Positions 1 to 64,000 of a stretch of 64,000 nucleotides of DNA are shown piece by piece. The DNA is from a virus. The position numbers were made by a program, and so were the translations under genes. The notes beneath the pieces were generated by a model, which made no database searches, was not told the origin of the DNA, and worked only from the letters and a program-made list of their open reading frames with translations. How positions within the stretch are numbered: position 1 is the stretch's first letter; every line of letters begins with the position of its first letter. The stretch lies in IMG/VR virus record IMGVR_UViG_3300021400_000020, positions 1 to 64,000 of that record; one strand, given 5' to 3'.

Positions 1-125
1 ATCTTTGATTCAAGTTTTTCAGAAATCCTTTCAATCCTTGATTTTCTCCAAGGCTCTTCGTTTCAGGTTCCAAGAAAATCCTTTTCAATCCTCAAAATCC
101 CTGACACCTTTCAAATCCTTGACAA
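1..125 (+). repeat. Dispersed repeat, copy 1 (iterated AAATCCTT; complement AGGATTT); partner at 46561-46734
   Basis: By-eye alignment: 71-122 caagaaaatccttttcaatcctcaaaatccctgacacctttcaaatccttga vs 46685-46734 caagaaatcctttcaaatccttaaaatccctgacctctttaaatccctga. Also 20-46 vs 46588-46626. Confidence 0.7.
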
Positions 126-453
126 CCTTGCCCGTCCGCCTATAACGTTCCTCTGTAGTCGCAACCATCGCTTCACGAAACTCACGCTCAGGACGGAAGT
201 GAACCAGACCACGAGGAGGTATCGTACCATCTGTGAACCCTTTCACGCCCTTCTTGAAATAATGGACCTTGCGAGACTGACGAAACGAAATCCCGAAGTG
301 ACCGAAACCCTTCAAGAAGAAAGACTCACCATCCAACAAGGCTGCCTTCATCTCTTCAAGAAACGCTTGAATGACAAGCTGACAAGTAACCTTACTAACA
401 CCACTCTTCTTGCAGATATTCTGCAACATTTTGGCTTTTGTGATATATGGCAT
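85..453 (-). CDS. HU/IHF-family DNA-binding protein
   Basis: 122 aa. HU-like pattern: helical N-terminus (SKVTCQLVIQAFLEEMKAAL), GESFFLKGFGHFGISFRQSRK, and a beta-arm-like segment with IPPRGLVHFRP. Lies next to parA. Confidence 0.6.
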   Translation of the reverse strand: MPYITKAKMLQNICKKSGVSKVTCQLVIQAFLEEMKAALLDGESFFLKGFGHFGISFRQSRKVHYFKKGVKGFTDGTIPPRGLVHFRPEREFREAMVATTEERYRRTGKVVKDLKGVRDFED

Positions 454-656
454 ATATGTTCCTTTTAATAATGTATGTTAATATGAGACAAATGACTTCC
501 AATCGCAGACAAAGATAGGGAAAAAATTTCTATTGTACCAAAACAAAAATGCAATAATTTCAAAATTCTATCATTTCAAAATTATAAAAAGTAAAATATT
601 TTTCATTTTTAAATGTTAAAATTAAATTTTTTCTTTGCAATAAAAAAAACAAGACG

Positions 657-664
657 TATCTTTG
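657..664 (+). promoter_or_regulatory. Bacteroidota-type -7 box TATCTTTG
   Basis: Matches TAnnTTTG, 35 nt upstream of the parA ATG in an AT-rich region. Confidence 0.5.
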
Positions 665-698
665 CGCACGTCTTTAAAATCAATTTACACGCAAAACT

Positions 699-1484
699 AT
701 GATTATCTCTATCCTTAATTACAAAGGTGGAGTGGCTAAAACCACCACCACCCTGAACCTCGGAACAGCACTATGGCTGCTCGACAAGTCGGTACTTCTC
801 ATCGACACGGACTCACAGTGTAACCTCACCAAAGCACTCGGATTCGACCCGAAGACTGACGGCAACGAAACCATCTACGAAATGCTAACAGGCAAATGCC
901 ACTCCTTTCCTATATATGAAAGAGGAAAAGGACTGGACTATATGCCAGGCTCACCCGCACTGGAAAGCATCGCCAAGGAACTGCCAGAGTATAAGAAACT
1001 AACCGTACTCCGACACTACCTCTCTCAAATCGCAACACAATACGACTACATCCTGATTGACTGCCCACCATCAGCATCACTACTCAACTACAACGCAATG
1101 ATAGCGTCCGAGTCTATCATCATCCCTCTCGAATGCGCCGCATTCTCAGTACAAGGCTCACTCAAGCTGATACCAGACATCGAAGGCATCAAGGCTGAAC
1201 TGAACCCGAAACTCACCATCCTCGGCTACCTCTTCACCAAATTCGACAAGAGAACCAACATCGCCCGACAAGTGAAGGAACTCTTCGAACAAAACAAGAA
1301 CGTACCTACTTTCAAGACAACCATCAGAAGATGCGTGGCTTTCGATTCCACACCTATCGAACACCAGTCTATCTTCGAATTCGATGCAGAGTCCAACGGA
1401 GCAAAAGACTACCTCGCACTCGCAGAAGAAATCACCAAAACAAAAAGGAAGAAAAACTGGAAACGAAAAATCAATCCATCCTAA
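699..1484 (+). CDS. parA: ParA/Soj-type partition ATPase
   Basis: 261 aa. N-terminal deviant Walker A (MIISILNYKGGVAKTTTTLNLG), LIDTDSQ and ILIDCPP motifs. Confidence 0.9.
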   Translation: MIISILNYKGGVAKTTTTLNLGTALWLLDKSVLLIDTDSQCNLTKALGFDPKTDGNETIYEMLTGKCHSFPIYERGKGLDYMPGSPALESIAKELPEYKKLTVLRHYLSQIATQYDYILIDCPPSASLLNYNAMIASESIIIPLECAAFSVQGSLKLIPDIEGIKAELNPKLTILGYLFTKFDKRTNIARQVKELFEQNKNVPTFKTTIRRCVAFDSTPIEHQSIFEFDAESNGAKDYLALAEEITKTKRKKNWKRKINPS

Positions 1485-1487
1485 CAG

Positions 1488-1553
1488 CCACCGTTCCCGA
1501 AAGTTCTGTTTTCGGGTTCCCCTCGCCACCGTTCCCGAAAGTTCTGCTTTCGG
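1488..1553 (+). repeat. Hairpin-A elements x2 (CCACCGTTCCCGAAAG-TTCTG-YTTTCGG)
   Basis: Copies at 1488-1516 and 1526-1553, directly after the parA stop. Each has a 7-8 bp inverted repeat and a 5-nt loop. Confidence 0.9.
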
Positions 1554-1560
1554 CTTTCAG

Positions 1561-1590
1561 TTTCTCAGTATGCAGCGGTTTTGCCGCTGC
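1561..1590 (+). repeat. TTTCTCAGTA box + hairpin B (GCAGCGG-TTTTG-CCGCTGC)
   Basis: Box at 1561-1570 and hairpin at 1572-1590. The same box+hairpin recurs at 50357-50386 and 50417-50446. Confidence 0.85.
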
Positions 1591-1627
1591 CGTATTCTTC
1601 CATTCTGCTTTCGGTCCCCCACCCCAC

Positions 1628-1657
1628 CCCCCCATTAAACCCATCAACCCCATAAAA
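1628..1657 (+). repeat. C-rich CCCAT-type tract
   Basis: cccccattaaacccatcaaccccataaaa, upstream of the 1685 start. Confidence 0.6.
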
Positions 1658-1684
1658 TAACAACATCTTTAAATCATAAAAATC

Positions 1685-2017
1685 ATGGCTAAGAAAAAAA
1701 TCACCATCCAGCAATTTGCTGACCAGACAGAAGCTGAGTACCGCAACCCCATCAACATCGGCAGCGCAGAGCTTAAAAAACTGAAGCAAAAGCGCATCCG
1801 CAAATACGGACGAGCAAACCCTACGCAGTTCTTCATGCCTGATGAACTCGCCAAAAAAATCAACTTCTGCTCCGTCAGAAACGAAATCGAGAAACAAAAC
1901 CTGCTCTATGCTGTCACACAGTTCTTCTTCTCTACCTACGTCACCGATGAAGGATTCATCGACGAGAAGATGAAGGAAACCATCAACAACATCATCGAGG
2001 AATCCTACTCGCTCTAA
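1685..2017 (+). CDS. Hypothetical protein; candidate ParA partner by position only
   Basis: 110 aa, immediately downstream of parA. No motif recognised. Confidence 0.5.
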   Translation: MAKKKITIQQFADQTEAEYRNPINIGSAELKKLKQKRIRKYGRANPTQFFMPDELAKKINFCSVRNEIEKQNLLYAVTQFFFSTYVTDEGFIDEKMKETINNIIEESYSL

Positions 2018-2026
2018 CCCACCACC

Positions 2027-2055
2027 CCACCGTTCCACGAAATTCTGTTTCGTGG
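2027..2055 (+). repeat. Hairpin-A variant (CCACGAAA-TTCTG-TTTCGTGG)
   Basis: Keeps the CCACCGTT prefix and the loop. Both stem arms are changed in a compensatory way. Confidence 0.85.
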
Positions 2056-2194
2056 CAACCAATGACCAACGAACCACTTTTTTTCACTTTTTCTTTTTTA
2101 TTTCTTTTTAAGAAGGGTATATATCTATAATATCAGTTTGAGAAAATTGAAATAAAATTGTGAAATTGTCAACCTACAAAACAACTGATATTCA

Positions 2195-2425
2195 ACACCT
2201 TACACTTAAAAAGGTAAACAAGATGGTAGAATATCGTAAACAAGATGGTAGATTATTGGCAAAATACGTAAACAAGATGGTAGAATACCGTGAACAAAAT
2301 GGTAGATGGATTTTGCCAAATAAGAACAAAAGGCGATAACGAAGTGAAAAAAGAGGCTTCTTGTTGTAAGTGCAAAAACTTCATTATCAAACACTTACAC
2401 TTAAAAAGGTAAACAAGATGGTAGA
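2195..2425 (+). promoter_or_regulatory. Iteron array (candidate oriV): GTAAACAAGATGGTAGA x5
   Basis: Copies at 2214-2230, 2236-2252, 2268-2284, 2290-2306 (degenerate) and 2409-2425. The outer copies sit inside a 35-bp direct repeat (acacyttacacttaaaaaggtaaacaagatggtaga). The array ends 18 nt before the Rep-like ORF. Confidence 0.8.
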
Positions 2426-2442
2426 TTAAAAATTGAAAAGGT

Positions 2443-3930
2443 ATGAAAAAGGACGACAAAAATAACCCGATAGAAAAGAAAGCGAATCTACTGGATGCAA
2501 GATGGATTAACACGCCCTTCGTCTATACGGAATTCTTCAAAGGATTATCACTCCTGCAACAGGACATCATGATAAAGGTGTCTGACAACATCCAGAACTT
2601 TATCAACTCGTATTTTTCCGACGGCAGAAACAACTCGAAAGACGTTCCAAGACCTCTTTTCACGGAGGACGATAAAGAACACCACCTTGAACCCATACGC
2701 ATCACACTCGCTGAATATGGCATCACAGCTGGGCATTACGACCAAATCGAGAAAGCCGTCAAGGAAATACTCGAAATCAAAGCCAAACGCATCACGCATG
2801 ACGAAAAGGGAGGACTCGTCATTCAGTGGATAAACATCTTCCTGCAAGGCGAAACACCCATCACCACAGAAGGATATACCTTCACAAGCAAGAACGGAGA
2901 ACTCAAAACCGTCACACGCTCTAAAGGATGGCTCGACTTCCGAATCAATCCAGAAGTCGCTGACTGGGTATTCGATATGTCGAAAGGCTATGTCAACCAT
3001 CCTAACATCATCGCACGTATCAGCACGGCATCACACACTCCACAACTCTACTCCCTCCTCAAACACAAATGCGAACAGTCAGGCAAGGGAAAACTCACCG
3101 TCAACGAAATCAAAGACTACTTAGGACTCTTCGTCAAGAACGAGAAGACAGGTGAAAAAACCTACCAACTGCCTAAATACTCGCAGTTCAAGAAGTACGT
3201 GCTCCAGAAAGTACAAAGCGACCTCGTGCGCATGAGCCAAGAGAAACAAATCGACATCACCTTCGACTTCCACGAAATCATGCCCAATGGACGAAAGACA
3301 GGCGACCCACTCTACATTGAATTCAAACTGCACAAGACAGCAATGGACAAGAAGAAATATAGGATGGCTGCCAACAAGAAAATCGTCGATACACTCATGA
3401 AACGATGTGGTGACCTAAAGGAAGCACTCATCGAACCTATCATCATCAAGGTCAAGGATGAAGACTTCAGCGACTTCTCATCCTACGTCTATCAGGAACT
3501 GCCAGGCATCATCGAACACCACTACCCAGAAGATGTGGCGGCATACACCATCGCGCTACTTCGCAACTGGGTGAAGAACCGACTCAAGAAGATGCAGGAG
3601 GCAACTCAACTGAACCTGTTCGAACAAGTAAACGAAAAACAAAACTACACACCAAAAAAGAACAAAGGGGAATTCGCAGAAGAATGGCAACAGATACTTC
3701 GTGAATACGACGGCATCCTCCACCCTGTCCTGCAAAAGGCAAAGCACCAAGGCAGCATCGACGGATTCATCTGGATAGAATTCAATACCTACGAGGAATA
3801 TCAGCAGTACATCCAAATGACCGAACATAACCCATCGGAAATGAACACCTTAATGAATACCGTCAGAAAGGTCATGGGAGGCATGGACCACGGCAGAGTC
3901 CTCAAAACTGGCTACAAGAAATCCAACTAA
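2443..3930 (+). CDS. Putative iteron-binding replication initiator (Rep)
   Basis: 495 aa, directly downstream of the iteron array and next to parA. No strict catalytic motif recognised, so the call is mostly from context. Confidence 0.55.
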   Translation: MKKDDKNNPIEKKANLLDARWINTPFVYTEFFKGLSLLQQDIMIKVSDNIQNFINSYFSDGRNNSKDVPRPLFTEDDKEHHLEPIRITLAEYGITAGHYDQIEKAVKEILEIKAKRITHDEKGGLVIQWINIFLQGETPITTEGYTFTSKNGELKTVTRSKGWLDFRINPEVADWVFDMSKGYVNHPNIIARISTASHTPQLYSLLKHKCEQSGKGKLTVNEIKDYLGLFVKNEKTGEKTYQLPKYSQFKKYVLQKVQSDLVRMSQEKQIDITFDFHEIMPNGRKTGDPLYIEFKLHKTAMDKKKYRMAANKKIVDTLMKRCGDLKEALIEPIIIKVKDEDFSDFSSYVYQELPGIIEHHYPEDVAAYTIALLRNWVKNRLKKMQEATQLNLFEQVNEKQNYTPKKNKGEFAEEWQQILREYDGILHPVLQKAKHQGSIDGFIWIEFNTYEEYQQYIQMTEHNPSEMNTLMNTVRKVMGGMDHGRVLKTGYKKSN

Positions 3931-3943
3931 GCCACCACTCCTG

Positions 3944-3971
3944 CCACCGTCCCCGAAAGTTTCGCTTTCGG
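3944..3971 (+). repeat. Hairpin-A element
   Basis: ccaccgtccccgaaagtttcgctttcgg, 14 nt after the Rep stop. A TTTCTCAGCA box follows. Confidence 0.9.
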
Positions 3972-4010
3972 TCTTCGTTTCTCAGCAAGTCGCGCTTCTG
4001 GCATGGCAAT

Positions 4011-4052
4011 AAAAAAAGAGGAAAGGGAAGCACTAAGCCACCCCTTTCCTCT
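4011..4052 (-). terminator. Intrinsic terminator (minus-strand sense)
   Basis: 11-bp stem AGAGGAAAGGG/CCCTTTCCTCT (4017-4027 / 4042-4052). The A7 run on the + strand is a U-run for minus-strand transcripts. Lies between convergent Rep and terL. Confidence 0.7.
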
Positions 4053-4300
4053 TTGCTATATATATCAACGATTCTCGCGAATGGTCAATACGTCGTCCTT
4101 TTAGAATGAAACCTAAACCTTGTATAATATTTATGATCAGTTTTAATTCTCGAAAACAAAGGACAGGTGAGCGTTCTACAGCAACTCCCCCCCCCTATCC
4201 TAATCTTTGGAAGTCTTGTCTAAAACAACGCAAAGATACGAATAAATTTTAAAATTCAAAAATTTTTAAATGCAAAAATGATTTGATAGTCATAAATAAA

Positions 4301-6127
4301 TCAACCCATTACAGGTCGGCTCACACGCATCTTACCACCAAAGGAAGCTGCACTGAATCCCCTACCACCAAAACCATAGAACCGACAGCCGATAATCAGG
4401 GTATCAGCGGCATCGGAAATATCAGTGCGCTCTTCAAGCGGTCCTGCCGTCGGAGAACTGGACCTGTACTTCTCCCTACCCTTGTCCTTCTTCACGTAGG
4501 TATGCCCATTCTTGTCAACGGCTGTAGCCACCTTCGCGTTCTCCATCGCTACTATCAAGTATTCGTTATTCTCAACATTGATTCTGAAGAATAACTGCTG
4601 CTGACCGCTCATGACATCATTCAGAAACTGATACTTCTGGTCGTGACGCATAGGTGTCTTCATATCCACCATAATGACATGCCAACCTCGCGCCGTCAAC
4701 TCTTCATTCACGACATTATAAAACTTGTACTTTTCCTGCTCCTCCAAGGCATAAGTACCACCCTGCTTCGCCGTTGCATCATAATAATATATAACATCAT
4801 TGCAAGTTGCCTTGTGAGGCTCATAGTAACGACACCACTTCCTACAAAGCTCACGCAGCTTTTGCTCATTCTTTACATACATGGAACTCAACACCACAAC
4901 ACTCTCCACACCATCCATCTTGTACTGCTGACCTGTCACCACAGTATTGATGTTCTTGTTGTAGTCGAAAGCAATCCGCAATGGCAAGCCAGGCACTACG
5001 TCCGTATCAAGCACACAGTTGTAAGTGGCACGCTGCAAGGCATCAAGGTCTGGTGCCTTATACGAGTCGCCGTTCATCATCTTGTGCTTCGCCATGAACT
5101 TCTTCTGGATCACTTCGGTCTGGTCGTCCTCACGTGGCGCATACCCATGAACATGGACATCGAAACTCGAATAATATCCGTCCTTCGCCGCAGCCGTGCG
5201 CTTACCCAAAATCTGCCTGTCAAATACCAACTTCGGCAACTGACGCTCCATCCTCGCTATATAATCCTCACCAAGTATTTCAATATTTTCCAAGGAACTA
5301 AAATTGAAAAATGCCAGACTCTGACAACGCAACTCCTGCAATCGACTGCTCCACTCAGGAAACTCATGACTATTCGACAAGTCAATGCCATACTCCTCCA
5401 TGTAATGCTGCTGCTCTGCAAGCATCTCGACAATCTGCTGATTCACTTCTTCGGTCTGGTCATCCTCCGCACTCTCCCACTCCTGCTGAGCCAACGTCAA
5501 ACCACTATCACTACACCAAGTCTGACTCAAATAACGAGGGTTCTTCTTCGACCAACCAGGATGGTCATAGACATCGCCACGCAAGGCGGGAATTACCTCT
5601 TGCAAGACTTTCTGCCAATTAAAGAAACGAACCTCGTCCCCCATAATCCAACATAGGTTGTAACTGTTGGCAGACGCTCGCTGCTCCATCGAAACCATAA
5701 TCATCACAGCACCATTGTAGAAATGCAAAGCGTTCTCCCAGACACGAGGCTTCACCAAGGGCTCAACATAACCCGAACGCTTCGGAGCATGACCACGGAA
5801 ATACTGCACACCCTCCTTCCATCCTAACATCGTCTCTAACGACTTAACCATATTCGGCATCGTCTTACAGTACAGCTGCTTCAAACTATTACCTAAGAAC
5901 GCACCTAAACCTCTCGGTATCGTCTGCACATTCGCCGTCAGAAATGGGGCTTCTATACTTGTCTTGCCGAATCCTCGACCTGCACGGATATAGGTCTCCC
6001 TCGCACCAAAATTATATATCAACTGCTGAGCACGACTTAGGTACATCTCACGATACTTCGGTGTGAGCTTCTTTCCCTCAGCCAAATCCAAAGGCAATAC
6101 ACTGTCTAATAGCCCTGTGTGCATCAT
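4301..6127 (-). CDS. terL: Terminase large subunit
   Basis: 608 aa. Walker A-like RAGRGFGKTS, Walker B-like IMGDEVRF, and the size and layout typical of TerL. Confidence 0.7.
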   Translation of the reverse strand: MMHTGLLDSVLPLDLAEGKKLTPKYREMYLSRAQQLIYNFGARETYIRAGRGFGKTSIEAPFLTANVQTIPRGLGAFLGNSLKQLYCKTMPNMVKSLETMLGWKEGVQYFRGHAPKRSGYVEPLVKPRVWENALHFYNGAVMIMVSMEQRASANSYNLCWIMGDEVRFFNWQKVLQEVIPALRGDVYDHPGWSKKNPRYLSQTWCSDSGLTLAQQEWESAEDDQTEEVNQQIVEMLAEQQHYMEEYGIDLSNSHEFPEWSSRLQELRCQSLAFFNFSSLENIEILGEDYIARMERQLPKLVFDRQILGKRTAAAKDGYYSSFDVHVHGYAPREDDQTEVIQKKFMAKHKMMNGDSYKAPDLDALQRATYNCVLDTDVVPGLPLRIAFDYNKNINTVVTGQQYKMDGVESVVVLSSMYVKNEQKLRELCRKWCRYYEPHKATCNDVIYYYDATAKQGGTYALEEQEKYKFYNVVNEELTARGWHVIMVDMKTPMRHDQKYQFLNDVMSGQQQLFFRINVENNEYLIVAMENAKVATAVDKNGHTYVKKDKGREKYRSSSPTAGPLEERTDISDAADTLIIGCRFYGFGGRGFSAASFGGKMRVSRPVMG

Positions 6128-6240
6128 ACTAAAATTTTATTATTTTTGCATGATAAAATTACATAATTCTAAAATCTAAATATTTCAAAACTTTTAAATT
6201 ACTGCATCATAGAATATTGAAATAATATAATACCAGAATT

Positions 6241-7104
6241 TTAAAAGTCCTCCTCTTCCAATTCCTCCACCTCTTTATATGCAGGAGTTTCGCCATTGCC
6301 ATCATCATCCACCTCGTCAGCTTCTCCGTATGCAGCGGTTCTGCCGTTGCCATCATCATCCACCTCGTCAGTTTCTCTGTATGCAGCGGTTCTGCCGCTG
6401 CCATCATCGTCCACCTCGTCAGCTTCTCCGTATGCAGCGGTTCTGCCGCTGCCATCATCGTCCACCTCGTCAGTTTTTCTGTATGCAGCGGTTCTGCCGC
6501 TGCCATCATCGTCCAGCGAACGACGCTCCAACTCTTCCATGCGTTGCTCCAGCATCTGCTGAATATGGTCCTTCGTACCACCATATCTGTTATACAAGGC
6601 TATCAACTCCTTACGGGTAATCGTCTTCTTGTCACTACTAATCGTCTCGACACGGGAGGTGAGGAATATAGGCAACTGAGCTGTATTGCTGGCTGCCTCT
6701 ACCGCACTGTCCTCCTTGTCCAAGTGGTCTATGTCCTTCAGCAACTCAGCTCCCTTGATTTTTGCCGTGTTGTCACCCACTGCATCACCATGACGAATGG
6801 AATCCATCGCCACCCTACGCACAATCACCTTCGACATCTCACGACTACTGTTCCTTTGACAAAGCGAAAGAATATGTAGGAAAATCTGCTTGTCTATCAC
6901 AATCTGCCAAGTTCGCCTTCCCTTCCGCTTCAACCACATGTCAACATCCATATAGGGATTGTCTTCGAATCTGTGATATAACTCTAAACATAACTTCACT
7001 CGCTCACGCTGCTTGTCACCTAAGCGCAGCTCCTCCAACGGAATTCCCAGCTCAATATGACGTGTCACCTGCTGCATGGTGTGCTGACTCGGTTCTGTAC
7101 CCAT
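6241..7104 (-). CDS. Hypothetical protein upstream of terL (small-terminase candidate by position) with acidic repeat tail
   Basis: 287 aa. The C-terminus is five 17-aa repeats (DDDGSGRTAAYxxxDEV). Confidence 0.6.
   Translation of the reverse strand: MGTEPSQHTMQQVTRHIELGIPLEELRLGDKQRERVKLCLELYHRFEDNPYMDVDMWLKRKGRRTWQIVIDKQIFLHILSLCQRNSSREMSKVIVRRVAMDSIRHGDAVGDNTAKIKGAELLKDIDHLDKEDSAVEAASNTAQLPIFLTSRVETISSDKKTITRKELIALYNRYGGTKDHIQQMLEQRMEELERRSLDDDGSGRTAAYRKTDEVDDDGSGRTAAYGEADEVDDDGSGRTAAYRETDEVDDDGNGRTAAYGEADEVDDDGNGETPAYKEVEELEEEDF
6259..6513 (-). repeat. 51-bp tandem repeat x5 inside the CDS; each unit contains hairpin B
   Basis: Each unit carries gcagcggttctgccg(c/t)tgc, the same stem as intergenic hairpin B, with loop TTCTG. 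Confidence 0.85.
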
Positions 7105-7172
7105 AATTTTATAATTTTGTTATGATAAAATTTCAAAATATTAAAATCTCAGAATTTCAAAATGTAATAATA

Positions 7173-7237
7173 CCACCGTTCCCGAAAGTTCCGCTTTCGG
7201 TTCTTTCTTTCCCTGTTCCCGAAAGTTTCGCTTTCGG
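7173..7237 (+). repeat. Hairpin-A elements x2
   Basis: Copies at 7173-7200 and 7212-7237, between two minus-strand genes but in + orientation. Confidence 0.9.
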
Positions 7238-7243
7238 CTCTCA

Positions 7244-7519
7244 TCACTTAATAATACACAGCAAGCCAGGCTCGCCATAACTTGTCAAGTGAAGAGTAAA
7301 ACCTAAACCCGCCAGCATCGCAAGATAATCATCCAAAGGGTCGTTCTCACTATCCTTTCGAGGATAAGCACCAAGCGCATTACGAAGCATACCACGGGTG
7401 AAGACCATATCGGCTATGCCCTCAATATCAACAGGAGCATACGACCGCACAAAATCCTCAATCACCGATGGATAGGTGACAGTCTGAATAGAACTATTTT
7501 CTTCCTCCTTCTCTTTCAT
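7244..7519 (-). CDS. Hypothetical protein
   Basis: 91 aa. Its start overlaps the stop of the upstream gene by 1 nt. Confidence 0.6.
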   Translation of the reverse strand: MKEKEEENSSIQTVTYPSVIEDFVRSYAPVDIEGIADMVFTRGMLRNALGAYPRKDSENDPLDDYLAMLAGLGFTLHLTSYGEPGLLCIIK

Positions 7520-7794
7520 CAGTTCACGACTATCTTAAATTCGTTCACACTCAGTAATAAAACATCACGCAATGTCCGCACAACACCACTATCAGGAAAC
7601 TGCACAGTATGACGATGATGCTTGATGTCGTACTTGATACACACAACATTCTCACACTCCACAAGACGACCGTTCTTCGCCATATAAACACAATCAAACG
7701 GAATACGACGCTTTTCGGCATCTTCACGCTCCATCACCAAACCCACCTTCTTGTAACTGAGCAACTTCGGAAAACGTTTGTCTGGAATTCTCAT
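7519..7794 (-). CDS. Hypothetical protein
   Basis: 91 aa. No motif recognised. Confidence 0.6.
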   Translation of the reverse strand: MRIPDKRFPKLLSYKKVGLVMEREDAEKRRIPFDCVYMAKNGRLVECENVVCIKYDIKHHRHTVQFPDSGVVRTLRDVLLLSVNEFKIVVN

Positions 7795-7981
7795 ATTCTA
7801 TCATTTTTGAATTTCAAAATTCTTGAATTAAAAAAATATAGGATTTTCTCAAAACAAAGTTAAGACAATTTATTTCCGCACAAAAGGACAAATGAAGAAT
7901 GCGATAGCTGAAACAACTACCGCATTCTCTCTCTAACAACACTCAAACGTTGAAATCATGGAAAAACAACGCTATACTATA

Positions 7982-8416
7982 TCACTTTAAATCAATGCTA
8001 ATCTCCGTTGCATTGGCACTACCATAAAACAAAACGGCATCTCGGTCTAAATGACTGTTATACGTACAGACATAGAATTTCAAGTCCTCATCTTCATCCA
8101 ATGGGGAAGGGGAGTCACCACCTGAACGAATGCCTCGCGCCTCTGTCAAGGCGAAATTCATCTGCAACCTGCACAGCCAAAGGAAATTCTTCAGCTTCTC
8201 CATGTCAGCGCCTGTATCAGAGAAGAAATCATAGCAGTCGAAATCCATCCAGACAGTCCTGTCAGAAAGCGACAACAGCAAAAGCCCTGCATCCATCAGC
8301 TTCTTAATCTCTGTACCACTGTCTAAGAACAAGCGTGTGGCAGAGGGACGCTCCGACTTACCGAATGAACGGAACCAGGCAAGGCAGCCCAAAAGAAATC
8401 GCAGTATCTTTTTCAT
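7982..8416 (-). CDS. Hypothetical lipoprotein-like protein
   Basis: 144 aa. N-terminal MKKILRFLLGC resembles a signal peptide with a lipobox Cys. Confidence 0.6.
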   Translation of the reverse strand: MKKILRFLLGCLAWFRSFGKSERPSATRLFLDSGTEIKKLMDAGLLLLSLSDRTVWMDFDCYDFFSDTGADMEKLKNFLWLCRLQMNFALTEARGIRSGGDSPSPLDEDEDLKFYVCTYNSHLDRDAVLFYGSANATEISIDLK

Positions 8417-8417
8417 A

Positions 8418-9467
8418 TCAACTCTTTTTTGTGTGGGAAGAATTCAACATTCTCCGTGTTTCTTCTGCATCTTTCGCCATCGTATTCAATATGTCAAACA
8501 CCAAAATTGCATTGGTATCATAGACACTCTGCTGAGTCGTATAGCCACTGTACTTCATCACGGCATTCACCGTGGCAAGGTCTGCCATCAACACGTCCTT
8601 CGGATAGCGACTACCAGCAGAACTGAACAAGGAAGGCAACTGACGGCTGAAATACCGCAAGCAGCTCTGGACATGCTGCAACACCAACTTGAAGACAACA
8701 TCATCTACGACATCTAAATGACTCGCAAAACACTCTGCATCCCTCGGCTTGTACTCATACACAGTATGACTACCCAAACGAATTCCTGTATCACTCCGCT
8801 CCATGAACTCCCAGCGAGGATAACAACAGGCATGAGCAAGGAAACGGTTACGGGCATCGCGGATGCGAGATTGCAGTTGCGAAAACTGCCGATTCATCAA
8901 TGGGGTAGGGGACTCGTCTTCATGGTCCGACAAGTAACGACGCAGACGCTCGACACTCTGCCAGTACTGAAGCATGTACCGCTGGATGTAAGTGTACTGA
9001 CGAAAACTGATATTCGTAAGAAGATTGGAAGGAGGCTGGATCTTCACACCACGCCCCCACCAATGACGCTTGGGAATCTCAATAAAAGGGTAGGGGGCTT
9101 TCGTCAGACTGTAGATATTGTCCAAAAACAAACTCGTGCTGTCAAGCGTCCATGAGTACAGTTGCTCAGCCGTGGCGGAAAAACGAATACTCGCATCACG
9201 AGTGCCACGGAAATGGAACATCCGACGAACGGAACTGCCAATGTAAGCATCACTTTCACCACAACGAAAGTCCTTGACAACATCCACAGAACCTCCATCA
9301 TGCACCACCTCAATATCCATCAGCACAAGGAAGATGTCAAACCACCATTCCACCTCCGACGAATAACGATTACTGCTATCCATCAGACGGGTCATTGACT
9401 CCAACTGGTCCAAACGCAAGTCGTTCCAGCTACGAGGACAATGCAGGATAAGAGACTCGGACTCCAT
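8418..9467 (-). CDS. Hypothetical protein
   Basis: 349 aa, tightly packed in the minus-strand operon. Confidence 0.7.
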   Translation of the reverse strand: MESESLILHCPRSWNDLRLDQLESMTRLMDSSNRYSSEVEWWFDIFLVLMDIEVVHDGGSVDVVKDFRCGESDAYIGSSVRRMFHFRGTRDASIRFSATAEQLYSWTLDSTSLFLDNIYSLTKAPYPFIEIPKRHWWGRGVKIQPPSNLLTNISFRQYTYIQRYMLQYWQSVERLRRYLSDHEDESPTPLMNRQFSQLQSRIRDARNRFLAHACCYPRWEFMERSDTGIRLGSHTVYEYKPRDAECFASHLDVVDDVVFKLVLQHVQSCLRYFSRQLPSLFSSAGSRYPKDVLMADLATVNAVMKYSGYTTQQSVYDTNAILVFDILNTMAKDAEETRRMLNSSHTKKS

Positions 9468-10039
9468 CAGAATGGCAGGTCGTCAGTATCATCCACAGCT
9501 GAACCCGCATCGGCAGAAGAACCACCACTACCCACTACTGTCATGTCCTCACTCATCGGAACGGACTGCACGGCGACATCCTTCGGGAACAAGACGGACT
9601 GCCTTCGGTTATAGAGGTATCTGAAACACTCCTTACGCAAGAGTTCTTCCTGCTTGTCCTCAGGTAAACCATTGTAGTCGGTATGATGAGCGAGAAACGA
9701 ATTCATGAATTTTTCATCATGTAACAGACGCTCTCTCAGCTTGGGATAAATATCATTGTTGAACTGCTTGGTTCCATTCATCGTAATCACATGGGATGGA
9801 ACCAACTTCGCATTAGGATGATTACTACTCCACGCTTCCGCGAAATTGGGATGTATGTCCGTAATGCTAACATTCAAATTGGCAACTTGGTAAGTCTTAC
9901 CATCACGACCGTCAAACTGCTTCACATCCAATCCGCTCTGCTTAACGGGAATGACAACAAACAGATTGCCATCCTTGTCTTTCTGCAGGTTTGCCTGCTT
10001 GCAGAGATTCAGTAAATTCAAACTTCCGAATACTTCCAT
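9467..10039 (-). CDS. Putative ssDNA-binding protein (SSB-like C-terminal tip)
   Basis: 190 aa. A Gly/Ser/acidic tail ends in DDTDDLPF, resembling the SSB tip DDDIPF. The N-terminal fold was not recognised. Confidence 0.4.
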   Translation of the reverse strand: MEVFGSLNLLNLCKQANLQKDKDGNLFVVIPVKQSGLDVKQFDGRDGKTYQVANLNVSITDIHPNFAEAWSSNHPNAKLVPSHVITMNGTKQFNNDIYPKLRERLLHDEKFMNSFLAHHTDYNGLPEDKQEELLRKECFRYLYNRRQSVLFPKDVAVQSVPMSEDMTVVGSGGSSADAGSAVDDTDDLPF

Positions 10040-10078
10040 GATAGAATTCTTGAATGATAAAATTACAAAATGAGAGAA

Positions 10079-10366
10079 TTATCCAAAGAGGGATGTCAAA
10101 GGGTTATCCATAGGAGATACCCTGGAACTTGATACTAACCTCTTCCTGAAACCTTTGTGACTGAAGACGTGCTTCGTAGTAAAAGGTCCTATCGTAGCCA
10201 TCTGCGCCTTGTAGATTCGCTCGTTCTCCGTCACAAAGGCTGGCTTGTCTTGCAATCTGCCGTAATGCTCCTTCGGATAAAAAAGACAATGATTGCCTAC
10301 TCCTGTAAAACCATGTTCTAACTTACGCCTGGTTCGCGCGTTTCCTTTCTGTCTGAAAAATTCCAT
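10079..10366 (-). CDS. Hypothetical protein
   Basis: 95 aa, basic. Confidence 0.5.
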   Translation of the reverse strand: MEFFRQKGNARTRRKLEHGFTGVGNHCLFYPKEHYGRLQDKPAFVTENERIYKAQMATIGPFTTKHVFSHKGFRKRLVSSSRVSPMDNPLTSLFG

Positions 10367-10368
10367 AG

Positions 10369-11628
10369 TTACTTGTTTTTATTTTTGATTTTACGAATCT
10401 CATCCACCATAGCACAAAACTTGTTGGCTATCTCATCTATATCTGCATGGAGCAGATTGTGCTTCAGCTTCGCAATCATCGGATACTTCACTTCACCACT
10501 CTCTTCTCCATTGTAGTCATCGTCTAAAAGCCGATTGTAAAAGGTCAACTGATTCTCATCTGTGTCAAAGACCATATCGTACTCACTCGCTAAGTCCTTC
10601 AACTCCATAATCACCGACTGAAGCGCATCGATGTCACTCTCCATATAAGCCAAGAGGTAAACACCCAACTCCGTTTCGATGATCGAACGAGCGGAAGTAG
10701 AAAAGATTCCCTTGCCATAACCTGCCGCCATGCAACTGATGGACCAGTCAACATAGGCTTCGAAAGCGGAACGGTTTGACTGAACATAGACTTCACGCAA
10801 ATGGTTCACCCATTTGGCTATCTCTTCAATACGCTTGTCCATGCGCTTGCGGAAACGACGGGAGACAGTATAATTAGCTTCCTCAAAGTAAGTGTCCAGG
10901 TAGGAGGAACAGGCATTGTTGATGACTTTCCACGACTCGCACAACGGCACATCCACACTAAGACTGGCTGCCTGTTCGTTGATGGCTCGCATATCAGCAA
11001 GACAGTCCTCTTCCAAATGCTGAATAACCTGAGTCAACTGAATAATCAGAATCAAACGACTCAAGACAAATACATTCTCCTTCTTCTTGGAAGACAAGTC
11101 CTCCATCAGGATAGCAAGGGACTTGTGTATAGAATCGCTCACGCTTTTATGCCACGTAAACTGCATCTGGGCAAAACACCCGCCAACCATCTGAACATAA
11201 CTCCTCACAAAACAAGGAAAATTACCAAAGACCTTGGGCATGTACTCTTCGCGCTCACAACGAACCAGGAAATTGGACAGCTTCGTCAAACCGTCCTTCA
11301 CCTGCAACAGACTCTTCTTACGGGAACGCTCATAATGAAACTTACGCTTCTTGTCACTGAGATAAGCAAAGACATCCGAAAGCAAAGGCTCTATCTCGCC
11401 GGCAATAGCTGCCTGAACGATATAACAGGAAAGATGAATATCGACATGATGAGACTCTAACTCGTGAAACTTCTTATAACCCAAACGCACAAGGTCGTCG
11501 GCACGACGCAAGTCATCATGACGGCTCAACGTGGCAACCGAATGAAGGGATTTCTGATAAAGAGAAAACACACTTTGTTCTTCCATGACTATTTTAGTTG
11601 TTAGTGTTTTGTATGAGATGCCGCCCAT
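10369..11628 (-). CDS. Hypothetical protein
   Basis: 419 aa. No motif recognised. Confidence 0.7.
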   Translation of the reverse strand: MGGISYKTLTTKIVMEEQSVFSLYQKSLHSVATLSRHDDLRRADDLVRLGYKKFHELESHHVDIHLSCYIVQAAIAGEIEPLLSDVFAYLSDKKRKFHYERSRKKSLLQVKDGLTKLSNFLVRCEREEYMPKVFGNFPCFVRSYVQMVGGCFAQMQFTWHKSVSDSIHKSLAILMEDLSSKKKENVFVLSRLILIIQLTQVIQHLEEDCLADMRAINEQAASLSVDVPLCESWKVINNACSSYLDTYFEEANYTVSRRFRKRMDKRIEEIAKWVNHLREVYVQSNRSAFEAYVDWSISCMAAGYGKGIFSTSARSIIETELGVYLLAYMESDIDALQSVIMELKDLASEYDMVFDTDENQLTFYNRLLDDDYNGEESGEVKYPMIAKLKHNLLHADIDEIANKFCAMVDEIRKIKNKNK

Positions 11629-11801
11629 TCAAGACTTTGCATCAAGGCAAAATGAAGCATACGATTCTCGTTCTCGCTCAACGGAACACCCCATTCCTCC
11701 AACAAGTGATACACAAGACGCTCACGCTGCTGGTAGGTACGGATGGGATAATAATGCTTGGGGTCGGCATTGAAGTAATCTGATTTTTTTATAGGCTTCA
11801 T
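11601..11801 (-). CDS. Hypothetical protein (start moved to the ATG at 11801)
   Basis: The ORF-track TTG start at 11822 overlaps a -7 box. The ATG (MKPIKKSDY) lies 18 nt downstream of that box. Confidence 0.5.
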   Translation of the reverse strand: MKPIKKSDYFNADPKHYYPIRTYQQRERLVYHLLEEWGVPLSENENRMLHFALMQSLEWAASHTKH

Positions 11802-11819
11802 CACAAATGAAATATGTTG

Positions 11820-11827
11820 CAAAGATA
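11820..11827 (-). promoter_or_regulatory. -7 box TATCTTTG (minus strand)
   Basis: caaagata on the + strand. Likely heads the 11801-to-7244 minus-strand operon and is divergent from dnaB. Confidence 0.5.
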
Positions 11828-11987
11828 CATAAAAACTTATAACATCAAAAATAAAATTGTAATAAATTTTTTGGAAGTATATAAAAAAAATGCTTACTTT
11901 GCAATTCGCTTTTTGAAGCTGTCGGAGTGATACAGTGTCGAAAAAGTAAACGATTTCTCTGTATAGCAGTCCCTAACACCTTGTATA

Positions 11988-13526
11988 ATGGCACATGATT
12001 CTAACATAACGGCTCCACAGTCGGGTATGACATTCAATGTCACACCAAAGGAATCCCGTATGCCACTCGTTTCCGTCGAACTGGAGAAAAGAGTCATTGG
12101 AGAACTGATGAATTCCAATAAGGAAAATTTCTTCAAGATAAAGGAATTCCTCTCTGAAGACTGCTTCTACATGTCGATGAACAGGACAATCTACAAAGCT
12201 ATAAAGGCAGTCTGCGAAAACGGAGATAACCCCGACATGCCCATCGTCTGCAACGAAATCGTCAGACAAAACCCAAACCTGACACTCCCGCAAGTCATGC
12301 CAGAAGTCGCCAGCATCGTAGCCTATTCGGTGTTCACGGGACAACTCGCAAGAAATGCCATCATACTACAAGACTTCGCACGACGAAGACTGCTGAAAAT
12401 GACATTCGACACCTTCAGCGCAAAGGTGAACCAACTCGATACAAGCGTAGAGGAAATCGTGGAGAACCTGCATGACAAACTGAAAACCATCATGCAGGAC
12501 TCAGGTGTCAACGCAAAGACACTCACAAACGCACTCGAAGAACTCTACGAACGCGTCAAGACAAACCTCTCCACGGGAGGACAACATGGAAGCTACACTG
12601 GCTTCGAATTCATCGACGACAGAGGGGGATTCCAACCGTCAGACCTAATCGTACTCGGAGGAAGAACATCACAGGGAAAGACATCGTTCCTGCTCTCCAT
12701 CATCTCACACCTCATACGAGAGGGAGAAAAGACAGCACTCTTCTCACTCGAAATGACAAACGAACAACTCGCGGCTCGACTGGTATCAGGAGAGACCTTC
12801 GACATGAAAGCACACCCAACCGCCGCGGAACTCACAGAACAACCAATCATCCTTACATCAAACACCCTCCTGAACGTCAAACTTACCGATGCACAGTACA
12901 AGGTATTCGACCGAGCCATCGGAAATATCATGGTGTTCGGTGATTGCCTCTACTTCGACGACCGCTCACGACTCTCTATCGAAGTCATCATCTCCTCCAT
13001 CCGCACACTGCACTCAAAATATGGCATCAAGGGAGCTGCCATCGACTACCTCCAATCACTCTCATCGGCTGCTGATACGAGGGGAACGACACTCGAACTG
13101 CTCTACGGAGACTGGTGCAGACAACTGAAAAACCTCGCAAAGGAACTGAATATATGGATTATCATCGTGTCACAGCTGAGAAGAGACAACGACCCAGAAC
13201 CAACCAAGGAACAACTCAGAGGATCCGGACAGATCGAAGAGAATGCCGACCAGATATACCTTATCTACCGACCTGAATTCTACGGCAAGGAATACACAAT
13301 GGAAGGATTCGAGGACATCTCCACCAAAGGAACAGCACTCGTTAAACTCGATAAGGGACGAAACATAAAAACGGGAGCATTCATCTGCGGATGGGATGCA
13401 GCAACAACGAAATACTATAACATCCCTTACGACAGACTGCCACACAAGACAGACATCGTAAAGACAAACCAAACGACAGTCCAAACCGCCCACTCCGAAG
13501 AAGGACATAAGGACTACCCGTTTTAA
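11988..13526 (+). CDS. dnaB: Replicative DNA helicase DnaB
   Basis: 512 aa. N-terminal LEKRVIGELM, Walker A GGRTSQGKTS, IIVSQLRR and GSGQIEENAD motifs. Confidence 0.9.
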   Translation: MAHDSNITAPQSGMTFNVTPKESRMPLVSVELEKRVIGELMNSNKENFFKIKEFLSEDCFYMSMNRTIYKAIKAVCENGDNPDMPIVCNEIVRQNPNLTLPQVMPEVASIVAYSVFTGQLARNAIILQDFARRRLLKMTFDTFSAKVNQLDTSVEEIVENLHDKLKTIMQDSGVNAKTLTNALEELYERVKTNLSTGGQHGSYTGFEFIDDRGGFQPSDLIVLGGRTSQGKTSFLLSIISHLIREGEKTALFSLEMTNEQLAARLVSGETFDMKAHPTAAELTEQPIILTSNTLLNVKLTDAQYKVFDRAIGNIMVFGDCLYFDDRSRLSIEVIISSIRTLHSKYGIKGAAIDYLQSLSSAADTRGTTLELLYGDWCRQLKNLAKELNIWIIIVSQLRRDNDPEPTKEQLRGSGQIEENADQIYLIYRPEFYGKEYTMEGFEDISTKGTALVKLDKGRNIKTGAFICGWDAATTKYYNIPYDRLPHKTDIVKTNQTTVQTAHSEEGHKDYPF

Positions 13527-13569
13527 TCATATTCTATAACATTCTAAAAACATTCCAAATCATTCAATC

Positions 13570-13953
13570 ATGGAAAGAAAAAACGACAGACAAACGTGTG
13601 CAATCACCATCTACAAGCCTACAGGAAATGCAGAGAACCTGACAAGCGAACAGGACAAGCAAGGCATCCTTCAACACTTCAACGAAAAATTCGCACAACT
13701 CACTGAGAAACAGAAAAAAGAATTACTGCTGAACATCACAAGGGCTATCTCCACATCCACACTCCCCATCCGACTGCTCGAACGATTCTCAACAGACTTT
13801 GGAAATAAGCCGTGGAACTACATAGCCATCGATACAAACCAGAACATCATCGGCATCGTATATGACGGACCTGAGCCATTCGCCACCGACGGAGTACCAA
13901 AGAAATACATCTACGAATTCATAGAACCTCTACCACTCCCAGTTTCTCAGTAA
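13570..13953 (+). CDS. Hypothetical protein
   Basis: 127 aa. Its last codons form a TTTCTCAGTA box. Confidence 0.65.
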   Translation: MERKNDRQTCAITIYKPTGNAENLTSEQDKQGILQHFNEKFAQLTEKQKKELLLNITRAISTSTLPIRLLERFSTDFGNKPWNYIAIDTNQNIIGIVYDGPEPFATDGVPKKYIYEFIEPLPLPVSQ

Positions 13954-13960
13954 CCAAAAG

Positions 13961-14139
13961 CCACCGTTCCCGAAAGTTCTGCTTTCGGGTTCCCCTCGCC
14001 ACCGTTCCCGAAAGTTCCGCTTTCGGGTTCCCCTCGCCACCATTCCCGAAAGTTCCGCTTTCGGGTTCCCCTCGCCACCATTCCCGAAAGTTCCGCTTTC
14101 GGTCATTAGTTTCTCAGTAACCGAAAGTTTCGCTTTCGG
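13961..14139 (+). repeat. Tandem hairpin-A array (38-bp unit x4 plus a boxed terminal copy)
   Basis: Units start at 13961, 13999, 14037 and 14075 (ccaccgttcccgaaagttccgctttcgggttcccctcg). A TTTCTCAGTA box and a fifth hairpin follow at 14121-14139. Confidence 0.95.
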
Positions 14140-14150
14140 TCATCAAAAAA

Positions 14151-14179
14151 TCCCATTAACCCCATCAACCCCATCACCC
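14151..14179 (+). repeat. (AACCCCATY)-type tract running into the start codon
   Basis: tcccattaaccccatcaaccccatcaccc followed directly by ATG at 14180. Confidence 0.85.
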
Positions 14180-15595
14180 ATGCTCGGAGAATTCCTGTCA
14201 TCTATCATCGAAAGACCCATCTGGAGAGAACGACCCGCCACACCAGGACAAGCCCTCATAGAACTGGTCATACTCGCACTCCACAAAAATGAATACGCTC
14301 AGCGACGAGGAATAGACATCCCCATCGCATACGGAGAGGTGTGCCTGTCACGCGAGGAAATGGCTTACCGATGGAAGTGGTCACGTAACAAGGTTGACTA
14401 CTTCTTGGTACGACTGAAAAGGTACGGCTGGATACATATTCGCAAAACACCGATAATCAATGTATTGACATTCTTTTTCTCTCCTTTTTTTAAACTCTAT
14501 GGTACGGCTGAAAGTACGGCTCATGGTACGGCTCATGGAACGACTGAAAGTACGACAGAAAGTACGGCTCATGGAACGACTGAAGACTTTTTTCAGGAAG
14601 CCCGAATTATCAGCGACGAGAAGGTTGGGAAATACGATAGCAAACGTATTCCAATACAAACGTCCGATACACCGCTATCATCTGCAAATCAAGACTTTGC
14701 ATGGGCAATGAAACTGACTAACGAAGCTCTCGGCATACAAGAGGGGTGGGGTGGGGAGGTAGCAGCTATCAACAGCCTGCAAGACTATATGAATATATAT
14801 ATGAATGGGATGAATGGTACGGCTCAAAATGAGAAAAATGGTACGGCTCAAAGCAGTTTTCAAAAACGAAAGAAACAAAGACAAAACGAAAGAAAAGAAC
14901 CAAAAGAAAGAAAAAAAGAAACAAAGAAAGAAAAAATAACAAACACAATTTCTTTAGGATGGATAAACCATAAACCTAAAGAAAATTGTGTCTTTCTTAA
15001 CGAAAGCGCCGCTGGTGCGGCGACAGAGAGAGACGATGATTTTCTTGGGGAAAACCACGAGAGGGGGATGGAGAAGGACAGCACTCAGCCAATGGAGAAA
15101 GATAGTCTGCAGACGAATGAGAGAACACAGATAGAAAACCAACAAAATCCAAAAGCCGCCGCCGCTGCCGACGACCCCGCTGCCGCGAAAATCGACAAGA
15201 AAGCCTGGAAACAGGAACTCACCAGAACCGTACTCGAAGAAATCAGAAGATTCACCAACGACTTCATCGACAACATCGAACCCAAGGAGGACATCACACG
15301 ACGATGCTCCACCGTATGCTGGCACAAAGTGCCTGTCCACCACCTCGGCGAAACGGAAAACGCATACTTGTATATCCTCTACCTGCGCTACCTCGTCTTG
15401 AAATGCCCGAACATCTGCGCGTCTATGAAGAAACTGCCAACTCAACAGCAATACCTACAACTCGTTGAACTTTTCGGACACAAACTCGTCAACAAGAAAA
15501 CGGATCTGCTCGAAGGCTATTGCGACCGATACCATTACAAGACACTCTACCAACCATTGCTCGATTGGTGCCAACGGGAAAAACAGAAGAAATGA
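14180..15595 (+). CDS. Hypothetical protein; possible wHTH N-terminus with low-complexity middle
   Basis: 471 aa. N-terminus has ...REEMAYRWKWSRNKVDYFLVRLKRYGWIHI. Middle contains GTAESTAHGTAHGTTESTTESTAHGTTE repeats and a KE-rich stretch. Confidence 0.6.
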   Translation: MLGEFLSSIIERPIWRERPATPGQALIELVILALHKNEYAQRRGIDIPIAYGEVCLSREEMAYRWKWSRNKVDYFLVRLKRYGWIHIRKTPIINVLTFFFSPFFKLYGTAESTAHGTAHGTTESTTESTAHGTTEDFFQEARIISDEKVGKYDSKRIPIQTSDTPLSSANQDFAWAMKLTNEALGIQEGWGGEVAAINSLQDYMNIYMNGMNGTAQNEKNGTAQSSFQKRKKQRQNERKEPKERKKETKKEKITNTISLGWINHKPKENCVFLNESAAGAATERDDDFLGENHERGMEKDSTQPMEKDSLQTNERTQIENQQNPKAAAAADDPAAAKIDKKAWKQELTRTVLEEIRRFTNDFIDNIEPKEDITRRCSTVCWHKVPVHHLGETENAYLYILYLRYLVLKCPNICASMKKLPTQQQYLQLVELFGHKLVNKKTDLLEGYCDRYHYKTLYQPLLDWCQREKQKK

Positions 15596-15707
15596 AGTTT
15601 AAATCCAAAGGATTTAAAACGAAAAACCGTAAAAGATTCGTTTGTTAAAAAATACTTAATATCAAAAATAATTCTGATAAAAAAATTATTATAAGAAAAA
15701 ATTTTTC

Positions 15708-15715
15708 TACATTTG
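15708..15715 (+). promoter_or_regulatory. -7 box TACATTTG
   Basis: TAnnTTTG match 65 nt upstream of the 15780 ATG. Confidence 0.4.
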
Positions 15716-15779
15716 CAACGCTTCTCCCCTAATTGGCGAAGAGGTCGTCCGACCAAAATTTTTTGAAACGCAAAATCAA

Positions 15780-16850
15780 ATGAAACTCCTGCTTCAAATG
15801 AATAGCAAAGAACTAAAAGCATACTATTCCAACCTCGTCCACTACAAGGAAGAAACGCTACCACGACTATTCGCACTCGAAGATGCGTGGGAAGAACAGG
15901 ACTTCAAGGACTATGACGAAGGTCTCCAACTGGTACTGGCATTCCAAACGGCTAAGTCATTCGTGACATCTGCATACCGCTTCGACGTGGAGGACAGACT
16001 GAGACGAATCAACGGATTCATCGAAGCCATTGCCAAGTGGTTCCAGCGGTTCCACCCAGAAATCATGGAGGAAATCCAGAAGGGAAATGCCGACAAGTCG
16101 GTCCTGCACCTCACTCAGTCCCATCCAGTCTATAACGAGAAGGGCGAACACACGGGCTACGGCAGCGTGGCATTCGCTCCACCAGCACCAATGCCGGACG
16201 AGGATGGCAACATACCTCCACAGAAAACTTTCATCGAGGCAGTCAACGACATGGAACAACAGGTCGGAAACGGATACAAGCACGTAAGCGACATCCTACA
16301 CCTGCTTTCTCCTGAGACAAGGAAAAGAGCACTGTCACTGCCAGACCTCTACCTCTCCCTGACATCTCTCCGTCAGAAGTGCGAATTGCTCTACACCAAC
16401 AAACGGGCTTCCGAGACGGATAGGAAATACTTCGCTGACCAACTTACCAAGACAGAGGACAACATCCTGAACATCTACGAGCATATCAAGATGGAAGTGG
16501 AAGCTGCCAACGGGATGGTCATCAGCGAGGAAGCAAAAAACAAGATTCTCCAGGAAGCAGAAAAATTCAAGGAGAGAATACAAAAACCTGGAGAATACAC
16601 CAAGGACGACATCGACCTCCTGCCAGAAGGAGAGGAAAAGGAAAGCCTTCGCGCTGCACGAATCGAACGAAACAAGAAGTTCCTGCGACGCAAGGACATT
16701 CAAACTTCCCCTGAGCACGCTGAAGCTATGCGAATTGCAGCGACCGAACTGCTCGAATGGGGCATCAAGATAACACCTGCCATCATAGAGAACCTGAGAC
16801 GACATGGTGTTACACTACCATCAGAATCTGAAGAACAGCAACTTAGTTAG
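15780..16850 (+). CDS. Hypothetical protein
   Basis: 356 aa. No motif recognised. Confidence 0.7.
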   Translation: MKLLLQMNSKELKAYYSNLVHYKEETLPRLFALEDAWEEQDFKDYDEGLQLVLAFQTAKSFVTSAYRFDVEDRLRRINGFIEAIAKWFQRFHPEIMEEIQKGNADKSVLHLTQSHPVYNEKGEHTGYGSVAFAPPAPMPDEDGNIPPQKTFIEAVNDMEQQVGNGYKHVSDILHLLSPETRKRALSLPDLYLSLTSLRQKCELLYTNKRASETDRKYFADQLTKTEDNILNIYEHIKMEVEAANGMVISEEAKNKILQEAEKFKERIQKPGEYTKDDIDLLPEGEEKESLRAARIERNKKFLRRKDIQTSPEHAEAMRIAATELLEWGIKITPAIIENLRRHGVTLPSESEEQQLS

Positions 16851-16919
16851 ATGATACAGATGAATTTTTTTTCATTCGTTTAAATTTTAATGGATAAAAC
16901 TTTTAATTAATCTCATTTC

Positions 16920-17270
16920 AACAGGTGTGTTGTGAAACATGCCTGTTTCCAGAAAGACAATATCAAGACACTATCACGTGTTGAATAACAATATACCCTA
17001 AAAACTGAATTAAATTAAATAATTGATTTTAACTCTTCGTCCCAGTCTGTTGGGAAACACACTGGGACACTCCGATAAGGTTAATAATAAACTCGCAATA
17101 TATAATGCTATAGGATGATATTTTATAGTTTAAGAACATTTGAAGCAATTTTTTAGTTCAATTTAAGTGAAAAAGAAGTAAAGAACTTGGATGCTCCATA
17201 AGGAACGAATGCGGACCGAATGGGACACCAAAAGAGTCGAACCACTGAGAAGTTCTTCGACTCTTTTTTC
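16920..17270 (+). ncRNA. Candidate small RNA locus: two related GNRA-capped hairpins plus an intrinsic terminator
   Basis: No ORF of 60 aa or more. Hairpin 1 at 16920-16947 (12 bp, loop GTGA). Hairpin 2 at 17039-17068 (13 bp with 1 mismatch, loop GGGA). Both share the apex TGTT-GNGA-AACA. Terminator at 17232-17270. Confidence 0.45.
17232..17270 (+). terminator. Intrinsic terminator
   Basis: AAGAGTCGAA ... TTCGACTCTT stem followed by a T run. Confidence 0.75.
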
Positions 17271-17290
17271 AAAACAAAAGATTTTATTTA

Positions 17291-17298
17291 TAACTTTG
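17291..17298 (+). promoter_or_regulatory. -7 box TAACTTTG
   Basis: 23 nt upstream of the 17321 ATG. Confidence 0.6.
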
Positions 17299-17320
17299 CA
17301 AGCAAATTCAAAAACTGACA

Positions 17321-18256
17321 ATGACTAAAATAAACCAAAATCCCGTTCCATTGGCAATGGCAAATGAACTGTTCGACCATGCCTACCAACAGCTGCACCA
17401 GCTGCTGCCTAATACCGTATGCTTCTTCATCGACAACGCATCCACATGGATCATCGGTAATGATGCGGACACCATTCATCGATTGTTCGCCATCCCATAT
17501 ACTCATGCGGCAACCTTGTTCCAAATCACGGTACTGCCCACTGAACAGGCAATGCAACTCGTACCAGCAATCGTGGAGAAAGGACGACGCATCTACATCG
17601 CCGACCTGAGAACCGTCCTCTTCCATGCCACAAGCGAACAACCATTCTCACCACTACAGCCTGACGGAAAGAAAGTAGAAAACTCCGAATTCTCACAACC
17701 ACTCATGCTGAACGGGATTTCCGTACAGCCATCAGTTACCCCACTCCCACAACCTGCACAGACGGATTACGTACTGTCGGAAGGACTGAAAATAGCATCT
17801 CAATACCTCACGCAGAATTTCATCGCCTCTTGTTGCGGTATCGGAATACAGGGTATCAGCGCCTACACACAAAAGGAACCAAGACGATTCTTCAACCAGA
17901 ACAACACACTGGAGAAATATAACTACGGCATCCGTCGATGCGCACAGATGTTGCTCGACACAAAACTGGAGGAAGGACCTCAGTCTGCACTCGACTCGCC
18001 GCTCTTCTACGGACTCACGTTCATCGAGAAGTTCAGAGTGCTCGGCAAATTCGTCAAGATTCCATTCCTCTTCGAGACAGTCATGAACAAGTCCTATAAC
18101 TGGCGCTCCCTCCGACTCTTCAACAAACAGTCCAAACACTACAACAAGTTCACCGCCGAAGAACTGGAAGAAGTACACCAAGGTCTTCAGGAAATGGCAC
18201 ACACCATCCTCACCATCCACTTCATCCCCGACGAACTCCCACCCATCCACCCCTAA
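17321..18256 (+). CDS. Hypothetical protein; N-terminal region shares a pattern with the 21473 ORF
   Basis: 311 aa. CFFIDNASTWIIGNDADTIHRLF...VLPTEQAMQLVPAIVEKG compares with ILVNDGTNFHTFAEDVDAVMSCVF...FPKTQIDVITLLLRNN. Confidence 0.7.
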   Translation: MTKINQNPVPLAMANELFDHAYQQLHQLLPNTVCFFIDNASTWIIGNDADTIHRLFAIPYTHAATLFQITVLPTEQAMQLVPAIVEKGRRIYIADLRTVLFHATSEQPFSPLQPDGKKVENSEFSQPLMLNGISVQPSVTPLPQPAQTDYVLSEGLKIASQYLTQNFIASCCGIGIQGISAYTQKEPRRFFNQNNTLEKYNYGIRRCAQMLLDTKLEEGPQSALDSPLFYGLTFIEKFRVLGKFVKIPFLFETVMNKSYNWRSLRLFNKQSKHYNKFTAEELEEVHQGLQEMAHTILTIHFIPDELPPIHP

Positions 18257-18261
18257 CTCCC

Positions 18262-18331
18262 ACCACCCTCCCATCCTCCCCATCAATCCCATCAATCCCA
18301 TCAACCCCACCAACCCCATTAACCCCATCCC
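18262..18331 (+). repeat. Longest CCCAT-type tract, running into ATG 18332
   Basis: ccatcaatcccatcaatcccatcaaccccaccaaccccattaaccccatcccATG. Confidence 0.85.
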
Positions 18332-18685
18332 ATGATAAAGGAAAGCATGTTTTTCACCGAGCCCACCATTAAGGATTATCGTGATATGGATGTTGTGAAG
18401 ATAATCCGCGAACACTTATACACGAAGGGCACTTGGAACCATCCCATCTTAAAGGATGAACAGCCGAAACCTATTAACAAGACCGTACATCCGAAAGACC
18501 TTGTATCTGACGGACTGTTTGTATATGGACTTAAATGCAACGCAACCAACAAACGAGCTGTGGAATACTACTGTGAACGCTGGGCTCGCATCCACCAAAT
18601 ACTCGACCATCAAGGCTGCATAAAAATCCCCGAAGACCTTTGGCTGGAGTGTGACGAATATAATCACAAAATGACAGGAAGGTAA
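18332..18685 (+). CDS. Hypothetical protein
   Basis: 117 aa. Confidence 0.6.
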   Translation: MIKESMFFTEPTIKDYRDMDVVKIIREHLYTKGTWNHPILKDEQPKPINKTVHPKDLVSDGLFVYGLKCNATNKRAVEYYCERWARIHQILDHQGCIKIPEDLWLECDEYNHKMTGR

Positions 18686-18884
18686 AGAAGATAATTATGG
18701 CTTACGGAATCTGATGTTGTGAGCATGTTGAAAAACAGTCATTCATAAAACAATTCTTACTTAATATTGCAGAGTTGATGTAAAAGAATCACTGCATTCA
18801 CCCTCTTTTTGTGGTGACGATGCAGAAAAATATACGGCAAAAATTGCACATATTAACTATAAATGTGTAACAAATTCGCTTAAA

Positions 18885-18920
18885 ATTGCACACTACAACA
18901 ATAGTGTGCAATTTTTGTTT
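18885..18920 (+). terminator. Intrinsic terminator
   Basis: ATTGCACACT/AGTGTGCAAT 10-bp stem followed by TTTTTGTTTT. Confidence 0.7.
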
Positions 18921-19188
18921 TATTGAATTTTGAGTCATAATTTTTTTCGACCTGTAAAAATTTGCGCCATTCCGAATTTTTTTTTGATTTTTTTTGTTTT
19001 TTTTTCACGCGCACCCCACGCGCCCCGCAAAGGAACACGGGCGTTCCTCGCCTGGTTCGGAACGTTCGCAAATATGCCTGAATGATTCCACCAAAACGAG
19101 CAGCACACACCCAGACGATCGCCATAAAAGAGGTACGCGTAGAAATGGCATCCAAGACAGCGAAAAAGCATCTTTTCAGATTCGAGAG

Positions 19189-19237
19189 AAAAACACCCGA
19201 TTTTGTAAAGTCGAGTTTGCAAAATTGGGTGTTTTTT
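19189..19237. terminator. Long hairpin, possibly a bidirectional terminator
   Basis: AAAAACACCC ... GGGTGTTTTT with an inner TTTTG/CAAAA stem. Confidence 0.5.
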
Positions 19238-19340
19238 CGCTTTGTTGATGCTAAGTGAAATTTTTTTCAATCTTTAGATTGAAGCGAAAATGCGCTTAAA
19301 ATTTTTGTAGTGAAAATTTGCATGAATGAAAAACACTTTA

Positions 19341-19348
19341 TAACTTTG
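19341..19348 (+). promoter_or_regulatory. -7 box TAACTTTG
   Basis: TAnnTTTG match upstream of the 19508 gene. The distance (about 160 nt) is long. Confidence 0.35.
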
Positions 19349-19507
19349 CATCGTCGAAAACAAAAAAACGGCAACAAAACATTGACTGATTAGAGGTCTG
19401 GTTAAAGAGGCTTTTACACCTAAATAAACAAGCCCAACGTGAAAAGCAGCACGGCAAAAATTGCTAAAAATAACAAAATTTTCAAACTTAATAAAACTTT
19501 TTACATT

Positions 19508-20092
19508 ATGGCAACTAAAATTTTTGCAGCGCAAAAGAATAGCGCAAAGGTAGAACTTAATCAGGTATGTAAGTCCCCATTCGCAGCTTTTAACATGTTA
19601 AAAGCAGCCGCAAAGCGTGACGAATCCGTGGAAAATGCCGCTATTCGTGAAATTATTAGCACCTCTTGCATGTATGCGAACACCTCAAAACTCGACTTTT
19701 CATGTGTTCAACTGAACTCTATGGGTGACGTTTGCACGTTGAAAAAAGTATCTACTTTCATGCAAATTGAGGGTGTTTTGTACTCAAAAGAGGGTTACGA
19801 AGTCGTTTACATGTTGGGTGCATATTATGCACTTTTGCCAATCAAAACCTCCTCTCTGGGTGTTACTTTGTCGGGTTACATTAACGCTATCGTGTCCCTG
19901 TCAAATATCCGTGCATCTTATTGCGCTATTTGGGAGAAAAAAGCATCTAAGAAAAGCAGCGCAAAGAAGAGTGCAAAGAGTGTCGAAGAGGATGACGTGA
20001 ATAGTGCTGCTTTAGCACTTAACATTCAGGCTGCATTTGCTGCAAACGGAATCATTAAAAGTCTTGACGAATGTCGCAAAATGATTGCTTAA
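19508..20092 (+). CDS. Hypothetical protein (start moved from GTG 19439 to ATG 19508)
   Basis: 194 aa beginning MATKIFAAQ. Lys/Ser-rich segment near the C-terminus. Confidence 0.6.
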   Translation: MATKIFAAQKNSAKVELNQVCKSPFAAFNMLKAAAKRDESVENAAIREIISTSCMYANTSKLDFSCVQLNSMGDVCTLKKVSTFMQIEGVLYSKEGYEVVYMLGAYYALLPIKTSSLGVTLSGYINAIVSLSNIRASYCAIWEKKASKKSSAKKSAKSVEEDDVNSAALALNIQAAFAANGIIKSLDECRKMIA

Positions 20093-20642
20093 TAGCATCA
20101 TGGCGGGTGTGAATATTGGAACGTAGGGCGGTATCGTACACCGCCACACCCTCAAAAATAGGTTGGCACGACGGTGCTAATCAGGCTTTGAAAACAAAGT
20201 TTTGCATAGAAAAAAGTGGTTGCTTTGAGCGCGGATGGTTTGCGGTTGCTTACATTCAAATTTGCTCCTTTGCAAAGCTGTTGAAAAGTTGAAATAGTTC
20301 TTTTACATTTCTGGAACAATCAAACGAAAACGTAATCTTTCGGTTTTTGTAGCAAATAGGGAATCAAACGACTTTCGGGCGTGCTTTGTTAGTAGTAAGT
20401 GCTTTGCACACTGGGTTCTCTCTGAAGCTAAGGGATGCTGCTACATTGTCGAATGTTGGGCGCGGAAAACACGGAGAACATAAACGCATGAATGTTGAAA
20501 ACTTTTGGTTCATGTGTTGGTTCATATACTGAAATACATGCCGTTGTGTTGTAACACGTTGGCATCCGTGAATTGCAGGGAAAAAAGTTTATTGCTCTCT
20601 TTTTAAGTGTCCACCAGGTTCCGACCTGATGGGTGCTTCTCT
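20093..20642 (+). ncRNA. ORF-free structured region (candidate large ncRNA or leader)
   Basis: No ORF of 60 aa or more on either strand. Nested hairpins include GGCGGT-atcgtac-ACCGCC inside GGGTGT/ACACCC, CATGAA..TTCATG, ATGCC-GTT-GTGT-tgta-ACAC-GTT-GGCAT and CCACCAGGT-tccg-ACCTGATGG. Confidence 0.4.
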
Positions 20643-20727
20643 GGGAGTGTGCAGCATCATATCATTGGGATGCTGCTGGCGTGCTTCTCGAAGACATGCA
20701 AGGGGTTCGACTCCTCTCACTCCCCCA
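20643..20727 (+). ncRNA. tRNA-like cloverleaf (non-canonical)
   Basis: Acceptor GGGAGTG/CACTCCC. T-arm AGGGG-TTCGACT-CCTCT with a canonical T-loop. The D-position arm is 8 bp with a 10-nt loop. The anticodon-position arm is 5 bp with an 11-nt loop (CTTCTCGAAGA). The 3' tail is C-CAA. Confidence 0.5.
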
Positions 20728-20773
20728 AATTAGAATGAAGAATAACAAATCAAAATTATAGGAGAAAAGAAAA

Positions 20774-21025
20774 ATGAACGAAACAGTCACTATGTACCAT
20801 GTAGCATATACGGCTTTCAATGGTTCGAGAAACGAAAACGATTATACGACCTCAAAAGATGCTCGTGAAAAGTTGGATGGCATCCGCTCTCAGTATGTAA
20901 ACTTTGGTTATCATTTGACAAATCGTGAAAATAATGACGGCAAGTTACGTGAAGTGTGGAAGCACCCAAAACGTGCCGATATGGTTATTGAAAATTATCA
21001 ACACGAAGTAACATTTATTCTCTAA
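20774..21025 (+). CDS. Hypothetical protein
   Basis: 83 aa. Preceded by AGGAG (20760-20764), one of the few SD-like sites in the window. Confidence 0.6.
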   Translation: MNETVTMYHVAYTAFNGSRNENDYTTSKDAREKLDGIRSQYVNFGYHLTNRENNDGKLREVWKHPKRADMVIENYQHEVTFIL

Positions 21026-21075
21026 CAATATTCACTAAAACCTTTACGGTGGTGTAGGCAAACCGTTTCTCAAAA

Positions 21076-21210
21076 ATGGATCGCTTGAAAAATCTTTGGT
21101 ATCGACCTATCATAAATGATGGGGAGGACGTATTTACCTTCGGGCAATGCGTCATGGCTTGTCTGGGCACATTATTGCTCATAGTCATTTTAAACGTATC
21201 AACATTTTAG
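21076..21210 (+). CDS. Small hypothetical membrane protein (below the ORF-track cutoff)
   Basis: 44 aa, MDRLKNLWYRP...CLGTLLLIVILNVSTF, translated by hand. Hydrophobic C-terminus. Confidence 0.35.
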   Translation: MDRLKNLWYRPIINDGEDVFTFGQCVMACLGTLLLIVILNVSTF

Positions 21211-21246
21211 AATTTTATAATTTTACCATTCAAACATTTTAGCATT

Positions 21247-21402
21247 ATGAAAAAGGCAAGAATTATTCGATTTAACAAGAAAACAAGAGAAAATCTTTTG
21301 GTTTGTACTTTGGCTATCAGTGAGGCACTGATGACAGCTTTCTACTACAACATGGCAGAAACCGATAGCGATGTGCGCTATAAGGTTGAAACCTTGAAGT
21401 AA
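21247..21402 (+). CDS. Small hypothetical protein (below the ORF-track cutoff)
   Basis: 51 aa, MKKARIIRFNKKTRENLLVC..., translated by hand. Confidence 0.35.
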   Translation: MKKARIIRFNKKTRENLLVCTLAISEALMTAFYYNMAETDSDVRYKVETLK

Positions 21403-21443
21403 CTCTATTCTGTACTATGGAGACACGAACGCATCAAAATATA

Positions 21444-21472
21444 ATTTCAAACTTTTAAAATTTTACATCAAC
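21444..21472 (+). promoter_or_regulatory. Conserved upstream box ATTTCAAACTTTTAAAAYTTTACAWCAAC, copy 1
   Basis: Near-identical to 25422-25450. Both abut an ATG. Confidence 0.5.
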
Positions 21473-22924
21473 ATGAAAACTAACATGATTTACGCAACTT
21501 GGAATGTTGCACGTAACGAGAACAAAAACCAGAATCAGATTATCTTGGTTAATGATGGCACTAACTTCCATACCTTCGCAGAGGATGTGGATGCCGTTAT
21601 GTCGTGTGTATTTGGCACTGATTCCGAGAAGGTTGTTAATGAAAGCAAGTATCAAGATATGGCAACTTGTTCTTTCCCAAAGACACAGATTGACGTTATC
21701 ACTCTGCTGCTTCGCAACAACATGGCACCTATCATTCGCATGTTGCCAGAGGATGCAGAGGTTGCTTCTGAACCTACTGCCAAGGTAATAGCTATGCCTA
21801 CGAACAGCAAGCCAGAGGCAACCAAGGAAACCAAGCCAGAGGCAACCAAGGAAACCAAGCCAGAGGCAACCAAGGAAACCAAGCCAGAGCCTACCAAGAC
21901 AATCAAGTCAGAGCCTACCAAGACAACCAAGCCAGAGCCAGTTACATCTACTCCATCCATTGAGCCTATTGCAAACGAGCCAACACTTAGCAAAGCACAA
22001 CTCGCAACCCTTGAGAAGTATTGGATGAAAGGTTATGACCTTGCTAATGCATACGTGGCTTCATTGAGTTCGACTGAAATCAACGAGAAGTTGCTTGACC
22101 TGAAGAACAAACTTGATTCATCTTGGGCAAATGCTCAGAAAGTGAAGAAGAATCTTGCAAGTTTCTTTATCGCCATGATGGGGTATAGAACAGTGCAAGG
22201 TCAAATTGCTTGCATTGATAAATACCTGAAGGGTTGTGGTACTGAAGAACCTGCCGTGACCGATGAACCTACTACCACTGAAGAACCTACTACCACTGAA
22301 GAACCTACTACCACTGAAGAACCTACTACCACCGAAGAACCTACTGTGACCGAAACTCCTGCCGTGGCTGAAACTCCTGCCGTGGCTGAAACTCCTGCCG
22401 TGGCTGAAACTCCTGCCGTTGTTGTTAGTGTTGATGCAGACACTGACACGCCAACACCAACAATCTGGCTTGGGTACTCTCCTAAGAGCTTCGTATTCAC
22501 TGGTAGCATCAAGGATGATGCAGACATCCTTACAAACTTAGGCGGTCGTTGGAACAGCTTTGGGTTCAAGGAAATTGACGGCAAGCCACAAGGATGGACG
22601 TTTCAATCCGCTAAGCAAGACGTGCTTGTTGCTACTCTCAAACGTCTTTACCCTTCCGTTGTCTTGATGGACTGCCAGCGCAGTAGCGCAGTCGATGAAC
22701 CTCAGAAACCTCTCTGCCGACTTCAGATGATTGACTACTCTGATAGATGTGTTGCCTTGACAGGTGAGGGCATCGAGTTCTACGAGAAACAGATTATGAA
22801 TGAGCTTCACGGAGCACGTTGCAATCGTTTGGTGATTGGTACAGACAAACCTCGTCTTGGCTTCTTTATCAGCAAAAGACGTATGAGTGATGTAGAAAAG
22901 TTTGTGAACACTGTTAATGCGTAA
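21473..22924 (+). CDS. Hypothetical modular protein with PT/E-rich tandem linkers and two C-terminal repeat modules
   Basis: 483 aa. KPEATKET x3 plus variants (about 21809-21953). EEPTTT x4 and ETPAVA x4 (about 22244-22427). C-terminal modules at about 22463-22657 and 22721-22912. Confidence 0.75.
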   Translation: MKTNMIYATWNVARNENKNQNQIILVNDGTNFHTFAEDVDAVMSCVFGTDSEKVVNESKYQDMATCSFPKTQIDVITLLLRNNMAPIIRMLPEDAEVASEPTAKVIAMPTNSKPEATKETKPEATKETKPEATKETKPEPTKTIKSEPTKTTKPEPVTSTPSIEPIANEPTLSKAQLATLEKYWMKGYDLANAYVASLSSTEINEKLLDLKNKLDSSWANAQKVKKNLASFFIAMMGYRTVQGQIACIDKYLKGCGTEEPAVTDEPTTTEEPTTTEEPTTTEEPTTTEEPTVTETPAVAETPAVAETPAVAETPAVVVSVDADTDTPTPTIWLGYSPKSFVFTGSIKDDADILTNLGGRWNSFGFKEIDGKPQGWTFQSAKQDVLVATLKRLYPSVVLMDCQRSSAVDEPQKPLCRLQMIDYSDRCVALTGEGIEFYEKQIMNELHGARCNRLVIGTDKPRLGFFISKRRMSDVEKFVNTVNA

Positions 22925-22930
22925 TCTCCT

Positions 22931-23539
22931 ATGAATGATTTGAATGATTTCGAAAAGGCTGTCAAGTCATTGCTTGACAAGCGTGCTGAAACTGATAGTT
23001 TGTTCCGCACCACTTACGCAAAGCCTAACAAGAATATCAAAGAATGTTGCCAATACATCTTCGGCACTGTTTATGAACGCGCCAAGAATCAGCATTGCAG
23101 TTATGGCGGACGTTCAGGTTGCAGTGCAGCCGTGAGTGATGAAGAAGTGGTTGGCATGGCAGTCCACTACTACGATGAAGACGACATCAAGATACCAGGT
23201 GTAAGTGCTTCTGTCTCTACAAGTGTTGCAGGTGCTCCTCCAACCAAAAGCACGGGTGCAAAGAGGAAAGCAAAATCCGCTTCCTCTGTTGCACCTGCTC
23301 CAATGGCTGTTGCAGCATCATCGGATGGCGTGTCTGCCATTAGTGCTGAACCAACCACCAAGACTCTTTCTTTCAACATGGACGGTGACAAGGTTGCCGT
23401 CCGTGGAACTCTGACATCAAGCCAGAGAGGTGAGCTTTTGAAGGCTGGTGCTAAATATGATTTGCAGAAGAGATGCTTCTATGTGTCTCTCGACCAGATT
23501 CAGTTAGTGATGAATATCGTAAATGGCGACGTGAAATGA
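22931..23539 (+). CDS. PcfK-like protein (AcrIIA9-family-like N-terminus)
   Basis: 202 aa. FEKAVKSLLDKRAETDSLFRTTYAKPNKNIKECCQYI...VSDEEVVGMAVHYYDEDDIK matches my recollection of the PcfK/AcrIIA9 family signature. Followed by a PcfJ-like gene, as in pCF10. Confidence 0.5.
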   Translation: MNDLNDFEKAVKSLLDKRAETDSLFRTTYAKPNKNIKECCQYIFGTVYERAKNQHCSYGGRSGCSAAVSDEEVVGMAVHYYDEDDIKIPGVSASVSTSVAGAPPTKSTGAKRKAKSASSVAPAPMAVAASSDGVSAISAEPTTKTLSFNMDGDKVAVRGTLTSSQRGELLKAGAKYDLQKRCFYVSLDQIQLVMNIVNGDVK

Positions 23540-25176
23540 AAGCATACACAAAAACACAAGCAGAAGTGAAGTCACTCCATGAGCGGCTTCACTCTCTTTC
23601 GGATGAAGAGAATCAAGAGTTGATTGATAAGGCTTACCCGATTTCAATCTTCTATCGCAGCAAGATTACAAATTGGTGTACTTGTTGTGGTAAATCGTGG
23701 ATTTCGTCGAATCTTGAAACCGTCTGCCCTTACTGCAAGAGTAATGGGCAGGTGGAAGTGTCACGAAAGCAGAAGTACGATGATAAGAGGATGGCACTTG
23801 TTGTTGACACGTTGGACGGATGGCAGGTACTCAGGTTCTTTGAGGTGTCCCGATGGTCGCGTAAAGACTCCGTTCATAATTCAAGCACCACGTTTGAAGT
23901 GGTGCAAGCCTGGTATCATCCAAGCGGCAAACGAGAAATCTTGCGTCGTCCTCGTCGCCCATTCTCTTACATGTGGGATGCTTTCACTTCTCTTCCAATG
24001 TGCTTCTCTCAGGAACGAGAACAGCAGCAGTTCGATTATAGTTCTCTCGGTTACAGTGTCGTGATTGAGAAGAATGTATTGAAAGAGTTTGAAGGATTTG
24101 CATTTGACGAAGACGATTGCTTTCAAGATATAAGTCGCGCTTCACTCTATTACATTCTGTCACGCCATCCTTTAGCCAACTCATTGATTAGGGACGGGCA
24201 TCTGGATTTGGTGAAGAAAGTTCTGAAAAGGGATTTAATCACACCTAAAATGATGGTTGCCTTGAATGTAGCCATTCGCCATAAGTTCAACTTCAAAAAG
24301 AATGATGTTTCCTCGTGGATGGACATGGTGAATGCTATGATATACTTAGGCGACGATATTTTGGATCCAAAAAATGTCGCACCTAAAAGAACTTTCATGG
24401 TGATGCACAACACAGCCATTAGTCGAATGGCTGCAGAACAGAAAAGACGTCGTAGATGGGCAGTGAAAAAGAAACTATTGAAAACGAAAATTCCAATGGT
24501 TGAAACGCTTATTAAGAGTAACGATGTTTGGGTTGAAAGACTCGCAAAACTGAGCGACTCACACCGACTCACAGCAGATTACCTGAACGCTATCAAGATT
24601 GCCCGCCGAACTTCTTACGATTTCGGCACTTTGCAAGACTTCTCTAAATGGTCAGATTACATCGCTAATCTGATAAGACTTGGGAAAGATATTCACAACG
24701 CATATTATGTTGCTCCTAAGTTGTTAGACGATGCATATCGCAAGTCTGTTAATCAGATTGAAAAGCACCGAATTCAGGAATTGATAGAACGAAATAAGCG
24801 TGAAGCACAAACCAAAAACGACCAATATGTGAAAAGCAAGGGTGCGTACTTCAACATCGACATTAACGATGGCGTTGTATTCTGCCATGTTCTTCAGAGT
24901 GTTGCAGAATTTGTTGAAGAGGGCGCGACGATGCACCACTGCGTTTATCAGATGGGCTATTACAATAAACCTAACTCGCTCATCCTCTCCGCACGAGTTG
25001 ACGGTAAGCGGATGGAGACAGTCGAAGTCAATCTGAGAGACTTCACCATTTCGCAAAGCCGAGCTGTTTGCAATGGCGTGAGCAAGTATCACAATGAAAT
25101 CGTTGAACTTGTGAATAGTCAGATGCACAAGATTCGTGAAGTGAGGGAAGCGAGCTTTAAAAAGAAAGCAGCATGA
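23536..25176 (+). CDS. PcfJ-like protein
   Basis: 546 aa from the ATG at 23536 (ATGA overlap with the upstream stop). CxxC pairs (CTCCG, CPYCK) near the N-terminus. C-terminal EGATMHHCVYQMGYY...LILSARVDGKRMETVEV. Confidence 0.5.
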   Translation: MKAYTKTQAEVKSLHERLHSLSDEENQELIDKAYPISIFYRSKITNWCTCCGKSWISSNLETVCPYCKSNGQVEVSRKQKYDDKRMALVVDTLDGWQVLRFFEVSRWSRKDSVHNSSTTFEVVQAWYHPSGKREILRRPRRPFSYMWDAFTSLPMCFSQEREQQQFDYSSLGYSVVIEKNVLKEFEGFAFDEDDCFQDISRASLYYILSRHPLANSLIRDGHLDLVKKVLKRDLITPKMMVALNVAIRHKFNFKKNDVSSWMDMVNAMIYLGDDILDPKNVAPKRTFMVMHNTAISRMAAEQKRRRRWAVKKKLLKTKIPMVETLIKSNDVWVERLAKLSDSHRLTADYLNAIKIARRTSYDFGTLQDFSKWSDYIANLIRLGKDIHNAYYVAPKLLDDAYRKSVNQIEKHRIQELIERNKREAQTKNDQYVKSKGAYFNIDINDGVVFCHVLQSVAEFVEEGATMHHCVYQMGYYNKPNSLILSARVDGKRMETVEVNLRDFTISQSRAVCNGVSKYHNEIVELVNSQMHKIREVREASFKKKAA

Positions 25177-25436
25177 AACTACAGAAACGGGATGCGAACG
25201 GAGTCCTTGTGTTCGACTCGTGGGACGAGGGCGTTCACTATTTCCGTTCTTCGCCATCATCCATTCTCAACCGCTACATTTGGCAAATGCTGAATTGGGG
25301 CTACACCGAAGCTGAAGAGGATGAGATTTGGAAACAGGCAAGAATAGCCGATACACTACCAGGGCGTATCGCTGATATGAAAGAGTTGGTCCGCCGACTC
25401 AGAACTACTGGAAACATTTTTATTTCAAACTTTTAA
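25173..25436 (+). CDS. Hypothetical protein
   Basis: 87 aa. ATGA overlap with the upstream gene. Confidence 0.55.
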   Translation: MKLQKRDANGVLVFDSWDEGVHYFRSSPSSILNRYIWQMLNWGYTEAEEDEIWKQARIADTLPGRIADMKELVRRLRTTGNIFISNF

Positions 25437-25450
25437 AACTTTACAACAAC
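25422..25450 (+). promoter_or_regulatory. Conserved upstream box, copy 2
   Basis: atttcaaacttttaaaactttacaacaac followed directly by the ardC-like ATG. Confidence 0.5.
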
Positions 25451-26662
25451 ATGAGAAAGAACGTAAAAATGTCCGACGCACAAATCGGACGCTATTCAGA
25501 GATGATTACTTCCGCATTGACAAGCATGGAGGAAACCGAGTGGCAGAAGCCTTGGAACACAACGATGGTAATGCCTAAGAACTTCTATCGCAAGAAGGAG
25601 TTCGGCATCATCAACAAGTTCATGCTGATGCTGATGGGAGCGAACAAGTACAAGGTTCAGCTTTACATGACACTCAACCAAATCAAGAACATCAACGGTA
25701 CATTCAAGTATGACGGACTCTCCATATCGAAAGGCGAACGTGCATACCCAGTTTGGAGCACGACGGTCTTCTATCGCAACGAAGACGGCGGCATCATCTA
25801 CCCTAAGCAGTATGACGAATTGCCAGAAGAAGAGAAGGAGGAGTTCACGAAATGTTTCGCAGACAAGATTTACCCTGAGTGGAACATCGAACAGACGAAC
25901 TTTGCAGAAATCTACCCTGAAGACTACGCGAAATTGCTTGAGCAGATGGAGCAGGAGAAAGACGACATCGCTTGCACCAATGAAGTGCTCGACAAGATGA
26001 TTGAGGGCGGCGAGTGGATTTGCCCAATCGGTTTTGGTGGCGGTTCTGCTTGCTTCTACCCTAACCAAAAACGTATTTCTCTCCCTTTACGTAGCACATT
26101 CATTAGCAATGCCGCTTTTTACGGGACAGCACTTCACGAGATGGCTCACTCCACTAAGATTGCAATCCGCCGCGACTTCGGCAAGAAGTCCTGGGGCGAC
26201 GAGGGATATGCGATTGAGGAACTTGTAGCGGAAATGACCTCTGCCATCCTCTGTATGCATGTTGGCATCGAAAAAACCATCGACGAACAACATAAGGCAT
26301 ACGTTACAAGTTGGCGTAAGGAAATCAAGAAAGAAAAGAACAAGTTCATTCCGCTTGTTATCAGCCACATCTTTGCAGCGGCTCGTCTGATGCTCCGCCA
26401 CTATGCAGAGGTGGAGAGTACGGGACATATTCAGCTCTCCGACCACGAGAAAGCAAAGGTGGTGACAGAAGCAGCTACACAGTTGCTGATGGACATCGAG
26501 GACGACCAACTCAAAATCACGGGAACTCCTTCCCCTGTTCAGGTTGAACAACTCGAAAAGGTGGGCGCCACCTACGACATCGACAATGGTGTGTATCGAG
26601 CACCGCTTGAGTTAATCACAGATATTTGCACGATTATAACAAACGTCAATGAGGCTGCATAA
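25451..26662 (+). CDS. ardC: ArdC-like antirestriction protein (ssDNA-binding N-domain + zincin HExxH)
   Basis: 403 aa. N-terminal WQKPW region, LHEMAHST (HExxH), and YAIEELVAEMTSAIL typical of ArdC. Confidence 0.75.
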   Translation: MRKNVKMSDAQIGRYSEMITSALTSMEETEWQKPWNTTMVMPKNFYRKKEFGIINKFMLMLMGANKYKVQLYMTLNQIKNINGTFKYDGLSISKGERAYPVWSTTVFYRNEDGGIIYPKQYDELPEEEKEEFTKCFADKIYPEWNIEQTNFAEIYPEDYAKLLEQMEQEKDDIACTNEVLDKMIEGGEWICPIGFGGGSACFYPNQKRISLPLRSTFISNAAFYGTALHEMAHSTKIAIRRDFGKKSWGDEGYAIEELVAEMTSAILCMHVGIEKTIDEQHKAYVTSWRKEIKKEKNKFIPLVISHIFAAARLMLRHYAEVESTGHIQLSDHEKAKVVTEAATQLLMDIEDDQLKITGTPSPVQVEQLEKVGATYDIDNGVYRAPLELITDICTIITNVNEAA

Positions 26663-26717
26663 CAATCAAATGGTAACGGGGAGACTAACCACCTCCCCAT
26701 CAATCAAAATCATCATC

Positions 26718-27113
26718 ATGGAAAGAAATTTAGAAGAAATCAAGCGTTGCAAGGCAATCACAGACATCACCCTCGCACAAGTCAAGGGTTCTTGTTCCTC
26801 GATGTTCGTGTTCTACTCTTGGGGTGTAAGTAAGTTGCTCTACTCCTTCTACAATGAGATGCCTACTCTTCAGATGAAAGTGTCTGGTGCAATCCACAAA
26901 GGATGGGTGCTTGTCTCGCTGAATGAGGGAAAAGACCTCTATGAGATTCGTCTTCTGAACAACAGAAAAGAATTGAAGAAGGAGGTGATAGACATTTATG
27001 CCGACCAACTCGGAAGCATCATCGACTCTCTGGTTGAGCGCCCTGAAGGATGCTCAGATGAATACTACCAGAAACTGATTGACATCGACAACAAAAAGAA
27101 ACATCTCGTATGA
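26718..27113 (+). CDS. Hypothetical protein (start chosen at ATG 26718)
   Basis: 131 aa. Confidence 0.55.
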   Translation: MERNLEEIKRCKAITDITLAQVKGSCSSMFVFYSWGVSKLLYSFYNEMPTLQMKVSGAIHKGWVLVSLNEGKDLYEIRLLNNRKELKKEVIDIYADQLGSIIDSLVERPEGCSDEYYQKLIDIDNKKKHLV

Positions 27114-27499
27114 ATCTCGACGAAGAAATGCTCCTCTGGGAGAAACGAAACACAGACGACTTCGGCTGTATGATGAACAAGTTGCAAGAAACCCTGAAAG
27201 ATTCCCTTTTGGAAGAGGAAAACGATTTGGGCTTCCGTGAAACTTGGCTTTCATCCATCACCACTCGCTATGTAATAAACGTATATGACTCTCCGCAAGC
27301 ATACTTGTGGGACACATTCTATAACCTCGTGAACTACGATTACATTGCCATCAACGACGATTGCACTATCAACGTAAGTAATTCCAACCATCCCGACGCG
27401 GCTCAACTCATTGCCGACTACCTTGCAGCGCATCCACTCTACCAGATGCCTGACTATTTGAGAGACAAATTGAATCAGTTACTAAAAGTTTTTAGATAA
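27110..27499 (+). CDS. Hypothetical acidic protein
   Basis: 129 aa. ATGA overlap with the upstream gene. Confidence 0.6.
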   Translation: MNLDEEMLLWEKRNTDDFGCMMNKLQETLKDSLLEEENDLGFRETWLSSITTRYVINVYDSPQAYLWDTFYNLVNYDYIAINDDCTINVSNSNHPDAAQLIADYLAAHPLYQMPDYLRDKLNQLLKVFR

Positions 27500-28056
27500 T
27501 GGCAAACTACGCAACAACAACTTACAAGATAGAGGGACCTTCGCCAATCCTTCAGAACCTTCACAACATGCTTGAATCCTTACGCAATGGCGACATCAAA
27601 CCATCGCAGGACTACCCAGAAGACTGGGAGGGCACAGTCATTCACCTTCTCGGAGGCTCTATCAAGGGTTACAGCATGAGAGGCACCATCACTGACAGCA
27701 ATCTCAATGATGGTGTACTCACCATCTATGCCGAAGAAGCCTGGTCAGTCACCGACTTCCGCCACGCTCTCACGGACGTCTATCCCGACCTCACAGTCTA
27801 TTTCCGCACCGAGGAATGTGGATGTGATGTATTTATCTCCAACGATGTTGACGGAAAATATTTCTCCGAGGACTGTCTTTTAGATGCTTGCTTCGATGGG
27901 GACGGCTACTCAGAGTATTTTGCTACCTACGAGGACGCCTGTCAGTATCTGCTGGAGCGGACGGGATTCTCCGACCCCGACAAGTATAACGAGTTGAATC
28001 CTGATGGCGACTCATTCGCTTATATTCACACATTCGAATTTTCAACAGAATTTTAA
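27499..28056 (+). CDS. DUF1281/Api92-like (ferredoxin-like) protein, tentative
   Basis: 185 aa. MANYATTTYKIEG start and ...YAEEAWSVTDF...YPDLTVYFRTEECG pattern. Confidence 0.35.
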   Translation: MANYATTTYKIEGPSPILQNLHNMLESLRNGDIKPSQDYPEDWEGTVIHLLGGSIKGYSMRGTITDSNLNDGVLTIYAEEAWSVTDFRHALTDVYPDLTVYFRTEECGCDVFISNDVDGKYFSEDCLLDACFDGDGYSEYFATYEDACQYLLERTGFSDPDKYNELNPDGDSFAYIHTFEFSTEF

Positions 28057-28057
28057 C

Positions 28058-28591
28058 ATGGAAAAGAACAATTCACTAAGAACACACCCTTTCACCTATG
28101 GGGAATTCTTTAACATGCTGATGGAGCAGGCAAAATCACAGAACGCTCCTTGCATCAACGACCTCGATTATGCAGATGCAAATTTCCTTCTTCGGGATCG
28201 CGACTTCACGTTTGCAGATGCAGAGATTCGCTCAGTCACCAGCTTCGGAGGTTCCGAGGGCATCTACACCGACTTCTTCCTCTTGTGCAATGATGGGCGT
28301 CGGCTCGACTTCGCCACGGCAAAGACACTCCTTGAAGACGATGAGACATTCGTCGCCATGCACACCTTTGCGGGAATGGTGACGCTGATAGGAAACCGTT
28401 ACATCCGTCAGCATGTACAGGATTTCGTCTGGACCGACTACTCCTATGGGTTTATCGAAGAGGACGGCAGTTTGACCTGCTATTGCTATCAAGGTACACT
28501 CGAAGACTACAAGCAGTTCTTGCAGTTGTGCAAGGAACAAGGCAAGAAACCTTATCTCATGGAAAACACAACGAAAAAGGTAATTCAGTAA
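28058..28591 (+). CDS. Hypothetical protein (start moved to ATG 28058)
   Basis: 177 aa. Confidence 0.6.
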   Translation: MEKNNSLRTHPFTYGEFFNMLMEQAKSQNAPCINDLDYADANFLLRDRDFTFADAEIRSVTSFGGSEGIYTDFFLLCNDGRRLDFATAKTLLEDDETFVAMHTFAGMVTLIGNRYIRQHVQDFVWTDYSYGFIEEDGSLTCYCYQGTLEDYKQFLQLCKEQGKKPYLMENTTKKVIQ

Positions 28592-28598
28592 AACAGTA

Positions 28599-28630
28599 GG
28601 GTAGGGTGCTCCCATCGCTGCACCCTGCCC
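28599..28630 (+). terminator. GC-rich hairpin after the 28591 stop
   Basis: GGGTAGGGTGC-N10-GCACCCTGCCC (one G-U pair). No T run. Confidence 0.4.
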
Positions 28631-28669
28631 ATCCCCTTTCAAACTTCAAACTTAAATACATCATCAACA

Positions 28670-31600
28670 ATGAAACGATTAGACAAAAACATCGAGGCAC
28701 TGAAGATTGCTATCGAAATTGCAAACTCACCACGCACATTGAATCAGAAAGAAGTAGAAGCACTCCAGGCTTATAGCGGATTTGGAGGTATCGACATTGC
28801 ACACCTGAACAACGAGGATGCAGAGACATTGCAGAACGTCGTTGAGACTATCTCCCAAATCACCAACGAACCAGCCGACACACTGATGCGCTCACTGAAG
28901 ACATCAACACTGACAGCCTTCTACACTCCTACCGTCATACCGCAAGCAGTCAGCATCGCCATGCAGCTTGCAGGACTCCAGCCGAAGCGCATCCTCGAAC
29001 CGTCTTGTGGCACAGGCAACTTCCTCCAGCCTTTCGTACAGTCCTACCCACAAGCAGCAACCATCGCTTACGAGATTGACGCAGTGACAGCTCTTGTCAC
29101 AAAGGCGCTCTATCCTAACACAGACCTACGCATTGCAGGATTCCAGACCATATCATCTTCCGACTTGAAGACATTCGACCTCACGGCAAGCAACATCCCA
29201 TTCGCTGACGTGAAAGTGTTTGACCCATCGTTCACTTCACCCGTCGAATTGGACGCTTGCCGCTCACTGCATAGCTATTTCGTGATGAAAGGTGTCTCCA
29301 CACTTCGCAACGGTGGAGTCCTTGCTTTCCTCACCACACAAAGCTATCTCAACTCCCTTACTCACATCGAACAAGTGCGCCACATCTTCCGCAATGCAAG
29401 ACTCGTGTCGGCAACACGATTGCCCAACAACCTCTTCGCTGATACTGAAGTCGGAACCGACCTCCTGATTCTTCAGAAGGAACTCGGCAAGGAAGAACTC
29501 ACCGCAAACGAATGGTTGCTGACTTCTTCAGCCGACAATGCGGATGGGGTTGTTCGCAACGCTTACTTCGAGTGTTTCCCTGAGCATTACATCTGCACAA
29601 GCAAGGAAGTGAAGCGAGGACTGTACGGAAAGCTCCAACTCGTCACCAAGCATGAGGGTGGTGTGAACGGCATCGCTGCCGACCTCTTTCAGCAGGTAAG
29701 CCGCGACTTCGCCACGAACATCAACGTTGCCCTCTTCAACAACAACTTCGCCAAACTGACGGCATCCACTTCGAAGACAACGACCCAGAAGCCTACCACG
29801 GAAAAGACTCGCCACGAGGACGAGCGCCTGTCATTACTTCAAGAAATTCTGAAGGCATACGACAAGCTCTATGCCTACGAGATGGAACAACAGCAGGAGA
29901 ACACCGAAATGAGAGACGAACTGAATCGTCTCTACGACCAGTTTGTTGCTCGATACGGACAACTCAACAAACCCAGTAATCGTTCCTTCATACGCTCCAA
30001 GAATCTATCTGACCTTCTTGCTTTGGAACTACAAGAAACAGCGGGCATCTTCGTAAAGGCTGACATCCTCCATCATCCAGTGGCATTCGACATCAACGAG
30101 AAGTCATCATTCGACAATGCACATGAAGCCCTCTCTGCATCGCTGAACAAGTTTGGCAAAGTGAATCTTCGGTATATGCAGGATGTGAGCAACCTGAGCG
30201 AGAAGGAAATCTTCTCGGAACTCGCTGGCGAGATTTTCTTCAACCCTCTCAAAAACGAATGGGAAATCAAGGAAATGTTTATCAGCGGCGACGTTATTAG
30301 TAAGGCTGACCGCATCGAGACCATCATGCCAAACGTCGCAAAGGAGAACGAACGATTTGCCAAGGAGTCGTTGGAAGCACTCCGCGCTGCCACTCCCACG
30401 CCCATCCTCTTCGCCGACCTCGACTTCAACTTGGGCGAACGCTGGATGTCTCCAGAAGTGTATGAGAATTTTGCAATGGACTTCTTCAATGTTCACAGCG
30501 ATAGGGAGAAGGCTATCTCGGTGGTGTTCTCTCCCGACCTCGACCAGTACGAAGTGAACCTCAATATATGGGGAAATGAGAGAATATATACAGAGTATGC
30601 CGTGGTAGGCGAGAATGTCACATACGACGGTATCGAACTCTTCACTCATGCCCTCCACAACACCATTCCTGCTATCAAGAAATGGAATGGAGAATACGAC
30701 GCAAACGGAAAGAAAATCATGGTTCGTGACGAAGAGCGTATCCAGTTCGCCACATCGAAGATAGAAGAAATTCGAGATGGTTTCTGCCAATGGCTCTTCA
30801 GGCAGCCTGTGGATTTCCAACTCCAACTACAAGACACCTACAACCGACGCTTCAATGCTTGTGTGCGACCTGCTTACAACGGTTCGCATCAGACTTTTCC
30901 AGACCTCGACCTCGACGCACTCGGTGAGAAGTACGGCATCCGACAAATCTATCAGTCCCAAAAGGATTGCATTTGGATGCTCAAACTGAATCAAGGTGGT
31001 ATATGCGACCATGAGGTAGGAACAGGCAAAACGCTGATTATGTGCATGACGGCACACGAGATGCACCGACTCGGCATCGCTCACAAACCTATCATCATCG
31101 CACTCAAGGCAAACGTCGCTGCCATTGCAGAGACTTACCAAACTGCATACCCTAACGCTCGCATCCTCTACGCATCTGAACAGGACTACAGCTCTGCCAA
31201 CAGAGCAGACTTCTTCCGCCGTGCCAAAAACAACGACTATGACTGCATCATCATGTCACACGAGCAGTTCGGCAAGATTCCTCAGTCGCTCGAAGTACAG
31301 CGCGACATCATCGAGGATGAACTCCGACAGCTCGACGATGCTCTCTACCACTTCCTCGAAACAGGTGGCAGCGATTCGTTCAAAATTCGCAAGGGACTTG
31401 AGAAGCGTCGTGAGAACCTGCACGCCAAACTGACAAAGCTGGAGTACGACATCAACCATCGCAAGGATGATGTTATAGACTTCGCCATGATGGGCATCGA
31501 CCACATCTTCGTGGACGAAAGCCATCAGTTCAAGAACCTCATGTTCTCCACTCGACATGAGCGTGTGGCTGGACTCGGAAACCCTACGGGAAGTCAACGA

Positions 31601-33478
31601 GCATTCAACTTGCTCATTGCCATCCGCACCATTCAGCGCAAGAAGCAAAGAGACCTCTGCGCCACCTTCCTCAGCGGCACGACCATCACCAACTCGCTCA
31701 CCGAACTCTTCTGTCTCTTCAAGTATATGCGTCCTCGTGCTCTCGCTCGTCAGAACATCTTCTGCTTCGACGCATGGGCTGCCATCTTCACTCGCAAGAG
31801 TACGGAATATGAATTCTCCATCACCAACGAGATTCAGAGTAAGGAACGTTTCCGCTACTTCATCAAGGTTCCCGAGTTGGCTGCCTTCTACAACGAAATC
31901 ACGGACTACCGCACGGCAGAGGATGTAGGCATCGACCGACCTGTCAAGAAAGAAATCCTTCACAACATCGCACCGACCGAAGACCAGAAGGACTTCATCG
32001 AACGATTGATGAAATTCGCTAAGGGTGGCAATTCCTCACTCATCTATCGTCCATTCCTCACCGACAAGCAACAAAAGGCAAGGATGCTCATCGCTACCGA
32101 TGCAGCACGCAAGATGGCACTCGACATGCGCTTGATTGAGCCAACCATCTTCGAGGATGATCCGAACAACAAGGCATCACACTGCGCTCAGATGATAGCA
32201 CACTATTACCACAAGTACGAGGAACAGAAAGGAACTCAGTTCGTGTTTTCCGACCTCTCCACTTGGCACTCCAACGACGAGTGGAATATCTACAACGAAA
32301 TCCGTCACAAACTCGAAGTGGAGTATGGCATCCCACGCTCCGAAATCAAGTTCATCCAGGAATGCAAGGGTGAAGCGGCAAGAACGAAAGTCATTCAGCA
32401 GATGAACGAGGGAAAGGTTCGCGTACTCTTCGGCTCCACGTCCATGCTCGGCACGGGTGTCAACGCTCAGCAACGGGCAGTGGCAGTACACCACCTCGAC
32501 ACACCTTGGCGACCATCAGACCTCGAACAGCGAAACGGACGTGCTGTCCGCAAGGGAAACCTCGTGGCAAAACAGTTCGCTAACAATCAGGTGGACGTCA
32601 TCATCTACGCCGTGGAACGCTCACTCGACTCCTACAAATTTAACCTCCTCCACCTCAAGCAGACCTTCATCCACCAGCTGAAGAGTGGCACACTCGCCAC
32701 ACGAACCATCGACGAGGGCGCAATGGACGAGAAATCGGGAATGAACTTCTCGGAATACATGGCAATCCTCTCTGGCAACACCGACCTGTTGGACCGCGCA
32801 AAGCTCGAACGCAAGGTGGCTGCACTCATGGCGGAGCGCAAGACCTACCAGCGCACCATGCACGAGGCTGCCGTGGAGCAAATCACCAAGCAGGAGAAAC
32901 TCAACACCAACGAAGAGCGCATAGCATCCATGCAGCGAGACCTCGACATCGTGAATGCCATCCCTCCATGCAAGGAAGGTGAAACCATCCTCCGCATCGA
33001 CGGATGTAAGGAGACCGACGAGAAGTCAATGGGTGAGCGCATCATCAAGTACGTTGAGAAAGCCAACACCAACGGAGCCTACATCCCAATCGGTTCCTAC
33101 GGGCAGTTCCCTGTCGTAGTCAAGTCGGAAACCGTCACCAACTCAACAGGAGACACACACACCGTCACTCGTATGTTTGTTCGTGGCGAAACAACTTACT
33201 ACTGCACCAACAACGGAAACGTGCCTATATCTCCTATCTATGCAGCACGTCAGCCACAGCAGTCACTCACCAAGATTCCGGCACTCATTGCCAAACTGAC
33301 TGAGGAAAACGTTCAGCTGGCTCGATCCATCGAAGAACTCACTCCAATCATCAACAAGCCTTGGCATAAGGAAGACGAACTGAAGAAGCTGCGCAATGAA
33401 CTTGCACAACTCGACAAGAAAATCGCAAGCTCCCTCAATGCACAAGAGCGTGAGATGTCCACGGAGGAAGAGGACTAA
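28670..33478 (+). CDS. Fused N6-adenine DNA methyltransferase / SNF2-DEAD-type helicase (polyvalent anti-restriction-type protein)
   Basis: 1602 aa. AFYTP, EPSCGTGNF (SAM motif I) and SNIPF (motif IV variant). Helicase motifs DHEVGTGKT, VDESHQFKN, SGTTITNS, GTGVNAQ and LEQRNGRAVRKGN. Confidence 0.85.
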   Translation: MKRLDKNIEALKIAIEIANSPRTLNQKEVEALQAYSGFGGIDIAHLNNEDAETLQNVVETISQITNEPADTLMRSLKTSTLTAFYTPTVIPQAVSIAMQLAGLQPKRILEPSCGTGNFLQPFVQSYPQAATIAYEIDAVTALVTKALYPNTDLRIAGFQTISSSDLKTFDLTASNIPFADVKVFDPSFTSPVELDACRSLHSYFVMKGVSTLRNGGVLAFLTTQSYLNSLTHIEQVRHIFRNARLVSATRLPNNLFADTEVGTDLLILQKELGKEELTANEWLLTSSADNADGVVRNAYFECFPEHYICTSKEVKRGLYGKLQLVTKHEGGVNGIAADLFQQVSRDFATNINVALFNNNFAKLTASTSKTTTQKPTTEKTRHEDERLSLLQEILKAYDKLYAYEMEQQQENTEMRDELNRLYDQFVARYGQLNKPSNRSFIRSKNLSDLLALELQETAGIFVKADILHHPVAFDINEKSSFDNAHEALSASLNKFGKVNLRYMQDVSNLSEKEIFSELAGEIFFNPLKNEWEIKEMFISGDVISKADRIETIMPNVAKENERFAKESLEALRAATPTPILFADLDFNLGERWMSPEVYENFAMDFFNVHSDREKAISVVFSPDLDQYEVNLNIWGNERIYTEYAVVGENVTYDGIELFTHALHNTIPAIKKWNGEYDANGKKIMVRDEERIQFATSKIEEIRDGFCQWLFRQPVDFQLQLQDTYNRRFNACVRPAYNGSHQTFPDLDLDALGEKYGIRQIYQSQKDCIWMLKLNQGGICDHEVGTGKTLIMCMTAHEMHRLGIAHKPIIIALKANVAAIAETYQTAYPNARILYASEQDYSSANRADFFRRAKNNDYDCIIMSHEQFGKIPQSLEVQRDIIEDELRQLDDALYHFLETGGSDSFKIRKGLEKRRENLHAKLTKLEYDINHRKDDVIDFAMMGIDHIFVDESHQFKNLMFSTRHERVAGLGNPTGSQRAFNLLIAIRTIQRKKQRDLCATFLSGTTITNSLTELFCLFKYMRPRALARQNIFCFDAWAAIFTRKSTEYEFSITNEIQSKERFRYFIKVPELAAFYNEITDYRTAEDVGIDRPVKKEILHNIAPTEDQKDFIERLMKFAKGGNSSLIYRPFLTDKQQKARMLIATDAARKMALDMRLIEPTIFEDDPNNKASHCAQMIAHYYHKYEEQKGTQFVFSDLSTWHSNDEWNIYNEIRHKLEVEYGIPRSEIKFIQECKGEAARTKVIQQMNEGKVRVLFGSTSMLGTGVNAQQRAVAVHHLDTPWRPSDLEQRNGRAVRKGNLVAKQFANNQVDVIIYAVERSLDSYKFNLLHLKQTFIHQLKSGTLATRTIDEGAMDEKSGMNFSEYMAILSGNTDLLDRAKLERKVAALMAERKTYQRTMHEAAVEQITKQEKLNTNEERIASMQRDLDIVNAIPPCKEGETILRIDGCKETDEKSMGERIIKYVEKANTNGAYIPIGSYGQFPVVVKSETVTNSTGDTHTVTRMFVRGETTYYCTNNGNVPISPIYAARQPQQSLTKIPALIAKLTEENVQLARSIEELTPIINKPWHKEDELKKLRNELAQLDKKIASSLNAQEREMSTEEED

Positions 33479-33489
33479 ACTCAACCATC

Positions 33490-33522
33490 GGTTTGCGGAA
33501 TGACTCACACATTCCGCAAACC
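33490..33522 (+). terminator. 13-bp perfect hairpin after the methyltransferase-helicase stop
   Basis: GGTTTGCGGAATG-actcaca-CATTCCGCAAACC. No T run. Confidence 0.5.
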
Positions 33523-33583
33523 TCCATCCAAAGATAACTAACTTAACAAGGGAGTAGCACCTGCCCTGAGTGGTGCGCTGAAT

Positions 33584-34036
33584 ATGAGTTGTTTTATTAT
33601 TGACAAGATTGAGTATGTGAAGGCAGCTGGACTTCTCTACGGCGTCACAGAACAAGACGAAGACATGCTTCACTCGCGTTTCCTGGCAAACATCCGAGAG
33701 AACTTCATGGATGCCTACAAGAAGAACGTGCAAAGCGTTAACGAACGCTACAACGAAAACACCAAACCCGAAGAAGAGGAATACGATGAGATGTTTGAAG
33801 TCTATCGGGTGTTGGGACATGAGATTGGTACCAACACGAACGCCACCATGAACATGGAACAGTTCCGATGGAGCCTGTATCACTTCTTTGGCTCGGTCCT
33901 CTACCAAATCGAGAACCAACAACTGCACATGGAAGTGTCCGCATACTTCTACCAGGTAATGACAAACCTCTTCTATAAAAAGATTCACCAATCTGGAACT
34001 TGGTGGGGTGAAGTCTCCGTTGATGCTAATGCCTAA
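33584..34036 (+). CDS. Hypothetical protein
   Basis: 150 aa. Confidence 0.65.
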   Translation: MSCFIIDKIEYVKAAGLLYGVTEQDEDMLHSRFLANIRENFMDAYKKNVQSVNERYNENTKPEEEEYDEMFEVYRVLGHEIGTNTNATMNMEQFRWSLYHFFGSVLYQIENQQLHMEVSAYFYQVMTNLFYKKIHQSGTWWGEVSVDANA

Positions 34037-34082
34037 TATATAATAAGGTGTGATAAGTGAAAAGCAAAAATTCAAAATCGCA

Positions 34083-34433
34083 ATGGGAACAAAAAGAAAA
34101 CCAAACTATAGTGCAAAGATTGCCAACATGAACCGCGCTATGATTAACGAAATGTGGAACATCATAGGACAGCGGGCTAAGACCGATGACCGTTATAAAG
34201 CATCGAATCAATTTTGCGAGCGCACTTTCGAGAGCGAACATGAAGTTTGCGAGGTGTCGTTTGGCGGGCATGACTATGGTGTGACAGGCATTCGCATTGA
34301 AGAACATTGGAAATGGGGTAGAAGTGTTAGTATCACAGCGCATGATGGTTATGATTACTCAGGTCTTGATACTGAAAGTTTGTGCGTTTTGCTCTCTGCT
34401 TTGCGCCGCCAGCGTTGCAGAAAGGTAGCTTGA
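34083..34433 (+). CDS. Hypothetical protein (start moved to ATG 34083)
   Basis: 116 aa. Confidence 0.5.
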   Translation: MGTKRKPNYSAKIANMNRAMINEMWNIIGQRAKTDDRYKASNQFCERTFESEHEVCEVSFGGHDYGVTGIRIEEHWKWGRSVSITAHDGYDYSGLDTESLCVLLSALRRQRCRKVA

Positions 34434-34503
34434 CAATTCCGTTACTCCTTAACTCCGTAGATATAAAATCAAAATCAGTTGTAATATAATAAGGTATAAG
34501 ACT

Positions 34504-34683
34504 ATGGCAAAGAAAACAACGAAAGCAGAACTCAGACACGCCATCTTTAAATTCAAAGATGCGATCCGTGAAGAACTCGTCAACAACTATGCAAAGTACG
34601 GAGAGAACCCTCCGAACATCGAACTTTGGAAGAAGATGCACGACATCTGGAACGAAATGAACGAGTATTGCAAATCCATCTAA
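34504..34683 (+). CDS. Small hypothetical protein (below the ORF-track cutoff)
   Basis: 59 aa, MAKKTTKAELRHAIFKFKDAIREEL..., translated by hand. Preceded by atataataaggt, as is the 34050 ORF. Confidence 0.45.
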   Translation: MAKKTTKAELRHAIFKFKDAIREELVNNYAKYGENPPNIELWKKMHDIWNEMNEYCKSI

Positions 34684-34740
34684 TCTCAAAACCTGCTGCA
34701 CAACATATTTTGTGCGGCAGGTTAATCCAAGAAACCCGTG

Positions 34741-34748
34741 TAACTTTG
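34741..34748 (+). promoter_or_regulatory. -7 box TAACTTTG
   Basis: 56 nt upstream of ATG 34804. Confidence 0.45.
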
Positions 34749-34803
34749 CATGGGATAGTCACTAACTAAAACAGCCCTCGACAACACGGTTAAGTCATGA
34801 ATC

Positions 34804-35490
34804 ATGAAAAAAGTATTCGATTCCATTAACCTTGACATTCCTGAAGTGGAATCCTTTATCGAAGAACAAGGTCTTTCGTTCGTATGTAATGACAAGATGC
34901 AGGTGGAAGCATCAGAAGAGGATTTTGAAACCCTCTTGGAACGTTTCCCTTTCATCGACTATGTGGAAGCAGAAGAAAAATCCTTGCAAGATATTGCAGA
35001 CGAGAATGACTTGTTAGTCGTTGAAACAACCAGCTCGCGCAATGGTTACCCATCGAATCTACGTAAGGCAATCACAGGATTCAGCGGCTTTGAAGAAGCA
35101 AAACGTATTGCAAGTGAGAACGGACTGACACTTGTCTGGCTTGATTTGCGTGAAGGTTGGAAACTCTGGCATCGTGGCGACACCGCCACTGAACCGATGA
35201 CCATCACCAGCAACGACTTCGGAGACGACTACAACTTTGAGGACAACAGCGAAGAAATCATGCAGTGTGCTTACGATGTGATAGCAGACTTAGCTAACCA
35301 AGGTGCATCGTTTGACGACATTCGTTCCTACATGGCGAAGGTGGAAAAGATAACAGATGCTATCAAGAAGGCAGACTACCGCCAAGTGGTTGTAACCTAT
35401 AAAGGTGAATACTACGACACCATCGAGGAGCACCCTATCTATTTCCACTTCGATTCCAAGTACACACAACTTGCCGCAATAGAATCATAG
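34804..35490 (+). CDS. Hypothetical acidic protein
   Basis: 228 aa. Confidence 0.7.
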   Translation: MKKVFDSINLDIPEVESFIEEQGLSFVCNDKMQVEASEEDFETLLERFPFIDYVEAEEKSLQDIADENDLLVVETTSSRNGYPSNLRKAITGFSGFEEAKRIASENGLTLVWLDLREGWKLWHRGDTATEPMTITSNDFGDDYNFEDNSEEIMQCAYDVIADLANQGASFDDIRSYMAKVEKITDAIKKADYRQVVVTYKGEYYDTIEEHPIYFHFDSKYTQLAAIES

Positions 35491-35496
35491 CGAATC

Positions 35497-35524
35497 ATAT
35501 TAACCCCATAAACCCCATTACCCC
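35497..35524 (+). repeat. CCCAT-type tract running into ATG 35525
   Basis: attaaccccataaaccccattaccccATG. Confidence 0.85.
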
Positions 35525-35944
35525 ATGAAAAAAATAATCACCCTGATAGCACTCTTGTGCATCACCATCACACTCTCCGCACAGAACAACAACCCTCGTC
35601 CAGACGACATCTATTCCCTTGCCAATGGTTATAACGAGAAAGTCCAAAAGGAAAAAATCAATCAGGAACGCATGGCGAAAGTAGAAGCCAACAAGAACGC
35701 CATCTTTGCAGCTGGCACAGCACTCAAGTCATCCGCCAACTGGCAATGGGTAGCTTTCGGCAGTGCAGCCGTCGGTGGAGCAACATTAGCCATCGGCTTC
35801 GACCAGAAAGAGGATGCACTGAAAATCGTCGGTTACACCTGCATGGGCTTCGCACTCGTCTCGCAAGTCGTTTCCATCACCAAGAAATACAAGGCAGGAA
35901 AACAACTCCAAATCGGTGCAGGAAAAATTACCTACACCTTCTAA
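35525..35944 (+). CDS. Secreted/membrane hypothetical protein
   Basis: 139 aa. Signal-like MKKIITLIALLCITITLSAQ and two hydrophobic segments near the C-terminus. Confidence 0.7.
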   Translation: MKKIITLIALLCITITLSAQNNNPRPDDIYSLANGYNEKVQKEKINQERMAKVEANKNAIFAAGTALKSSANWQWVAFGSAAVGGATLAIGFDQKEDALKIVGYTCMGFALVSQVVSITKKYKAGKQLQIGAGKITYTF

Positions 35945-36131
35945 ATGCCATCCGATATAATCGACTGAACCATCGCGCTCACCACGTTCCGACGAATGGT
36001 GAGCCACATCGGGTAGGGGATGCTCGACAGTCCTCTACCCACTCCTTCACCCATCTTGGGTGACGTGTTTCATGTTGTTGCACATTTTTAGTTGCGCACA
36101 TGATGTATTTAAAAGTTTGAAAATTTTTTGG

Positions 36132-36162
36132 AGTGGCTGCCCGTGAGGGTCGCCACTTTTTC
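36132..36162 (+). terminator. Intrinsic terminator
   Basis: AGTGGC-N14-GCCACT followed by TTTTTC. Confidence 0.55.
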
Positions 36163-36444
36163 TTTCGAAAATTATGTTCTACAACATATTTCCCAAAATA
36201 ATTAGAAAATAATTTGGCAGTTCAAACCGAAAACCATACATTTGCACTGTCAAAACCAGAATTGCGGTACGAAATGGATGCCGCCCAACAGCGGCTATTT
36301 TTGTATCTGCCAACATTGTAATAAACCTATTATATCCTATAGGCAATAATGAGTCGGGTAGTGGTGACACCCCGAAAGTTTCCGCAGTTTTGGACTTTGA
36401 CAACTCTTATTGCCTATTTTTTATTTTGTCAAAACCAAAACTTT

Positions 36445-36891
36445 ATGAGTAAAAGAATCAAAGCCCTTACAAATCAGCAGCGTGACTATGCCAAGATGCT
36501 GAAGGAGTATTTCAGCTTCCATCTTCGAGGCATGGAAGTGAAGGAAGAAGGCGGCCAGGTACAGGCGCAAGTCATCTACAGCGATTACAAGCACATCGAC
36601 ACCGTTCGACACGAACTCGCACAGATGATGCCAGAAGTGGAATTCACAAAGCTTCGACGCGACTTTTCCGATTCGGCAAAGATGTGGGCGTTGCGAAGCA
36701 TCTTATGGGAAGACTGCCCTGTGCCTGTCATCTACGTGCAGCGTGGAGAAACGCTCGTCCAAACCACACTCCGAGACATCGCCATCAGCGAACTCCGACA
36801 ACTGGAACTCGAAGACGGCGACATCCAGTATCAGGATTACGAGACAAAGCATCTCGACAACGAACGACTCGAAGAAAACTCTTGGAATTAA
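36445..36891 (+). CDS. Hypothetical protein (start moved to ATG 36445)
   Basis: 148 aa beginning MSKRIKALTNQQ. Confidence 0.6.
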   Translation: MSKRIKALTNQQRDYAKMLKEYFSFHLRGMEVKEEGGQVQAQVIYSDYKHIDTVRHELAQMMPEVEFTKLRRDFSDSAKMWALRSILWEDCPVPVIYVQRGETLVQTTLRDIAISELRQLELEDGDIQYQDYETKHLDNERLEENSWN

Positions 36892-36956
36892 CCACCGTGC
36901 CCGAAAGTTCTGCTTTCGGGATTCCCATTCATCAACCCCATCAACCCCATTTTCCC
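36892..36956 (+). repeat. Hairpin A + CCCAT tract module
   Basis: Hairpin at 36892-36920. It is followed by attcccattcatcaaccccatcaaccccattttccc, which abuts ATG 36957. Confidence 0.9.
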
Positions 36957-37121
36957 ATGATTCTACTACTTATCATCGGCTCCCTCGTCTCAGCCATTAT
37001 CGACATCCTCTTGAAGAGACGTAACGGCTTCACGACCGAAGAGCAAGCCCTGCTCCAGTCGAACAGCATCAACGAGGACGAACTCCGAGAACTCCGCAAG
37101 AACCTCTCCAACTTCAGGTAA
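36957..37121 (+). CDS. Small membrane protein
   Basis: 54 aa, MILLLIIGSLVSAIIDILLKRR... Flanked on both sides by complete repeat modules, like neighbouring genes. Confidence 0.5.
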   Translation: MILLLIIGSLVSAIIDILLKRRNGFTTEEQALLQSNSINEDELRELRKNLSNFR

Positions 37122-37125
37122 TCCA

Positions 37126-37224
37126 CCACCGTTCCCGAAAGTTCTGCTTTCGGGTATTGTCCTTCTCAGTACCCGAAAGTTCCGCTTTCGGTTCCCCATC
37201 AACCCCATTAACCCCATCAACCCC
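37126..37224 (+). repeat. Full module: hairpin A, box + hairpin A, (AACCCCATY)x3-4
   Basis: Hairpins at 37126-37154 and 37172-37191. At 37194-37224 there are four C4 runs separated by 5 nt, and the last unit forms CCCCATG. Confidence 0.95.
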
Positions 37225-37521
37225 ATGCTTACACTCAACGATATCCGCAAACTGCAAGGTCCAGACTCCGACATCGAATGGACTTGCACCTCCATCAGCG
37301 AGGAACTGTCAGAGACATGCAGGAACTTCTTCACCCTGCCCATCCTCCTCACACTCTTTTTCAAGTTCGAAGTAGAGTGGGAGGGACACCTGCTCGAAAT
37401 GCAGCAGAACGCATCCAACGTAAAGCTGCGACTCGACAACCGAACTGCCACCATCCCCGTCAACACCCGTGGCTACGTCACCTCCTCCGACTACGCTCAA
37501 GCATTTGCCTCCCTTGTCTAA
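37225..37521 (+). CDS. Hypothetical protein
   Basis: 98 aa. Confidence 0.6.
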   Translation: MLTLNDIRKLQGPDSDIEWTCTSISEELSETCRNFFTLPILLTLFFKFEVEWEGHLLEMQQNASNVKLRLDNRTATIPVNTRGYVTSSDYAQAFASLV

Positions 37522-37554
37522 TTCCGTTGTTTCCCTGCAATCCTTTTTCTCTCG

Positions 37555-37619
37555 CCACCGTCCCCGAAAGTTTCGCTTTCGGTCTTTGATTTCTCAGTAC
37601 CCGAAAGTTTTGCTTTCGG
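37555..37619 (+). repeat. Hairpin A x2 at the convergent junction with the tape measure gene
   Basis: Copies at 37555-37582 and 37600-37619 (boxed). Confidence 0.9.
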
Positions 37620-37679
37620 CACAAAAGCGAGGAAGTGACAACAACCGTTGCCACTTCCCTGCTTTTTCGTGTTTGTCAA

Positions 37680-40600
37680 CTATCCTCTACCTCTGCGTTG
37701 CATGAACCTTTCAGCCTTCTTCATCCGCTGACGAACTCCATTGTCGCCATACATGTCCACGTGGGCATCAATGCCAGCTTCCAACTGTGCATGAAGGGCT
37801 TTGAGCATCGCGGTATTCGCGGCAATCAAAGACTGCATACCTTCCATGCTGTCACCACCATCGTCCACCGCTGCACCCGCATCGGTCGTTGTGCCAATCT
37901 CGTCAAGATTGCCATCCGCATAAGTGGCAACACCTCGTTGCTTCCTCCGCTTCGGATAGTTAGGAATGACACCCGTCTTACTGAGCACTTGAATGTTGTC
38001 CCAGATTTCAGGGTAGTTCAGAACCAGCTTCTGCGTCGTTGGTCCATCAATCACGGCTTCAGGCATCTTCTCTGAGAAGATACCATAATGCGCACCACCT
38101 CGGTAAATCTTCGTCTGTAGCTTGTCCTCGCGCTTAGCCATGTAAGTCTCACCATCTGCACCCAACACAGGATAACGACCTTCAGCATAGGTGAGGAAAC
38201 CTGCTTTCAACTGTCCCGAACTGGCTCCCGTGGCAGCGGCTACCTCGCTCTTGCTCTTATTGATAGCACCTAAAGCGAGTCCTAACAGCGAACTCAAAGC
38301 AAGACTGATGGCAGCACCGATGGCGAGACCCAGCCAGCCTTTCTTGGCAACTTCTTGCGATGTTCCTTTTATGCCACCAACGGCTGCTTCTGCCGTGCTC
38401 GTACTGCCTTCCACTTCCAGCTCGGCAATCTTCTTAGCACCGTAGTCCGCTAAGCTCTTTTGACGAAGGGCTTGTATCTGCGTTTGCTTCTGCGCTTCAA
38501 GTTGCACCTCCATCTGGTCCACCGTGCGCTTGGTGCTGACTTGTATCAGATACTGCTGAACCAAGTTCTTGGTCGTCGTCAACACGTCGGTCAACAACTG
38601 CTTGGCGGCATTCTGGCGGTCTTCCTTGCTACCAAATACACCCTCGCCGAAACTCTGGGCAAAACTGCTCATCTCATTGCTGTATTCCTGCAAGGTGTCG
38701 AAGTCTCGTGCTGCACGCTCCACCATCTTCTGCATATACTTCTCTTGCAAATCGGTCATGGCAGTGTAGCTGTCACTCAGAGCGATATTCTGCTCCTCCT
38801 GCAACTCCCTCACCGACATCTGCAAGCTGGCGCGACGTGCCTCTAACGACTGAATCTCGTTCTCGGCTGCCTTGCGCTCTTCGTCGGACATAGAACTGCT
38901 GCGACGGGCATAGTCCAACTCCTTGGCGGCAAGACGGGCAGTCGTCTCGGCTTCCTGAGCCTTCATGTTCTCGATGTGCTTGTCTGTCTCCTGCTGCAAG
39001 AGGGCGATATAGGCTTTCTTGGCTTCCATCTGAGCATAAATCACGTCTATCTCAGCATTGGCGGAAACCAACTCACCACCAAAGCCCCAACTGCTGGCAT
39101 AGTTCGCGGCAGTCTGCCCCGACTGGCTTCTGCGCTCTCGGTCTTCGGCTAACTCGCTCTGAGTCCTGCCACCAAGTCCCTCTTCCCTGCGACCTGTCCA
39201 AATCTTGTCAGCCACACGGGTGTACTCCTTGGCTGCCTTGCGCTCGGCATCGATGATGTCGTCGGAATACTGCTGGAGCTTCTGAAGAAAGGCGGTCAAC
39301 TCGGCATCGGCATTGTCTCCTAAGCCCTCAAACCACACGTGGTAGATATTATCCTCCTTGCGCATGGCTTCTTTCAGCTGCTCGATGGTCAGGGAATAGG
39401 CATCCCTCGCCCATGTCTGCAACTGCGCCAGACGCTTCTCGGCTAATGCCTTCGTGCGCTCCTCGGCTTCTTCGTTGATACCGAAGATAAAACCGATGGT
39501 GTCCATCGACCGACGAAACTCTTCACGCACCTTGCCGGTGAAGTCACCCTCAAGAAGTATCTTCTCGATGGCATCCTTGTGCTTGTGAATAATCTCCTGT
39601 ATCTTGGTAGCATCCTCCTGCATCTTACGGGTGGCTCCGTCATACTCACTGCGCACATCATACATGAACTTCTGAATCAGGCTCCAATTCGCCTTTCTCA
39701 ACTTCAGTTCATTGTTCCAGTGCTCCACAAACTGCTTGCTCTCCGTGGCGTTGAGCTGCTTCGTCCACTGCTTTCTCAACTTCATCCTGTCAGCCAACCA
39801 GACAAGTTCATTCTCGTTGTTCCTGCGCTCGGCTTCCTCCTCGGTAATGGATTCCTCGGCTAACCGCTGCTTGATAAGGGCTTCACGCTCCTGGTAGTAG
39901 GCATCCAACTGCGCGAGAGTGGCATCACGCTCGTCTTTTGCCTCACGCTTCCATTTGTCCTTGTCACGATCGCTATTCTTGTCACTCTTATAGTTGCCTT
40001 GAATTGTGTCGTGGCGACGGTCAAGCTCTGCCTTCACCTTGTCATACTCTTCCTTCACACTTCTCTGAGCATCCTCCATGCTCATACTGTCATCAAGCAC
40101 TCCCTTCTTCACGAGGTCGGCATAAATCTTGCTGAATTGCTGCCCCACTTTCAAGCCGTTCTCAACCACGCTGTCCAGATAATCAGCATAGTTCTTCAAG
40201 GTCTCGGTATCCATTTTGTCAAGGGTGGTACCATTCTTTCCCCATACATTCGGATGGGCAATGTCCTCCCACTGATTACGTACCTGTCCTTGCAGATAGC
40301 GGTTGTTGTTCTCCACACGCTGAAGCACCTGACCGCTCATCCGTGGACCTGCCTGATGAGCAAGGTTCTGATAGTCGGCTGAGAGTTCAACGAGACGCTG
40401 GGCTAACTGCTGACGTTCTTTCTTGTCGGTACTGCCATTGAACTGCTTCTGCAAGTTCTGAATCTCCTTGAGGGTGCTATTCAGCATCTTCAAGGTGTCT
40501 TGGTAGCTACGGGTGACAGCTTCGTCCATCTGAGCACCTGTACTCTCTGCAAGACGCACACGCTCACCACGCTCCTTCACAAGGTCGTTCCACAACTTCT

Positions 40601-43600
40601 TGATGTCGTCGAAATTATCATAGATGGCATCCTTGGCAGTCTTGTTCAGCTTCAAGCCACTCTGCGTAATGAGATATTCCATCATGTTACCTTGACGCAT
40701 GTTCTGAACGCCCCAGTTGTCCTGGCTGTTTTTCAACTCCGACTTAGGAAGGGCATCCACCAGTCGCTGCATCGTCCTACGAAGCGCACTCTCAATGACA
40801 CTCGTATTGCGGTCGCCTACTTCCTCGGTCAACTTGTCGCGCACGCCCGTCCAACGGTTTTCACGAGTCGTTCCATACTTCTCTTCCAACAGCTTTTCAG
40901 CGGCTTCCTGCTTCTTCAGCACGATAGTTTCACGAATCTTGCTGTTCAGGAGGTCACGGGCTTGCGTCTGGTTCTTTAATAGGTTCGTCTCGCTAAGTTG
41001 AAAACCGAGGTAGCTCTGCATCACGCCATTTAAGTCGTTAATCGTCTTCTTCAACTCTCGATGGCTATCTACATTCTGCTCATTGTTCTTGGTGAGCTGG
41101 GAAATACGATCCGAGAGTTGACGACTCTTTGCAATCATCTCGTCCTCCTCCTTGGCGGCGGCAGCGATGGCTTCGTTAAACTCCTTTGTGGCTTCTACTC
41201 CCTTGCGGATGTACTGAATCAACTTAATGATACCATCAAGCACAGCGAATACAATAAAGGTCTTGAGTGCCGACTTCAATCCTTCTATCGCCACCTTGAA
41301 TGTCTGTGCAGCTCCTTGGGCTGCAACCAGCCGCTGCCAGAACTGCTTGAGGGCTCTGCTACCATGTTCCAAGGCTTGACGAAACTTCGTGCCGATATTC
41401 AACTGAAGGGAAATCAACGTAAGAATAAGCGCCTTGATGGTGGATTGCCACGAGACGATACTCTGAGAACCTTTCTGCATCCACGAAAGGAAATTGCCCA
41501 AGCCCTTGATGATACCATTGAAGAAGTCATAGATAACACTGTTGGTAAACAGCTCATTGAAGGCATTTCTCAGTCGGGCAAGACTACCTGCGGCATTATC
41601 CTGCACCTTCGTGAACTCACGCGACATCACACTCACATTGCCCATACCGACGGTGGCACTCTCATAACCCTCACTGGCATACTGCAAGGCATCACCCAAG
41701 GCAGCGGTATTTGTCGCCAGAGAACTGAGCGTCATCGCCAGTCCTGCACTCTGTTTCATGCGTCCTGTACCCACGGCATTCATCACCTCCTGCACCTTAC
41801 CTGCCCTGTCTTCGGCATCCTCAATCTTTTCCAACACGGCAACCAAGGCTTCATAGCTCTTGCCCTCGTCAATCAGACTTTGCAGATAGGTAGGAGCCAG
41901 CTCTGCGGCTTTCGCCATCTCGAAGGTGTGGTTCATCACGCCACGAATCAAGTGTATCAAGGCGGTACTGCCCTGCTCTGCACTGATACCGACGGCATCC
42001 AAACGTCCTCCCAAGGCAATCAGTTGGGGCATGGTCATCTTGGCTGTAGCACCCACTGCGCCAAGTCTTCTCACGTACTCCATGATACCCTGATAGCTGG
42101 CGGCGGTATTGTTACCGAGGTTCAGAATGGAACTACCTGCGGCATCCAAGGCTTCGCCAACATCGTCACCATGTTTTTTCGTCTCACCCAGCACGTCATT
42201 CACCTTTGCCAGTCCTGCAATGGCTTCCGCTCCACCAATATCTTCACCAAGGGTGGCATTGATACGTTCACCCATCTCCACGAAACCCTTCATGCCTTCA
42301 AGCCCATGCTCGGTATAGATACCTAACTTACCTGCTTGCGTGGCAAACTCCATCAGGTCGTGGGTGGTGGTGCGGGTGTCGAGGTCCTGCAAGCTCTTCG
42401 ACAAGCGGCGCACCTCCTCAGTCGTCATGTTCGTTACCTTCTGCACATTCGTCATCTGGTCACTGAGTTCCATGATATGCCCGAACTGCTTGCGTACCTC
42501 GTTCATGATGGCATTGAAGCCCAGATAGACGGCGATATAGCTTTTGAGTCGGTTGATGGCGCCACGAATACCACTTTGATGATGTGTCCAAGTTTCTGTC
42601 AACTCCTTCATCTGCTTGTCAATGGCTTTCATCTGCGCCGCCTTCGCTATATACTCGTCCTGCGTCAGTTCTGTATTGTTGATTTCGAATTTCAGACGCT
42701 TATACGCCATCCTCAATTCGTCGATATTCTTCACACCCTTTGGGTTTTTAAGAATTTCATCAAACCGCTCGGCAGTCAAGGTGGCAGTCTCCTGCAACAT
42801 GTCGAGACGCTGTAACTCGCGCTCAACGGCAATGATTTTTTCTTGTCCGTCCTTGCTCGTCACGTCAAGCGTACTCTTATAGGCACGGAGTCCATTGCGT
42901 AAGCGGTCGAGGTCGGTCAACGTACCCTTGAAGCCATTGCCGCTGTTCACATTCTCCAAGTATTTCTTGGCTTCCAGCACACGGTCATTGGCTTGCTGCA
43001 AGTCGGCAGTCATCTTGCGGATAGTTTCATCAACCCTCGATAAACCTCCCTCATTGGTGGTCTCCAAGTTCTCCCTGTACTGCTGCAAGAGCTTGATATT
43101 CTCCTGAATCTTGGTGGTACTCTGCGACCCCGATGTGTAGTTCATCGCTTGCTGGGCTTTGTCTTCCAACGAGGTCTGCGCACGATGCTGGATGGTGTCG
43201 TTGATGGCTTCCAACTGGTTCTTCACCCGCTCAAGCACCCGCTCTTCCATGTTTCCGGCATCCACCATGCCCTGCAAGAAACGTTGCACATCCGACAACT
43301 GCTTGTCGGTGGCGTTGCCGATGTCGGCAAGGACATTTCCTCCACCTGTCTTCATCCAGTTACTGAACTTAACGCTGTTGATGCGCTTCTCATAAATCGC
43401 CCATTGCGATTGGGTCTTGGCAAGGGTCTGCTGCTCCTGCTTCAGCACCTCAATCACACGCAAATTCGTGGCAACACTGTTGTTGGAGGCGTTCTCGCTG
43501 GTTTGCCAGACAGATTGAAAACCTGCCTTCAGTTCGTTCAAGCGGTTCTTGATGAGCTGCATCACCTCCGACTTACGGGCAAACTCCTCGGCGGAAACGC

Positions 43601-44957
43601 CCGACTTCTGAACCTCGAAACTCAGACGCTCGTAGGCTTGCTCCAACTCCTTCACACTGCGCCAACTCCTTGGGTCGCCGACAATCTCACGGTAATGCTC
43701 GGCGGTCAGCGAAGCGGTCTTTTCCAGCACCGTCAGACGTTGGAACTCCTCTTCCACACGGGCAATCTCCTTCACACCATCGTCCGTGGTGGCATCGATG
43801 GTTTTGCGGTATTCGGTTAAGCCCGTCTTCAGCCGCTCAATGTCCTTCACACTGTTGGCAAAACCCGAACCACCCTCGGCAATACTGCTAATATGCCCTT
43901 TGGCTTCCAAAATGCGCTCGTTGGCTTGCTGCAAGTCGGCGGTCATCTTGCGGATGGTCTCGTCCACACGCATCAAGCTACTGGCGTCAGTCGTTGCCAG
44001 ACTCTCCCTGTACTGCTGCAAGAGTTTGATGCTCTCCTGCAACTGGGTACTGTTCAAACCTGTGGTTGGAGGAGCACCTGCGGCACTCAATGCCTGACGT
44101 GCGGCGGTAGCTTGCTCATAGCTCTGCATGATACCACCAGCCCGCTCGCTCAGCGAGGTCTGAGCACGCTGCTGAATGGTGTCGTTCACACTTTGCAAAC
44201 TGGCTTTGACCTTTTCAAGCACCTTGGCTTCCAGATTGCCTGCATCCACCATACCCTGCAAGAAACGCTGCATATCCGACAGCTGCTTGTCGGTGGCGGC
44301 ACTCAGGTCCTTCAAGAGGGTGTCACCACCTGCCTTCTTGAAATTCTCAAAGGTGATGGCGTTGATGCGTTGGGTAATCTTCGTCCACTCCTTGCTGTTC
44401 TTCGACAAGACGTCGCGCTGCTCGGTCAAGACACGCTTCAGACGCTCGTTTTCATCAAGACTACCCTTCGTATAGTTGCTGCTCTGCTTCCAAGCATCGG
44501 CAAATCCAGCCTTCAATTCCTTAATGCGCACCTCTAACTGGGAAATATGGTTGGCTAACCGACGGAAAGACTCCATGTCCTCGTCGGTCATCGTACTCTT
44601 GCCAAATTTGCGCATCTCGTTCCTCGCCTGACTTAATGCCGTGGTCAGGTCGCGCACCGACATGCCCGTCATATTCGTCAGACTCTCTTGCAGACGGTTT
44701 AGATTCTCACGGCTCTGCTTGATAAGGCGGTTCTGCGTCTTGAGTTGTTCCTCCGTTTGTTTCATCTGCACCTGTAAGTCCTTTCCCTTAGTTCCTGCCT
44801 TCTCTGCTTCGCTAAGGGACTCGTACTGCGCTTGGAGACTCTTCAGTTCTTCCTCCAACTTATGAGCGGTATCGGTCAGCAACTTAATCTGCTTGTTAGA
44901 TTCCTTCGTCGTAACATGCACCTGCACATTACTCACATAACTTGATATTCCTGGCAT
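37680..44957 (-). CDS. Tail tape measure protein
   Basis: 2425 aa, mostly coiled-coil. Central ...VTNMTTEEVRRLSKSLQDL...AGKLGI... core, hydrophobic segments, and position within a virion gene block. Confidence 0.85.
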   Translation of the reverse strand: MPGISSYVSNVQVHVTTKESNKQIKLLTDTAHKLEEELKSLQAQYESLSEAEKAGTKGKDLQVQMKQTEEQLKTQNRLIKQSRENLNRLQESLTNMTGMSVRDLTTALSQARNEMRKFGKSTMTDEDMESFRRLANHISQLEVRIKELKAGFADAWKQSSNYTKGSLDENERLKRVLTEQRDVLSKNSKEWTKITQRINAITFENFKKAGGDTLLKDLSAATDKQLSDMQRFLQGMVDAGNLEAKVLEKVKASLQSVNDTIQQRAQTSLSERAGGIMQSYEQATAARQALSAAGAPPTTGLNSTQLQESIKLLQQYRESLATTDASSLMRVDETIRKMTADLQQANERILEAKGHISSIAEGGSGFANSVKDIERLKTGLTEYRKTIDATTDDGVKEIARVEEEFQRLTVLEKTASLTAEHYREIVGDPRSWRSVKELEQAYERLSFEVQKSGVSAEEFARKSEVMQLIKNRLNELKAGFQSVWQTSENASNNSVATNLRVIEVLKQEQQTLAKTQSQWAIYEKRINSVKFSNWMKTGGGNVLADIGNATDKQLSDVQRFLQGMVDAGNMEERVLERVKNQLEAINDTIQHRAQTSLEDKAQQAMNYTSGSQSTTKIQENIKLLQQYRENLETTNEGGLSRVDETIRKMTADLQQANDRVLEAKKYLENVNSGNGFKGTLTDLDRLRNGLRAYKSTLDVTSKDGQEKIIAVERELQRLDMLQETATLTAERFDEILKNPKGVKNIDELRMAYKRLKFEINNTELTQDEYIAKAAQMKAIDKQMKELTETWTHHQSGIRGAINRLKSYIAVYLGFNAIMNEVRKQFGHIMELSDQMTNVQKVTNMTTEEVRRLSKSLQDLDTRTTTHDLMEFATQAGKLGIYTEHGLEGMKGFVEMGERINATLGEDIGGAEAIAGLAKVNDVLGETKKHGDDVGEALDAAGSSILNLGNNTAASYQGIMEYVRRLGAVGATAKMTMPQLIALGGRLDAVGISAEQGSTALIHLIRGVMNHTFEMAKAAELAPTYLQSLIDEGKSYEALVAVLEKIEDAEDRAGKVQEVMNAVGTGRMKQSAGLAMTLSSLATNTAALGDALQYASEGYESATVGMGNVSVMSREFTKVQDNAAGSLARLRNAFNELFTNSVIYDFFNGIIKGLGNFLSWMQKGSQSIVSWQSTIKALILTLISLQLNIGTKFRQALEHGSRALKQFWQRLVAAQGAAQTFKVAIEGLKSALKTFIVFAVLDGIIKLIQYIRKGVEATKEFNEAIAAAAKEEDEMIAKSRQLSDRISQLTKNNEQNVDSHRELKKTINDLNGVMQSYLGFQLSETNLLKNQTQARDLLNSKIRETIVLKKQEAAEKLLEEKYGTTRENRWTGVRDKLTEEVGDRNTSVIESALRRTMQRLVDALPKSELKNSQDNWGVQNMRQGNMMEYLITQSGLKLNKTAKDAIYDNFDDIKKLWNDLVKERGERVRLAESTGAQMDEAVTRSYQDTLKMLNSTLKEIQNLQKQFNGSTDKKERQQLAQRLVELSADYQNLAHQAGPRMSGQVLQRVENNNRYLQGQVRNQWEDIAHPNVWGKNGTTLDKMDTETLKNYADYLDSVVENGLKVGQQFSKIYADLVKKGVLDDSMSMEDAQRSVKEEYDKVKAELDRRHDTIQGNYKSDKNSDRDKDKWKREAKDERDATLAQLDAYYQEREALIKQRLAEESITEEEAERRNNENELVWLADRMKLRKQWTKQLNATESKQFVEHWNNELKLRKANWSLIQKFMYDVRSEYDGATRKMQEDATKIQEIIHKHKDAIEKILLEGDFTGKVREEFRRSMDTIGFIFGINEEAEERTKALAEKRLAQLQTWARDAYSLTIEQLKEAMRKEDNIYHVWFEGLGDNADAELTAFLQKLQQYSDDIIDAERKAAKEYTRVADKIWTGRREEGLGGRTQSELAEDRERRSQSGQTAANYASSWGFGGELVSANAEIDVIYAQMEAKKAYIALLQQETDKHIENMKAQEAETTARLAAKELDYARRSSSMSDEERKAAENEIQSLEARRASLQMSVRELQEEQNIALSDSYTAMTDLQEKYMQKMVERAARDFDTLQEYSNEMSSFAQSFGEGVFGSKEDRQNAAKQLLTDVLTTTKNLVQQYLIQVSTKRTVDQMEVQLEAQKQTQIQALRQKSLADYGAKKIAELEVEGSTSTAEAAVGGIKGTSQEVAKKGWLGLAIGAAISLALSSLLGLALGAINKSKSEVAAATGASSGQLKAGFLTYAEGRYPVLGADGETYMAKREDKLQTKIYRGGAHYGIFSEKMPEAVIDGPTTQKLVLNYPEIWDNIQVLSKTGVIPNYPKRRKQRGVATYADGNLDEIGTTTDAGAAVDDGGDSMEGMQSLIAANTAMLKALHAQLEAGIDAHVDMYGDNGVRQRMKKAERFMQRRGRG
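42530..44520 (-). repeat. About 1-kb in-frame tandem duplication inside the tape measure gene
   Basis: ELKAGF...LSDMQRFLQGMVDAGNLE...IKLLQQYRESL...ETIRKMTADLQQANERILEAK is repeated about 335 aa later as ELKAGF...LSDVQRFLQGMVDAGNME...IKLLQQYRENL...ETIRKMTADLQQANDRVLEAK. Boundaries are approximate. Confidence 0.8.
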
Positions 44958-44972
44958 GGCTATATATTGTTA

Positions 44973-45021
44973 TTTTCACTTTGCACTCTTCACTTTTCAC
45001 TTCTCACTTTTCCCTTCTCAC
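44973..45021 (-). repeat. Heptad leader repeat (GTGARAA)x7 upstream of the tape measure start
   Basis: Minus strand reads gtgagaa gggaaaa gtgagaa gtgaaaa gtgaaga gtgcaaa gtgaaaa. It ends 15 nt before the ATG. Confidence 0.85.
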
Positions 45022-45545
45022 GTCCAGTTCCTCGTCGTCTGACGCTTGTAGCCATTGCTACGGAGGAACTGTCCTTGTGTGGTGGCATTCGCCACACTCT
45101 GCATGATGACAACACTGCCCGTATAAGCATACTGCCGAGCAAGCCTATCCATCAGCATCCTGGCGTGAAGACGAATTTCACTCATCATAAACGGCTTCGC
45201 CATACGAGGCTTGCCGTCAGGACGAGGGATAGGTCTGAGCGGCTTACCCGTCGTCAGCTGGGGAATAGTCATGTATTTCATGCCCTTGCCAACCGCCATC
45301 TCCACATACTGAGCATAGTTCATGTAATAAAACTGAATCAGGGCTTCGTCACCATTCGCATTGTTGTGGATGTCGGCATGGATGCTGCGCTCCAAGTCAC
45401 CCGAAAACTTTTTGCCGTAGGGACTAATCTCTAAGTCCTGCATGTTCTGAAGAATCTGCTCCGTCGTTTCAAGGGCGAAATAATGAATGCGTTGCTGAAC
45501 CTTTTTGTTCATCAACGCAAATTCATCTATCACTTGCTTTGCCAT
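45018..45545 (-). CDS. Hypothetical virion protein, possibly HK97 gp10-like (start moved to ATG 45545)
   Basis: 175 aa. ...GDLERSIHADI...YYMNYAQYVEMAVGKG pattern. A -7 box lies 18 nt upstream. Confidence 0.5.
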   Translation of the reverse strand: MAKQVIDEFALMNKKVQQRIHYFALETTEQILQNMQDLEISPYGKKFSGDLERSIHADIHNNANGDEALIQFYYMNYAQYVEMAVGKGMKYMTIPQLTTGKPLRPIPRPDGKPRMAKPFMMSEIRLHARMLMDRLARQYAYTGSVVIMQSVANATTQGQFLRSNGYKRQTTRNWT

Positions 45546-45562
45546 CGTAATTCCTTTTCTCG

Positions 45563-45570
45563 CAAAGTTA
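45563..45570 (-). promoter_or_regulatory. -7 box TAACTTTG (minus strand)
   Basis: caaagtta on the + strand, 18 nt upstream of ATG 45545. Confidence 0.55.
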
Positions 45571-45630
45571 GTGATAGACAACCAAAATCATAAGGACAAA
45601 TTTCTTAGTCATCCCTGTCTTTCTCCGTAT

Positions 45631-46012
45631 GCGAAAGTTCCGCTTTCGCCTTTCATCCTCCCCCGAAAGTTCTGCTTTCGGTCCTTAGTTTCTCCGTATC
45701 TGAAAGCTCTGCTTTCAGCCATCAAAGAAACAAGGTTTCCACGCTCTCGTGAAAACCTTGAACTTTTGAGTCTCAATTCACGCAAAAAAATTGAAACTCC
45801 ATCTTTAAATCATGGCAAAGATACGACTTTCATCGTTCCCCTCAAAATCTTTCCGTCAATTTCTGCACCACCGTCCACGAAAGTTCCTGCCACCGTTCCC
45901 GAAAGTTCCTGCCACCGTTCCCGAAAGTTCCGCTTTCGGGTAAAAAGAAAGTTCCGCTTTCGGTTTAGCTTTCAGCCCTTGCTTTCTCCGTACCCGAAAG
46001 TTCCGCTTTCGG
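45631..46012 (+). repeat. Dense pile-up of hairpin-A elements and fragments
   Basis: Copies at 45631-45649 (GCGAAAG variant), 45660-45681, 45700-45718 (CTGAAAG variant), 45912-45940, 45946-45963 (degenerate) and 45993-46012. Half-units of 22 bp at 45868-45889 and 45890-45911. Confidence 0.9.
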
Positions 46013-46014
46013 CT

Positions 46015-46560
46015 TCAGTCCTCCTCTCCGAACAGCATCCCGTTCACATACTCATCCTCCACCACGCAGATATTGTACTGTTCCGGCAGATGAATCGTCA
46101 GATACACTGCCACCCATCCGTCATAAAACGGAGCTTGCGTCTTGTACTCTATATCACTAAAGTCCATCCTGCGAAGGAACTTCGGACAGCGTTGCTTATC
46201 ATGCTGCAACTTGTTCAGCCAGTTCAGGAAATTGCGCATGTGTTCCTTGGCTTCTTTCTTCGCATCCCTATTCGCGTGACCGTCACCTGCGTCCGTACTT
46301 CGCACACAGAAGTGGATGGTAAAACTCTGCTTGTCGTAGGCAAACTGCTCTATCTCGCCCTCCAGGTTACTCTCCATGATGACACACGGACTCATCCGCA
46401 CGTTCATTCCCTGCATAAAGTTCTGCAGGTCCCAGTAACTGTTGCAGAAATAAAACCTACGACGTTCGGAATTCTTGGCGAAGTTATGTTGCATCTTCTT
46501 ATAGATGCTACACCAGAACTCTACTAACTGAGGATAGTCACTGACTTCACTTAATTTCAT
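46015..46560 (-). CDS. Hypothetical virion-block protein (start moved to ATG 46560)
   Basis: 181 aa. Confidence 0.65.
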   Translation of the reverse strand: MKLSEVSDYPQLVEFWCSIYKKMQHNFAKNSERRRFYFCNSYWDLQNFMQGMNVRMSPCVIMESNLEGEIEQFAYDKQSFTIHFCVRSTDAGDGHANRDAKKEAKEHMRNFLNWLNKLQHDKQRCPKFLRRMDFSDIEYKTQAPFYDGWVAVYLTIHLPEQYNICVVEDEYVNGMLFGEED

Positions 46561-46734
46561 GTTTTCGTTATTGTTTTCGTTATCGTTCAAGAAATCCCTT
46601 CAAATCCTTTAAATCCTTGATTTTTATCTACGGAGTCTCGGAGTAAAGGAATTTCCTGTTTCCGTTTTCGTTATCGTTATCGTCCAAGAAATCCTTTCAA
46701 ATCCTTAAAATCCCTGACCTCTTTAAATCCCTGA
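46561..46734 (+). repeat. Dispersed repeat, copy 2 (see 1-125)
   Basis: Two AAATCCTT-rich blocks (46588-46626 and 46685-46734), each preceded by (CGTTWTC)-type short repeats. Confidence 0.7.
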
Positions 46735-47280
46735 TGGGGCTTTCACATGACAAAAAGCATGTAGCTTCCTCATGCTGCGCTCATACAAGTTCGTGTCACG
46801 CGAAAGCAAAAGCATCTCGCTACTCCTGCTTCGACTTTGATTAAGAGAACCAGTCAACAAGAGGTTCCCTTTTTCGTTTCCGATACACAGACAACGGAAA
46901 GCAATGTCCCTTTCGGCTATCGTGACAACGGAATAGCGGGCATGATGAGCGAGGTACTTCTCGATACGCTCACGGCTCTTGCGAGGCTGGACAATGATAT
47001 TCAGTTTCCGAATCAGCCAGTCACTCTTGCCATCATCCATGACAGCCATCCTACCGAGCAAGCTATGAAGCATGTCTAACGTACTGTCTTCTATGTGGAC
47101 CAAGGCAACGGTGACTTCCGAACCAGGCAACCACCACACCATCTGACCGAGGAATTCGGACAACTGGGTTTCACTGTTTGTAAAGAATACCTCGGTACCA
47201 CTCTTAGGCATATTGCCCCAAATCGCACTAATCTCGGTCTTGTAACAGCATGGCTCCACCTGCATCACATTCTCTGACAT
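46723..47280 (-). CDS. Hypothetical protein
   Basis: 185 aa. Confidence 0.65.
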   Translation of the reverse strand: MSENVMQVEPCCYKTEISAIWGNMPKSGTEVFFTNSETQLSEFLGQMVWWLPGSEVTVALVHIEDSTLDMLHSLLGRMAVMDDGKSDWLIRKLNIIVQPRKSRERIEKYLAHHARYSVVTIAERDIAFRCLCIGNEKGNLLLTGSLNQSRSRSSEMLLLSRDTNLYERSMRKLHAFCHVKAPSGI

Positions 47281-47295
47281 CGGCTCCCTCCTTTC

Positions 47296-48417
47296 TTAAA
47301 ATCGTCTAACACCCTTCACGAAAGGAGCAAAGACACTGTTGCATGGGTTCTTAGGGTCGTAGTCATTGGAAGGAGGACAGTGCTTAGGGCATTGCTGCTG
47401 TCTGTTCAGACGCTTCTGCTCTTCTTCTGGCAACGCATTCCCGTCCTCGTCATACCACAAGCCGTCATCACCGAGGGTGGGAGGTGCTGGCACATAGAGA
47501 GGAGAGGTTTTCACGTAAGGGCGGAAAGAATCCTGATGTGCGACGATACACCTCTTGGCTAAGGCAAGCTGCATGTCTCCACGCTCCACACTGTCCTTGC
47601 GACCCTCGCCCGAAAGGGATTCAGCATAGCGCACCAACGCACGACGTAGGTAATTCTTTGCTTTCTTGCGCCAGATATAATGTTCCACCTGACTTGCTGC
47701 ATCCTCACCATCATTCCCATCCGACCCATTATCCCCATCATGCCACTCATGAACAAAAGCAGAAAACAACTCCTCACCGATGGCTGGTTCCAGATATACG
47801 CTCTGAGCCTCCTGAAGATTCGGGAACATCTCAATGAACTGCTTCCTGCCATCCTTCAGAGTCGTGTAGTTTCTGAGTTCATGGGCTGTCGTAAATAGCA
47901 AGTCAGCCTTATAGTAGAAGAACTCGCTTTCCTTCCATTCTGTCTGATACAACGGTTCTTTAGACTCCGCATCCAACTCTAAAAGGGTCAGCAAATTGTC
48001 CTCGCTTTGCCGCGCTTTACGCCAAGCATCACGCTCGAAGCGGTCCAAGGCTTTCTGCTCTGCCGATTCGTAGTAGTCTGCAGACATCTGATTAAAACCA
48101 CCTCCCTCATTGAAACTCAACGCATACACACCTGCATTGTCTGCCAACGTGTAGTAGAGGGCGATGCGCTGACACTGGCGGAGAATCCTGATATTCAAGT
48201 CTCTGTTATTGAATGTGGCGTTTGTCAAGCCTGTGTCCTGCAAGTTCTCCACAAGACTGTCATACTCGGTGGCGAGCTTATCCAACAAGGCATCACCCAA
48301 GAGGGGCGTGAGGCGGACATTCACTTCATTGTCGATGTCACTAATCAAGCGGTCGAGGTTCGTCCACTTACTCTGAGGATAGATAGCTTCTATCTCTTTG
48401 ATATTACAGAAAAACAT
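47296..48417 (-). CDS. Hypothetical virion-block protein
   Basis: 373 aa, preceded by the heptad leader repeat. Confidence 0.7.
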   Translation of the reverse strand: MFFCNIKEIEAIYPQSKWTNLDRLISDIDNEVNVRLTPLLGDALLDKLATEYDSLVENLQDTGLTNATFNNRDLNIRILRQCQRIALYYTLADNAGVYALSFNEGGGFNQMSADYYESAEQKALDRFERDAWRKARQSEDNLLTLLELDAESKEPLYQTEWKESEFFYYKADLLFTTAHELRNYTTLKDGRKQFIEMFPNLQEAQSVYLEPAIGEELFSAFVHEWHDGDNGSDGNDGEDAASQVEHYIWRKKAKNYLRRALVRYAESLSGEGRKDSVERGDMQLALAKRCIVAHQDSFRPYVKTSPLYVPAPPTLGDDGLWYDEDGNALPEEEQKRLNRQQQCPKHCPPSNDYDPKNPCNSVFAPFVKGVRRF

Positions 48418-48428
48418 ATTTCATTCTA

Positions 48429-48463
48429 TTTTTCACTTTTCACTCTTCACTTTTCACTTTTTA
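48429..48463 (-). repeat. Heptad leader repeat (GTGARAA)x4
   Basis: Minus strand reads gtgaaaa gtgaaga gtgaaaa gtgaaaa, about 12 nt upstream of ATG 48417. Confidence 0.85.
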
Positions 48464-50227
48464 TTTGCTCTCCGTTGATACAACCCCCGTCTTGCTGTTG
48501 TCCAGCGTCGTGAGGTTCTGCTGTTCTATCACCCATTTCAAGTGCTTGTCACAGTCATTGAAGGTGGAAATCATGTCCAAGAGCCATAGGTAACGACGCT
48601 GACTTGGACTCACCTGCTGCTCCTTCAGCAAATGCAACTCACGCTGGAACGTGCCTCCCTTACCAGAACTACCAGGACGTGAGCCGATCAGTTCGGGATG
48701 AACACCCATTGCAAAGAAGATGATACTGCTCACTTCCTCCAACTCGGCTTTTAAGTCCTTGGCGTTCTGAGGTTGTGGCACATCTACAATCTCAATCGAC
48801 TTCACGAGCGTCTTCTCATCTTGGCTCAGATAGGCATCCAATGCAACGGTCTTACCGTTATTGTCGCGCTTCTTCAGGAATTGGTTGATGTCGTTAATCA
48901 GACCCGTCTTGATAGCATCCTGCTCGTCCTCGTTCGTCGCTCCCATCTGGTCGTAGAGTTTCTGAAGGTAGTTGAGATTGATGTAGATGATTTTTCCCCA
49001 CATCGTAGAGTTGTTCCTCGCCGCTGCCTTGTCGAACATCATTGTATAGGCATAGTTATACACATAGCTCAGGAAGATACTCCACCACATAGGCTGTGGA
49101 TAGTAAGGGCGGAGTATGTTCGCACGTTTCAGAGGGATGCAGAACCATGCCGTGCGCTCATTCACCTTCTGACGTTGTTGACGCGATACCCACGAATTCA
49201 ATTCTTCAATGGCACTGTCGGAATTGATGACAGGGTAGGCGATGACCTCGCCAAATTGCAAGTCGGGAGTGCATTCCTTGCGCCAACGCTCGGCATAGAA
49301 GACATTCTCAATCTTCAAGTCCTTGCTCATCTCCTCGTAACGGGTGCAGACACAAGGCAGAAAACCGAGTTTCACAATCTTAGGATTCCACTTGCCGCTC
49401 TTACCTCGCGACAAGCCAATCGTAGGAAAGGCGATGTTCATGTGGGCATCGTCAGTACAATACTTCTCATAATGCTCACAGAGATTGTTGTTCTCAAGGA
49501 ACTCACGAAGCCATTGACTTGTGCTTTCCCATTTTTCATAGTCTTTGACAAGCTGATCGATTTCCTTGTCAAGGTACTCTTTGAGACGAGTATGCTTGCC
49601 ACCCTTACGCGGACCTTCCTCGCCACCGTTCCCGAAAATTTGGTTTTCGGGTAAAAGGTTACCGTTCCCGAAGGTTCTGCCTTCGGATTCCCCGTTCACC
49701 CCATCATCCTGCGACTCATCATCATCCAAGGCATCTCGTCGTGAAGATAACTCTATAAGTCTATTCAGAATCAGCGTACCAGCAAGAGGGTAGGGGATGC
49801 TCTCTTCCTTGACCGTCCCTCCAGCGTATCGTGCCCATACGTAAGTGGGTTTGGGACCATGCCCTTGCGTGAGGTTGATGATGTATTCCATAGCAGCAGC
49901 AGTGTAGGGGAGGGCTGCCACTAACTGCGCAATCCTGTTCGGCTGGTCGTTGGCACTGCCCCAGGCGATATACTTGCCTTTGACGGTCTTGCTATCCACA
50001 CTGATTGCCTGTATTTGCTTACCGTCGGGAATGAGGTTGCTGCCCGTACCAAGCATCGACTTGTTCGCCCATTCCGCGCAGCCACTCACCACCGAAGGGT
50101 CGTTATTCTTGCTGTTGCCAAACCCTGTCACCGTGATGGGAATATAACCACGTTTCTGCAAGCTCTGAATCTTGCTGAAGGCTTTATCAACGGTTTTTTT
50201 AAACTGATTCTTCTGATTCTTTGCCAT
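48461..50227 (-). CDS. Portal-like protein (tentative) with embedded repeat module
   Basis: 588 aa, first gene of the minus-strand virion block, with a -7 box 25 nt upstream. The portal call rests on size and position only. Residues ...GRTFGNGNLLPENQIFGNGG... are encoded by two hairpin-A copies. Confidence 0.45.
   Translation of the reverse strand: MAKNQKNQFKKTVDKAFSKIQSLQKRGYIPITVTGFGNSKNNDPSVVSGCAEWANKSMLGTGSNLIPDGKQIQAISVDSKTVKGKYIAWGSANDQPNRIAQLVAALPYTAAAMEYIINLTQGHGPKPTYVWARYAGGTVKEESIPYPLAGTLILNRLIELSSRRDALDDDESQDDGVNGESEGRTFGNGNLLPENQIFGNGGEEGPRKGGKHTRLKEYLDKEIDQLVKDYEKWESTSQWLREFLENNNLCEHYEKYCTDDAHMNIAFPTIGLSRGKSGKWNPKIVKLGFLPCVCTRYEEMSKDLKIENVFYAERWRKECTPDLQFGEVIAYPVINSDSAIEELNSWVSRQQRQKVNERTAWFCIPLKRANILRPYYPQPMWWSIFLSYVYNYAYTMMFDKAAARNNSTMWGKIIYINLNYLQKLYDQMGATNEDEQDAIKTGLINDINQFLKKRDNNGKTVALDAYLSQDEKTLVKSIEIVDVPQPQNAKDLKAELEEVSSIIFFAMGVHPELIGSRPGSSGKGGTFQRELHLLKEQQVSPSQRRYLWLLDMISTFNDCDKHLKWVIEQQNLTTLDNSKTGVVSTESK
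49623..49686 (+). repeat. Two hairpin-A variants inside the portal-like CDS
   Basis: 49623-49651 (CCCGAAAA-tttgg-TTTTCGGG) and 49660-49686 (CCGAAGG-ttctg-CCTTCGG). Followed by caccccatcatcc. Confidence 0.9.
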
Positions 50228-50251
50228 GATGATTTGTTTTCGTTACTTAGG

Positions 50252-50259
50252 CAAAGTTA
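50252..50259 (-). promoter_or_regulatory. -7 box TAACTTTG (minus strand)
   Basis: caaagtta on the + strand, 25 nt upstream of ATG 50227. Confidence 0.55.
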
Positions 50260-50309
50260 ATATCTCCCCACCAAAATCAAGCGGACATTTTTCTCCCCCG
50301 CCCCTCCTG

Positions 50310-50446
50310 CCACCGTCCCTGCCACCGTCCCCGAAAGTTCCGCTTTCGGTTTCCAGTTTCTCCGTATGCAGCGGTTTTGCCGCTGCCCCTTCCCCTGTTC
50401 CGCTTTCGGCTTTCAGTTTCTCCGTATGCAGCGGTTTTACCGCTGT
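50310..50446 (+). repeat. Hairpin A (one and a half copies) + two box/hairpin-B units
   Basis: Half-copy at 50310-50321, hairpin A at 50322-50349, hairpin B at 50368-50386, half-site at 50391-50409, and hairpin B' at 50428-50446. Confidence 0.9.
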
Positions 50447-50519
50447 CCCTTCCTCCTGTTTCTATTTCTGCTTTCCCCTCCCCATCTTTTTTGTCCTTTC
50501 CTCTGTCATAGATTCCTCC

Positions 50520-50527
50520 TATCTTTG
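50520..50527 (+). promoter_or_regulatory. -7 box TATCTTTG
   Basis: 24 nt upstream of ATG 50551. Confidence 0.55.
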
Positions 50528-50550
50528 TTCAAAGCAAAGACACTTACTCC

Positions 50551-53500
50551 ATGAACCAGTTAGCTCTCTATATCGACTCCATCCCCGTCTGTCTGGATGA
50601 CGACCAATCAATCAAAATAGAATGGATTTCTCCTGTCTGGAACCCCGAATCTAACGGACTGTTTTCTTACAACTTCCTGCTGAGCTGCGAGGCAAACCGC
50701 GAACTCTTCGGCAATATAGATGAACTGCACGGACAGTCCATCTATGAACGACTGCACGAGAAGCCGTTCTCGCTATACGTCAAAGGACTGCCTTTCTGCA
50801 CGGGAAAGGTAGAGGTGGAAGCGGAGGTGGAGATAGAAGAGGGTCATATCCCCATCGCGCTCGTCTCCAACGGTCAGGAGCTGTCTAAACTCATAGATGG
50901 TATGAACTGCCAGGATGTACCAGTCAAGGACAAGATACCCGTGGGAACGGTGTTCGACCATCTGGAGTGCGCATTACAATACGAACTGGAAGGAGACTAC
51001 TCCGACACAAACGCATTCATACGATTCGTCACGCATGTCGAGGAAAGGAACGGACATACATATCCTATCACCTATTCGGAGATGGAAGAGGATTTCGACA
51101 TCGCCATCCCTGAAAACGTGTTTGCCATCAACCGACATTCCATGAGTGGACGGGAACAGGACTTCGAACACATGGTGTCGGACATCAACGTGTCGTTGCC
51201 ATACCCTGCCGCCAAGTTCTGCAACGTGCGAACCTGCATACAGCGAAGGGTCAAGGATGAAGAGTCGAACTCGTGGAAGTCTGTTCGACAATACGATGTG
51301 TTCGACCCCGTACTCGACGAGGAAAATGCTCTTCAGCCTACGGAAGAGGACATCGAGACAGCACGTAACTCCAGAATACCGCTCTACGGCACTTGCTTCT
51401 ATGTGCCTTATTTTTTCGACTGCCTCTTTCAGCATATCAACGTCTATGTCAAGTCGAACCGACTCACGGACATGGACGACTACAACCGACTGGCGTTCTT
51501 CACGACGCAGTGCAACTACGACAAAGGGACGGCTCGCGTGGTGTTTCGCTCTCAGGAGAGATTTGCAGACAGGTACGGACTCGAAATCAAGGAAGTGGCA
51601 AGCGCCATCCGAGAGACGCATTTACAGTACGTAGCAGTCGGCAATACGGTCTATGCCAACTCGAAGAACTTCCCGAATAAGGATGTGAAGGAGGTGATGG
51701 AATCCATACAGAACGCCTTCTGCGCACGATTCGACTATTCCAGCGATGAGCAAGCCATCGAAATGTACTACGTAAAAGACATCCTCGAAGATAACCAGCA
51801 GCACGACCTCAATATCGAGGTGAGCGAGGTGCACAAGGGCGAGAACCTGGTGCGTGGCTTCAGACTCAGGTACGGAGGTGACGACGGAGACACATCCTAC
51901 AACTACCAAGACTTCTTCAAGTCACAGCTACAGTCCTACAAGTACATATCGGCATCGGTTAACGACGACACATGCTACATTGATCCGACAACGGGCAACG
52001 CTTACCGAACCAAAATCAACGAGGAAGCAGAGGACGTGGATGAACTCTACCCTGTACTCGTCGAAGTGGGACAATACAACGCCGCAGAGGACGGAGACTG
52101 CACGGACAGCGACTACGTGGAGGAACTGACGATAGGCTTCGCGCCCGCCATCGTGAATGCAGTCGTATTCAGCGAGGACGACGACGAATCAAAGTCTTCT
52201 GGTAGGACTGCCAACAGGACTTCGAGCCAGGGGGAGAGGGAAGAGAGTCATAGCACAACGCGATATGCGGTGCTGATAGCAGAGGAAATAAACGGACTTG
52301 AGGAAAAGACAGTGCCTGTGAAATACCTCACCACCTATGGACCGAAGCGCACCATCGACGGCAGGGTTTTTTATGATACGATGACTTACCGCTGTAGCTA
52401 TACCTTCAAGGCTCGCTACTCCTACCGTGAGGCTTATCTGAAAAAACTGGATGAAGCCTACAGCGCACGCGACGGACGCTCCTACGACGCTAACGGAAAC
52501 AGAGAGCAGACATCGCAACGCACCATCAACAAATACACGACATTCTTCACGCCTTACGAGGATTCCCCTTTCCAGAACTATGACGCAGGATTCACGCTCG
52601 GCATCATGCGAGGACCTGGCAACGCGGGCGGCGTGGAAATCTTCGATACCAACTATGACGGTGAAGGAAACAGCAAATGGAATACCGTACCAAAGGACTA
52701 TGCCTTTCATATCGACACGCTCGACTACGAGGGCAGTGTTTTCGACTATAACGGTACGGAGGAATCCATCGGTGGCGAACTGGAAAACCGCTTCTCGCTC
52801 AAACTCAGGGCGGAGAAACAAACCCCTGCTGGCATCTACCATCAGCGTACCATGCACACCGTCGAAAGCCAAAGCGACGCAATCGACTTGCTCAACACGT
52901 ACTTCTCGGACGGGAATATCACGACACACACGGGCGTACACCAGACATTCTACAACGAAATGCTGCTGGCAGGATGGTCAATGTCGGAATACTCAGGACA
53001 ACGCACCTTCGCTACGCTACTGACAACAAGGGATAAGAAGAATCGCGAGAGACGACTGCTCATCACACCTATCATATCTTCTACCCTCGTACTCACACCA
53101 GCGGAATTGGAGGATTACGTGAACGAGCATATCCGCTATGCAGAGGATTTTCTCGCTGCCGACACACAAGGACTCATCATCCGCGTGGATGCAGACTTCA
53201 TCGATGCAGCCACATACATACAACTCGCCAATATCGCTTACGGCATTACTGACGTGTCGGAGGTGAGCGGACGAAGCAGGAGAGTGACGAACATCGCCAT
53301 CGCACAGAAGATAGAGTCCGACTACTACCCTGTCGAACCGACAATAGCAGCTTACCGTGGACTCATGGACAAGTTTTATTCGGCGTATTCCTACTGGATT
53401 CGACACCGAAATACGGCATTCATCACGGGACACATGGAAATAGCCGACCTTATCAACATCGATTTCAAGAAGAAATACAAAATAAACGACCTCGTGGGAC

Positions 53501-53580
53501 TCATCAACCGCATCCTCTTTTCCCTCGATAACAAAAAGGGACTCTCGGATGTGAATATCGAACTCTACTACATCTCTTAA
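50551..53580 (+). CDS. Large hypothetical protein (virion/tail-associated by context)
   Basis: 1009 aa. No motif recognised. Confidence 0.75.
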   Translation: MNQLALYIDSIPVCLDDDQSIKIEWISPVWNPESNGLFSYNFLLSCEANRELFGNIDELHGQSIYERLHEKPFSLYVKGLPFCTGKVEVEAEVEIEEGHIPIALVSNGQELSKLIDGMNCQDVPVKDKIPVGTVFDHLECALQYELEGDYSDTNAFIRFVTHVEERNGHTYPITYSEMEEDFDIAIPENVFAINRHSMSGREQDFEHMVSDINVSLPYPAAKFCNVRTCIQRRVKDEESNSWKSVRQYDVFDPVLDEENALQPTEEDIETARNSRIPLYGTCFYVPYFFDCLFQHINVYVKSNRLTDMDDYNRLAFFTTQCNYDKGTARVVFRSQERFADRYGLEIKEVASAIRETHLQYVAVGNTVYANSKNFPNKDVKEVMESIQNAFCARFDYSSDEQAIEMYYVKDILEDNQQHDLNIEVSEVHKGENLVRGFRLRYGGDDGDTSYNYQDFFKSQLQSYKYISASVNDDTCYIDPTTGNAYRTKINEEAEDVDELYPVLVEVGQYNAAEDGDCTDSDYVEELTIGFAPAIVNAVVFSEDDDESKSSGRTANRTSSQGEREESHSTTRYAVLIAEEINGLEEKTVPVKYLTTYGPKRTIDGRVFYDTMTYRCSYTFKARYSYREAYLKKLDEAYSARDGRSYDANGNREQTSQRTINKYTTFFTPYEDSPFQNYDAGFTLGIMRGPGNAGGVEIFDTNYDGEGNSKWNTVPKDYAFHIDTLDYEGSVFDYNGTEESIGGELENRFSLKLRAEKQTPAGIYHQRTMHTVESQSDAIDLLNTYFSDGNITTHTGVHQTFYNEMLLAGWSMSEYSGQRTFATLLTTRDKKNRERRLLITPIISSTLVLTPAELEDYVNEHIRYAEDFLAADTQGLIIRVDADFIDAATYIQLANIAYGITDVSEVSGRSRRVTNIAIAQKIESDYYPVEPTIAAYRGLMDKFYSAYSYWIRHRNTAFITGHMEIADLINIDFKKKYKINDLVGLINRILFSLDNKKGLSDVNIELYYIS

Positions 53581-53585
53581 TTAAC

Positions 53586-54677
53586 ATGGCATCATTCGGA
53601 CCTCTCACTCAAGGCGAAGGACTGAACTTCGCACATTCTCCCATTATCGTGCAAGTGGTGGCGGGCACATTCCCTGCTACTGCATACCTCTGCAAGGTAA
53701 AGCTCAGAGTGGCTTGCACATTCCTGCTCTATGATGAAAACGGTGACTACACGGCGGTCACTTCTGAACATCCGTTCTCTGCCGAAGCTGCATCGGGACA
53801 GTCAATTCCGTTCGATATTTCGTCGGCAATACGCTCGGCACTGGCTCCGTTCATCCCAGATGCCAACGAGATATTGCAAAGCGGTGCGTCATTCACCTAC
53901 CCATTCATCAAATACCACCTCTACGCCAAGGATGAATACATGCTGAAAAACGTGCGCTACGACTCGCCCGAAGCCATCTTTGGAGGATACGTCAACGAAC
54001 AGCCTGCCGTCAACGGAATTGGCGTGGCTGGAGGATTGTCGGCATTCGAGCGGTACAAAACCGCTCACTTCCCTTCGGAATACCCAATCAGCTTTTCTGA
54101 CCTAACTCGCAAACCTGCCAACGGAGAGGTGTATGCTGTGGGCGACATCATTACTCATGCCTATTTCGATACGCAACTCAAACGGGTGGTAGCAACAAAC
54201 GCGACCATCATCCAAGGGATGAACACGTACTTCGACGGAATGCGACGGGTATTCGGAGAGACAAACGCTGATAGACGACTCTTCGCCTTCGTGAATGCCT
54301 TCGGAGTGGTAGAGACGGTTTCTGCACTGTCAAAGGAAAGTCTTGAATGGGAATCGGAAAGTGAAGAAACAAACCTCTCACAAACCCCATCGTTTCATCC
54401 TGCTCCTGTTCGAACCATGATACAGGCGGAAGGCACGGAGTTCTACGGATGCTCGTCTGGACCTCAGACAAGGGAATGGATTGCATGGTGGGCAACGGAA
54501 TTTCTCTCGGCGAAGCACTTCTGGATGATGATGGAAGGACTATGGGTTCCTTGCACCATCAAACCAACCGATGAGAAAGTCACCATCTACGATAAGAAAA
54601 CTCAGAATCTTCAGTCGGTGGACTTCGACGTGACTCCTGCCCTGAACGGATCATCCATCACATCATTCGTCCTTTGA
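53586..54677 (+). CDS. Hypothetical protein (virion-associated by context)
   Basis: 363 aa. Confidence 0.7.
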   Translation: MASFGPLTQGEGLNFAHSPIIVQVVAGTFPATAYLCKVKLRVACTFLLYDENGDYTAVTSEHPFSAEAASGQSIPFDISSAIRSALAPFIPDANEILQSGASFTYPFIKYHLYAKDEYMLKNVRYDSPEAIFGGYVNEQPAVNGIGVAGGLSAFERYKTAHFPSEYPISFSDLTRKPANGEVYAVGDIITHAYFDTQLKRVVATNATIIQGMNTYFDGMRRVFGETNADRRLFAFVNAFGVVETVSALSKESLEWESESEETNLSQTPSFHPAPVRTMIQAEGTEFYGCSSGPQTREWIAWWATEFLSAKHFWMMMEGLWVPCTIKPTDEKVTIYDKKTQNLQSVDFDVTPALNGSSITSFVL

Positions 54678-55319
54678 CTCTTCTCGCGTATAGGCACTCT
54701 TCAGAATACGAGCACGTAAGGCTTTATTCTCCTTCTGCATCTCCTCGATTTTCTCCTCCAGCTTGCTAATCTGAACACGCAACAAGCCTATCGTGATATT
54801 TGTTTCTCCCTGCTTCTGGTAGTCCAAACTCTTATAGATGTCTTTCACGGGGGAATTCTTGTCTATCAGATACTTACTCGGATTCAAAGAGAAAGCATCG
54901 CACAAACGTAAGAATTCTCCTACCCATATATTCGAAGGCTTGTCGTCCTTCGGCGGAAACCACTGGTCGAAAGTGACTTGATTCGTTCCAAGCACTTTCC
55001 TTAGCTTGATTTTACTTGACACACCTGGACGGGAAAGCAAGTCACTCAGCAACGTCTGGATGTCAAAGGTGATGTCCGTCCACTTCCCTTTAAACACCTT
55101 GTAGTCGTTCTCTCCCTCACCATCGGGCGTGATAAATGCACTCGTCCCAATCCAGTAGCGGTTGCAGTAGTAGATAAGTGTGGAAAGACGTACTCGCTTC
55201 CTACGCTTCATCTTCTGCAACTCGTCACTGTCTTCCTCTATCAACTTTCGAACCTCCAAAAGATTCTTACTCGTCAGCAAGGGAAAGAGCTGAAGCAGTT
55301 TCTGATTGAACTTATACAT
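54663..55319 (-). CDS. Hypothetical protein, possible regulator divergent from dcm (start moved to ATG 55319)
   Basis: 218 aa with a C-terminal coiled coil. A -7 box lies 19 nt upstream. Confidence 0.55.
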   Translation of the reverse strand: MYKFNQKLLQLFPLLTSKNLLEVRKLIEEDSDELQKMKRRKRVRLSTLIYYCNRYWIGTSAFITPDGEGENDYKVFKGKWTDITFDIQTLLSDLLSRPGVSSKIKLRKVLGTNQVTFDQWFPPKDDKPSNIWVGEFLRLCDAFSLNPSKYLIDKNSPVKDIYKSLDYQKQGETNITIGLLRVQISKLEEKIEEMQKENKALRARILKSAYTREESKDE

Positions 55320-55337
55320 GTGTGTTTTATTTTTGTG

Positions 55338-55345
55338 CAAATATA
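55338..55345 (-). promoter_or_regulatory. -7 box TATATTTG (minus strand)
   Basis: caaatata on the + strand. Confidence 0.5.
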
Positions 55346-55462
55346 ATAAAAATTTTATCCTACACAAAAATTATTTTGAGGTAAAAATTTATTTGTGTGA
55401 AAATATTTTAGGCAATTCGTAATTTTTTGCATAAAAATTTTTGTTGATAAAAATTTATCTGC

Positions 55463-55470
55463 TATATTTG
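55463..55470 (+). promoter_or_regulatory. -7 box TATATTTG
   Basis: Upstream of the dcm leader, which contains two hairpin-A copies. Confidence 0.45.
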
Positions 55471-55543
55471 CAAGCGAATTTTAAAGAGATAAAATTTTTT
55501 ACAAATCCATTTTCGCACCCTCTGCGAATCTACTTTCCAAAAA

Positions 55544-55611
55544 CCACCGTTCCCGAAAGTTCTGCTTTCGGGTTCAGAAAAAACCACCGTTCCCGAAAGT
55601 TCTGCTTTCGG
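55544..55611 (+). repeat. Hairpin A x2 in the dcm 5' leader
   Basis: Copies at 55544-55572 and 55584-55611 (40-bp spacing). Confidence 0.9.
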
Positions 55612-55632
55612 TCATCAGAAAGAAAGAAATCT

Positions 55633-57303
55633 ATGAGCTCCTGTCCTTACCTATTATATATAGACCTCTTCTGTGGGGCTGGTGGAACGTCCACTGGCGT
55701 TGAACATGCAACCATCAACGGCTCTAAATGCGCCAAGGTGATTGCTTGTGTCAACCATGATGCCAATGCCATCCTCTCGCACCAGGCTAACCATCCCGAC
55801 GCCCTGCACTTCATGGAGGATATTCGCACACTGGAACTCACTCCGCTCATCGAGCACCTGCACAAGATGAAGAGCCTATACCCTGACGCACGCGTCGTAC
55901 TGTGGGCATCGCTGGAATGCACGAACTTCTCGAAGGCAAAGGGAGGACAGCCAAGGGATGCGGACAGCCGCACACTCGCTGAACACCTGTTCCGCTATAT
56001 CAAAACCATCAAACCCAACTATATCCAAATAGAGAATGTGGAGGAATTCATGTCGTGGGGAAAACTCGACGAGAACGGACACCCACTATCTCGGTTCAAC
56101 GGCGCGGATTATGTCCGATGGGTGAAGCAGGTGAACGCCTATGGCTATGAATTCGATTACCGCATCCTCAATGCCGCTGACTTTGGCGCATACACTTCAA
56201 GGAAAAGGTTCTTCGGACTCTTCGCACAAATCGGACTACCCATCGCTTTCCCTATACCTACATACGCCAAGGATGGCGACTCTGGCATGTTCCTCACCTA
56301 CAAGAAATGGAAAGCCGTCCGCGATGTGCTCGACCTCCAAGAGGAAGGGACAAGCATATTTCAACGTAAGAAGCCGCTCTGCGAGAAAACACTTCAGCGC
56401 ATCTATGCAGGACTGGTGAAGTTCGTGGCAGGTGGAAAGGACAAGCACGACGCTTGGATTCTCAAGTACAATTCCATGAACCAGTCCGCACAGCATAACG
56501 CACCCTCCATCGACGAGCCTTGTCCCACCGTGGCGGTACAGAACCGCCTCGGATTGGTCAAACTGAATTTTCTCAGTAAGCAGTTTTCAGGTGAACCGAT
56601 GAGCAAGAATCAAAGCATCGAACAGCCAGCGGGCACAGTCACGTGCGTGGATCATCACGCTCTGGTATCTGCACGTTTCATCTCTGAGTATTATGGTGGT
56701 AACGAGCATAATCATTCTCTCAACGTACCAGCTTCTACCATCACCACAAAGGACCGACACGCTTTCGTGACTGCCTATTTCGGAAATGGCTACAACAGCT
56801 CTATCGATGAACCCAACCCTACCATCACCACCAAGGAGCGACACGCCCTCGTAAGTATCGACATGGATGCTCCCATGCCAGACGTGCCTTTCGACAAGCT
56901 AAGATTAGCGTCATCTCAGTACCTAATGAATCCGTATTCGTTCCAAAGCGATGGAGGAAGCATCGAAAAGCCTTGTTTCACACTCATTGCACGGATGGAC
57001 AAGATGCCTCCTTACCTGGTCAGCACGGAACAAGGCGACCTCGCCATCGAAATCTATGAGCACGACTCACCCATGACTCGACAAATCAAGGAATTCATGG
57101 CAATGTACGGCATCATCGACATCAAAATGCGAATGCTCACAGTAATGGAACTGAAACGCATCATGGGATTCCCTTCCGACTACATCCTCATTGGTACTCA
57201 GGCGGAACAAAAGAAATTCATTGGCAACGCGGTAGAGGTGGGCATGGCACAGAAGCTGTGTGAAGCACTCTGCACGAAACTACTCAACGAGAAATGGCTG
57301 TAG
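55633..57303 (+). CDS. dcm: DNA (cytosine-5) methyltransferase (start moved to ATG 55633)
   Basis: 556 aa. Motif I DLFCGAGG, catalytic-Cys region ASLECTNFS, IENVEEF, TSRKRFFG and GNAVEV. Confidence 0.8.
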   Translation: MSSCPYLLYIDLFCGAGGTSTGVEHATINGSKCAKVIACVNHDANAILSHQANHPDALHFMEDIRTLELTPLIEHLHKMKSLYPDARVVLWASLECTNFSKAKGGQPRDADSRTLAEHLFRYIKTIKPNYIQIENVEEFMSWGKLDENGHPLSRFNGADYVRWVKQVNAYGYEFDYRILNAADFGAYTSRKRFFGLFAQIGLPIAFPIPTYAKDGDSGMFLTYKKWKAVRDVLDLQEEGTSIFQRKKPLCEKTLQRIYAGLVKFVAGGKDKHDAWILKYNSMNQSAQHNAPSIDEPCPTVAVQNRLGLVKLNFLSKQFSGEPMSKNQSIEQPAGTVTCVDHHALVSARFISEYYGGNEHNHSLNVPASTITTKDRHAFVTAYFGNGYNSSIDEPNPTITTKERHALVSIDMDAPMPDVPFDKLRLASSQYLMNPYSFQSDGGSIEKPCFTLIARMDKMPPYLVSTEQGDLAIEIYEHDSPMTRQIKEFMAMYGIIDIKMRMLTVMELKRIMGFPSDYILIGTQAEQKKFIGNAVEVGMAQKLCEALCTKLLNEKWL

Positions 57304-57512
57304 CATCAAAGAAAACAAAGAAACAACAGACGGGCGTCTGCTGCATGGACTGCAAACACGCCATCTGTATGAGGCGAGTCAAAGAAAACCCTATTATAGC
57401 GGAATGCAAAATCACCAAAGAAAGGTTTGTGGCACGATACAAAAAATGCTGTAACGAATACGAACCAAGAATCGGAGCACTCCGACTTTCTCAATGGGTC
57501 GATGCCACTTAA
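57294..57512 (+). CDS. Small Cys-rich protein
   Basis: 72 aa with eight Cys (CCMDCKHAIC...AEC...KKCC). Overlaps the dcm stop by 10 nt. Confidence 0.5.
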   Translation: MAVASKKTKKQQTGVCCMDCKHAICMRRVKENPIIAECKITKERFVARYKKCCNEYEPRIGALRLSQWVDAT

Positions 57513-57521
57513 CCCCTCCAG

Positions 57522-57661
57522 CCACCGTCCCCCGAAATTTTGTTTCGGGTTTCAAAAGCCACCGTTCTCAAAAGTTTCGCTTTCAGGTTCCCCTCTCCAC
57601 CGTCCCCGAAAGTTCTGCTTTCAGTCCTTCGTTTCTCCGTACCTCTCGGCTCAGCCGAGAG
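57522..57661 (+). repeat. Hairpin A x3 + box + hairpin C (CTCTCGG-CTCAG-CCGAGAG)
   Basis: Hairpin A at 57522-57549, 57559-57587 (degenerate) and 57597-57624. Hairpin C at 57643-57661. Confidence 0.9.
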
Positions 57662-57703
57662 CCCACTCATAAAAACCATTAACCCCATAAACCCCAAAAA
57701 CAA

Positions 57704-58225
57704 ATGGCAAACACTTACCTCAAAGAACCCTACGTTCACCCCAAAATCGAGCTGAACGAATCAGACTACAAGCGAATCCTCAGTCTGGCACGAGCAAACG
57801 CCAAGCAGATTGAGAAACGAGCGCGAGAACTATACGAGCAATACGGCGTGTTCGAAGTCCGCATCCGTGCAGAAGTCAGAAAAACAAACATCGGTTGCGA
57901 TGACCTGAAACACTCTTACGAACTGGACTGCAAGCCATCCTCTCTCTATATCTATGCCCCATCGATGGATGACAACACCGACAAGCCACTCGTCTTGCTG
58001 TCTGAGGAAGAGAGAAGAAGAATTTCAGTCTTTGCTACTAATTACGTGAGAAGCTTGTTCGATACTTGCTTTGGCGAAAACCTTGCCAGCATCAATAAGG
58101 CACATTCATACGAGCGTTCGGCTCGACGCACATGGAAAATCACCTTCCTCTTCACCATCTTAGGATGGCTCGTAGCATTCGCATTCTTCGTTTTCTTATT
58201 TCAAGTTTACTTTCATGGGAACTAA
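57704..58225 (+). CDS. Hypothetical protein with C-terminal TM segment
   Basis: 173 aa. Confidence 0.65.
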   Translation: MANTYLKEPYVHPKIELNESDYKRILSLARANAKQIEKRARELYEQYGVFEVRIRAEVRKTNIGCDDLKHSYELDCKPSSLYIYAPSMDDNTDKPLVLLSEEERRRISVFATNYVRSLFDTCFGENLASINKAHSYERSARRTWKITFLFTILGWLVAFAFFVFLFQVYFHGN

Positions 58226-58556
58226 TACTTTCGCACCTGTCTGCATGGCAGAAGAATATTGGGCAAACACTTACTTTTCCATCGCCCGACATACAGGTGA
58301 AGTTAAAATCGGCTCACATGAGTACATCATCGTGAACAAGGAAGGAAAGGACATCTACGAATGCTCCATCGAAGCGGAAAAGGCTGGGCGTGAAAAAGCC
58401 ATCGAACCAGGCGAACCCGCCGACCTCTGCCGCAAGGACTTCGTAAAATTCTACCGCGCCCTGGGACGTGAGAAATTCCTGAACGTACTCAAGGAACACC
58501 AACATGCCTCCGACAAGGAACTCATCCAAATCTACCAAAAACTCACCAAGAAATGA
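58215..58556 (+). CDS. Hypothetical protein
   Basis: 113 aa. Confidence 0.6.
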   Translation: MGTNTFAPVCMAEEYWANTYFSIARHTGEVKIGSHEYIIVNKEGKDIYECSIEAEKAGREKAIEPGEPADLCRKDFVKFYRALGREKFLNVLKEHQHASDKELIQIYQKLTKK

Positions 58557-58560
58557 CATC

Positions 58561-58962
58561 ATGAGCCGGAAACAAACGCCTTACTTCACACCCTACAACC
58601 TAAGCATCGGCGACTGGGTGATGATAAACAAGCAAAAAGAAAAAGTAAGATTCATCGACGATTACGGCAACGTAGGATTATCCGACGAGAAACCTTGTCT
58701 GATAAGCGAACTGCGCCCCATTCCACTCACCTCCGAAATCCTCATGAAGAACGGATTCAAGCACACAGGTATTGGCTTTATCATCGCTGACATCAACTTT
58801 GCCAATATCGAAGGTGGTGGACAACTGATTTGGGATGGTGGACGCATAGAGACCTTCGTCCATTTCAGCAAACACGAATTTGCTGTATGCCAATGTAAAT
58901 ACGTACACTTGCTCCAGCACTTCCTACAAGTAATCGGCATAGAAAAAGACATCGAACTTTAA
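58561..58962 (+). CDS. Hypothetical protein, paralog of the next gene (start moved to ATG 58561)
   Basis: 133 aa. C-terminus YVHLLQHFLQVIGIEKDIEL compares with YVHELQHALNLFGLSKELEL in the next gene. Confidence 0.6.
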   Translation: MSRKQTPYFTPYNLSIGDWVMINKQKEKVRFIDDYGNVGLSDEKPCLISELRPIPLTSEILMKNGFKHTGIGFIIADINFANIEGGGQLIWDGGRIETFVHFSKHEFAVCQCKYVHLLQHFLQVIGIEKDIEL

Positions 58963-58972
58963 TATCTTAATC

Positions 58973-59362
58973 ATGGAAATAACAGGCTTGACTATAGGTG
59001 ATAAGCTGCTGCTGAATGGACACCCTCACACCATTCAAGGACTGCAAATGAAGGATGGCAACTGGCTGTTCTTCTCGAAGGAACTGCAAACATGGTGCTC
59101 TGTTATGGATGCCTTCCCCATCTTCATCACACAGACATTCTTGGCTAAGAACTTCGACGAGAAAAACGGAGGATTCAAGTACGGCATATTCGAGGATTAC
59201 TTCGACCTCTCCATCGAGGAATACAACGACGGCACTTACTCCATCGAATACCACATCACGGAAATGTCACTGCCTGATACCGTCATCTCCAACGTCTGTT
59301 ATGTCCACGAACTCCAGCACGCCCTCAACCTCTTCGGACTCTCCAAGGAACTGGAACTTTAA
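58973..59362 (+). CDS. Hypothetical protein, paralog of the previous gene
   Basis: 129 aa. Confidence 0.6.
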   Translation: MEITGLTIGDKLLLNGHPHTIQGLQMKDGNWLFFSKELQTWCSVMDAFPIFITQTFLAKNFDEKNGGFKYGIFEDYFDLSIEEYNDGTYSIEYHITEMSLPDTVISNVCYVHELQHALNLFGLSKELEL

Positions 59363-59365
59363 AAG

Positions 59366-59480
59366 CCACCGTTCCTGCCACCGTTCCCAAAAGTTTCGCT
59401 TTCGGGTTCCCCTCTCCACCGTCCCTGAAACTTCTGCTTTCAGTCCTTCGTTTCTCCGTACCTCTCGGCTCAGCCGAGAG
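59366..59480 (+). repeat. Hairpin A half-copy + 2 copies + box + hairpin C
   Basis: Half-copy at 59366-59377, hairpin A at 59378-59406 and 59416-59443, and hairpin C at 59462-59480. Confidence 0.9.
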
Positions 59481-59520
59481 CTTTCTCACCAAACCCATTA
59501 ACCCCATCAACCAAAAAACT

Positions 59521-59796
59521 ATGACACCTGCAACCATCATTCTCACAGTCTTCCTGATACTGGCGGTTTTTGTTGCTGCACAGCTCGACGACAAACTTCT
59601 CAAGGAACGCCACGTCACTAAGGGACTACTCGAACAACTGGGACAAGCCAAGGCTCAGACGAAAGACCTTGAAAAACGTCTTCAAGAAGCCAACACAACC
59701 ATTCAGAAGCTCAATCACAAGCTCGAAGCTTGTGGAATCGATTACGACAGACTCCTGACCGACTACCACCGTTTGGAAAACGAAAATCTAAAATGA
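59521..59796 (+). CDS. TM + coiled-coil small protein
   Basis: 91 aa. N-terminal TM (IILTVFLILAVFVAA) followed by a coiled coil. Confidence 0.6.
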   Translation: MTPATIILTVFLILAVFVAAQLDDKLLKERHVTKGLLEQLGQAKAQTKDLEKRLQEANTTIQKLNHKLEACGIDYDRLLTDYHRLENENLK

Positions 59797-59797
59797 T

Positions 59798-60046
59798 ATG
59801 GCAAGAATCTCCAGAGTTATCAAACTAAAACTGGGACCAGACACGCACATCATCAAGAAGAATGCTGCCGACAAACAAGGTACTCAGGCTTGCCAGCAAT
59901 GCTCTTTGCGAAGCCTCTGCTTCGAAATCGGAAAGACAGAGCGAAAACGACTCTGCGACGCTATCCTCATAGAAGTTTATGACTCACCATCAGACTTCTC
60001 TCCCTACGGCGGACACTTCGAAGTCTCCAGCCATAACCCAGTCTAA
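59798..60046 (+). CDS. Hypothetical protein
   Basis: 82 aa. Confidence 0.5.
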   Translation: MARISRVIKLKLGPDTHIIKKNAADKQGTQACQQCSLRSLCFEIGKTERKRLCDAILIEVYDSPSDFSPYGGHFEVSSHNPV

Positions 60047-60066
60047 ATCCCTTTTCTCCATCCCCA

Positions 60067-60094
60067 CCACCGTCCCCGAAAGTTCCGCTTTCGG
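60067..60094 (+). repeat. Hairpin A
   Basis: ccaccgtccccgaaagttccgctttcgg. Confidence 0.9.
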
Positions 60095-60113
60095 TCAAAA
60101 CAACCCATCAACA

Positions 60114-60755
60114 ATGAATAACGAAAAAGCCCTGCTCTACCTCTTTGTCTCAGCCGACGAACACCGACCTTCCATCACGGCACCATTCCTTCAGCATGGC
60201 AAGGTATGTGCCACAGACGGACGTAATCTCATCCGCATCAATGCAGCACTATGCGAAAATACATATCCCGAAACCGTCAACGACCGCACACCTCCTAATA
60301 CGGAAACAGTGATTCCTGCACCCACACGCAACGAAAAACTGACACAGAAAATGCTATCGGACGCATTTGCAAAAGCACCGGAAAAAGAAAAAGACCGTAC
60401 CTGCCCTGAATGCGGAGGGAACGGAGAGGTATATTGGCATTACCACGATAGGGACGGTAAACATTATACTCATTGGTACGGTTGTCCCGTGTGCGAAGGA
60501 ACAGGAGACATTTCCGGCTACAAACCAATCACATGTCAGTTCACTATCAACGGCTGTTATCTGGCTTACGGACACATCAAACTCCTGTCAAACGTTATGA
60601 AATACCTTGAAGTGGACACACTGATACTTCGACACGCGGAAATGCTCGAACACAGAGTCACACCCATGCTATTGGGCGTTGAAGACAAAGACATTGAAAT
60701 AGTCATAATGCCCCTATGCCCTGGTGAAGACATCGAAGAAATCACCATTCTCTAA
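60114..60755 (+). CDS. Beta-clamp (DnaN)-like protein with inserted CxxCxGxG zinc finger, tentative
   Basis: 213 aa from ATG 60114. VCATDGRNLIRI compares with the DnaN ATDGHRL motif. Also FTINGCYLAYGHIKLL and a terminal IVIMPL. Insert is CPECGGNG...CPVCEGTG. Confidence 0.4.
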   Translation: MNNEKALLYLFVSADEHRPSITAPFLQHGKVCATDGRNLIRINAALCENTYPETVNDRTPPNTETVIPAPTRNEKLTQKMLSDAFAKAPEKEKDRTCPECGGNGEVYWHYHDRDGKHYTHWYGCPVCEGTGDISGYKPITCQFTINGCYLAYGHIKLLSNVMKYLEVDTLILRHAEMLEHRVTPMLLGVEDKDIEIVIMPLCPGEDIEEITIL

Positions 60756-60759
60756 CCCA

Positions 60760-60824
60760 CCACCGTTCCTGAAAGTTCTGCTTTCAGTCTTTCGTTTCTC
60801 CGTACCTCTCGGCTCAGCCGAGAG
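60760..60824 (+). repeat. Hairpin A (CTGAAAG variant) + box + hairpin C
   Basis: Hairpin A at 60760-60787 and hairpin C at 60806-60824. Confidence 0.9.
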
Positions 60825-60851
60825 CCTTCTCACCAACCCCATTAACCCCAT

Positions 60852-60861
60852 CCCCCCCCCC
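60852..60861 (+). repeat. Poly-C tract (C10), 3 nt upstream of ATG 60865
   Basis: Counted from the in-frame reading ...ATC CCC CCC CCC ATC ATG. Confidence 0.8.
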
Positions 60862-60864
60862 ATC

Positions 60865-61287
60865 ATGGAAATAGCAATCATCATCGCATTCGCTGTCGTC
60901 TTACTCCAAGCCATCGTTATCTTCGGACTTGGAAAGCGATACACCCAAGCAATCAAGCAAATCAAAGAGATGGAACTTGACCTTCAAGACCATATCACTG
61001 GCAGCGACAAGGACGCACGAACCATCACCGCCCTCAGACGTACCATCAATGAAATAAAGACATTCCCTAACGATTATCCTCCTATGGAGTGGACTCAAAA
61101 GGACGAATCTATATGTAATTCCATCCTCTCCGATTTGGATCAAGAACTTAAACAGGCAATAATAAAAGGGTACGACGCTGTTTGTAAAGAGAAATTGGAC
61201 TGGCTTCAGTCCATCAGAGAAAGGATTAGACTCCAAATGAATCTCTACACAGACATAAAGAATTCCCAAACCTCCAATCATCCGTAG
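60865..61287 (+). CDS. TM + coiled-coil protein (start moved to ATG 60865)
   Basis: 140 aa. MEIAIIIAFAVVLLQAIVIFGLG followed by helical sequence. Confidence 0.6.
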   Translation: MEIAIIIAFAVVLLQAIVIFGLGKRYTQAIKQIKEMELDLQDHITGSDKDARTITALRRTINEIKTFPNDYPPMEWTQKDESICNSILSDLDQELKQAIIKGYDAVCKEKLDWLQSIRERIRLQMNLYTDIKNSQTSNHP

Positions 61288-61305
61288 AAAAAACTCAATA
61301 GAACC

Positions 61306-61875
61306 ATGAAGAAAGCTTATTTCAGCAAGAGGTACGGACTTCGGCAAGCCGTTTTGAAAAGACGAAAGACCAAGACTCGGCGCATCATCAAAGGCGACTT
61401 CGAGAACGTGACCGCGTACCATGCAAATGGAGTTTGGCACTTTATCGCAGACACAAAGGATGGCGACTCAATCGAATTGAAACCAGCCTTTCAAATTGGC
61501 GAAGTGGTTGCCGTGGCGCAAAGCTATGCGAGTGCTATCAATCCTCTTGATTGGGCAAATAGATTGATATACAAAGACACACCTGGCTGGAACAATGCTT
61601 TATACACCCGTCCCGACCTCATGCCCCATTGCATCCGCATCACCGACATCAAATGTGAGCGCTTGCAGGACATCAGCGACGAGGATTGCATCAAGGAAGG
61701 ATTGCTTGTAGGCGAAACAGACCCAAAGATGTATGGTTTCAAGGTTGGGAAGCACGTTAATAGTTATATGTCTCCTCGCGAAGCCTACGCTGTCCTCATC
61801 GACCGCATCTGTGGCAAAGGCACATGGAACCGCAACCCTTGGGTATTCGCTTACGGTTTTGAACTCATAGAATAA
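61306..61875 (+). CDS. ASCH-domain-like protein
   Basis: 189 aa. ...KTKTRRI..., IGEVVAV, and CERLQDISDEDCIKEG pattern. Confidence 0.45.
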   Translation: MKKAYFSKRYGLRQAVLKRRKTKTRRIIKGDFENVTAYHANGVWHFIADTKDGDSIELKPAFQIGEVVAVAQSYASAINPLDWANRLIYKDTPGWNNALYTRPDLMPHCIRITDIKCERLQDISDEDCIKEGLLVGETDPKMYGFKVGKHVNSYMSPREAYAVLIDRICGKGTWNRNPWVFAYGFELIE

Positions 61876-61901
61876 TTCACCCCATTATCCCCGTCAACCC
61901 A

Positions 61902-62324
61902 ATGGAAAGAAGACTACTCCCTGTCTATTACGGATGGGCAAAACTTAACAAGATAGCCAAGCGTGAGGCTTTGACGGTCGTCTTTCTTAATGACTTCACA
62001 TCGCCACGCACCAACAAGGACGGCTACGATGGTGTGACACGATACATCGACGTGTGCGCCATGAGATACCAGACGGATGCAGAACGGGAGGATGCAAAGC
62101 TCTGCAACCGCATCTACACCGTCTATAGCATCTTCATGGATGACAAGCACATCCGTGGAAGTTTGGCAGCCGCCCTCCATGCCAACTTCATGGCTGACAA
62201 GAACAACGTCAGCGAGAAGGACAGAAAGGAAATCATGGAGAAGCTGAAGACTCACTACATAGCAACCCATCGAGGCTACAGAGAGCCAAGAGGCTACCAA
62301 CTAAGTATTGAATTTGAAGATTAA
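61902..62324 (+). CDS. Hypothetical protein
   Basis: 140 aa. Confidence 0.6.
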   Translation: MERRLLPVYYGWAKLNKIAKREALTVVFLNDFTSPRTNKDGYDGVTRYIDVCAMRYQTDAEREDAKLCNRIYTVYSIFMDDKHIRGSLAAALHANFMADKNNVSEKDRKEIMEKLKTHYIATHRGYREPRGYQLSIEFED

Positions 62325-62336
62325 AAAGATTTGACT

Positions 62337-62921
62337 ATGAAACTATACGAAGGAACTGCCCCATGCCCAGGATGCGGGCGAACGGGTGAAGAGGTGGCAC
62401 GTAGTAGTAAAGATTCGCTGTGCCATGACTGCATGAACGCATTGGAAATAGGCAAAGCTATCGTCAAGGAAAGGAACCTTGACCGTAACAATTACATAAT
62501 GGATGACCTCAGAATAGGACTATTAACGTGGTACACCATTCCTATTAGAAAAATTGAAAATGCTTTGACCGACTTACTCTCTACATTCTCTCAGTTCGAC
62601 AGCAAGCATGTAGTAACGAAAGACGGTTTTGATGGGAGCATTCTGGCAGGAAGGCTTGAAGCAGCTACAGCAAGAGATAGGTTTGTTTTGCCTGATATAA
62701 CTTTTGACGCTGCAAAACGGTTGTGTGAGTCTCTAAGAGAGGCTTGTTTGCAATTGAAGAATGACCGTGATAATTACAAAAATGAGCTCGACAAAAAACT
62801 GAACGAGGAACGTAATCGCATCTATAATGATGGTGTAGCACACGGTCGTAACCTTCTGATGCAATTAAATAGTGGCGAAATCGGTGTCAACGACTTCGAG
62901 AAGCCTGTCAAGAAATTCTGA
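62337..62921 (+). CDS. Hypothetical protein with N-terminal zinc ribbon
   Basis: 194 aa. CPGC...CHDC. Confidence 0.6.
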   Translation: MKLYEGTAPCPGCGRTGEEVARSSKDSLCHDCMNALEIGKAIVKERNLDRNNYIMDDLRIGLLTWYTIPIRKIENALTDLLSTFSQFDSKHVVTKDGFDGSILAGRLEAATARDRFVLPDITFDAAKRLCESLREACLQLKNDRDNYKNELDKKLNEERNRIYNDGVAHGRNLLMQLNSGEIGVNDFEKPVKKF

Positions 62922-62956
62922 ATTGCAAACTAAACAATGATTAAACAGATGTAATC

Positions 62957-63169
62957 ATGAACAAACGAATAGCAAGAAAGGTGCTGAACAGAGACAGTTT
63001 TCATTGGCAATGGTACAGGAGAGGTCCACTCATATCTCTTGCACCCATCCACTCTGAGCTGTACTTCAGAGCCTGCAAAAGACTCCACGAAAAGCCATAC
63101 TACGACAGAACGTGGTTGGCAAAAATCCAAAGATGGAGAAAAGAATCAAAGGTAACCATCAGACGTTAA
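62957..63169 (+). CDS. Hypothetical protein
   Basis: 70 aa, basic. Confidence 0.45.
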   Translation: MNKRIARKVLNRDSFHWQWYRRGPLISLAPIHSELYFRACKRLHEKPYYDRTWLAKIQRWRKESKVTIRR

Positions 63170-63223
63170 CCTCCTAAATTAAACAAAACAAAAACTTATT
63201 CAAGAACTGAAAGGAGGTAAAGA

Positions 63224-63484
63224 ATGAAAAAGATTATAATATTTGTACTTGCTGCCTTTATGATGGTGGCATGCGACTATAGAACAGAAGCTGAAATAGA
63301 AGAGGCAAAGCGTTTAAAAGGTTGTAACATTATTGTTATTGATAGTTGTGAGTATCTTAAAAATGATATGGCTAATGGTAATCAAGGATTCGGACATTTC
63401 GCCCACAAAGGCAACTGCCGTTTTTGCAAAGAACGCAGACAAAAAGAATTAGAATGGTTGATAATCAAATTAAAAGAAAAATAA
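63224..63484 (+). CDS. Small lipoprotein
   Basis: 86 aa. MKKIIIFVLAAFMMVAC lipobox. Strong SD AAGGAGGT at 63211-63218. Confidence 0.65.
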   Translation: MKKIIIFVLAAFMMVACDYRTEAEIEEAKRLKGCNIIVIDSCEYLKNDMANGNQGFGHFAHKGNCRFCKERRQKELEWLIIKLKEK

Positions 63485-63487
63485 GTT

Positions 63488-63694
63488 ATGCACATCTTTC
63501 ATAATCATTTTAAGTATAATGATAGTTGGATGTGGTGTGATTGGGTAAGACATCAGCCTTTATTCGGAATGCCACACCTTCACATTGCATGCACAAGATT
63601 TGACATGTATTTCATTTTTGAAATTATATGGGGAAAACTTCATTGGTATTGGACTACTGGGAATGTAAAATATAAAGCACGAAAAGAACACTAA
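63488..63694 (+). CDS. Hypothetical protein
   Basis: 68 aa, Trp-rich. Confidence 0.45.
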   Translation: MHIFHNHFKYNDSWMWCDWVRHQPLFGMPHLHIACTRFDMYFIFEIIWGKLHWYWTTGNVKYKARKEH

Positions 63695-63700
63695 TCAATC

Positions 63701-63856
63701 ATGAAACTAAAAGACGAAAACTCCCTTATTGATAAAATTGAATTTGCGGTTGCAGATTATTGCAGTGATTGTAATGATAACGACTTTAATATTATCTTGT
63801 CTGTATCAGCTTCAGATGGGTGGGTTAAAGTAAAAATAGAAAAAGAAAACAACTAA
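63701..63856 (+). CDS. Small hypothetical protein (below the ORF-track cutoff)
   Basis: 51 aa, MKLKDENSLIDKIEF..., translated by hand. Confidence 0.35.
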   Translation: MKLKDENSLIDKIEFAVADYCSDCNDNDFNIILSVSASDGWVKVKIEKENN

Positions 63857-64000
63857 CGATTATGAGAACAATAAAATTCAGAGGCAAAGATGTGACGATT
63901 ATAAAACTATCAAAACATAATCTCATTTAATTATAGAAAAAACGAAAAAATGGAACTATGAACGAATTTCCAATGACTTACGATGATGCACTGGCCGTGA

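Follow-up and report, generated by a model that had tools for sequence, protein, structure and literature searches.

In Cluster K mycobacteriophages, the start-associated sequence (SAS) consists of one 13-bp unit (GGGATAGGAGCCC) with the Shine-Dalgarno (SD) core AGGAG, located 3-7 bp from the start codon (Pope et al. 2011, PMC3203893). It is short and asymmetric, occurs nearly always in one orientation a few nucleotides from a preferentially ATG start, precedes non-structural genes of different families and is conserved across subclusters; about half of the sites show an inverted repeat (ESAS) upstream, for which RNA hairpins were judged unlikely (PMC3203893). For Bacteroidia, initiation regions of low structure and AUG depletion have been described (Baez et al. 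2019, PMC6847099; Jha et al. 2021, PMC7797042), along with an A-rich, Kozak-like rule, i.e., adenine at -3, -6, -12 and -13 and reduced structure from about -20 to +20 (PMC6847099; PMC7797042). For start codon choice in Bacteroidia without SD pairing, the only known determinants (low structure and a few upstream adenines) are weak. Known hairpins include REP-type extragenic palindromes and, between the early genes of T7, those of RNase III processing. Furthermore, promoter-early stem-loops (PeSL), i.e., mobile regulatory cassettes of T4-type phages carrying an early promoter, were reportedly described by Arbiol et al. in 2010.

Here, we analysed a window of 64,000 nt (positions 1 to 64,000 of IMG/VR record IMGVR_UViG_3300021400_000020), whose source is a tailed Bacteroidales phage, probably Prevotella-type and of the rumen. 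It contains a C-rich 9-mer, AACCCCATY, in short tandem copies directly 5' of the start codons of about 11 small phage genes (Table 1). When strict tracts are defined by at least two tandem units, each matching at least 7/9 positions with a mean of at least 8, the window holds eight on the + strand and none on the - strand, compared to 0.015 on average and at most 1 in 200 dinucleotide-preserving shuffles. Including weaker ones, n=11 tracts are found, again all on +. All eight strict tracts end at -3 to +30 nt from a + strand start, most of them at 0-13 nt, while only 2.35% of the window positions are that close to a + start. That is, the start association and strand specificity that had been suggested for the tract are confirmed, and all ten sites of the original prediction were recovered, among them the five CCCATG starts in which the ATG replaces the last unit's ATY (14180, 18332, 35525, 36957, 37225). 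Beyond these ten, a weak eleventh site consists of a hairpin, tcaaaacaacccatcaaca and the ATG at 60114. For all sites, the annotated frame of the tract-led ORF has the best coding score among the six frames (for the eleventh site, the 60114 frame).

Table 1. Tandem-repeat leaders and hairpin elements in the window.
Position	Strand	Feature	Context
1621..1654	+	C-rich tract, 3-4 units	30-nt spacer (A-rich, without G) up to ATG 1685
13957..14140	+	cassette portion 5' of the tract: GCCACCRTTCC + hairpin CCGAAAG-TTCYG-CTTTCGG as a 38-nt unit in four tandem copies, followed by TTTCTCAGTA box and fifth hairpin	
14149..14182	+	tract AATCCCATT AACCCCATC AACCCCATC ACCCATG	5' of ORF 14180..15595
18257..18334	+	longest tract, 6 good units (8 by looser definition), ends CCCATG	occupies 75-nt gap between 17321..18256 and 18332..18685
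35502..35527	+	tract AACCCCATA AACCCCATT ACCCCATG	most of 34-nt gap between ORFs 34804..35490 and 35525..35944; without hairpin
36934..36959	+	tract AACCCCATC AACCCCATT TTCCCATG	runs into start of 54-aa ORF 36957..37121
37122..37191	+	hairpin, CTTCTCAGTA box, second hairpin	directly 5' of tract 37192..37227
37192..37227	+	tract TTCCCCATC AACCCCATT AACCCCATC AACCCCATG, 4 units in exact 9-nt register	last unit AACCCCATG gives start codon (final ATG) of ORF 37225..37521; predicted fully unpaired
37551..37620	+	hairpin-box-hairpin as at 37122..37191	after the operon's last + gene; no tract, no + gene next
44973-45021	-	(GTGAAAA)n, second copy	5' of gene 37680..44957
46561..46620	-	(AACGAW)n and (GGATTTNAA)n tandem repeats	run into ATG of minus-strand gene (~46015..46560)
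48418..48460	-	(GTGAAAA)n, C-free tandem leader	occupies gap 5' of minus-strand gene 47296..48417
55540..55632	+	two hairpin copies in methyltransferase 5' UTR	3' of host-type promoter 55463; then leader that is A-rich, not C-rich, and ATG 55633
57555..57671	+	two hairpins, TTTCTCCGTA box, second hairpin CCTCTCGGCTCAGCCGAGAG	upstream of tract 57672..57703
57672..57703	+	tract AAAACCATT AACCCCATA AACCCCAAA AACAA	5' of ATG 57704
59491..59520	+	tract AAACCCATT AACCCCATC AACCAAAAAACT	5' of ATG 59521
60096..60113	+	weak single-unit leader tcaaaacaacccatcaaca	from hairpin to ATG 60114, which is the actual start within listed ORF 59979..60755
60835..60864	+	tract AACCCCATT AACCCCATC + C10 + ATC	5' of ATG 60865; hypervariable among relatives
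61878..61904	+	tract CACCCCATT ATCCCCGTC AACCCAATG	occupies 26-nt gap 5' of ORF 61902..62324

The tract is always found on the coding strand and in the part of the intergenic space that is next to the ATG, with 1-9 units and a distance of 0-30 nt between last unit and ATG. Within the arrays of the whole family, the unit spacing is 9 nt in 50/63 steps, and the CCCAY core is substituted in only one internal unit while unit positions 1-3 and 9 vary; 11/27 family sites end in a unit-phase CCCATG. A tract-like array antisense to a minus-strand gene (47713-47739) turned out to be ordinary coding sequence (HDGDNGSDGNDGED). It had also been proposed that the 9-nt register keeps upstream ATY triplets in frame with the ATG. 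This holds for 37225 and 60865, as claimed, and in addition for 1685, 59521 and 61902, but fails at 14180, 18332, 35525, 36957 and 57704. Since about half of the sites are out of frame, the in-frame register is not a property of the element, and a slippage-neutral N-terminal extension by in-frame ATY was discarded for the same reason. Extension through the tract is further contradicted by the lack of a canonical start codon upstream and by the 60865 start, where five relatives share an identical N-terminus while the indels 5' of it (C10, C7, none) are not multiples of 3.

The original prediction likened the tract to the Cluster K SAS. The likeness holds for position, orientation, copy number (roughly 11-19 copies per genome) and closeness to the start, with a putative role in both cases, as well as for upstream inverted repeats, since hairpins precede 8/11 tract sites, albeit with sequences unrelated to ESAS. 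Family membership does not hold. The 13-bp consensus has no match in the window with up to 2 mismatches on either strand; the AGGAG core that pairs with the 16S 3' end is absent from the tract sites, and no purine-rich GGAGG-like SD motif was found 5-10 nt upstream of their starts. Instead of a single SD-bearing unit, we observe 1-9 tandem G-free 9-mers that often include the start codon. Furthermore, SAS hosts are SD-using Actinobacteria whereas Bacteroidales are SD-blind, and the hairpins upstream of the tract are predicted to fold strongly while those of ESAS are considered unlikely. The tract is thus analogous to the SAS but not a member of it.

The tract had been considered a plausible dedicated leader element, which agrees with its start association; however, it is not stand-alone but one module of a composite intergenic cassette. 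The order within the cassette is fixed, i.e., stop codon, GCCACCGTYCC plus hairpin (1-5 copies), TTTCTCMGTA box, second hairpin, tract and ATG. Where hairpins occur, the tract is on their ATG side and never between stop codon and hairpins, and hairpin-box-hairpin units without a following + gene have no tract. The arrangement at 57555..57671 recurs at 59374-59490 and 60756-60834. Overall, the window holds 28 hairpin copies, all in the same orientation. A search with the 28-nt hairpin pattern yields 26 genome loci, nearly all of them Bacteroidales and some between housekeeping genes, i.e., the element is also present in Prevotella and Bacteroidales chromosomes. As an imperfect extragenic palindrome that is multi-copy and common to the host chromosome, the hairpin part resembles REP elements; as for REP and T7 hairpins, the copies follow stop codons in tandem and change in number (e.g., 2+1 copies in the 98% relative L049 at the 13957..14140 element). 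In contrast to these, all 28 copies point in one direction and each has the conserved 11-nt 5' flank GCCACCGTYCC. Being common to phage and host chromosomes, this flank and hairpin form a second undescribed intergenic element that merits its own study. A role as strong intrinsic terminator is unlikely, given that two copies are placed between the methyltransferase promoter and its ATG, in a 5' UTR whose hairpins are conserved in L081 and L082, and that the stems are not followed by a T-run. Rfam gave no match at gathering score within the whole window and only chance-level matches (E up to 5) within 36850-37680; known RNA families and tRNAs were not found. The sequence of box and second hairpin also occurs inside a gene as an in-frame 51-nt repeat.

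Similar to PeSL, repeated stem-loop cassettes flank small accessory ORFs in variable regions, with gene content shifting at the boundaries (here, the 61902 slot and an extra gene in L048). In contrast to PeSL, no host-type promoter (TAnnTTTG or TTTG) is found in or next to any tract cassette, and PeSL have no counterpart of the C-rich repeat. The tract itself was therefore rejected as a host-type promoter, also because three tracts lie within intercistronic gaps of 26-75 nt. Specifically, little or nothing besides the tract is left in the gaps that separate co-directional ORFs at 35525 (34 nt), 61902 (26 nt) and 18332 (75 nt), which implies that these tracts should be on the mRNA. For 35525, a host-type promoter is located upstream at 34741.

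We also compared the region -40..-1 of the 11 tract sites with that of 48 other starts. The tract sites contain 0-5 G and 10-25 C per 40 nt, with no G at all in 6/11 cases. None of them has an upstream ATG, which is present at 16/48 other starts, and the SD-like 4-mers GGAG, GAGG and AGGA are absent from -17..-4 at 11/11 sites. Near absence of SD-like motifs, together with TAnnTTTG host-type promoters, fits the Bacteroidota-type host that was assumed initially. Averaged over -25..+6, the predicted unpaired probability is 0.77 for tract starts compared to 0.57 for the 48 other starts and 0.48 within genes (Mann-Whitney p = 4e-5), and the tract is predicted to be single-stranded through the start codon. 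Low structure, missing SD and few upstream AUGs are thus shared with the SD-independent initiation regions of Bacteroidia. On the other hand, the phage's other genes follow the A-rich rule (A at -3, -12 and -13 in 30/48, 29/48 and 34/48 cases, respectively) while tract-led starts are C-rich at such positions (C at -3 in 7/11 and at -12 in 6/11 cases), and the Bacteroidia model has neither tandem repetition nor a CCCAY core. By host rules, tract-led starts would be mediocre initiators.

Based on these sequence features, we favour with moderate confidence the reading that (AACCCCATY)n is a 5' or intercistronic mRNA leader, i.e., an SD-independent translation-initiation region of small accessory genes. 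Such a leader would serve a host whose ribosomes do not use SD pairing: 30S subunits may load on the open tract and start at the first AUG, while the hairpins could insulate the tract from upstream structure. The repeat unit may be a degenerate start context (AACCCC-AUG to AACCCC-AUY) that arose by slippage, with the start region being duplicated in tandem and the upstream AUG subsequently lost. Against the leader reading count the violation of the A-rich rule, the missing tract at one L081 ortholog (13848, corresponding to 59521), arrays away from starts, and a hairpin cassette at 50300-50480 between divergent promoters, where no transcript is expected.

Tandem-repeat leaders occur in this phage in several types, of which the C-rich tract is one. 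For the leader reading speak the C-free leaders of the other strand and of L083, which show the same logic. The (GTGAAAA)n leader is longer in L082 and replaced by (CACGAAWWT)x3 in L081, while the (AACGAW)n and (GGATTTNAA)n repeats are the same at the L081 and L082 orthologs. In the unrelated phage L083, whose + strand is G-rich, C-free tandem leaders are located 5' of + genes. The repeat composition tracks the DNA strand skew, i.e., the skew of the respective strand would set which base, G or C, is missing.

Two further readings lie outside translation. Rho-utilisation (rut) sites are unstructured, C-rich and G-poor RNA stretches of about 60-80 nt that precede Rho-dependent 3' ends. By analogy to known rut and nut sites, the tract might load Rho and end transcription into the downstream gene unless its translation or a phage antiterminator acts, with the upstream GCCACCGTYCC and hairpin in a nut-like role. 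The base counts given above, the predicted single-strandedness and the placement 3' of conserved hairpins with conserved 5' flank are compatible with this. Nevertheless, we rate it as very unlikely: most tracts have only 18-36 nt, which is little for a rut site; they directly adjoin the ATG, such that an initiating ribosome would cover them; the minus-strand counterparts are C-free (GTGAAAA)n leaders, which Rho should not bind; and the hairpin also occurs between housekeeping genes of host chromosomes and is therefore not a phage-specific nut site. A DNA-level role, in which at least four C-runs would form an i-motif on the + strand and a G-quadruplex on the template that modulate transcription or replication at gene starts, seems least probable of all. 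While four or more C3+ runs separated by loops of no more than 7 nt occur in several tracts (e.g., 37192-37227, 14149-14182, 18257-18334), the canonical four-run pattern is present in only 12/27 start-adjacent family sites, sites with 1-3 runs are equally well conserved, and the leader repeats of the minus strand lack this potential.

Conservation of the CCCAY core and of its 9-nt spacing is not accounted for by a purely structural role. Since the core is kept at the 9-nt period while other positions drift, some reader of it is probable, and the sequence pattern hints at a specific one. In the leader model, this reader (the ribosome, bS1, or a factor of phage or host) would probably contribute to initiation, which is the most tentative step of the mechanism. 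For a hypothetical pairing of the tract with Bacteroidales 16S rRNA, possible segments would be GAUGGGG or UGGGGU. In a stronger version, which we consider improbable, the reiterated CCCAUY core, spaced by 9 nt and in register into CCCAUG, would be a new sequence-specific, SD-independent ribosome-recruitment signal, i.e., a near-cognate decoy array that captures Bacteroidia 30S subunits directly or via bS1 or a phage factor and feeds the first true AUG. If true, initiation at these starts would follow a code that is private to the phage and differs from the A-rich rule of the host and of other phage genes. In any case, the tract is a compact leader of natural origin and modular build that does not follow the adenine rule, and its conserved, reiterated placement with single-nucleotide precision at about 11 starts despite breaking this rule makes it a ready-made test object. 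If it works, it would provide a portable part for expression in engineered Bacteroides and Prevotella, and an example of slippage creating and tuning translation signals.

The same core conservation is also an argument for a different reading, namely that the tract is an operator or regulon tag. Here, a phage or host factor would bind the reiterated CCCAY core in trans, on RNA or DNA, such that the gene set is co-switched; it could be a translational repressor like T4 RegA or a transcriptional repressor or activator with (AACCCCAUC)4 as candidate target, and unstructuredness would be secondary. Core and 9-nt spacing are kept even where unit positions 1-3 and 9 vary (with G at variable positions in L048 and L081), one unit is used at at least 11 separate loci while other gene sets use GTGAAAA, AACGAW or CACGAAWWT, and tract-led starts depart from the A-rich rule of the other genes. 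The authors of the SAS study weighed the same possibility for their element (PMC3203893). However, we found no candidate binding protein, as downstream and neighbouring genes are without informative domains. Moreover, 1-9 units and 0-30 nt to the ATG are loose for an operator, and the (GTGAAAA)n leader of one gene is swapped for an unrelated repeat in its L081 ortholog, i.e., the repeat identity is replaceable, at least there. We thus regard the operator as a possible but doubtful explanation.

A lack of conservation at orthologous starts had been named as refuting the idea, and the tract passes this test. In relatives of ~80% nucleotide identity, most orthologous starts still have a tract, and the 9-mer copy number varies among related contigs (3 vs. 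8-9 units). L048 has tracts at the orthologs of 14180 (8-9 units) and 18332 (8 units); within the last 35 nt 5' of ATG 14180, the identity between window and L048 is apparently above the ~82% of the flanking DNA. The 57704 tract is kept at the L081 and L082 orthologs, and the 60114 orthologs of both read AAAACCC(C)ATCCTCCCC-ATG. The 59521 tract is kept in L082, L084 and L085 but absent in L081, while the 60865 tract is present in L081, L082, L084 and L085, with CCCCCCATCATGGA found twice at this start in L084 and L085, i.e., a fresh duplication that includes the ATG. Finally, the 61902 tract is present in L081 and L085, and the tract of this slot stays while the downstream gene differs in L081, L084 and L085.

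This mobility could also indicate a neutral by-product that plays no part in expression, i.e., slippage repeats in the intergenic DNA of a strand-skewed genome that were spread by cassette recombination. They would survive near starts as this is where non-coding DNA lies, and would serve at most as homology patches for module exchange. In accordance with this, short tandem repeats of several kinds abound in the genome and track its strand skew, tract-like arrays are found away from any start (L048:50, L081:335, L081:600), the hairpin copy number differs between 98% relatives, the tract outlives its gene at the 61902 slot, L048 has an extra tract-flanked gene, and box and second hairpin have a copy within a gene. 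We nevertheless consider a neutral by-product quite improbable. From neutral slippage, one would expect each locus to have its own amplified sequence rather than one 9-mer at 11 loci, and within arrays the core is conserved while its flanks vary. The tract is always on the ATG side of the hairpins and never on the stop side, AUG is absent from every tract, and the conservation in front of ATG 14180 apparently exceeds that of its flanks.

Regarding the distribution beyond these relatives, two-unit and three-unit patterns match ~45 IMG/VR contigs, mostly within coding low-complexity sequence or as single copies. Among these pattern matches, the unrelated contigs L001, L029, L036 and L040 have a tract just 5' of a long ORF but no multi-locus use. 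The non-syntenic phages L083 and L087, which share the methyltransferase, have no C-rich tract. Searches with protein 14180 in viral contigs and in JGI metagenomes gave no relatives, and neither did a megablast of 20 kb against phage records; a concatenated ten-protein query had no match. The 30-mer of box and second hairpin matched one already known contig in metagenomes, and exact look-ups returned 100% identical contigs only, or nothing. Independent gene calls on the relatives mostly chose the tract-adjacent ATG; exceptions are a second ATG called at the 18332 ortholog of L048, a truncated ORF in L081, a TTG start in L084/L085, and 36957, which is left uncalled in identical contigs.

The repeat at 37192-37227 reads TTCCCCATC AACCCCATT AACCCCATC AACCCCATG, with the last ATG being the start of ORF 37225..37521. 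The original prediction placed C-rich tracts of this kind, i.e., tandem 9-nt units (AACCCCATY)n, at at least ten sites, and a tandem-unit scan indeed recovers ten clear tracts directly 5' of + strand ATGs as well as an eleventh, weaker site (see table). The five reported CCCATG starts, in which the ATG stems from the last unit's CAT plus G, are likewise found. In-frame placement of the ATY triplets with the ATG holds at about half of the sites but not as a general property. Using a strict definition, eight tracts are found, all of them + strand and zero on the opposite one, while 0.015 per genome are expected by chance (dinucleotide-preserving shuffles). All eight end at most 30 nt 5' of a + start, a proximity that applies to 2.35% of positions. 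The annotated frame of the tract-led ORFs is top-ranked in every case by a codon-usage score trained on long genes, the long antisense ORFs 1565..2077, 36990..37454 and 61914..62300 score below them, and gene calling done independently in related contigs settles on the tract-adjacent ATGs in most cases.

Relatives amount to only a handful within the collections searched. Four contigs (L045, L049, L084, L085) show about 98% nucleotide identity to the window and the two ends of a 152.8-kb contig (L048, L081) about 82%, while the methyltransferase of contig L082 is 83% identical to the window's. Tracts are kept at most orthologous starts in these relatives, and additional tract-led genes occur there (L048 13962; L081 16238 and 17935; L082 18126; L085 11522); the tracts are therefore conserved, with one loss, and the original prediction stands up to its own refutation criterion of conservation at orthologous starts. 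The tract is a real, non-random, conserved and start-associated repeat.

Coordinates of tract-led starts, hairpins and other repeats in the window
Feature	Position	Strand	Description
Tract-led ATG	1685	+	clear tract
Tract-led ATG	14180	+	clear; 3 units + ACCCATG; in L048 8-9 units NNNCCCATY ending CCCCCATG
Tract-led ATG	18332	+	clear; tract present in L048, likewise running into CCCATG
Tract-led ATG	35525	+	clear tract
Tract-led ATG	36957	+	clear tract
Tract-led ATG	37225	+	clear tract
Tract-led ATG	57704	+	clear; tract in L082 and L081 (about five unit variants in L081)
Tract-led ATG	59521	+	clear; kept in L082, L084, L085; lost in L081 along with hairpins
Tract-led ATG	60114	+	weaker; hairpin, then tcaaaacaacccatcaaca; single unit after hairpins in all relatives compared
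Tract-led ATG	60865	+	clear; tract in all five contigs
Tract-led ATG	61902	+	clear; tract in L081, L084, L085; not in L082, whose junction is different
Hairpin copies (examples)	1484-1567, 13957-14140, 37122-37191, 45650-46026, 55540-55625		
Hairpin-box-hairpin without tract (examples)	37551-37620, 3940-3990		no + gene next
Two hairpins without tract	7169-7251		no + gene next
(GTGAAAA)n	48418-48460	-	5' of gene 47296..48417
(GTGAAAA)n	44973-45021	-	5' of gene 37680..44957
(AACGAW)n, (GGATTTNAA)n	46561-46620	-	third minus-strand gene; (AACGAW)n runs into the ATG
TTCAAACTT(T)TAAAAYTTTACAWCAAC	19508, 21473, 25451, 28670 (and 13570)		G-free, non-repetitive; abuts these + strand ATGs; kept in L048
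51-nt x 4.3 tandem repeat	6297-6515	-	within gene 6241..7104
Hairpin-dense non-coding regions	45540-46120, 50280-50520	+	
22-nt direct repeat	2214-2326		four copies, GTAAACAAGATGGTAGAATATC-like; upstream of gene 2443..3930
AT-rich 16-mers	546, 4244, 6154, 7126, 7803, 55421		
In-frame 24-nt and 18-nt tandem repeats	21808-21937, 22241-22419		gene 21473..22924; Thr/Glu/Pro-rich peptide repeats
Tract-like array	47713-47739	+	antisense inside minus-strand gene 47296..48417

Within contiguous arrays, the unit step is 9 nt in 50/63 cases. The core CCCAY is substituted in only one internal unit, while positions 1-3 and 9 are free to vary, with G occurring at variable positions in L048 and L081. A neutral repeat or recombination patch would fit a genome that is generally repeat-rich and that also holds tract-like arrays away from starts; we nevertheless consider it a lesser explanation, given the conserved core versus variable flanks, the fixed position on the ATG side and one unit being common to 11 loci. 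Family-wide, the ATG sits at the unit's ATY position in 11/27 start-adjacent sites, such that the 9-nt unit resembles a copied start context with another base in place of the ATG's G. Extra AUGs near starts are avoided in Bacteroidia (PMC6847099). Upstream of the 60865 start, whose N-terminus MEIAIIIAF is identical across five contigs, the C-run is ten in the window, seven in L081 and none in L082; L084 and L085 carry CCCCCCATCATGGA twice, i.e., a tandem duplication including the start codon. The leader may arise and change size through slippage of its start context. At slot 61902, the upstream gene end and the tract are constant while three different downstream genes follow (window, L081, L084/L085), and L048 holds an additional gene with tracts on its flanks. 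Tracts therefore coincide with gene-exchange points.

The tract is the ATG-proximal module of a cassette with the order stop codon, hairpin element copies, TTTCTCMGTA box, second hairpin, tract and ATG. The hairpin element (GCCACCGTYCC plus hairpin CCGAAAG-TTCYG-CTTTCGG) is present in one to five tandem copies, and the second hairpin has either the stem of the first, TGCAGCGGTTTTGCCGCTGC or CCTCTCGGCTCAGCCGAGAG. All 28 hairpin copies in the window share one orientation. Hairpin units without tract are found where no + gene comes next. At 35525, 61902 and 18332, in turn, hairpin-free tracts account for the greater part or the whole of the 34, 26 and 75 nt, respectively, that separate two ORFs of the same direction. 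We therefore assign the hairpins to gene ends and the tract to gene starts. The hairpin is unlikely to be a strong terminator, since two copies lie in the methyltransferase 5' UTR between promoter (55463) and ATG (55633), a pair that is kept in relatives.

The window belongs to the genome of a tailed phage. Phages of Microcystis, Flavobacterium, Cellulophaga and Porphyromonas have terminases that match its large terminase subunit at 29% identity over 91% of the length, and a 2425-aa protein carries a tail tape-measure or minor-tail domain. Further genes are those for DnaB, a DarB-like giant methylase-helicase, PcfJ/PcfK and the YopX family. ENA assemblies contain an identical 97-kb contig and the 152.8-kb relative; their record names suggest rumen samples. 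The host belongs to the Bacteroidales, based on suitably spaced TAnnTTTG(C) promoters 5' of many window genes, the rarity of Shine-Dalgarno (SD)-like motifs in the window, and a 28-nt portion of the intergenic hairpin that is also present in genomes of Prevotella, Leyella, Phocaeicola, Bacteroides and Parabacteroides. In Prevotella/Bacteroidaceae genomes, the GCCACCGTYCC flank and hairpins of differing stems lie between housekeeping genes, with an A-rich leader and then the ATG coming after them. The phage thus arranges its intergenic regions in the style of the host but uses another leader. GCCACCGTYCC with its 7-bp-stem hairpin, common to phage and Bacteroidales chromosomes, appears to be an element of REP-like or 3'-end type that is as yet undescribed.

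The exact 28-mer matches 26 genome loci, about 16 of which are one identical mobile element in many genera; MAGs of Prevotella/Bacteroidaceae carry 1-3 tandem element copies, and chromosomal loci in Bacteroidales include L057, L064, L065, L067 and L076. The 51-nt coding repeat contains the sequence of box and hairpin-2 (CTTCTCCGTATGCAGCGGTTCTGCCGCTGCC) in antisense orientation, and its translation gives 17-aa repeats (DEVDDDGSGRTAAYRKT). The two hairpin-dense regions of the window and L081 200-700, all non-coding and between minus-strand genes or divergent promoters, hold dense + oriented hairpins, boxes and GCCACCGTYCC repeats, and could be an origin, packaging site or regulatory hub. L081 200-700 also contains (TTCGTTATCG)n and C-rich 9-mers with no ORF behind, and the long + ORFs listed in such regions of the window (45505..46527, 50226..50600) have poor coding scores.

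The best-supported explanation of the tract is an mRNA leader acting as an SD-independent translation-initiation region, which we infer from where the tract lies (position, strand and operon context), from its composition and predicted structure, and from its conservation. The 40 nt 5' of tract-led starts contain 0-5 G (zero at six sites), no SD-like 4-mer is present in the leaders of the 11 sites, and an ATG within these 40 nt is found at 0/11 tract sites versus 16/48 other starts. In predicted RNA folds the hairpins form while tract and start codon are open. Over -25..+6, the mean unpaired probability reaches 0.77 at tract starts, as compared with 0.57 at the 48 other starts and 0.48 within genes (p = 4e-5). 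Such a leader would be open, AUG-free and shielded from upstream by the hairpins. Low structure and AUG depletion resemble Bacteroidia initiation regions, but the adenine determinants are missing: the other phage starts follow the Bacteroidia adenine rule (PMC6847099) with A at -3 (30/48), -12 (29/48) and -13 (34/48), whereas tract starts depart from it with C at -3 in 7/11. This departure and the CCCAY core kept at 9-nt spacing argue that something may read the sequence. We therefore retain as main rival a sequence-specific factor for which the tract is a regulon tag or operator, and keep a private ribosome-recruitment code as a possible reading. An i-motif or G-quadruplex ranks lower, being possible at only 12/27 sites.

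Repeats also precede minus-strand genes. The GTGAAAA array is longer in L082, and the L081 ortholog carries (CACGAAWWT)x3 in its place. L083, an unrelated phage with a G-rich + strand that has only the methyltransferase in common with the window, shows C-free (GTGAAAA), (GTAWAAT) and (GGGAGATAR) arrays 5' of three + genes. Several other + genes of the window have the non-repetitive G-free leader TTCAAACTTTTAAAAYTTTACAWCAAC. C-rich and GTGAAAA-type leaders are alike in lacking either G or C beside the start, and which of the two is missing tracks strand skew. The + strand of the window shows C>G along its whole length regardless of gene orientation, third codon positions included (GC skew -0.26 for + genes and +0.16 for - genes on their own coding strand, i.e., C>G on the + strand), which points to a mutational bias that is tied to replication or to the strand and spans at least 64 kb. 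While the composition would also fit a rut site, we rank this below the translation leader, as the tract is short for such a site, would overlap the ribosome footprint, and has C-free counterparts on the other strand.

The closest described feature are the (extended) start-associated sequences (SAS/ESAS) of Cluster K mycobacteriophages (PMC3203893). The likeness extends to placement, orientation, copy number and upstream inverted repeats (PMC3203893) but neither to the sequence, which is unrelated and has no SD core, nor to the array, SAS being single units. The SAS consensus has no match in the window; the tract is a SAS analogue, not a SAS member. Rfam yields no family matches, and our literature search turned up no account of leaders like these from phages of Bacteroidales. 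The tract adds a new form to the known start-associated sequences or translation leaders, with a putative mechanism.

The antisense tract-like array at 47713-47739 reads HDGDNGSDGNDGED on the coding strand, an acidic low-complexity linker that is longer in L081 (cf. L081 2272, L082 2108). GATAGAAT-type motifs recur near minus-strand promoters. L083 and L087, which have the cytosine methyltransferase in common with the window, show GGAGG-like SD motifs at many genes, 6-10 nt away from the start codon; L083 also has a Bacteroidales-type TAACTTTGC promoter, which is odd beside SD motifs if the host ribosome is SD-blind. Finally, five unrelated viral contigs (L036, L051, L001, L029, L040) carry a single (CCCCATCAM)2-4 array just 5' of a long ORF, which could be convergence or chance. 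In L036 (IMG/VR 3300027899_000961, GC 62%), a stop codon is followed by a GC-rich hairpin, four units, 17 nt and the ATG.

Follow-up and report, generated by a model that had tools for sequence, protein, structure and literature searches.

That palindromic repeats can be carried within genes is already known, both from intragenic REPs and from the Rickettsia palindromic elements (RPE), the latter being cited alongside the former as a further intragenic case (PMC3733652). The CGTC-tagged REPs are palindromes of 20–40 bp, present in many, mostly intergenic copies, in which an unpaired CGTC (or TGTC/CCTC) tag abuts a stem of 8–9 bp that opens with two A-T pairs, with a loop of 4–5 nt and a 3-nt CCA tail (PMC3733652). 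They are arranged mostly as head-to-head dimers, and an association with a RAYT (Y1/HUH) transposase belongs to the GTAG REPs only (PMC3733652). Some units or dimers of the GTAG- and CGTC-tagged REPs lie in frame within genes, to which they add ~20–30 residues, and these inserts have been argued to be neutral on the grounds that flexible linkers or loops accommodate them (Di Nocera et al. 2013, PMC3733652).

The repeat described here occurs in a 64-kb stretch of DNA (the window, which denotes the whole stretch analysed) and has much in common with these elements, being a short, tagged palindrome with an 8-bp stem and a 5-nt loop, of which there are many, mostly intergenic copies, with some in frame. 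There are also differences. Of the 32 copies, 14 have CCGTT as the tag and six have CGTC, and the tag is preceded by GCCAC; the stem starts with CCC/GGG rather than A-T; CCA is found 5' of the tag instead of at the far end; the units are arranged head-to-tail on one strand, not as head-to-head dimers; the insert in the ORF is a composite of a half unit, two units and 9-mers; and the carrier is a phage/plasmid-like genome. Moreover, no RAYT-type (Y1/HUH) transposase domain is found among the 41 largest other ORFs of the 64-kb window, the element as a whole being ~97 kb. The Bacteroidales repeat is therefore REP-like in its behaviour and is not a demonstrated member of the REP family.

With the RPE the repeat shares the property of a selfish palindrome which sits in frame in a functional, conserved gene and is translated as extra peptide. 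The RPE that Ogata and colleagues are said to have described in 2000 are reportedly single elements of ~100–150 bp, each with one long palindromic structure, from an intracellular bacterium, whereas the present units are of 36 nt, each has its own small hairpin, their number is polymorphic, and they lie antisense in a gene of a phage genome. A further comparison is offered by the vMITEs, which are MITEs common to viruses and their hosts (bioRxiv 10.1101/2024.01.18.576219). The likeness here is that of small non-autonomous repeats in Bacteroidota genomes and in their viruses; however, neither terminal inverted repeats nor a target-site duplication is visible at the ends of the portal repeat tract, which are fuzzy. 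A literature search on the tag sequence and on Bacteroidales intragenic palindromes returned nothing specific, and that no published description of this Bacteroidales family was found is weak evidence that it is undescribed.

Copies of the repeat in the window

The window comes from a metagenome contig of an uncultured, ~97-kb element with a phage-plasmid-like gene set, which includes, beside the portal-like gene, a tape-measure protein, ParA, DnaB, PcfJ, an ArdC-like protein and methylases. Metagenomes in which this phage is present include ERZ28612966 and SRR17284455. The repeat has the order tag GCCACCGTTCC, hairpin (8-bp stem, 5-nt loop) and CCCATYAAC 9-mers; each unit has a 21-nt hairpin and a 10–12-nt tag. 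There are 32 hairpin copies in the window, all on the plus strand, with the consensus CCCGAAAG-TTCYG-CTTTCGGG and with one of two leaders, GCCACCGTYC or TTTCTCMGTA; directly 5' of the stem, 14 copies have CGTT, six have CGTC and 12 have other bases. A 23-nt pattern, GTTCCCGAANNNTNNNNNTTCGG, has 26 matches in the window at up to two mismatches, where 0.16 are expected. Six of the eight stem pairs show changes on both sides across the window copies, a number reached in none of 500 shuffles, and the hairpin is therefore a conserved feature of the repeat family. Two of these double changes are those of the copies in the portal-like ORF.

On the gene annotation that the source provides for the overlapping contig, 30 of the 32 hairpin copies are intergenic, and only the pair at 49622–49693 lies inside a real gene. 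The intergenic arrays run head-to-tail with a period of 37–40 nt, mostly 38, and often have tandem CCCATYAAC 9-mers on their 3' side, which reach the ATG of a plus-strand gene. The repeat precedes plus-strand genes at 13 of 16 loci. Since minus-strand gene blocks hold three of the 16 loci (p ~0.125 for those alone), the strand bias of the 32 copies weighs less than is apparent. The common strand of all 32 is, nevertheless, an observation that a purely random passenger model, taken by itself, leaves unexplained.

The consensus unit is without a stop codon in all six frames, and 29 units hold 21 stops against ~70 expected, a figure to be read in the light of the copies being non-independent and of a random 34-mer being stop-free ~9% of the time. 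The stop-free property is accordingly not strong evidence of adaptation. In practical terms, gene callers will lengthen ORFs through such stop-free arrays or call spurious ones in them.

The repeat tract in the portal-like gene

The gene that contains the pair encodes a protein for which Pfam, PHROG and PDB-sequence searches gave no match, and nothing similar at the nucleotide level turned up when the gene region was compared with 50,697 phage records. The AlphaFold model of the protein is only of moderate quality (pLDDT 57.8, pTM 0.54) and retrieves with Foldseek almost exclusively phage portals, at E values from 7e-4 in the PDB, and, in BFVD, PBSX-type portals at E values of 1e-12 to 3e-7, such that the top matches in both libraries point to a portal fold for the 588-aa product. 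The gene and the parts of the repeat tract within it are as follows.

48461–50227, minus strand: portal-like gene, a single ORF of 588 aa
49598–49621, plus strand: degenerate half unit of 24 nt, GCCACCCTTACGCGGACCTTCCTC, made up of the leader GCCACCC and a decayed 5' half stem; residues 203–210, EEGPRKGG
49622–49657, plus strand: hairpin unit 1 of 36 nt, GCCACCGTTCCCGAAAATTTGGTTTTCGGGTAAAAG, leader GCCACCGTTC; residues 191–202, LLPENQIFGNGG
49631–49651, plus strand: hairpin of unit 1, arms CCCGAAAA/TTTTCGGG
49658–49693, plus strand: hairpin unit 2 of 36 nt, GTTACCGTTCCCGAAGGTTCTGCCTTCGGATTCCCC, leader GTTACCGTTC; residues 179–190, GESEGRTFGNGN
49668–49686, plus strand: hairpin of unit 2, arms CCGAAGG/CCTTCGG
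49688–49729, plus strand: tract of 9-mers of the CCCATYAAC type, which read antisense as (D/N)(D/N)G; residues ~167–180, LDDDESQDDGVNGE
from 49694, plus strand: sequence 3' of unit 2, GTTCACCCCATCATCCTGCGACTCATCATCATCC
49697–49709, plus strand: CACCCCATCATCC, 3' of unit 2

The repeat-derived tract therefore spans about 49598–49729 and residues ~168–210, and comprises the 24-nt half unit, the two 36-nt hairpin units and the 9-mer tract, all of them antisense to the gene. The codon register is exact, with the two full units and the half unit each coinciding with whole codons (residues 179–190, 191–202 and 203–210). The repeat accounts for some 43 of the 62 linker residues, in a Gly/Asn/Asp/Glu-rich sequence that includes the stretch TFGNGNLLPENQIFGNGG.

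A preliminary description of this DNA had placed a complete repeat module, with two copies of its hairpin A, at 49623–49700, translated without loss of frame as part of the peptide ...ESEGRTFGNGNLLPENQIFGNGGEEG... within a 588-aa ORF at 48461–50227 on the minus strand. The ORF and the peptide are as given there, and the core of that account, an intergenic repeat module in frame in a single portal-like gene, is supported by what follows. Its span does contain both hairpins, but CACCCCATCATCC lies beyond its end and the tract is longer on both sides; nor is the module strictly complete, as the second hairpin type of the intergenic modules, that with the leader TTTCTCMGTA, is missing. The acidic, low-complexity flank that it noted is present and is itself repeat, namely the antisense 9-mers.

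The relationship between the tract and the intergenic copies is evident at the nucleotide level. The pattern GTTCCCGAANNNTNNNNNTTCGG matches both ORF units with no mismatches, and a sensitive blastn search shows homology with intergenic modules over about 49586–49710. The pair aligns to the intergenic array at 13994–14071 with 77% identity over 78 nt (E = 9e-12), and a 2-nt gap in this alignment turns the 38-nt period into one of 36 nt; the start-to-start distance of the ORF units is thus 36 nt as against 37–40 nt, mostly 38, in intergenic arrays. The stretch 49623–49709 aligns to the intergenic module at 37126–37213, 9-mers included, while 49586–49656 matches the intergenic half-unit array at 45877–45945 (77% over 71 nt), where the half unit is 22 nt long and becomes 24 nt in the gene copy through two 1-nt insertions. 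Compared with the consensus CCCGAAAG/CTTTCGGG, both stems in the ORF carry changes on both sides, as had been reported earlier, from G-C to A-T in unit 1 and from A-T to G-C in unit 2, and both hairpins fold in the plus sense, at −10.3 and −12.5 kcal/mol. That both stems stay fully paired through such two-sided changes runs counter to a passenger reading of the tract and could hint at a structural constraint.

The protein has 241 homologues at ~40–49% identity, each of them one protein of 480–651 aa. Between query residues E159 and E222 their linker ranges from 19 to 88 aa, with a median of 55.5 and with 62 in the query; the linker sequences are unrelated between homologues, conserved blocks lie on both sides, and the tract occupies alignment columns in which some homologues have almost no residues. 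In the model, pLDDT falls below 50 at residues 174–196 and 199–209, between helices predicted at 146–172 and 211–246. The tract fills, in other words, a hypervariable linker that is predicted to be disordered. A surface loop had been suggested earlier; a loop agrees with the model, which places the tract in a low-pLDDT linker between helices, while exposure on the surface of the assembled portal would be conjecture.

Allelic variation and recurrence

The 90% cluster of the portal-like protein has 14 members, of 588, 586 and 574 aa, and within it an allele series can be followed among proteins that are at least 96% identical. The 574-aa allele (L091) is without exactly one 36-nt unit, unit 1, the joint lying inside the shared sequence ACCGTTCCCGAA, and its remaining hairpin is decayed, GCC having become GAT, with folding energies of −6.1 and −4.6 kcal/mol as compared with about −12 for the consensus. 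In the 9-mer tract, the 586-aa alleles are set apart by a 6-nt indel, which leaves perfect CCCCATCAT tandems. Three further alleles (L092–L094) have a consensus-type hairpin 1, CCCAAAAGTTCTGCTTTCGGG, translated as PESRTF, which differs from that of the L004 allele at five clustered positions in genes that are otherwise 97–99% identical; such clustering in near-identical genes is the mark of a short conversion tract rather than of compensatory mutations acquired one by one. Two substitutions in the population, G49634A and G49685A, produce G.U pairs when the stems are read as mRNA, stem changes of this kind being seen in three alleles, and some natural alleles have A.C mismatches in the plus-sense stems.

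All indels in the portal gene among these strains are multiples of three, and no other part of the protein is as prone to indels as the linker. The intergenic modules of the same strains vary in a like manner, with differences of 60 nt, of about one unit and of about 113 nt, not all of which are multiples of three; leaders are swapped or co-mutated in tandem copies. Every sampled strain keeps at least one unit and no empty-site allele was found among them; no relatives at 50–95% identity to the portal-like protein were found, and 54 IMG/VR loci of portal relatives hold no copy of the repeat family, so that there is no near empty-site relative.

The same linker has been colonised a second time in a distant homologue. 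The portal P0100 (locus L095, 39% identity) has, in its homologous linker, three 18-nt half units and one full unit, GCCACCGTTCCCGAAGCATTTCCTTCGG, in the sense orientation, with the peptide AAVSESVTVPKSAAVPEAATVPEAFPS; some ~115 nt upstream of this gene, an intergenic copy has the identical hairpin. Relative to their genes, the units here and those in the window run in opposite directions, and the insertion in P0100 is therefore independent. A protease/scaffold-like ORF at the same locus contains two more units, read as TTVSEASPS twice. The ‘PIN/PIT’ linker peptides of the homologues P0012–P0018 were also considered as sense-frame 9-mers and were rejected, the DNA of P0014 (L096) being without CCCATYAAC.

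Beyond phages, when genomes, one per species, were searched for exact matches, the unit turned up in Prevotella, Bacteroides, Phocaeicola, Parabacteroides and Leyella, which ties the ~97-kb element to Bacteroidales hosts of the Prevotella/Bacteroides type. In a Prevotella cobalamin operon, in-frame units (ATVPE...) are found in CobQ, a CobD-like gene, CbiB and an ABC ATPase; the stems covary in sequence, and two MAGs differ in the number of units, by 60 nt in CobQ and by 17 aa in the CobD-like gene.

Origin of the in-frame copy

Taken with the homology, the register and the allele series, the tract is probably a passenger, a copy of the repeat that is interspersed through this same genome, lying antisense and in frame in a permissive linker of the portal. 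An intergenic module would have been copied into this linker by ectopic recombination or template switching, after which it would be translated as ~43 flexible residues with no need of a function of its own. Its persistence could be put down to a unit that is free of stops and to a flexible peptide that is benign in the frame used, with survival presumably restricted to lengths that are multiples of three, as with the 24, 36 and 6 nt encountered here compared with the 22 and 37–40 nt of the intergenic copies. The number of units may then change when the repeated tags slip or recombine unequally, and short gene-conversion tracts may swap hairpin sequence in blocks. Among the possibilities raised by the preliminary description was a MITE-like insertion tolerated in a loop, of which the tolerated insertion fits the data, whereas ‘MITE-like’ is a loose term for units that look REP-like. 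The locus provides an unusually clean natural series from selfish repeat to protein sequence, running from intergenic arrays through the translated linker and its one- and two-unit alleles to an independent insertion in the equivalent linker of a distant portal.

An exapted linker, the second of those possibilities, also fits the evidence as far as the hypervariable, low-pLDDT linker, the variation in unit number and the independent colonisation are concerned. In its stronger form, which we consider unlikely, selection would favour a long, variable and flexible portal linker, for reasons such as assembly geometry or the diversification of a surface seen by portal-sensing host defences, and the repeats of the genome would be no more than a convenient source of it. 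Such selection would accord with the colonisation of the homologous linker in two lineages, with the long linker of most homologues (median 55.5 aa) and with its indel-prone nature among close strains; yet 19–20 residues suffice in some homologues, the linker sequences are unrelated between lineages, and recurrence is equally expected of a site that is simply permissive.

A similarly low probability attaches to the hairpins having kept a cis-acting role within the ORF, whether in RNA, as a site in the portal mRNA for pausing, cleavage or stability or as a terminator or processing site of an antisense, plus-strand transcript, or in DNA, as a protein-binding or priming site wherever the repeat occurs. 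The single strand shared by all copies could be taken in this sense, as could the stems maintained by two-sided changes in the window copies and in the family at large (six of eight pairs, none of 500 shuffles) and the G.U pairs that G49634A and G49685A give in the mRNA sense. However, only two independent substitutions stand behind the G.U argument (p ~0.25), and the ‘compensatory’ variant comes as a 5-nt block that looks like conversion rather than selection. The ORF copies, moreover, are antisense relative to the orientation found at 13 of 16 loci, before plus-strand genes, and have no T tract, and natural alleles exist with one unit fewer, with a badly weakened hairpin (L091) or with A.C mismatches in the plus sense. 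A terminator scan did not pick out the ORF hairpins, and terminator-like sites in this region were no more numerous than expected from shuffles; in Rfam there was no family match, neither for the whole window at the gathering score nor for a module at E ≤ 10, save for noise, the latter comprising two snoRNA matches at E values of 3–7. The internal regulatory or processing site that had been put forward earlier consequently finds no support, and the portal repeat does not reveal a new regulatory mechanism.

It is very improbable that the units mimic a host CRISPR repeat, as solitary units acting as RNA anti-CRISPRs do, with the ORF copy as a by-product. The arrangement of GTTC, hairpin and ~8-nt tail bears what we take to be a superficial resemblance to type I-E/I-F CRISPR repeats, and the units do form spacer-less tandem arrays, but the family is also in frame in bacterial housekeeping genes with freely varying stems, no Rfam CRISPR-DR model matches, and two units spaced 26–50 nt apart, as in a CRISPR-like array, have no match in 241 million metagenome records. 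Convergent low complexity, or an ORF that is really two genes or a pseudogene, is just as hard to credit, given that only the composition of the peptide speaks for convergence and that against it stand a nucleotide homology (E = 9e-12) covering tag, stem, loop and 9-mers and an FGNG peptide absent from the other homologues (0 of 119), while the homologues are all single ORFs, both flanks are conserved and the population indels are all multiples of three. The two observations that the preliminary description had named as counting against it, the peptide in homologous portals without the hairpin signature and an ORF that is really two genes, are thus both contradicted.

It is conceivable, though for the present doubtful, that the tag GCCACCGTTCC and its freely covarying 7–8-bp hairpin represent an undescribed family of stop-free mini-elements that is spread across the Bacteroidales and mobile between hosts, conjugative elements and phages. 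Such elements would, on the same tentative footing, survive in frame preferentially in disordered linkers, as in the phage portal and protease/scaffold and in the host CobQ and CbiB. If so, they would recurrently, and to this day, supply proteins with new linker sequence, and their spread might perhaps proceed by a strand-specific, single-stranded-DNA mechanism.

Repeat sequence within genes

In two MAG contigs from Prevotella/Bacteroidaceae (L089, at 4300-6650, and L072), bacterial genes of the cobalamin pathway, namely CobQ, a CobD-like gene, CbiB and an ABC ATPase, carry tag-plus-hairpin units like those of the window, in frame and in the sense orientation. The peptides read from these units include ATVPEA... 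and TTVPDAFPSG..., and the number of units in the genes differs between the two MAGs. The hairpin element family of the window is also present in a distantly related phage (locus L095, 6730-6812 and 13769-13830), where it occupies intergenic regions and two linkers, that of the portal, in the sense orientation, and that of a protease/scaffold-like ORF of 560 aa.

Within the window, the DUF6712 gene that neighbours the portal-like ORF (47296-48417, minus strand) contains three in-phase 9-mer-like units at 47705-47737, CCCATCCGA, CCCATTATC and CCCATCATG, the antisense reading of which is DGDNGSDGNDG; among homologues this region is variable, yet similar in length. Further tandem repeats, with periods of 51, 24, 18 and 12 nt, are found at 6251-6515, 21784-21940, 22241-22384 and 14487-14583, several of these arrays falling within ORFs, and the copy number of the 51-nt array differs from that in strain L059.

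Arrays at gene starts and in gene calls

At eight sites in the window, tandem CCCATYAAC 9-mers directly abut the ATG of plus-strand genes.

9-mers reaching an ATG, plus strand
14152-14178
18279-18323
35505-35522
37195-37221
57675-57692
59494-59511
60104-60112
61881-61898

Since the 9-mers run straight into the start codon, the sequence suggests a putative C/A-rich leader which would replace the Shine-Dalgarno site. The repeat arrays are stop-free and are traversed by long spurious ORFs in four regions (13930-14106, 36990-37454, 45505-46527 and 59055-59501); an additional 36 aa in the methylase gene call of one strain is probably due to an ORF running through such an array.

At 45866-45963 the leader and the 5' half stem recur in tandem as half units of 22 nt, and the 3' half hairpin is duplicated, forms which look like slippage intermediates of the hairpin repeat. 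Adjoining this repeat cluster, between two tail-region genes, is a strong terminator-like hairpin on the minus strand (45760-45731), whose 13-bp stem leads into a T-rich tail.

Probable mobility, and orientation

Many Bacteroidales genera, together with one Oscillibacter-labelled MAG, share a stretch holding one hairpin unit with identical flanks (loci L060, L061, L063, L065, L066, L068-L070, L078, L080, L081, L083-L085 and L090). The stretch is presumably a single mobile element that has been transferred widely. The window itself looks like part of a phage-plasmid. Its tape-measure and portal genes adjoin the following.

Genes accompanying the tape-measure and portal genes
699-1484, ParA
11988-13526, DnaB helicase
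23473-25176, PcfJ-like
25451-26662, ArdC-like/zincin
28670-33478, methylase-helicase, 1602 aa
55633-57303, C5 methylase

Over the whole window (1-64000), the plus strand carries every one of the 32 hairpin units and almost every 9-mer array, and GC skew is negative nearly throughout, including the minus-strand structural block (37680-50227).
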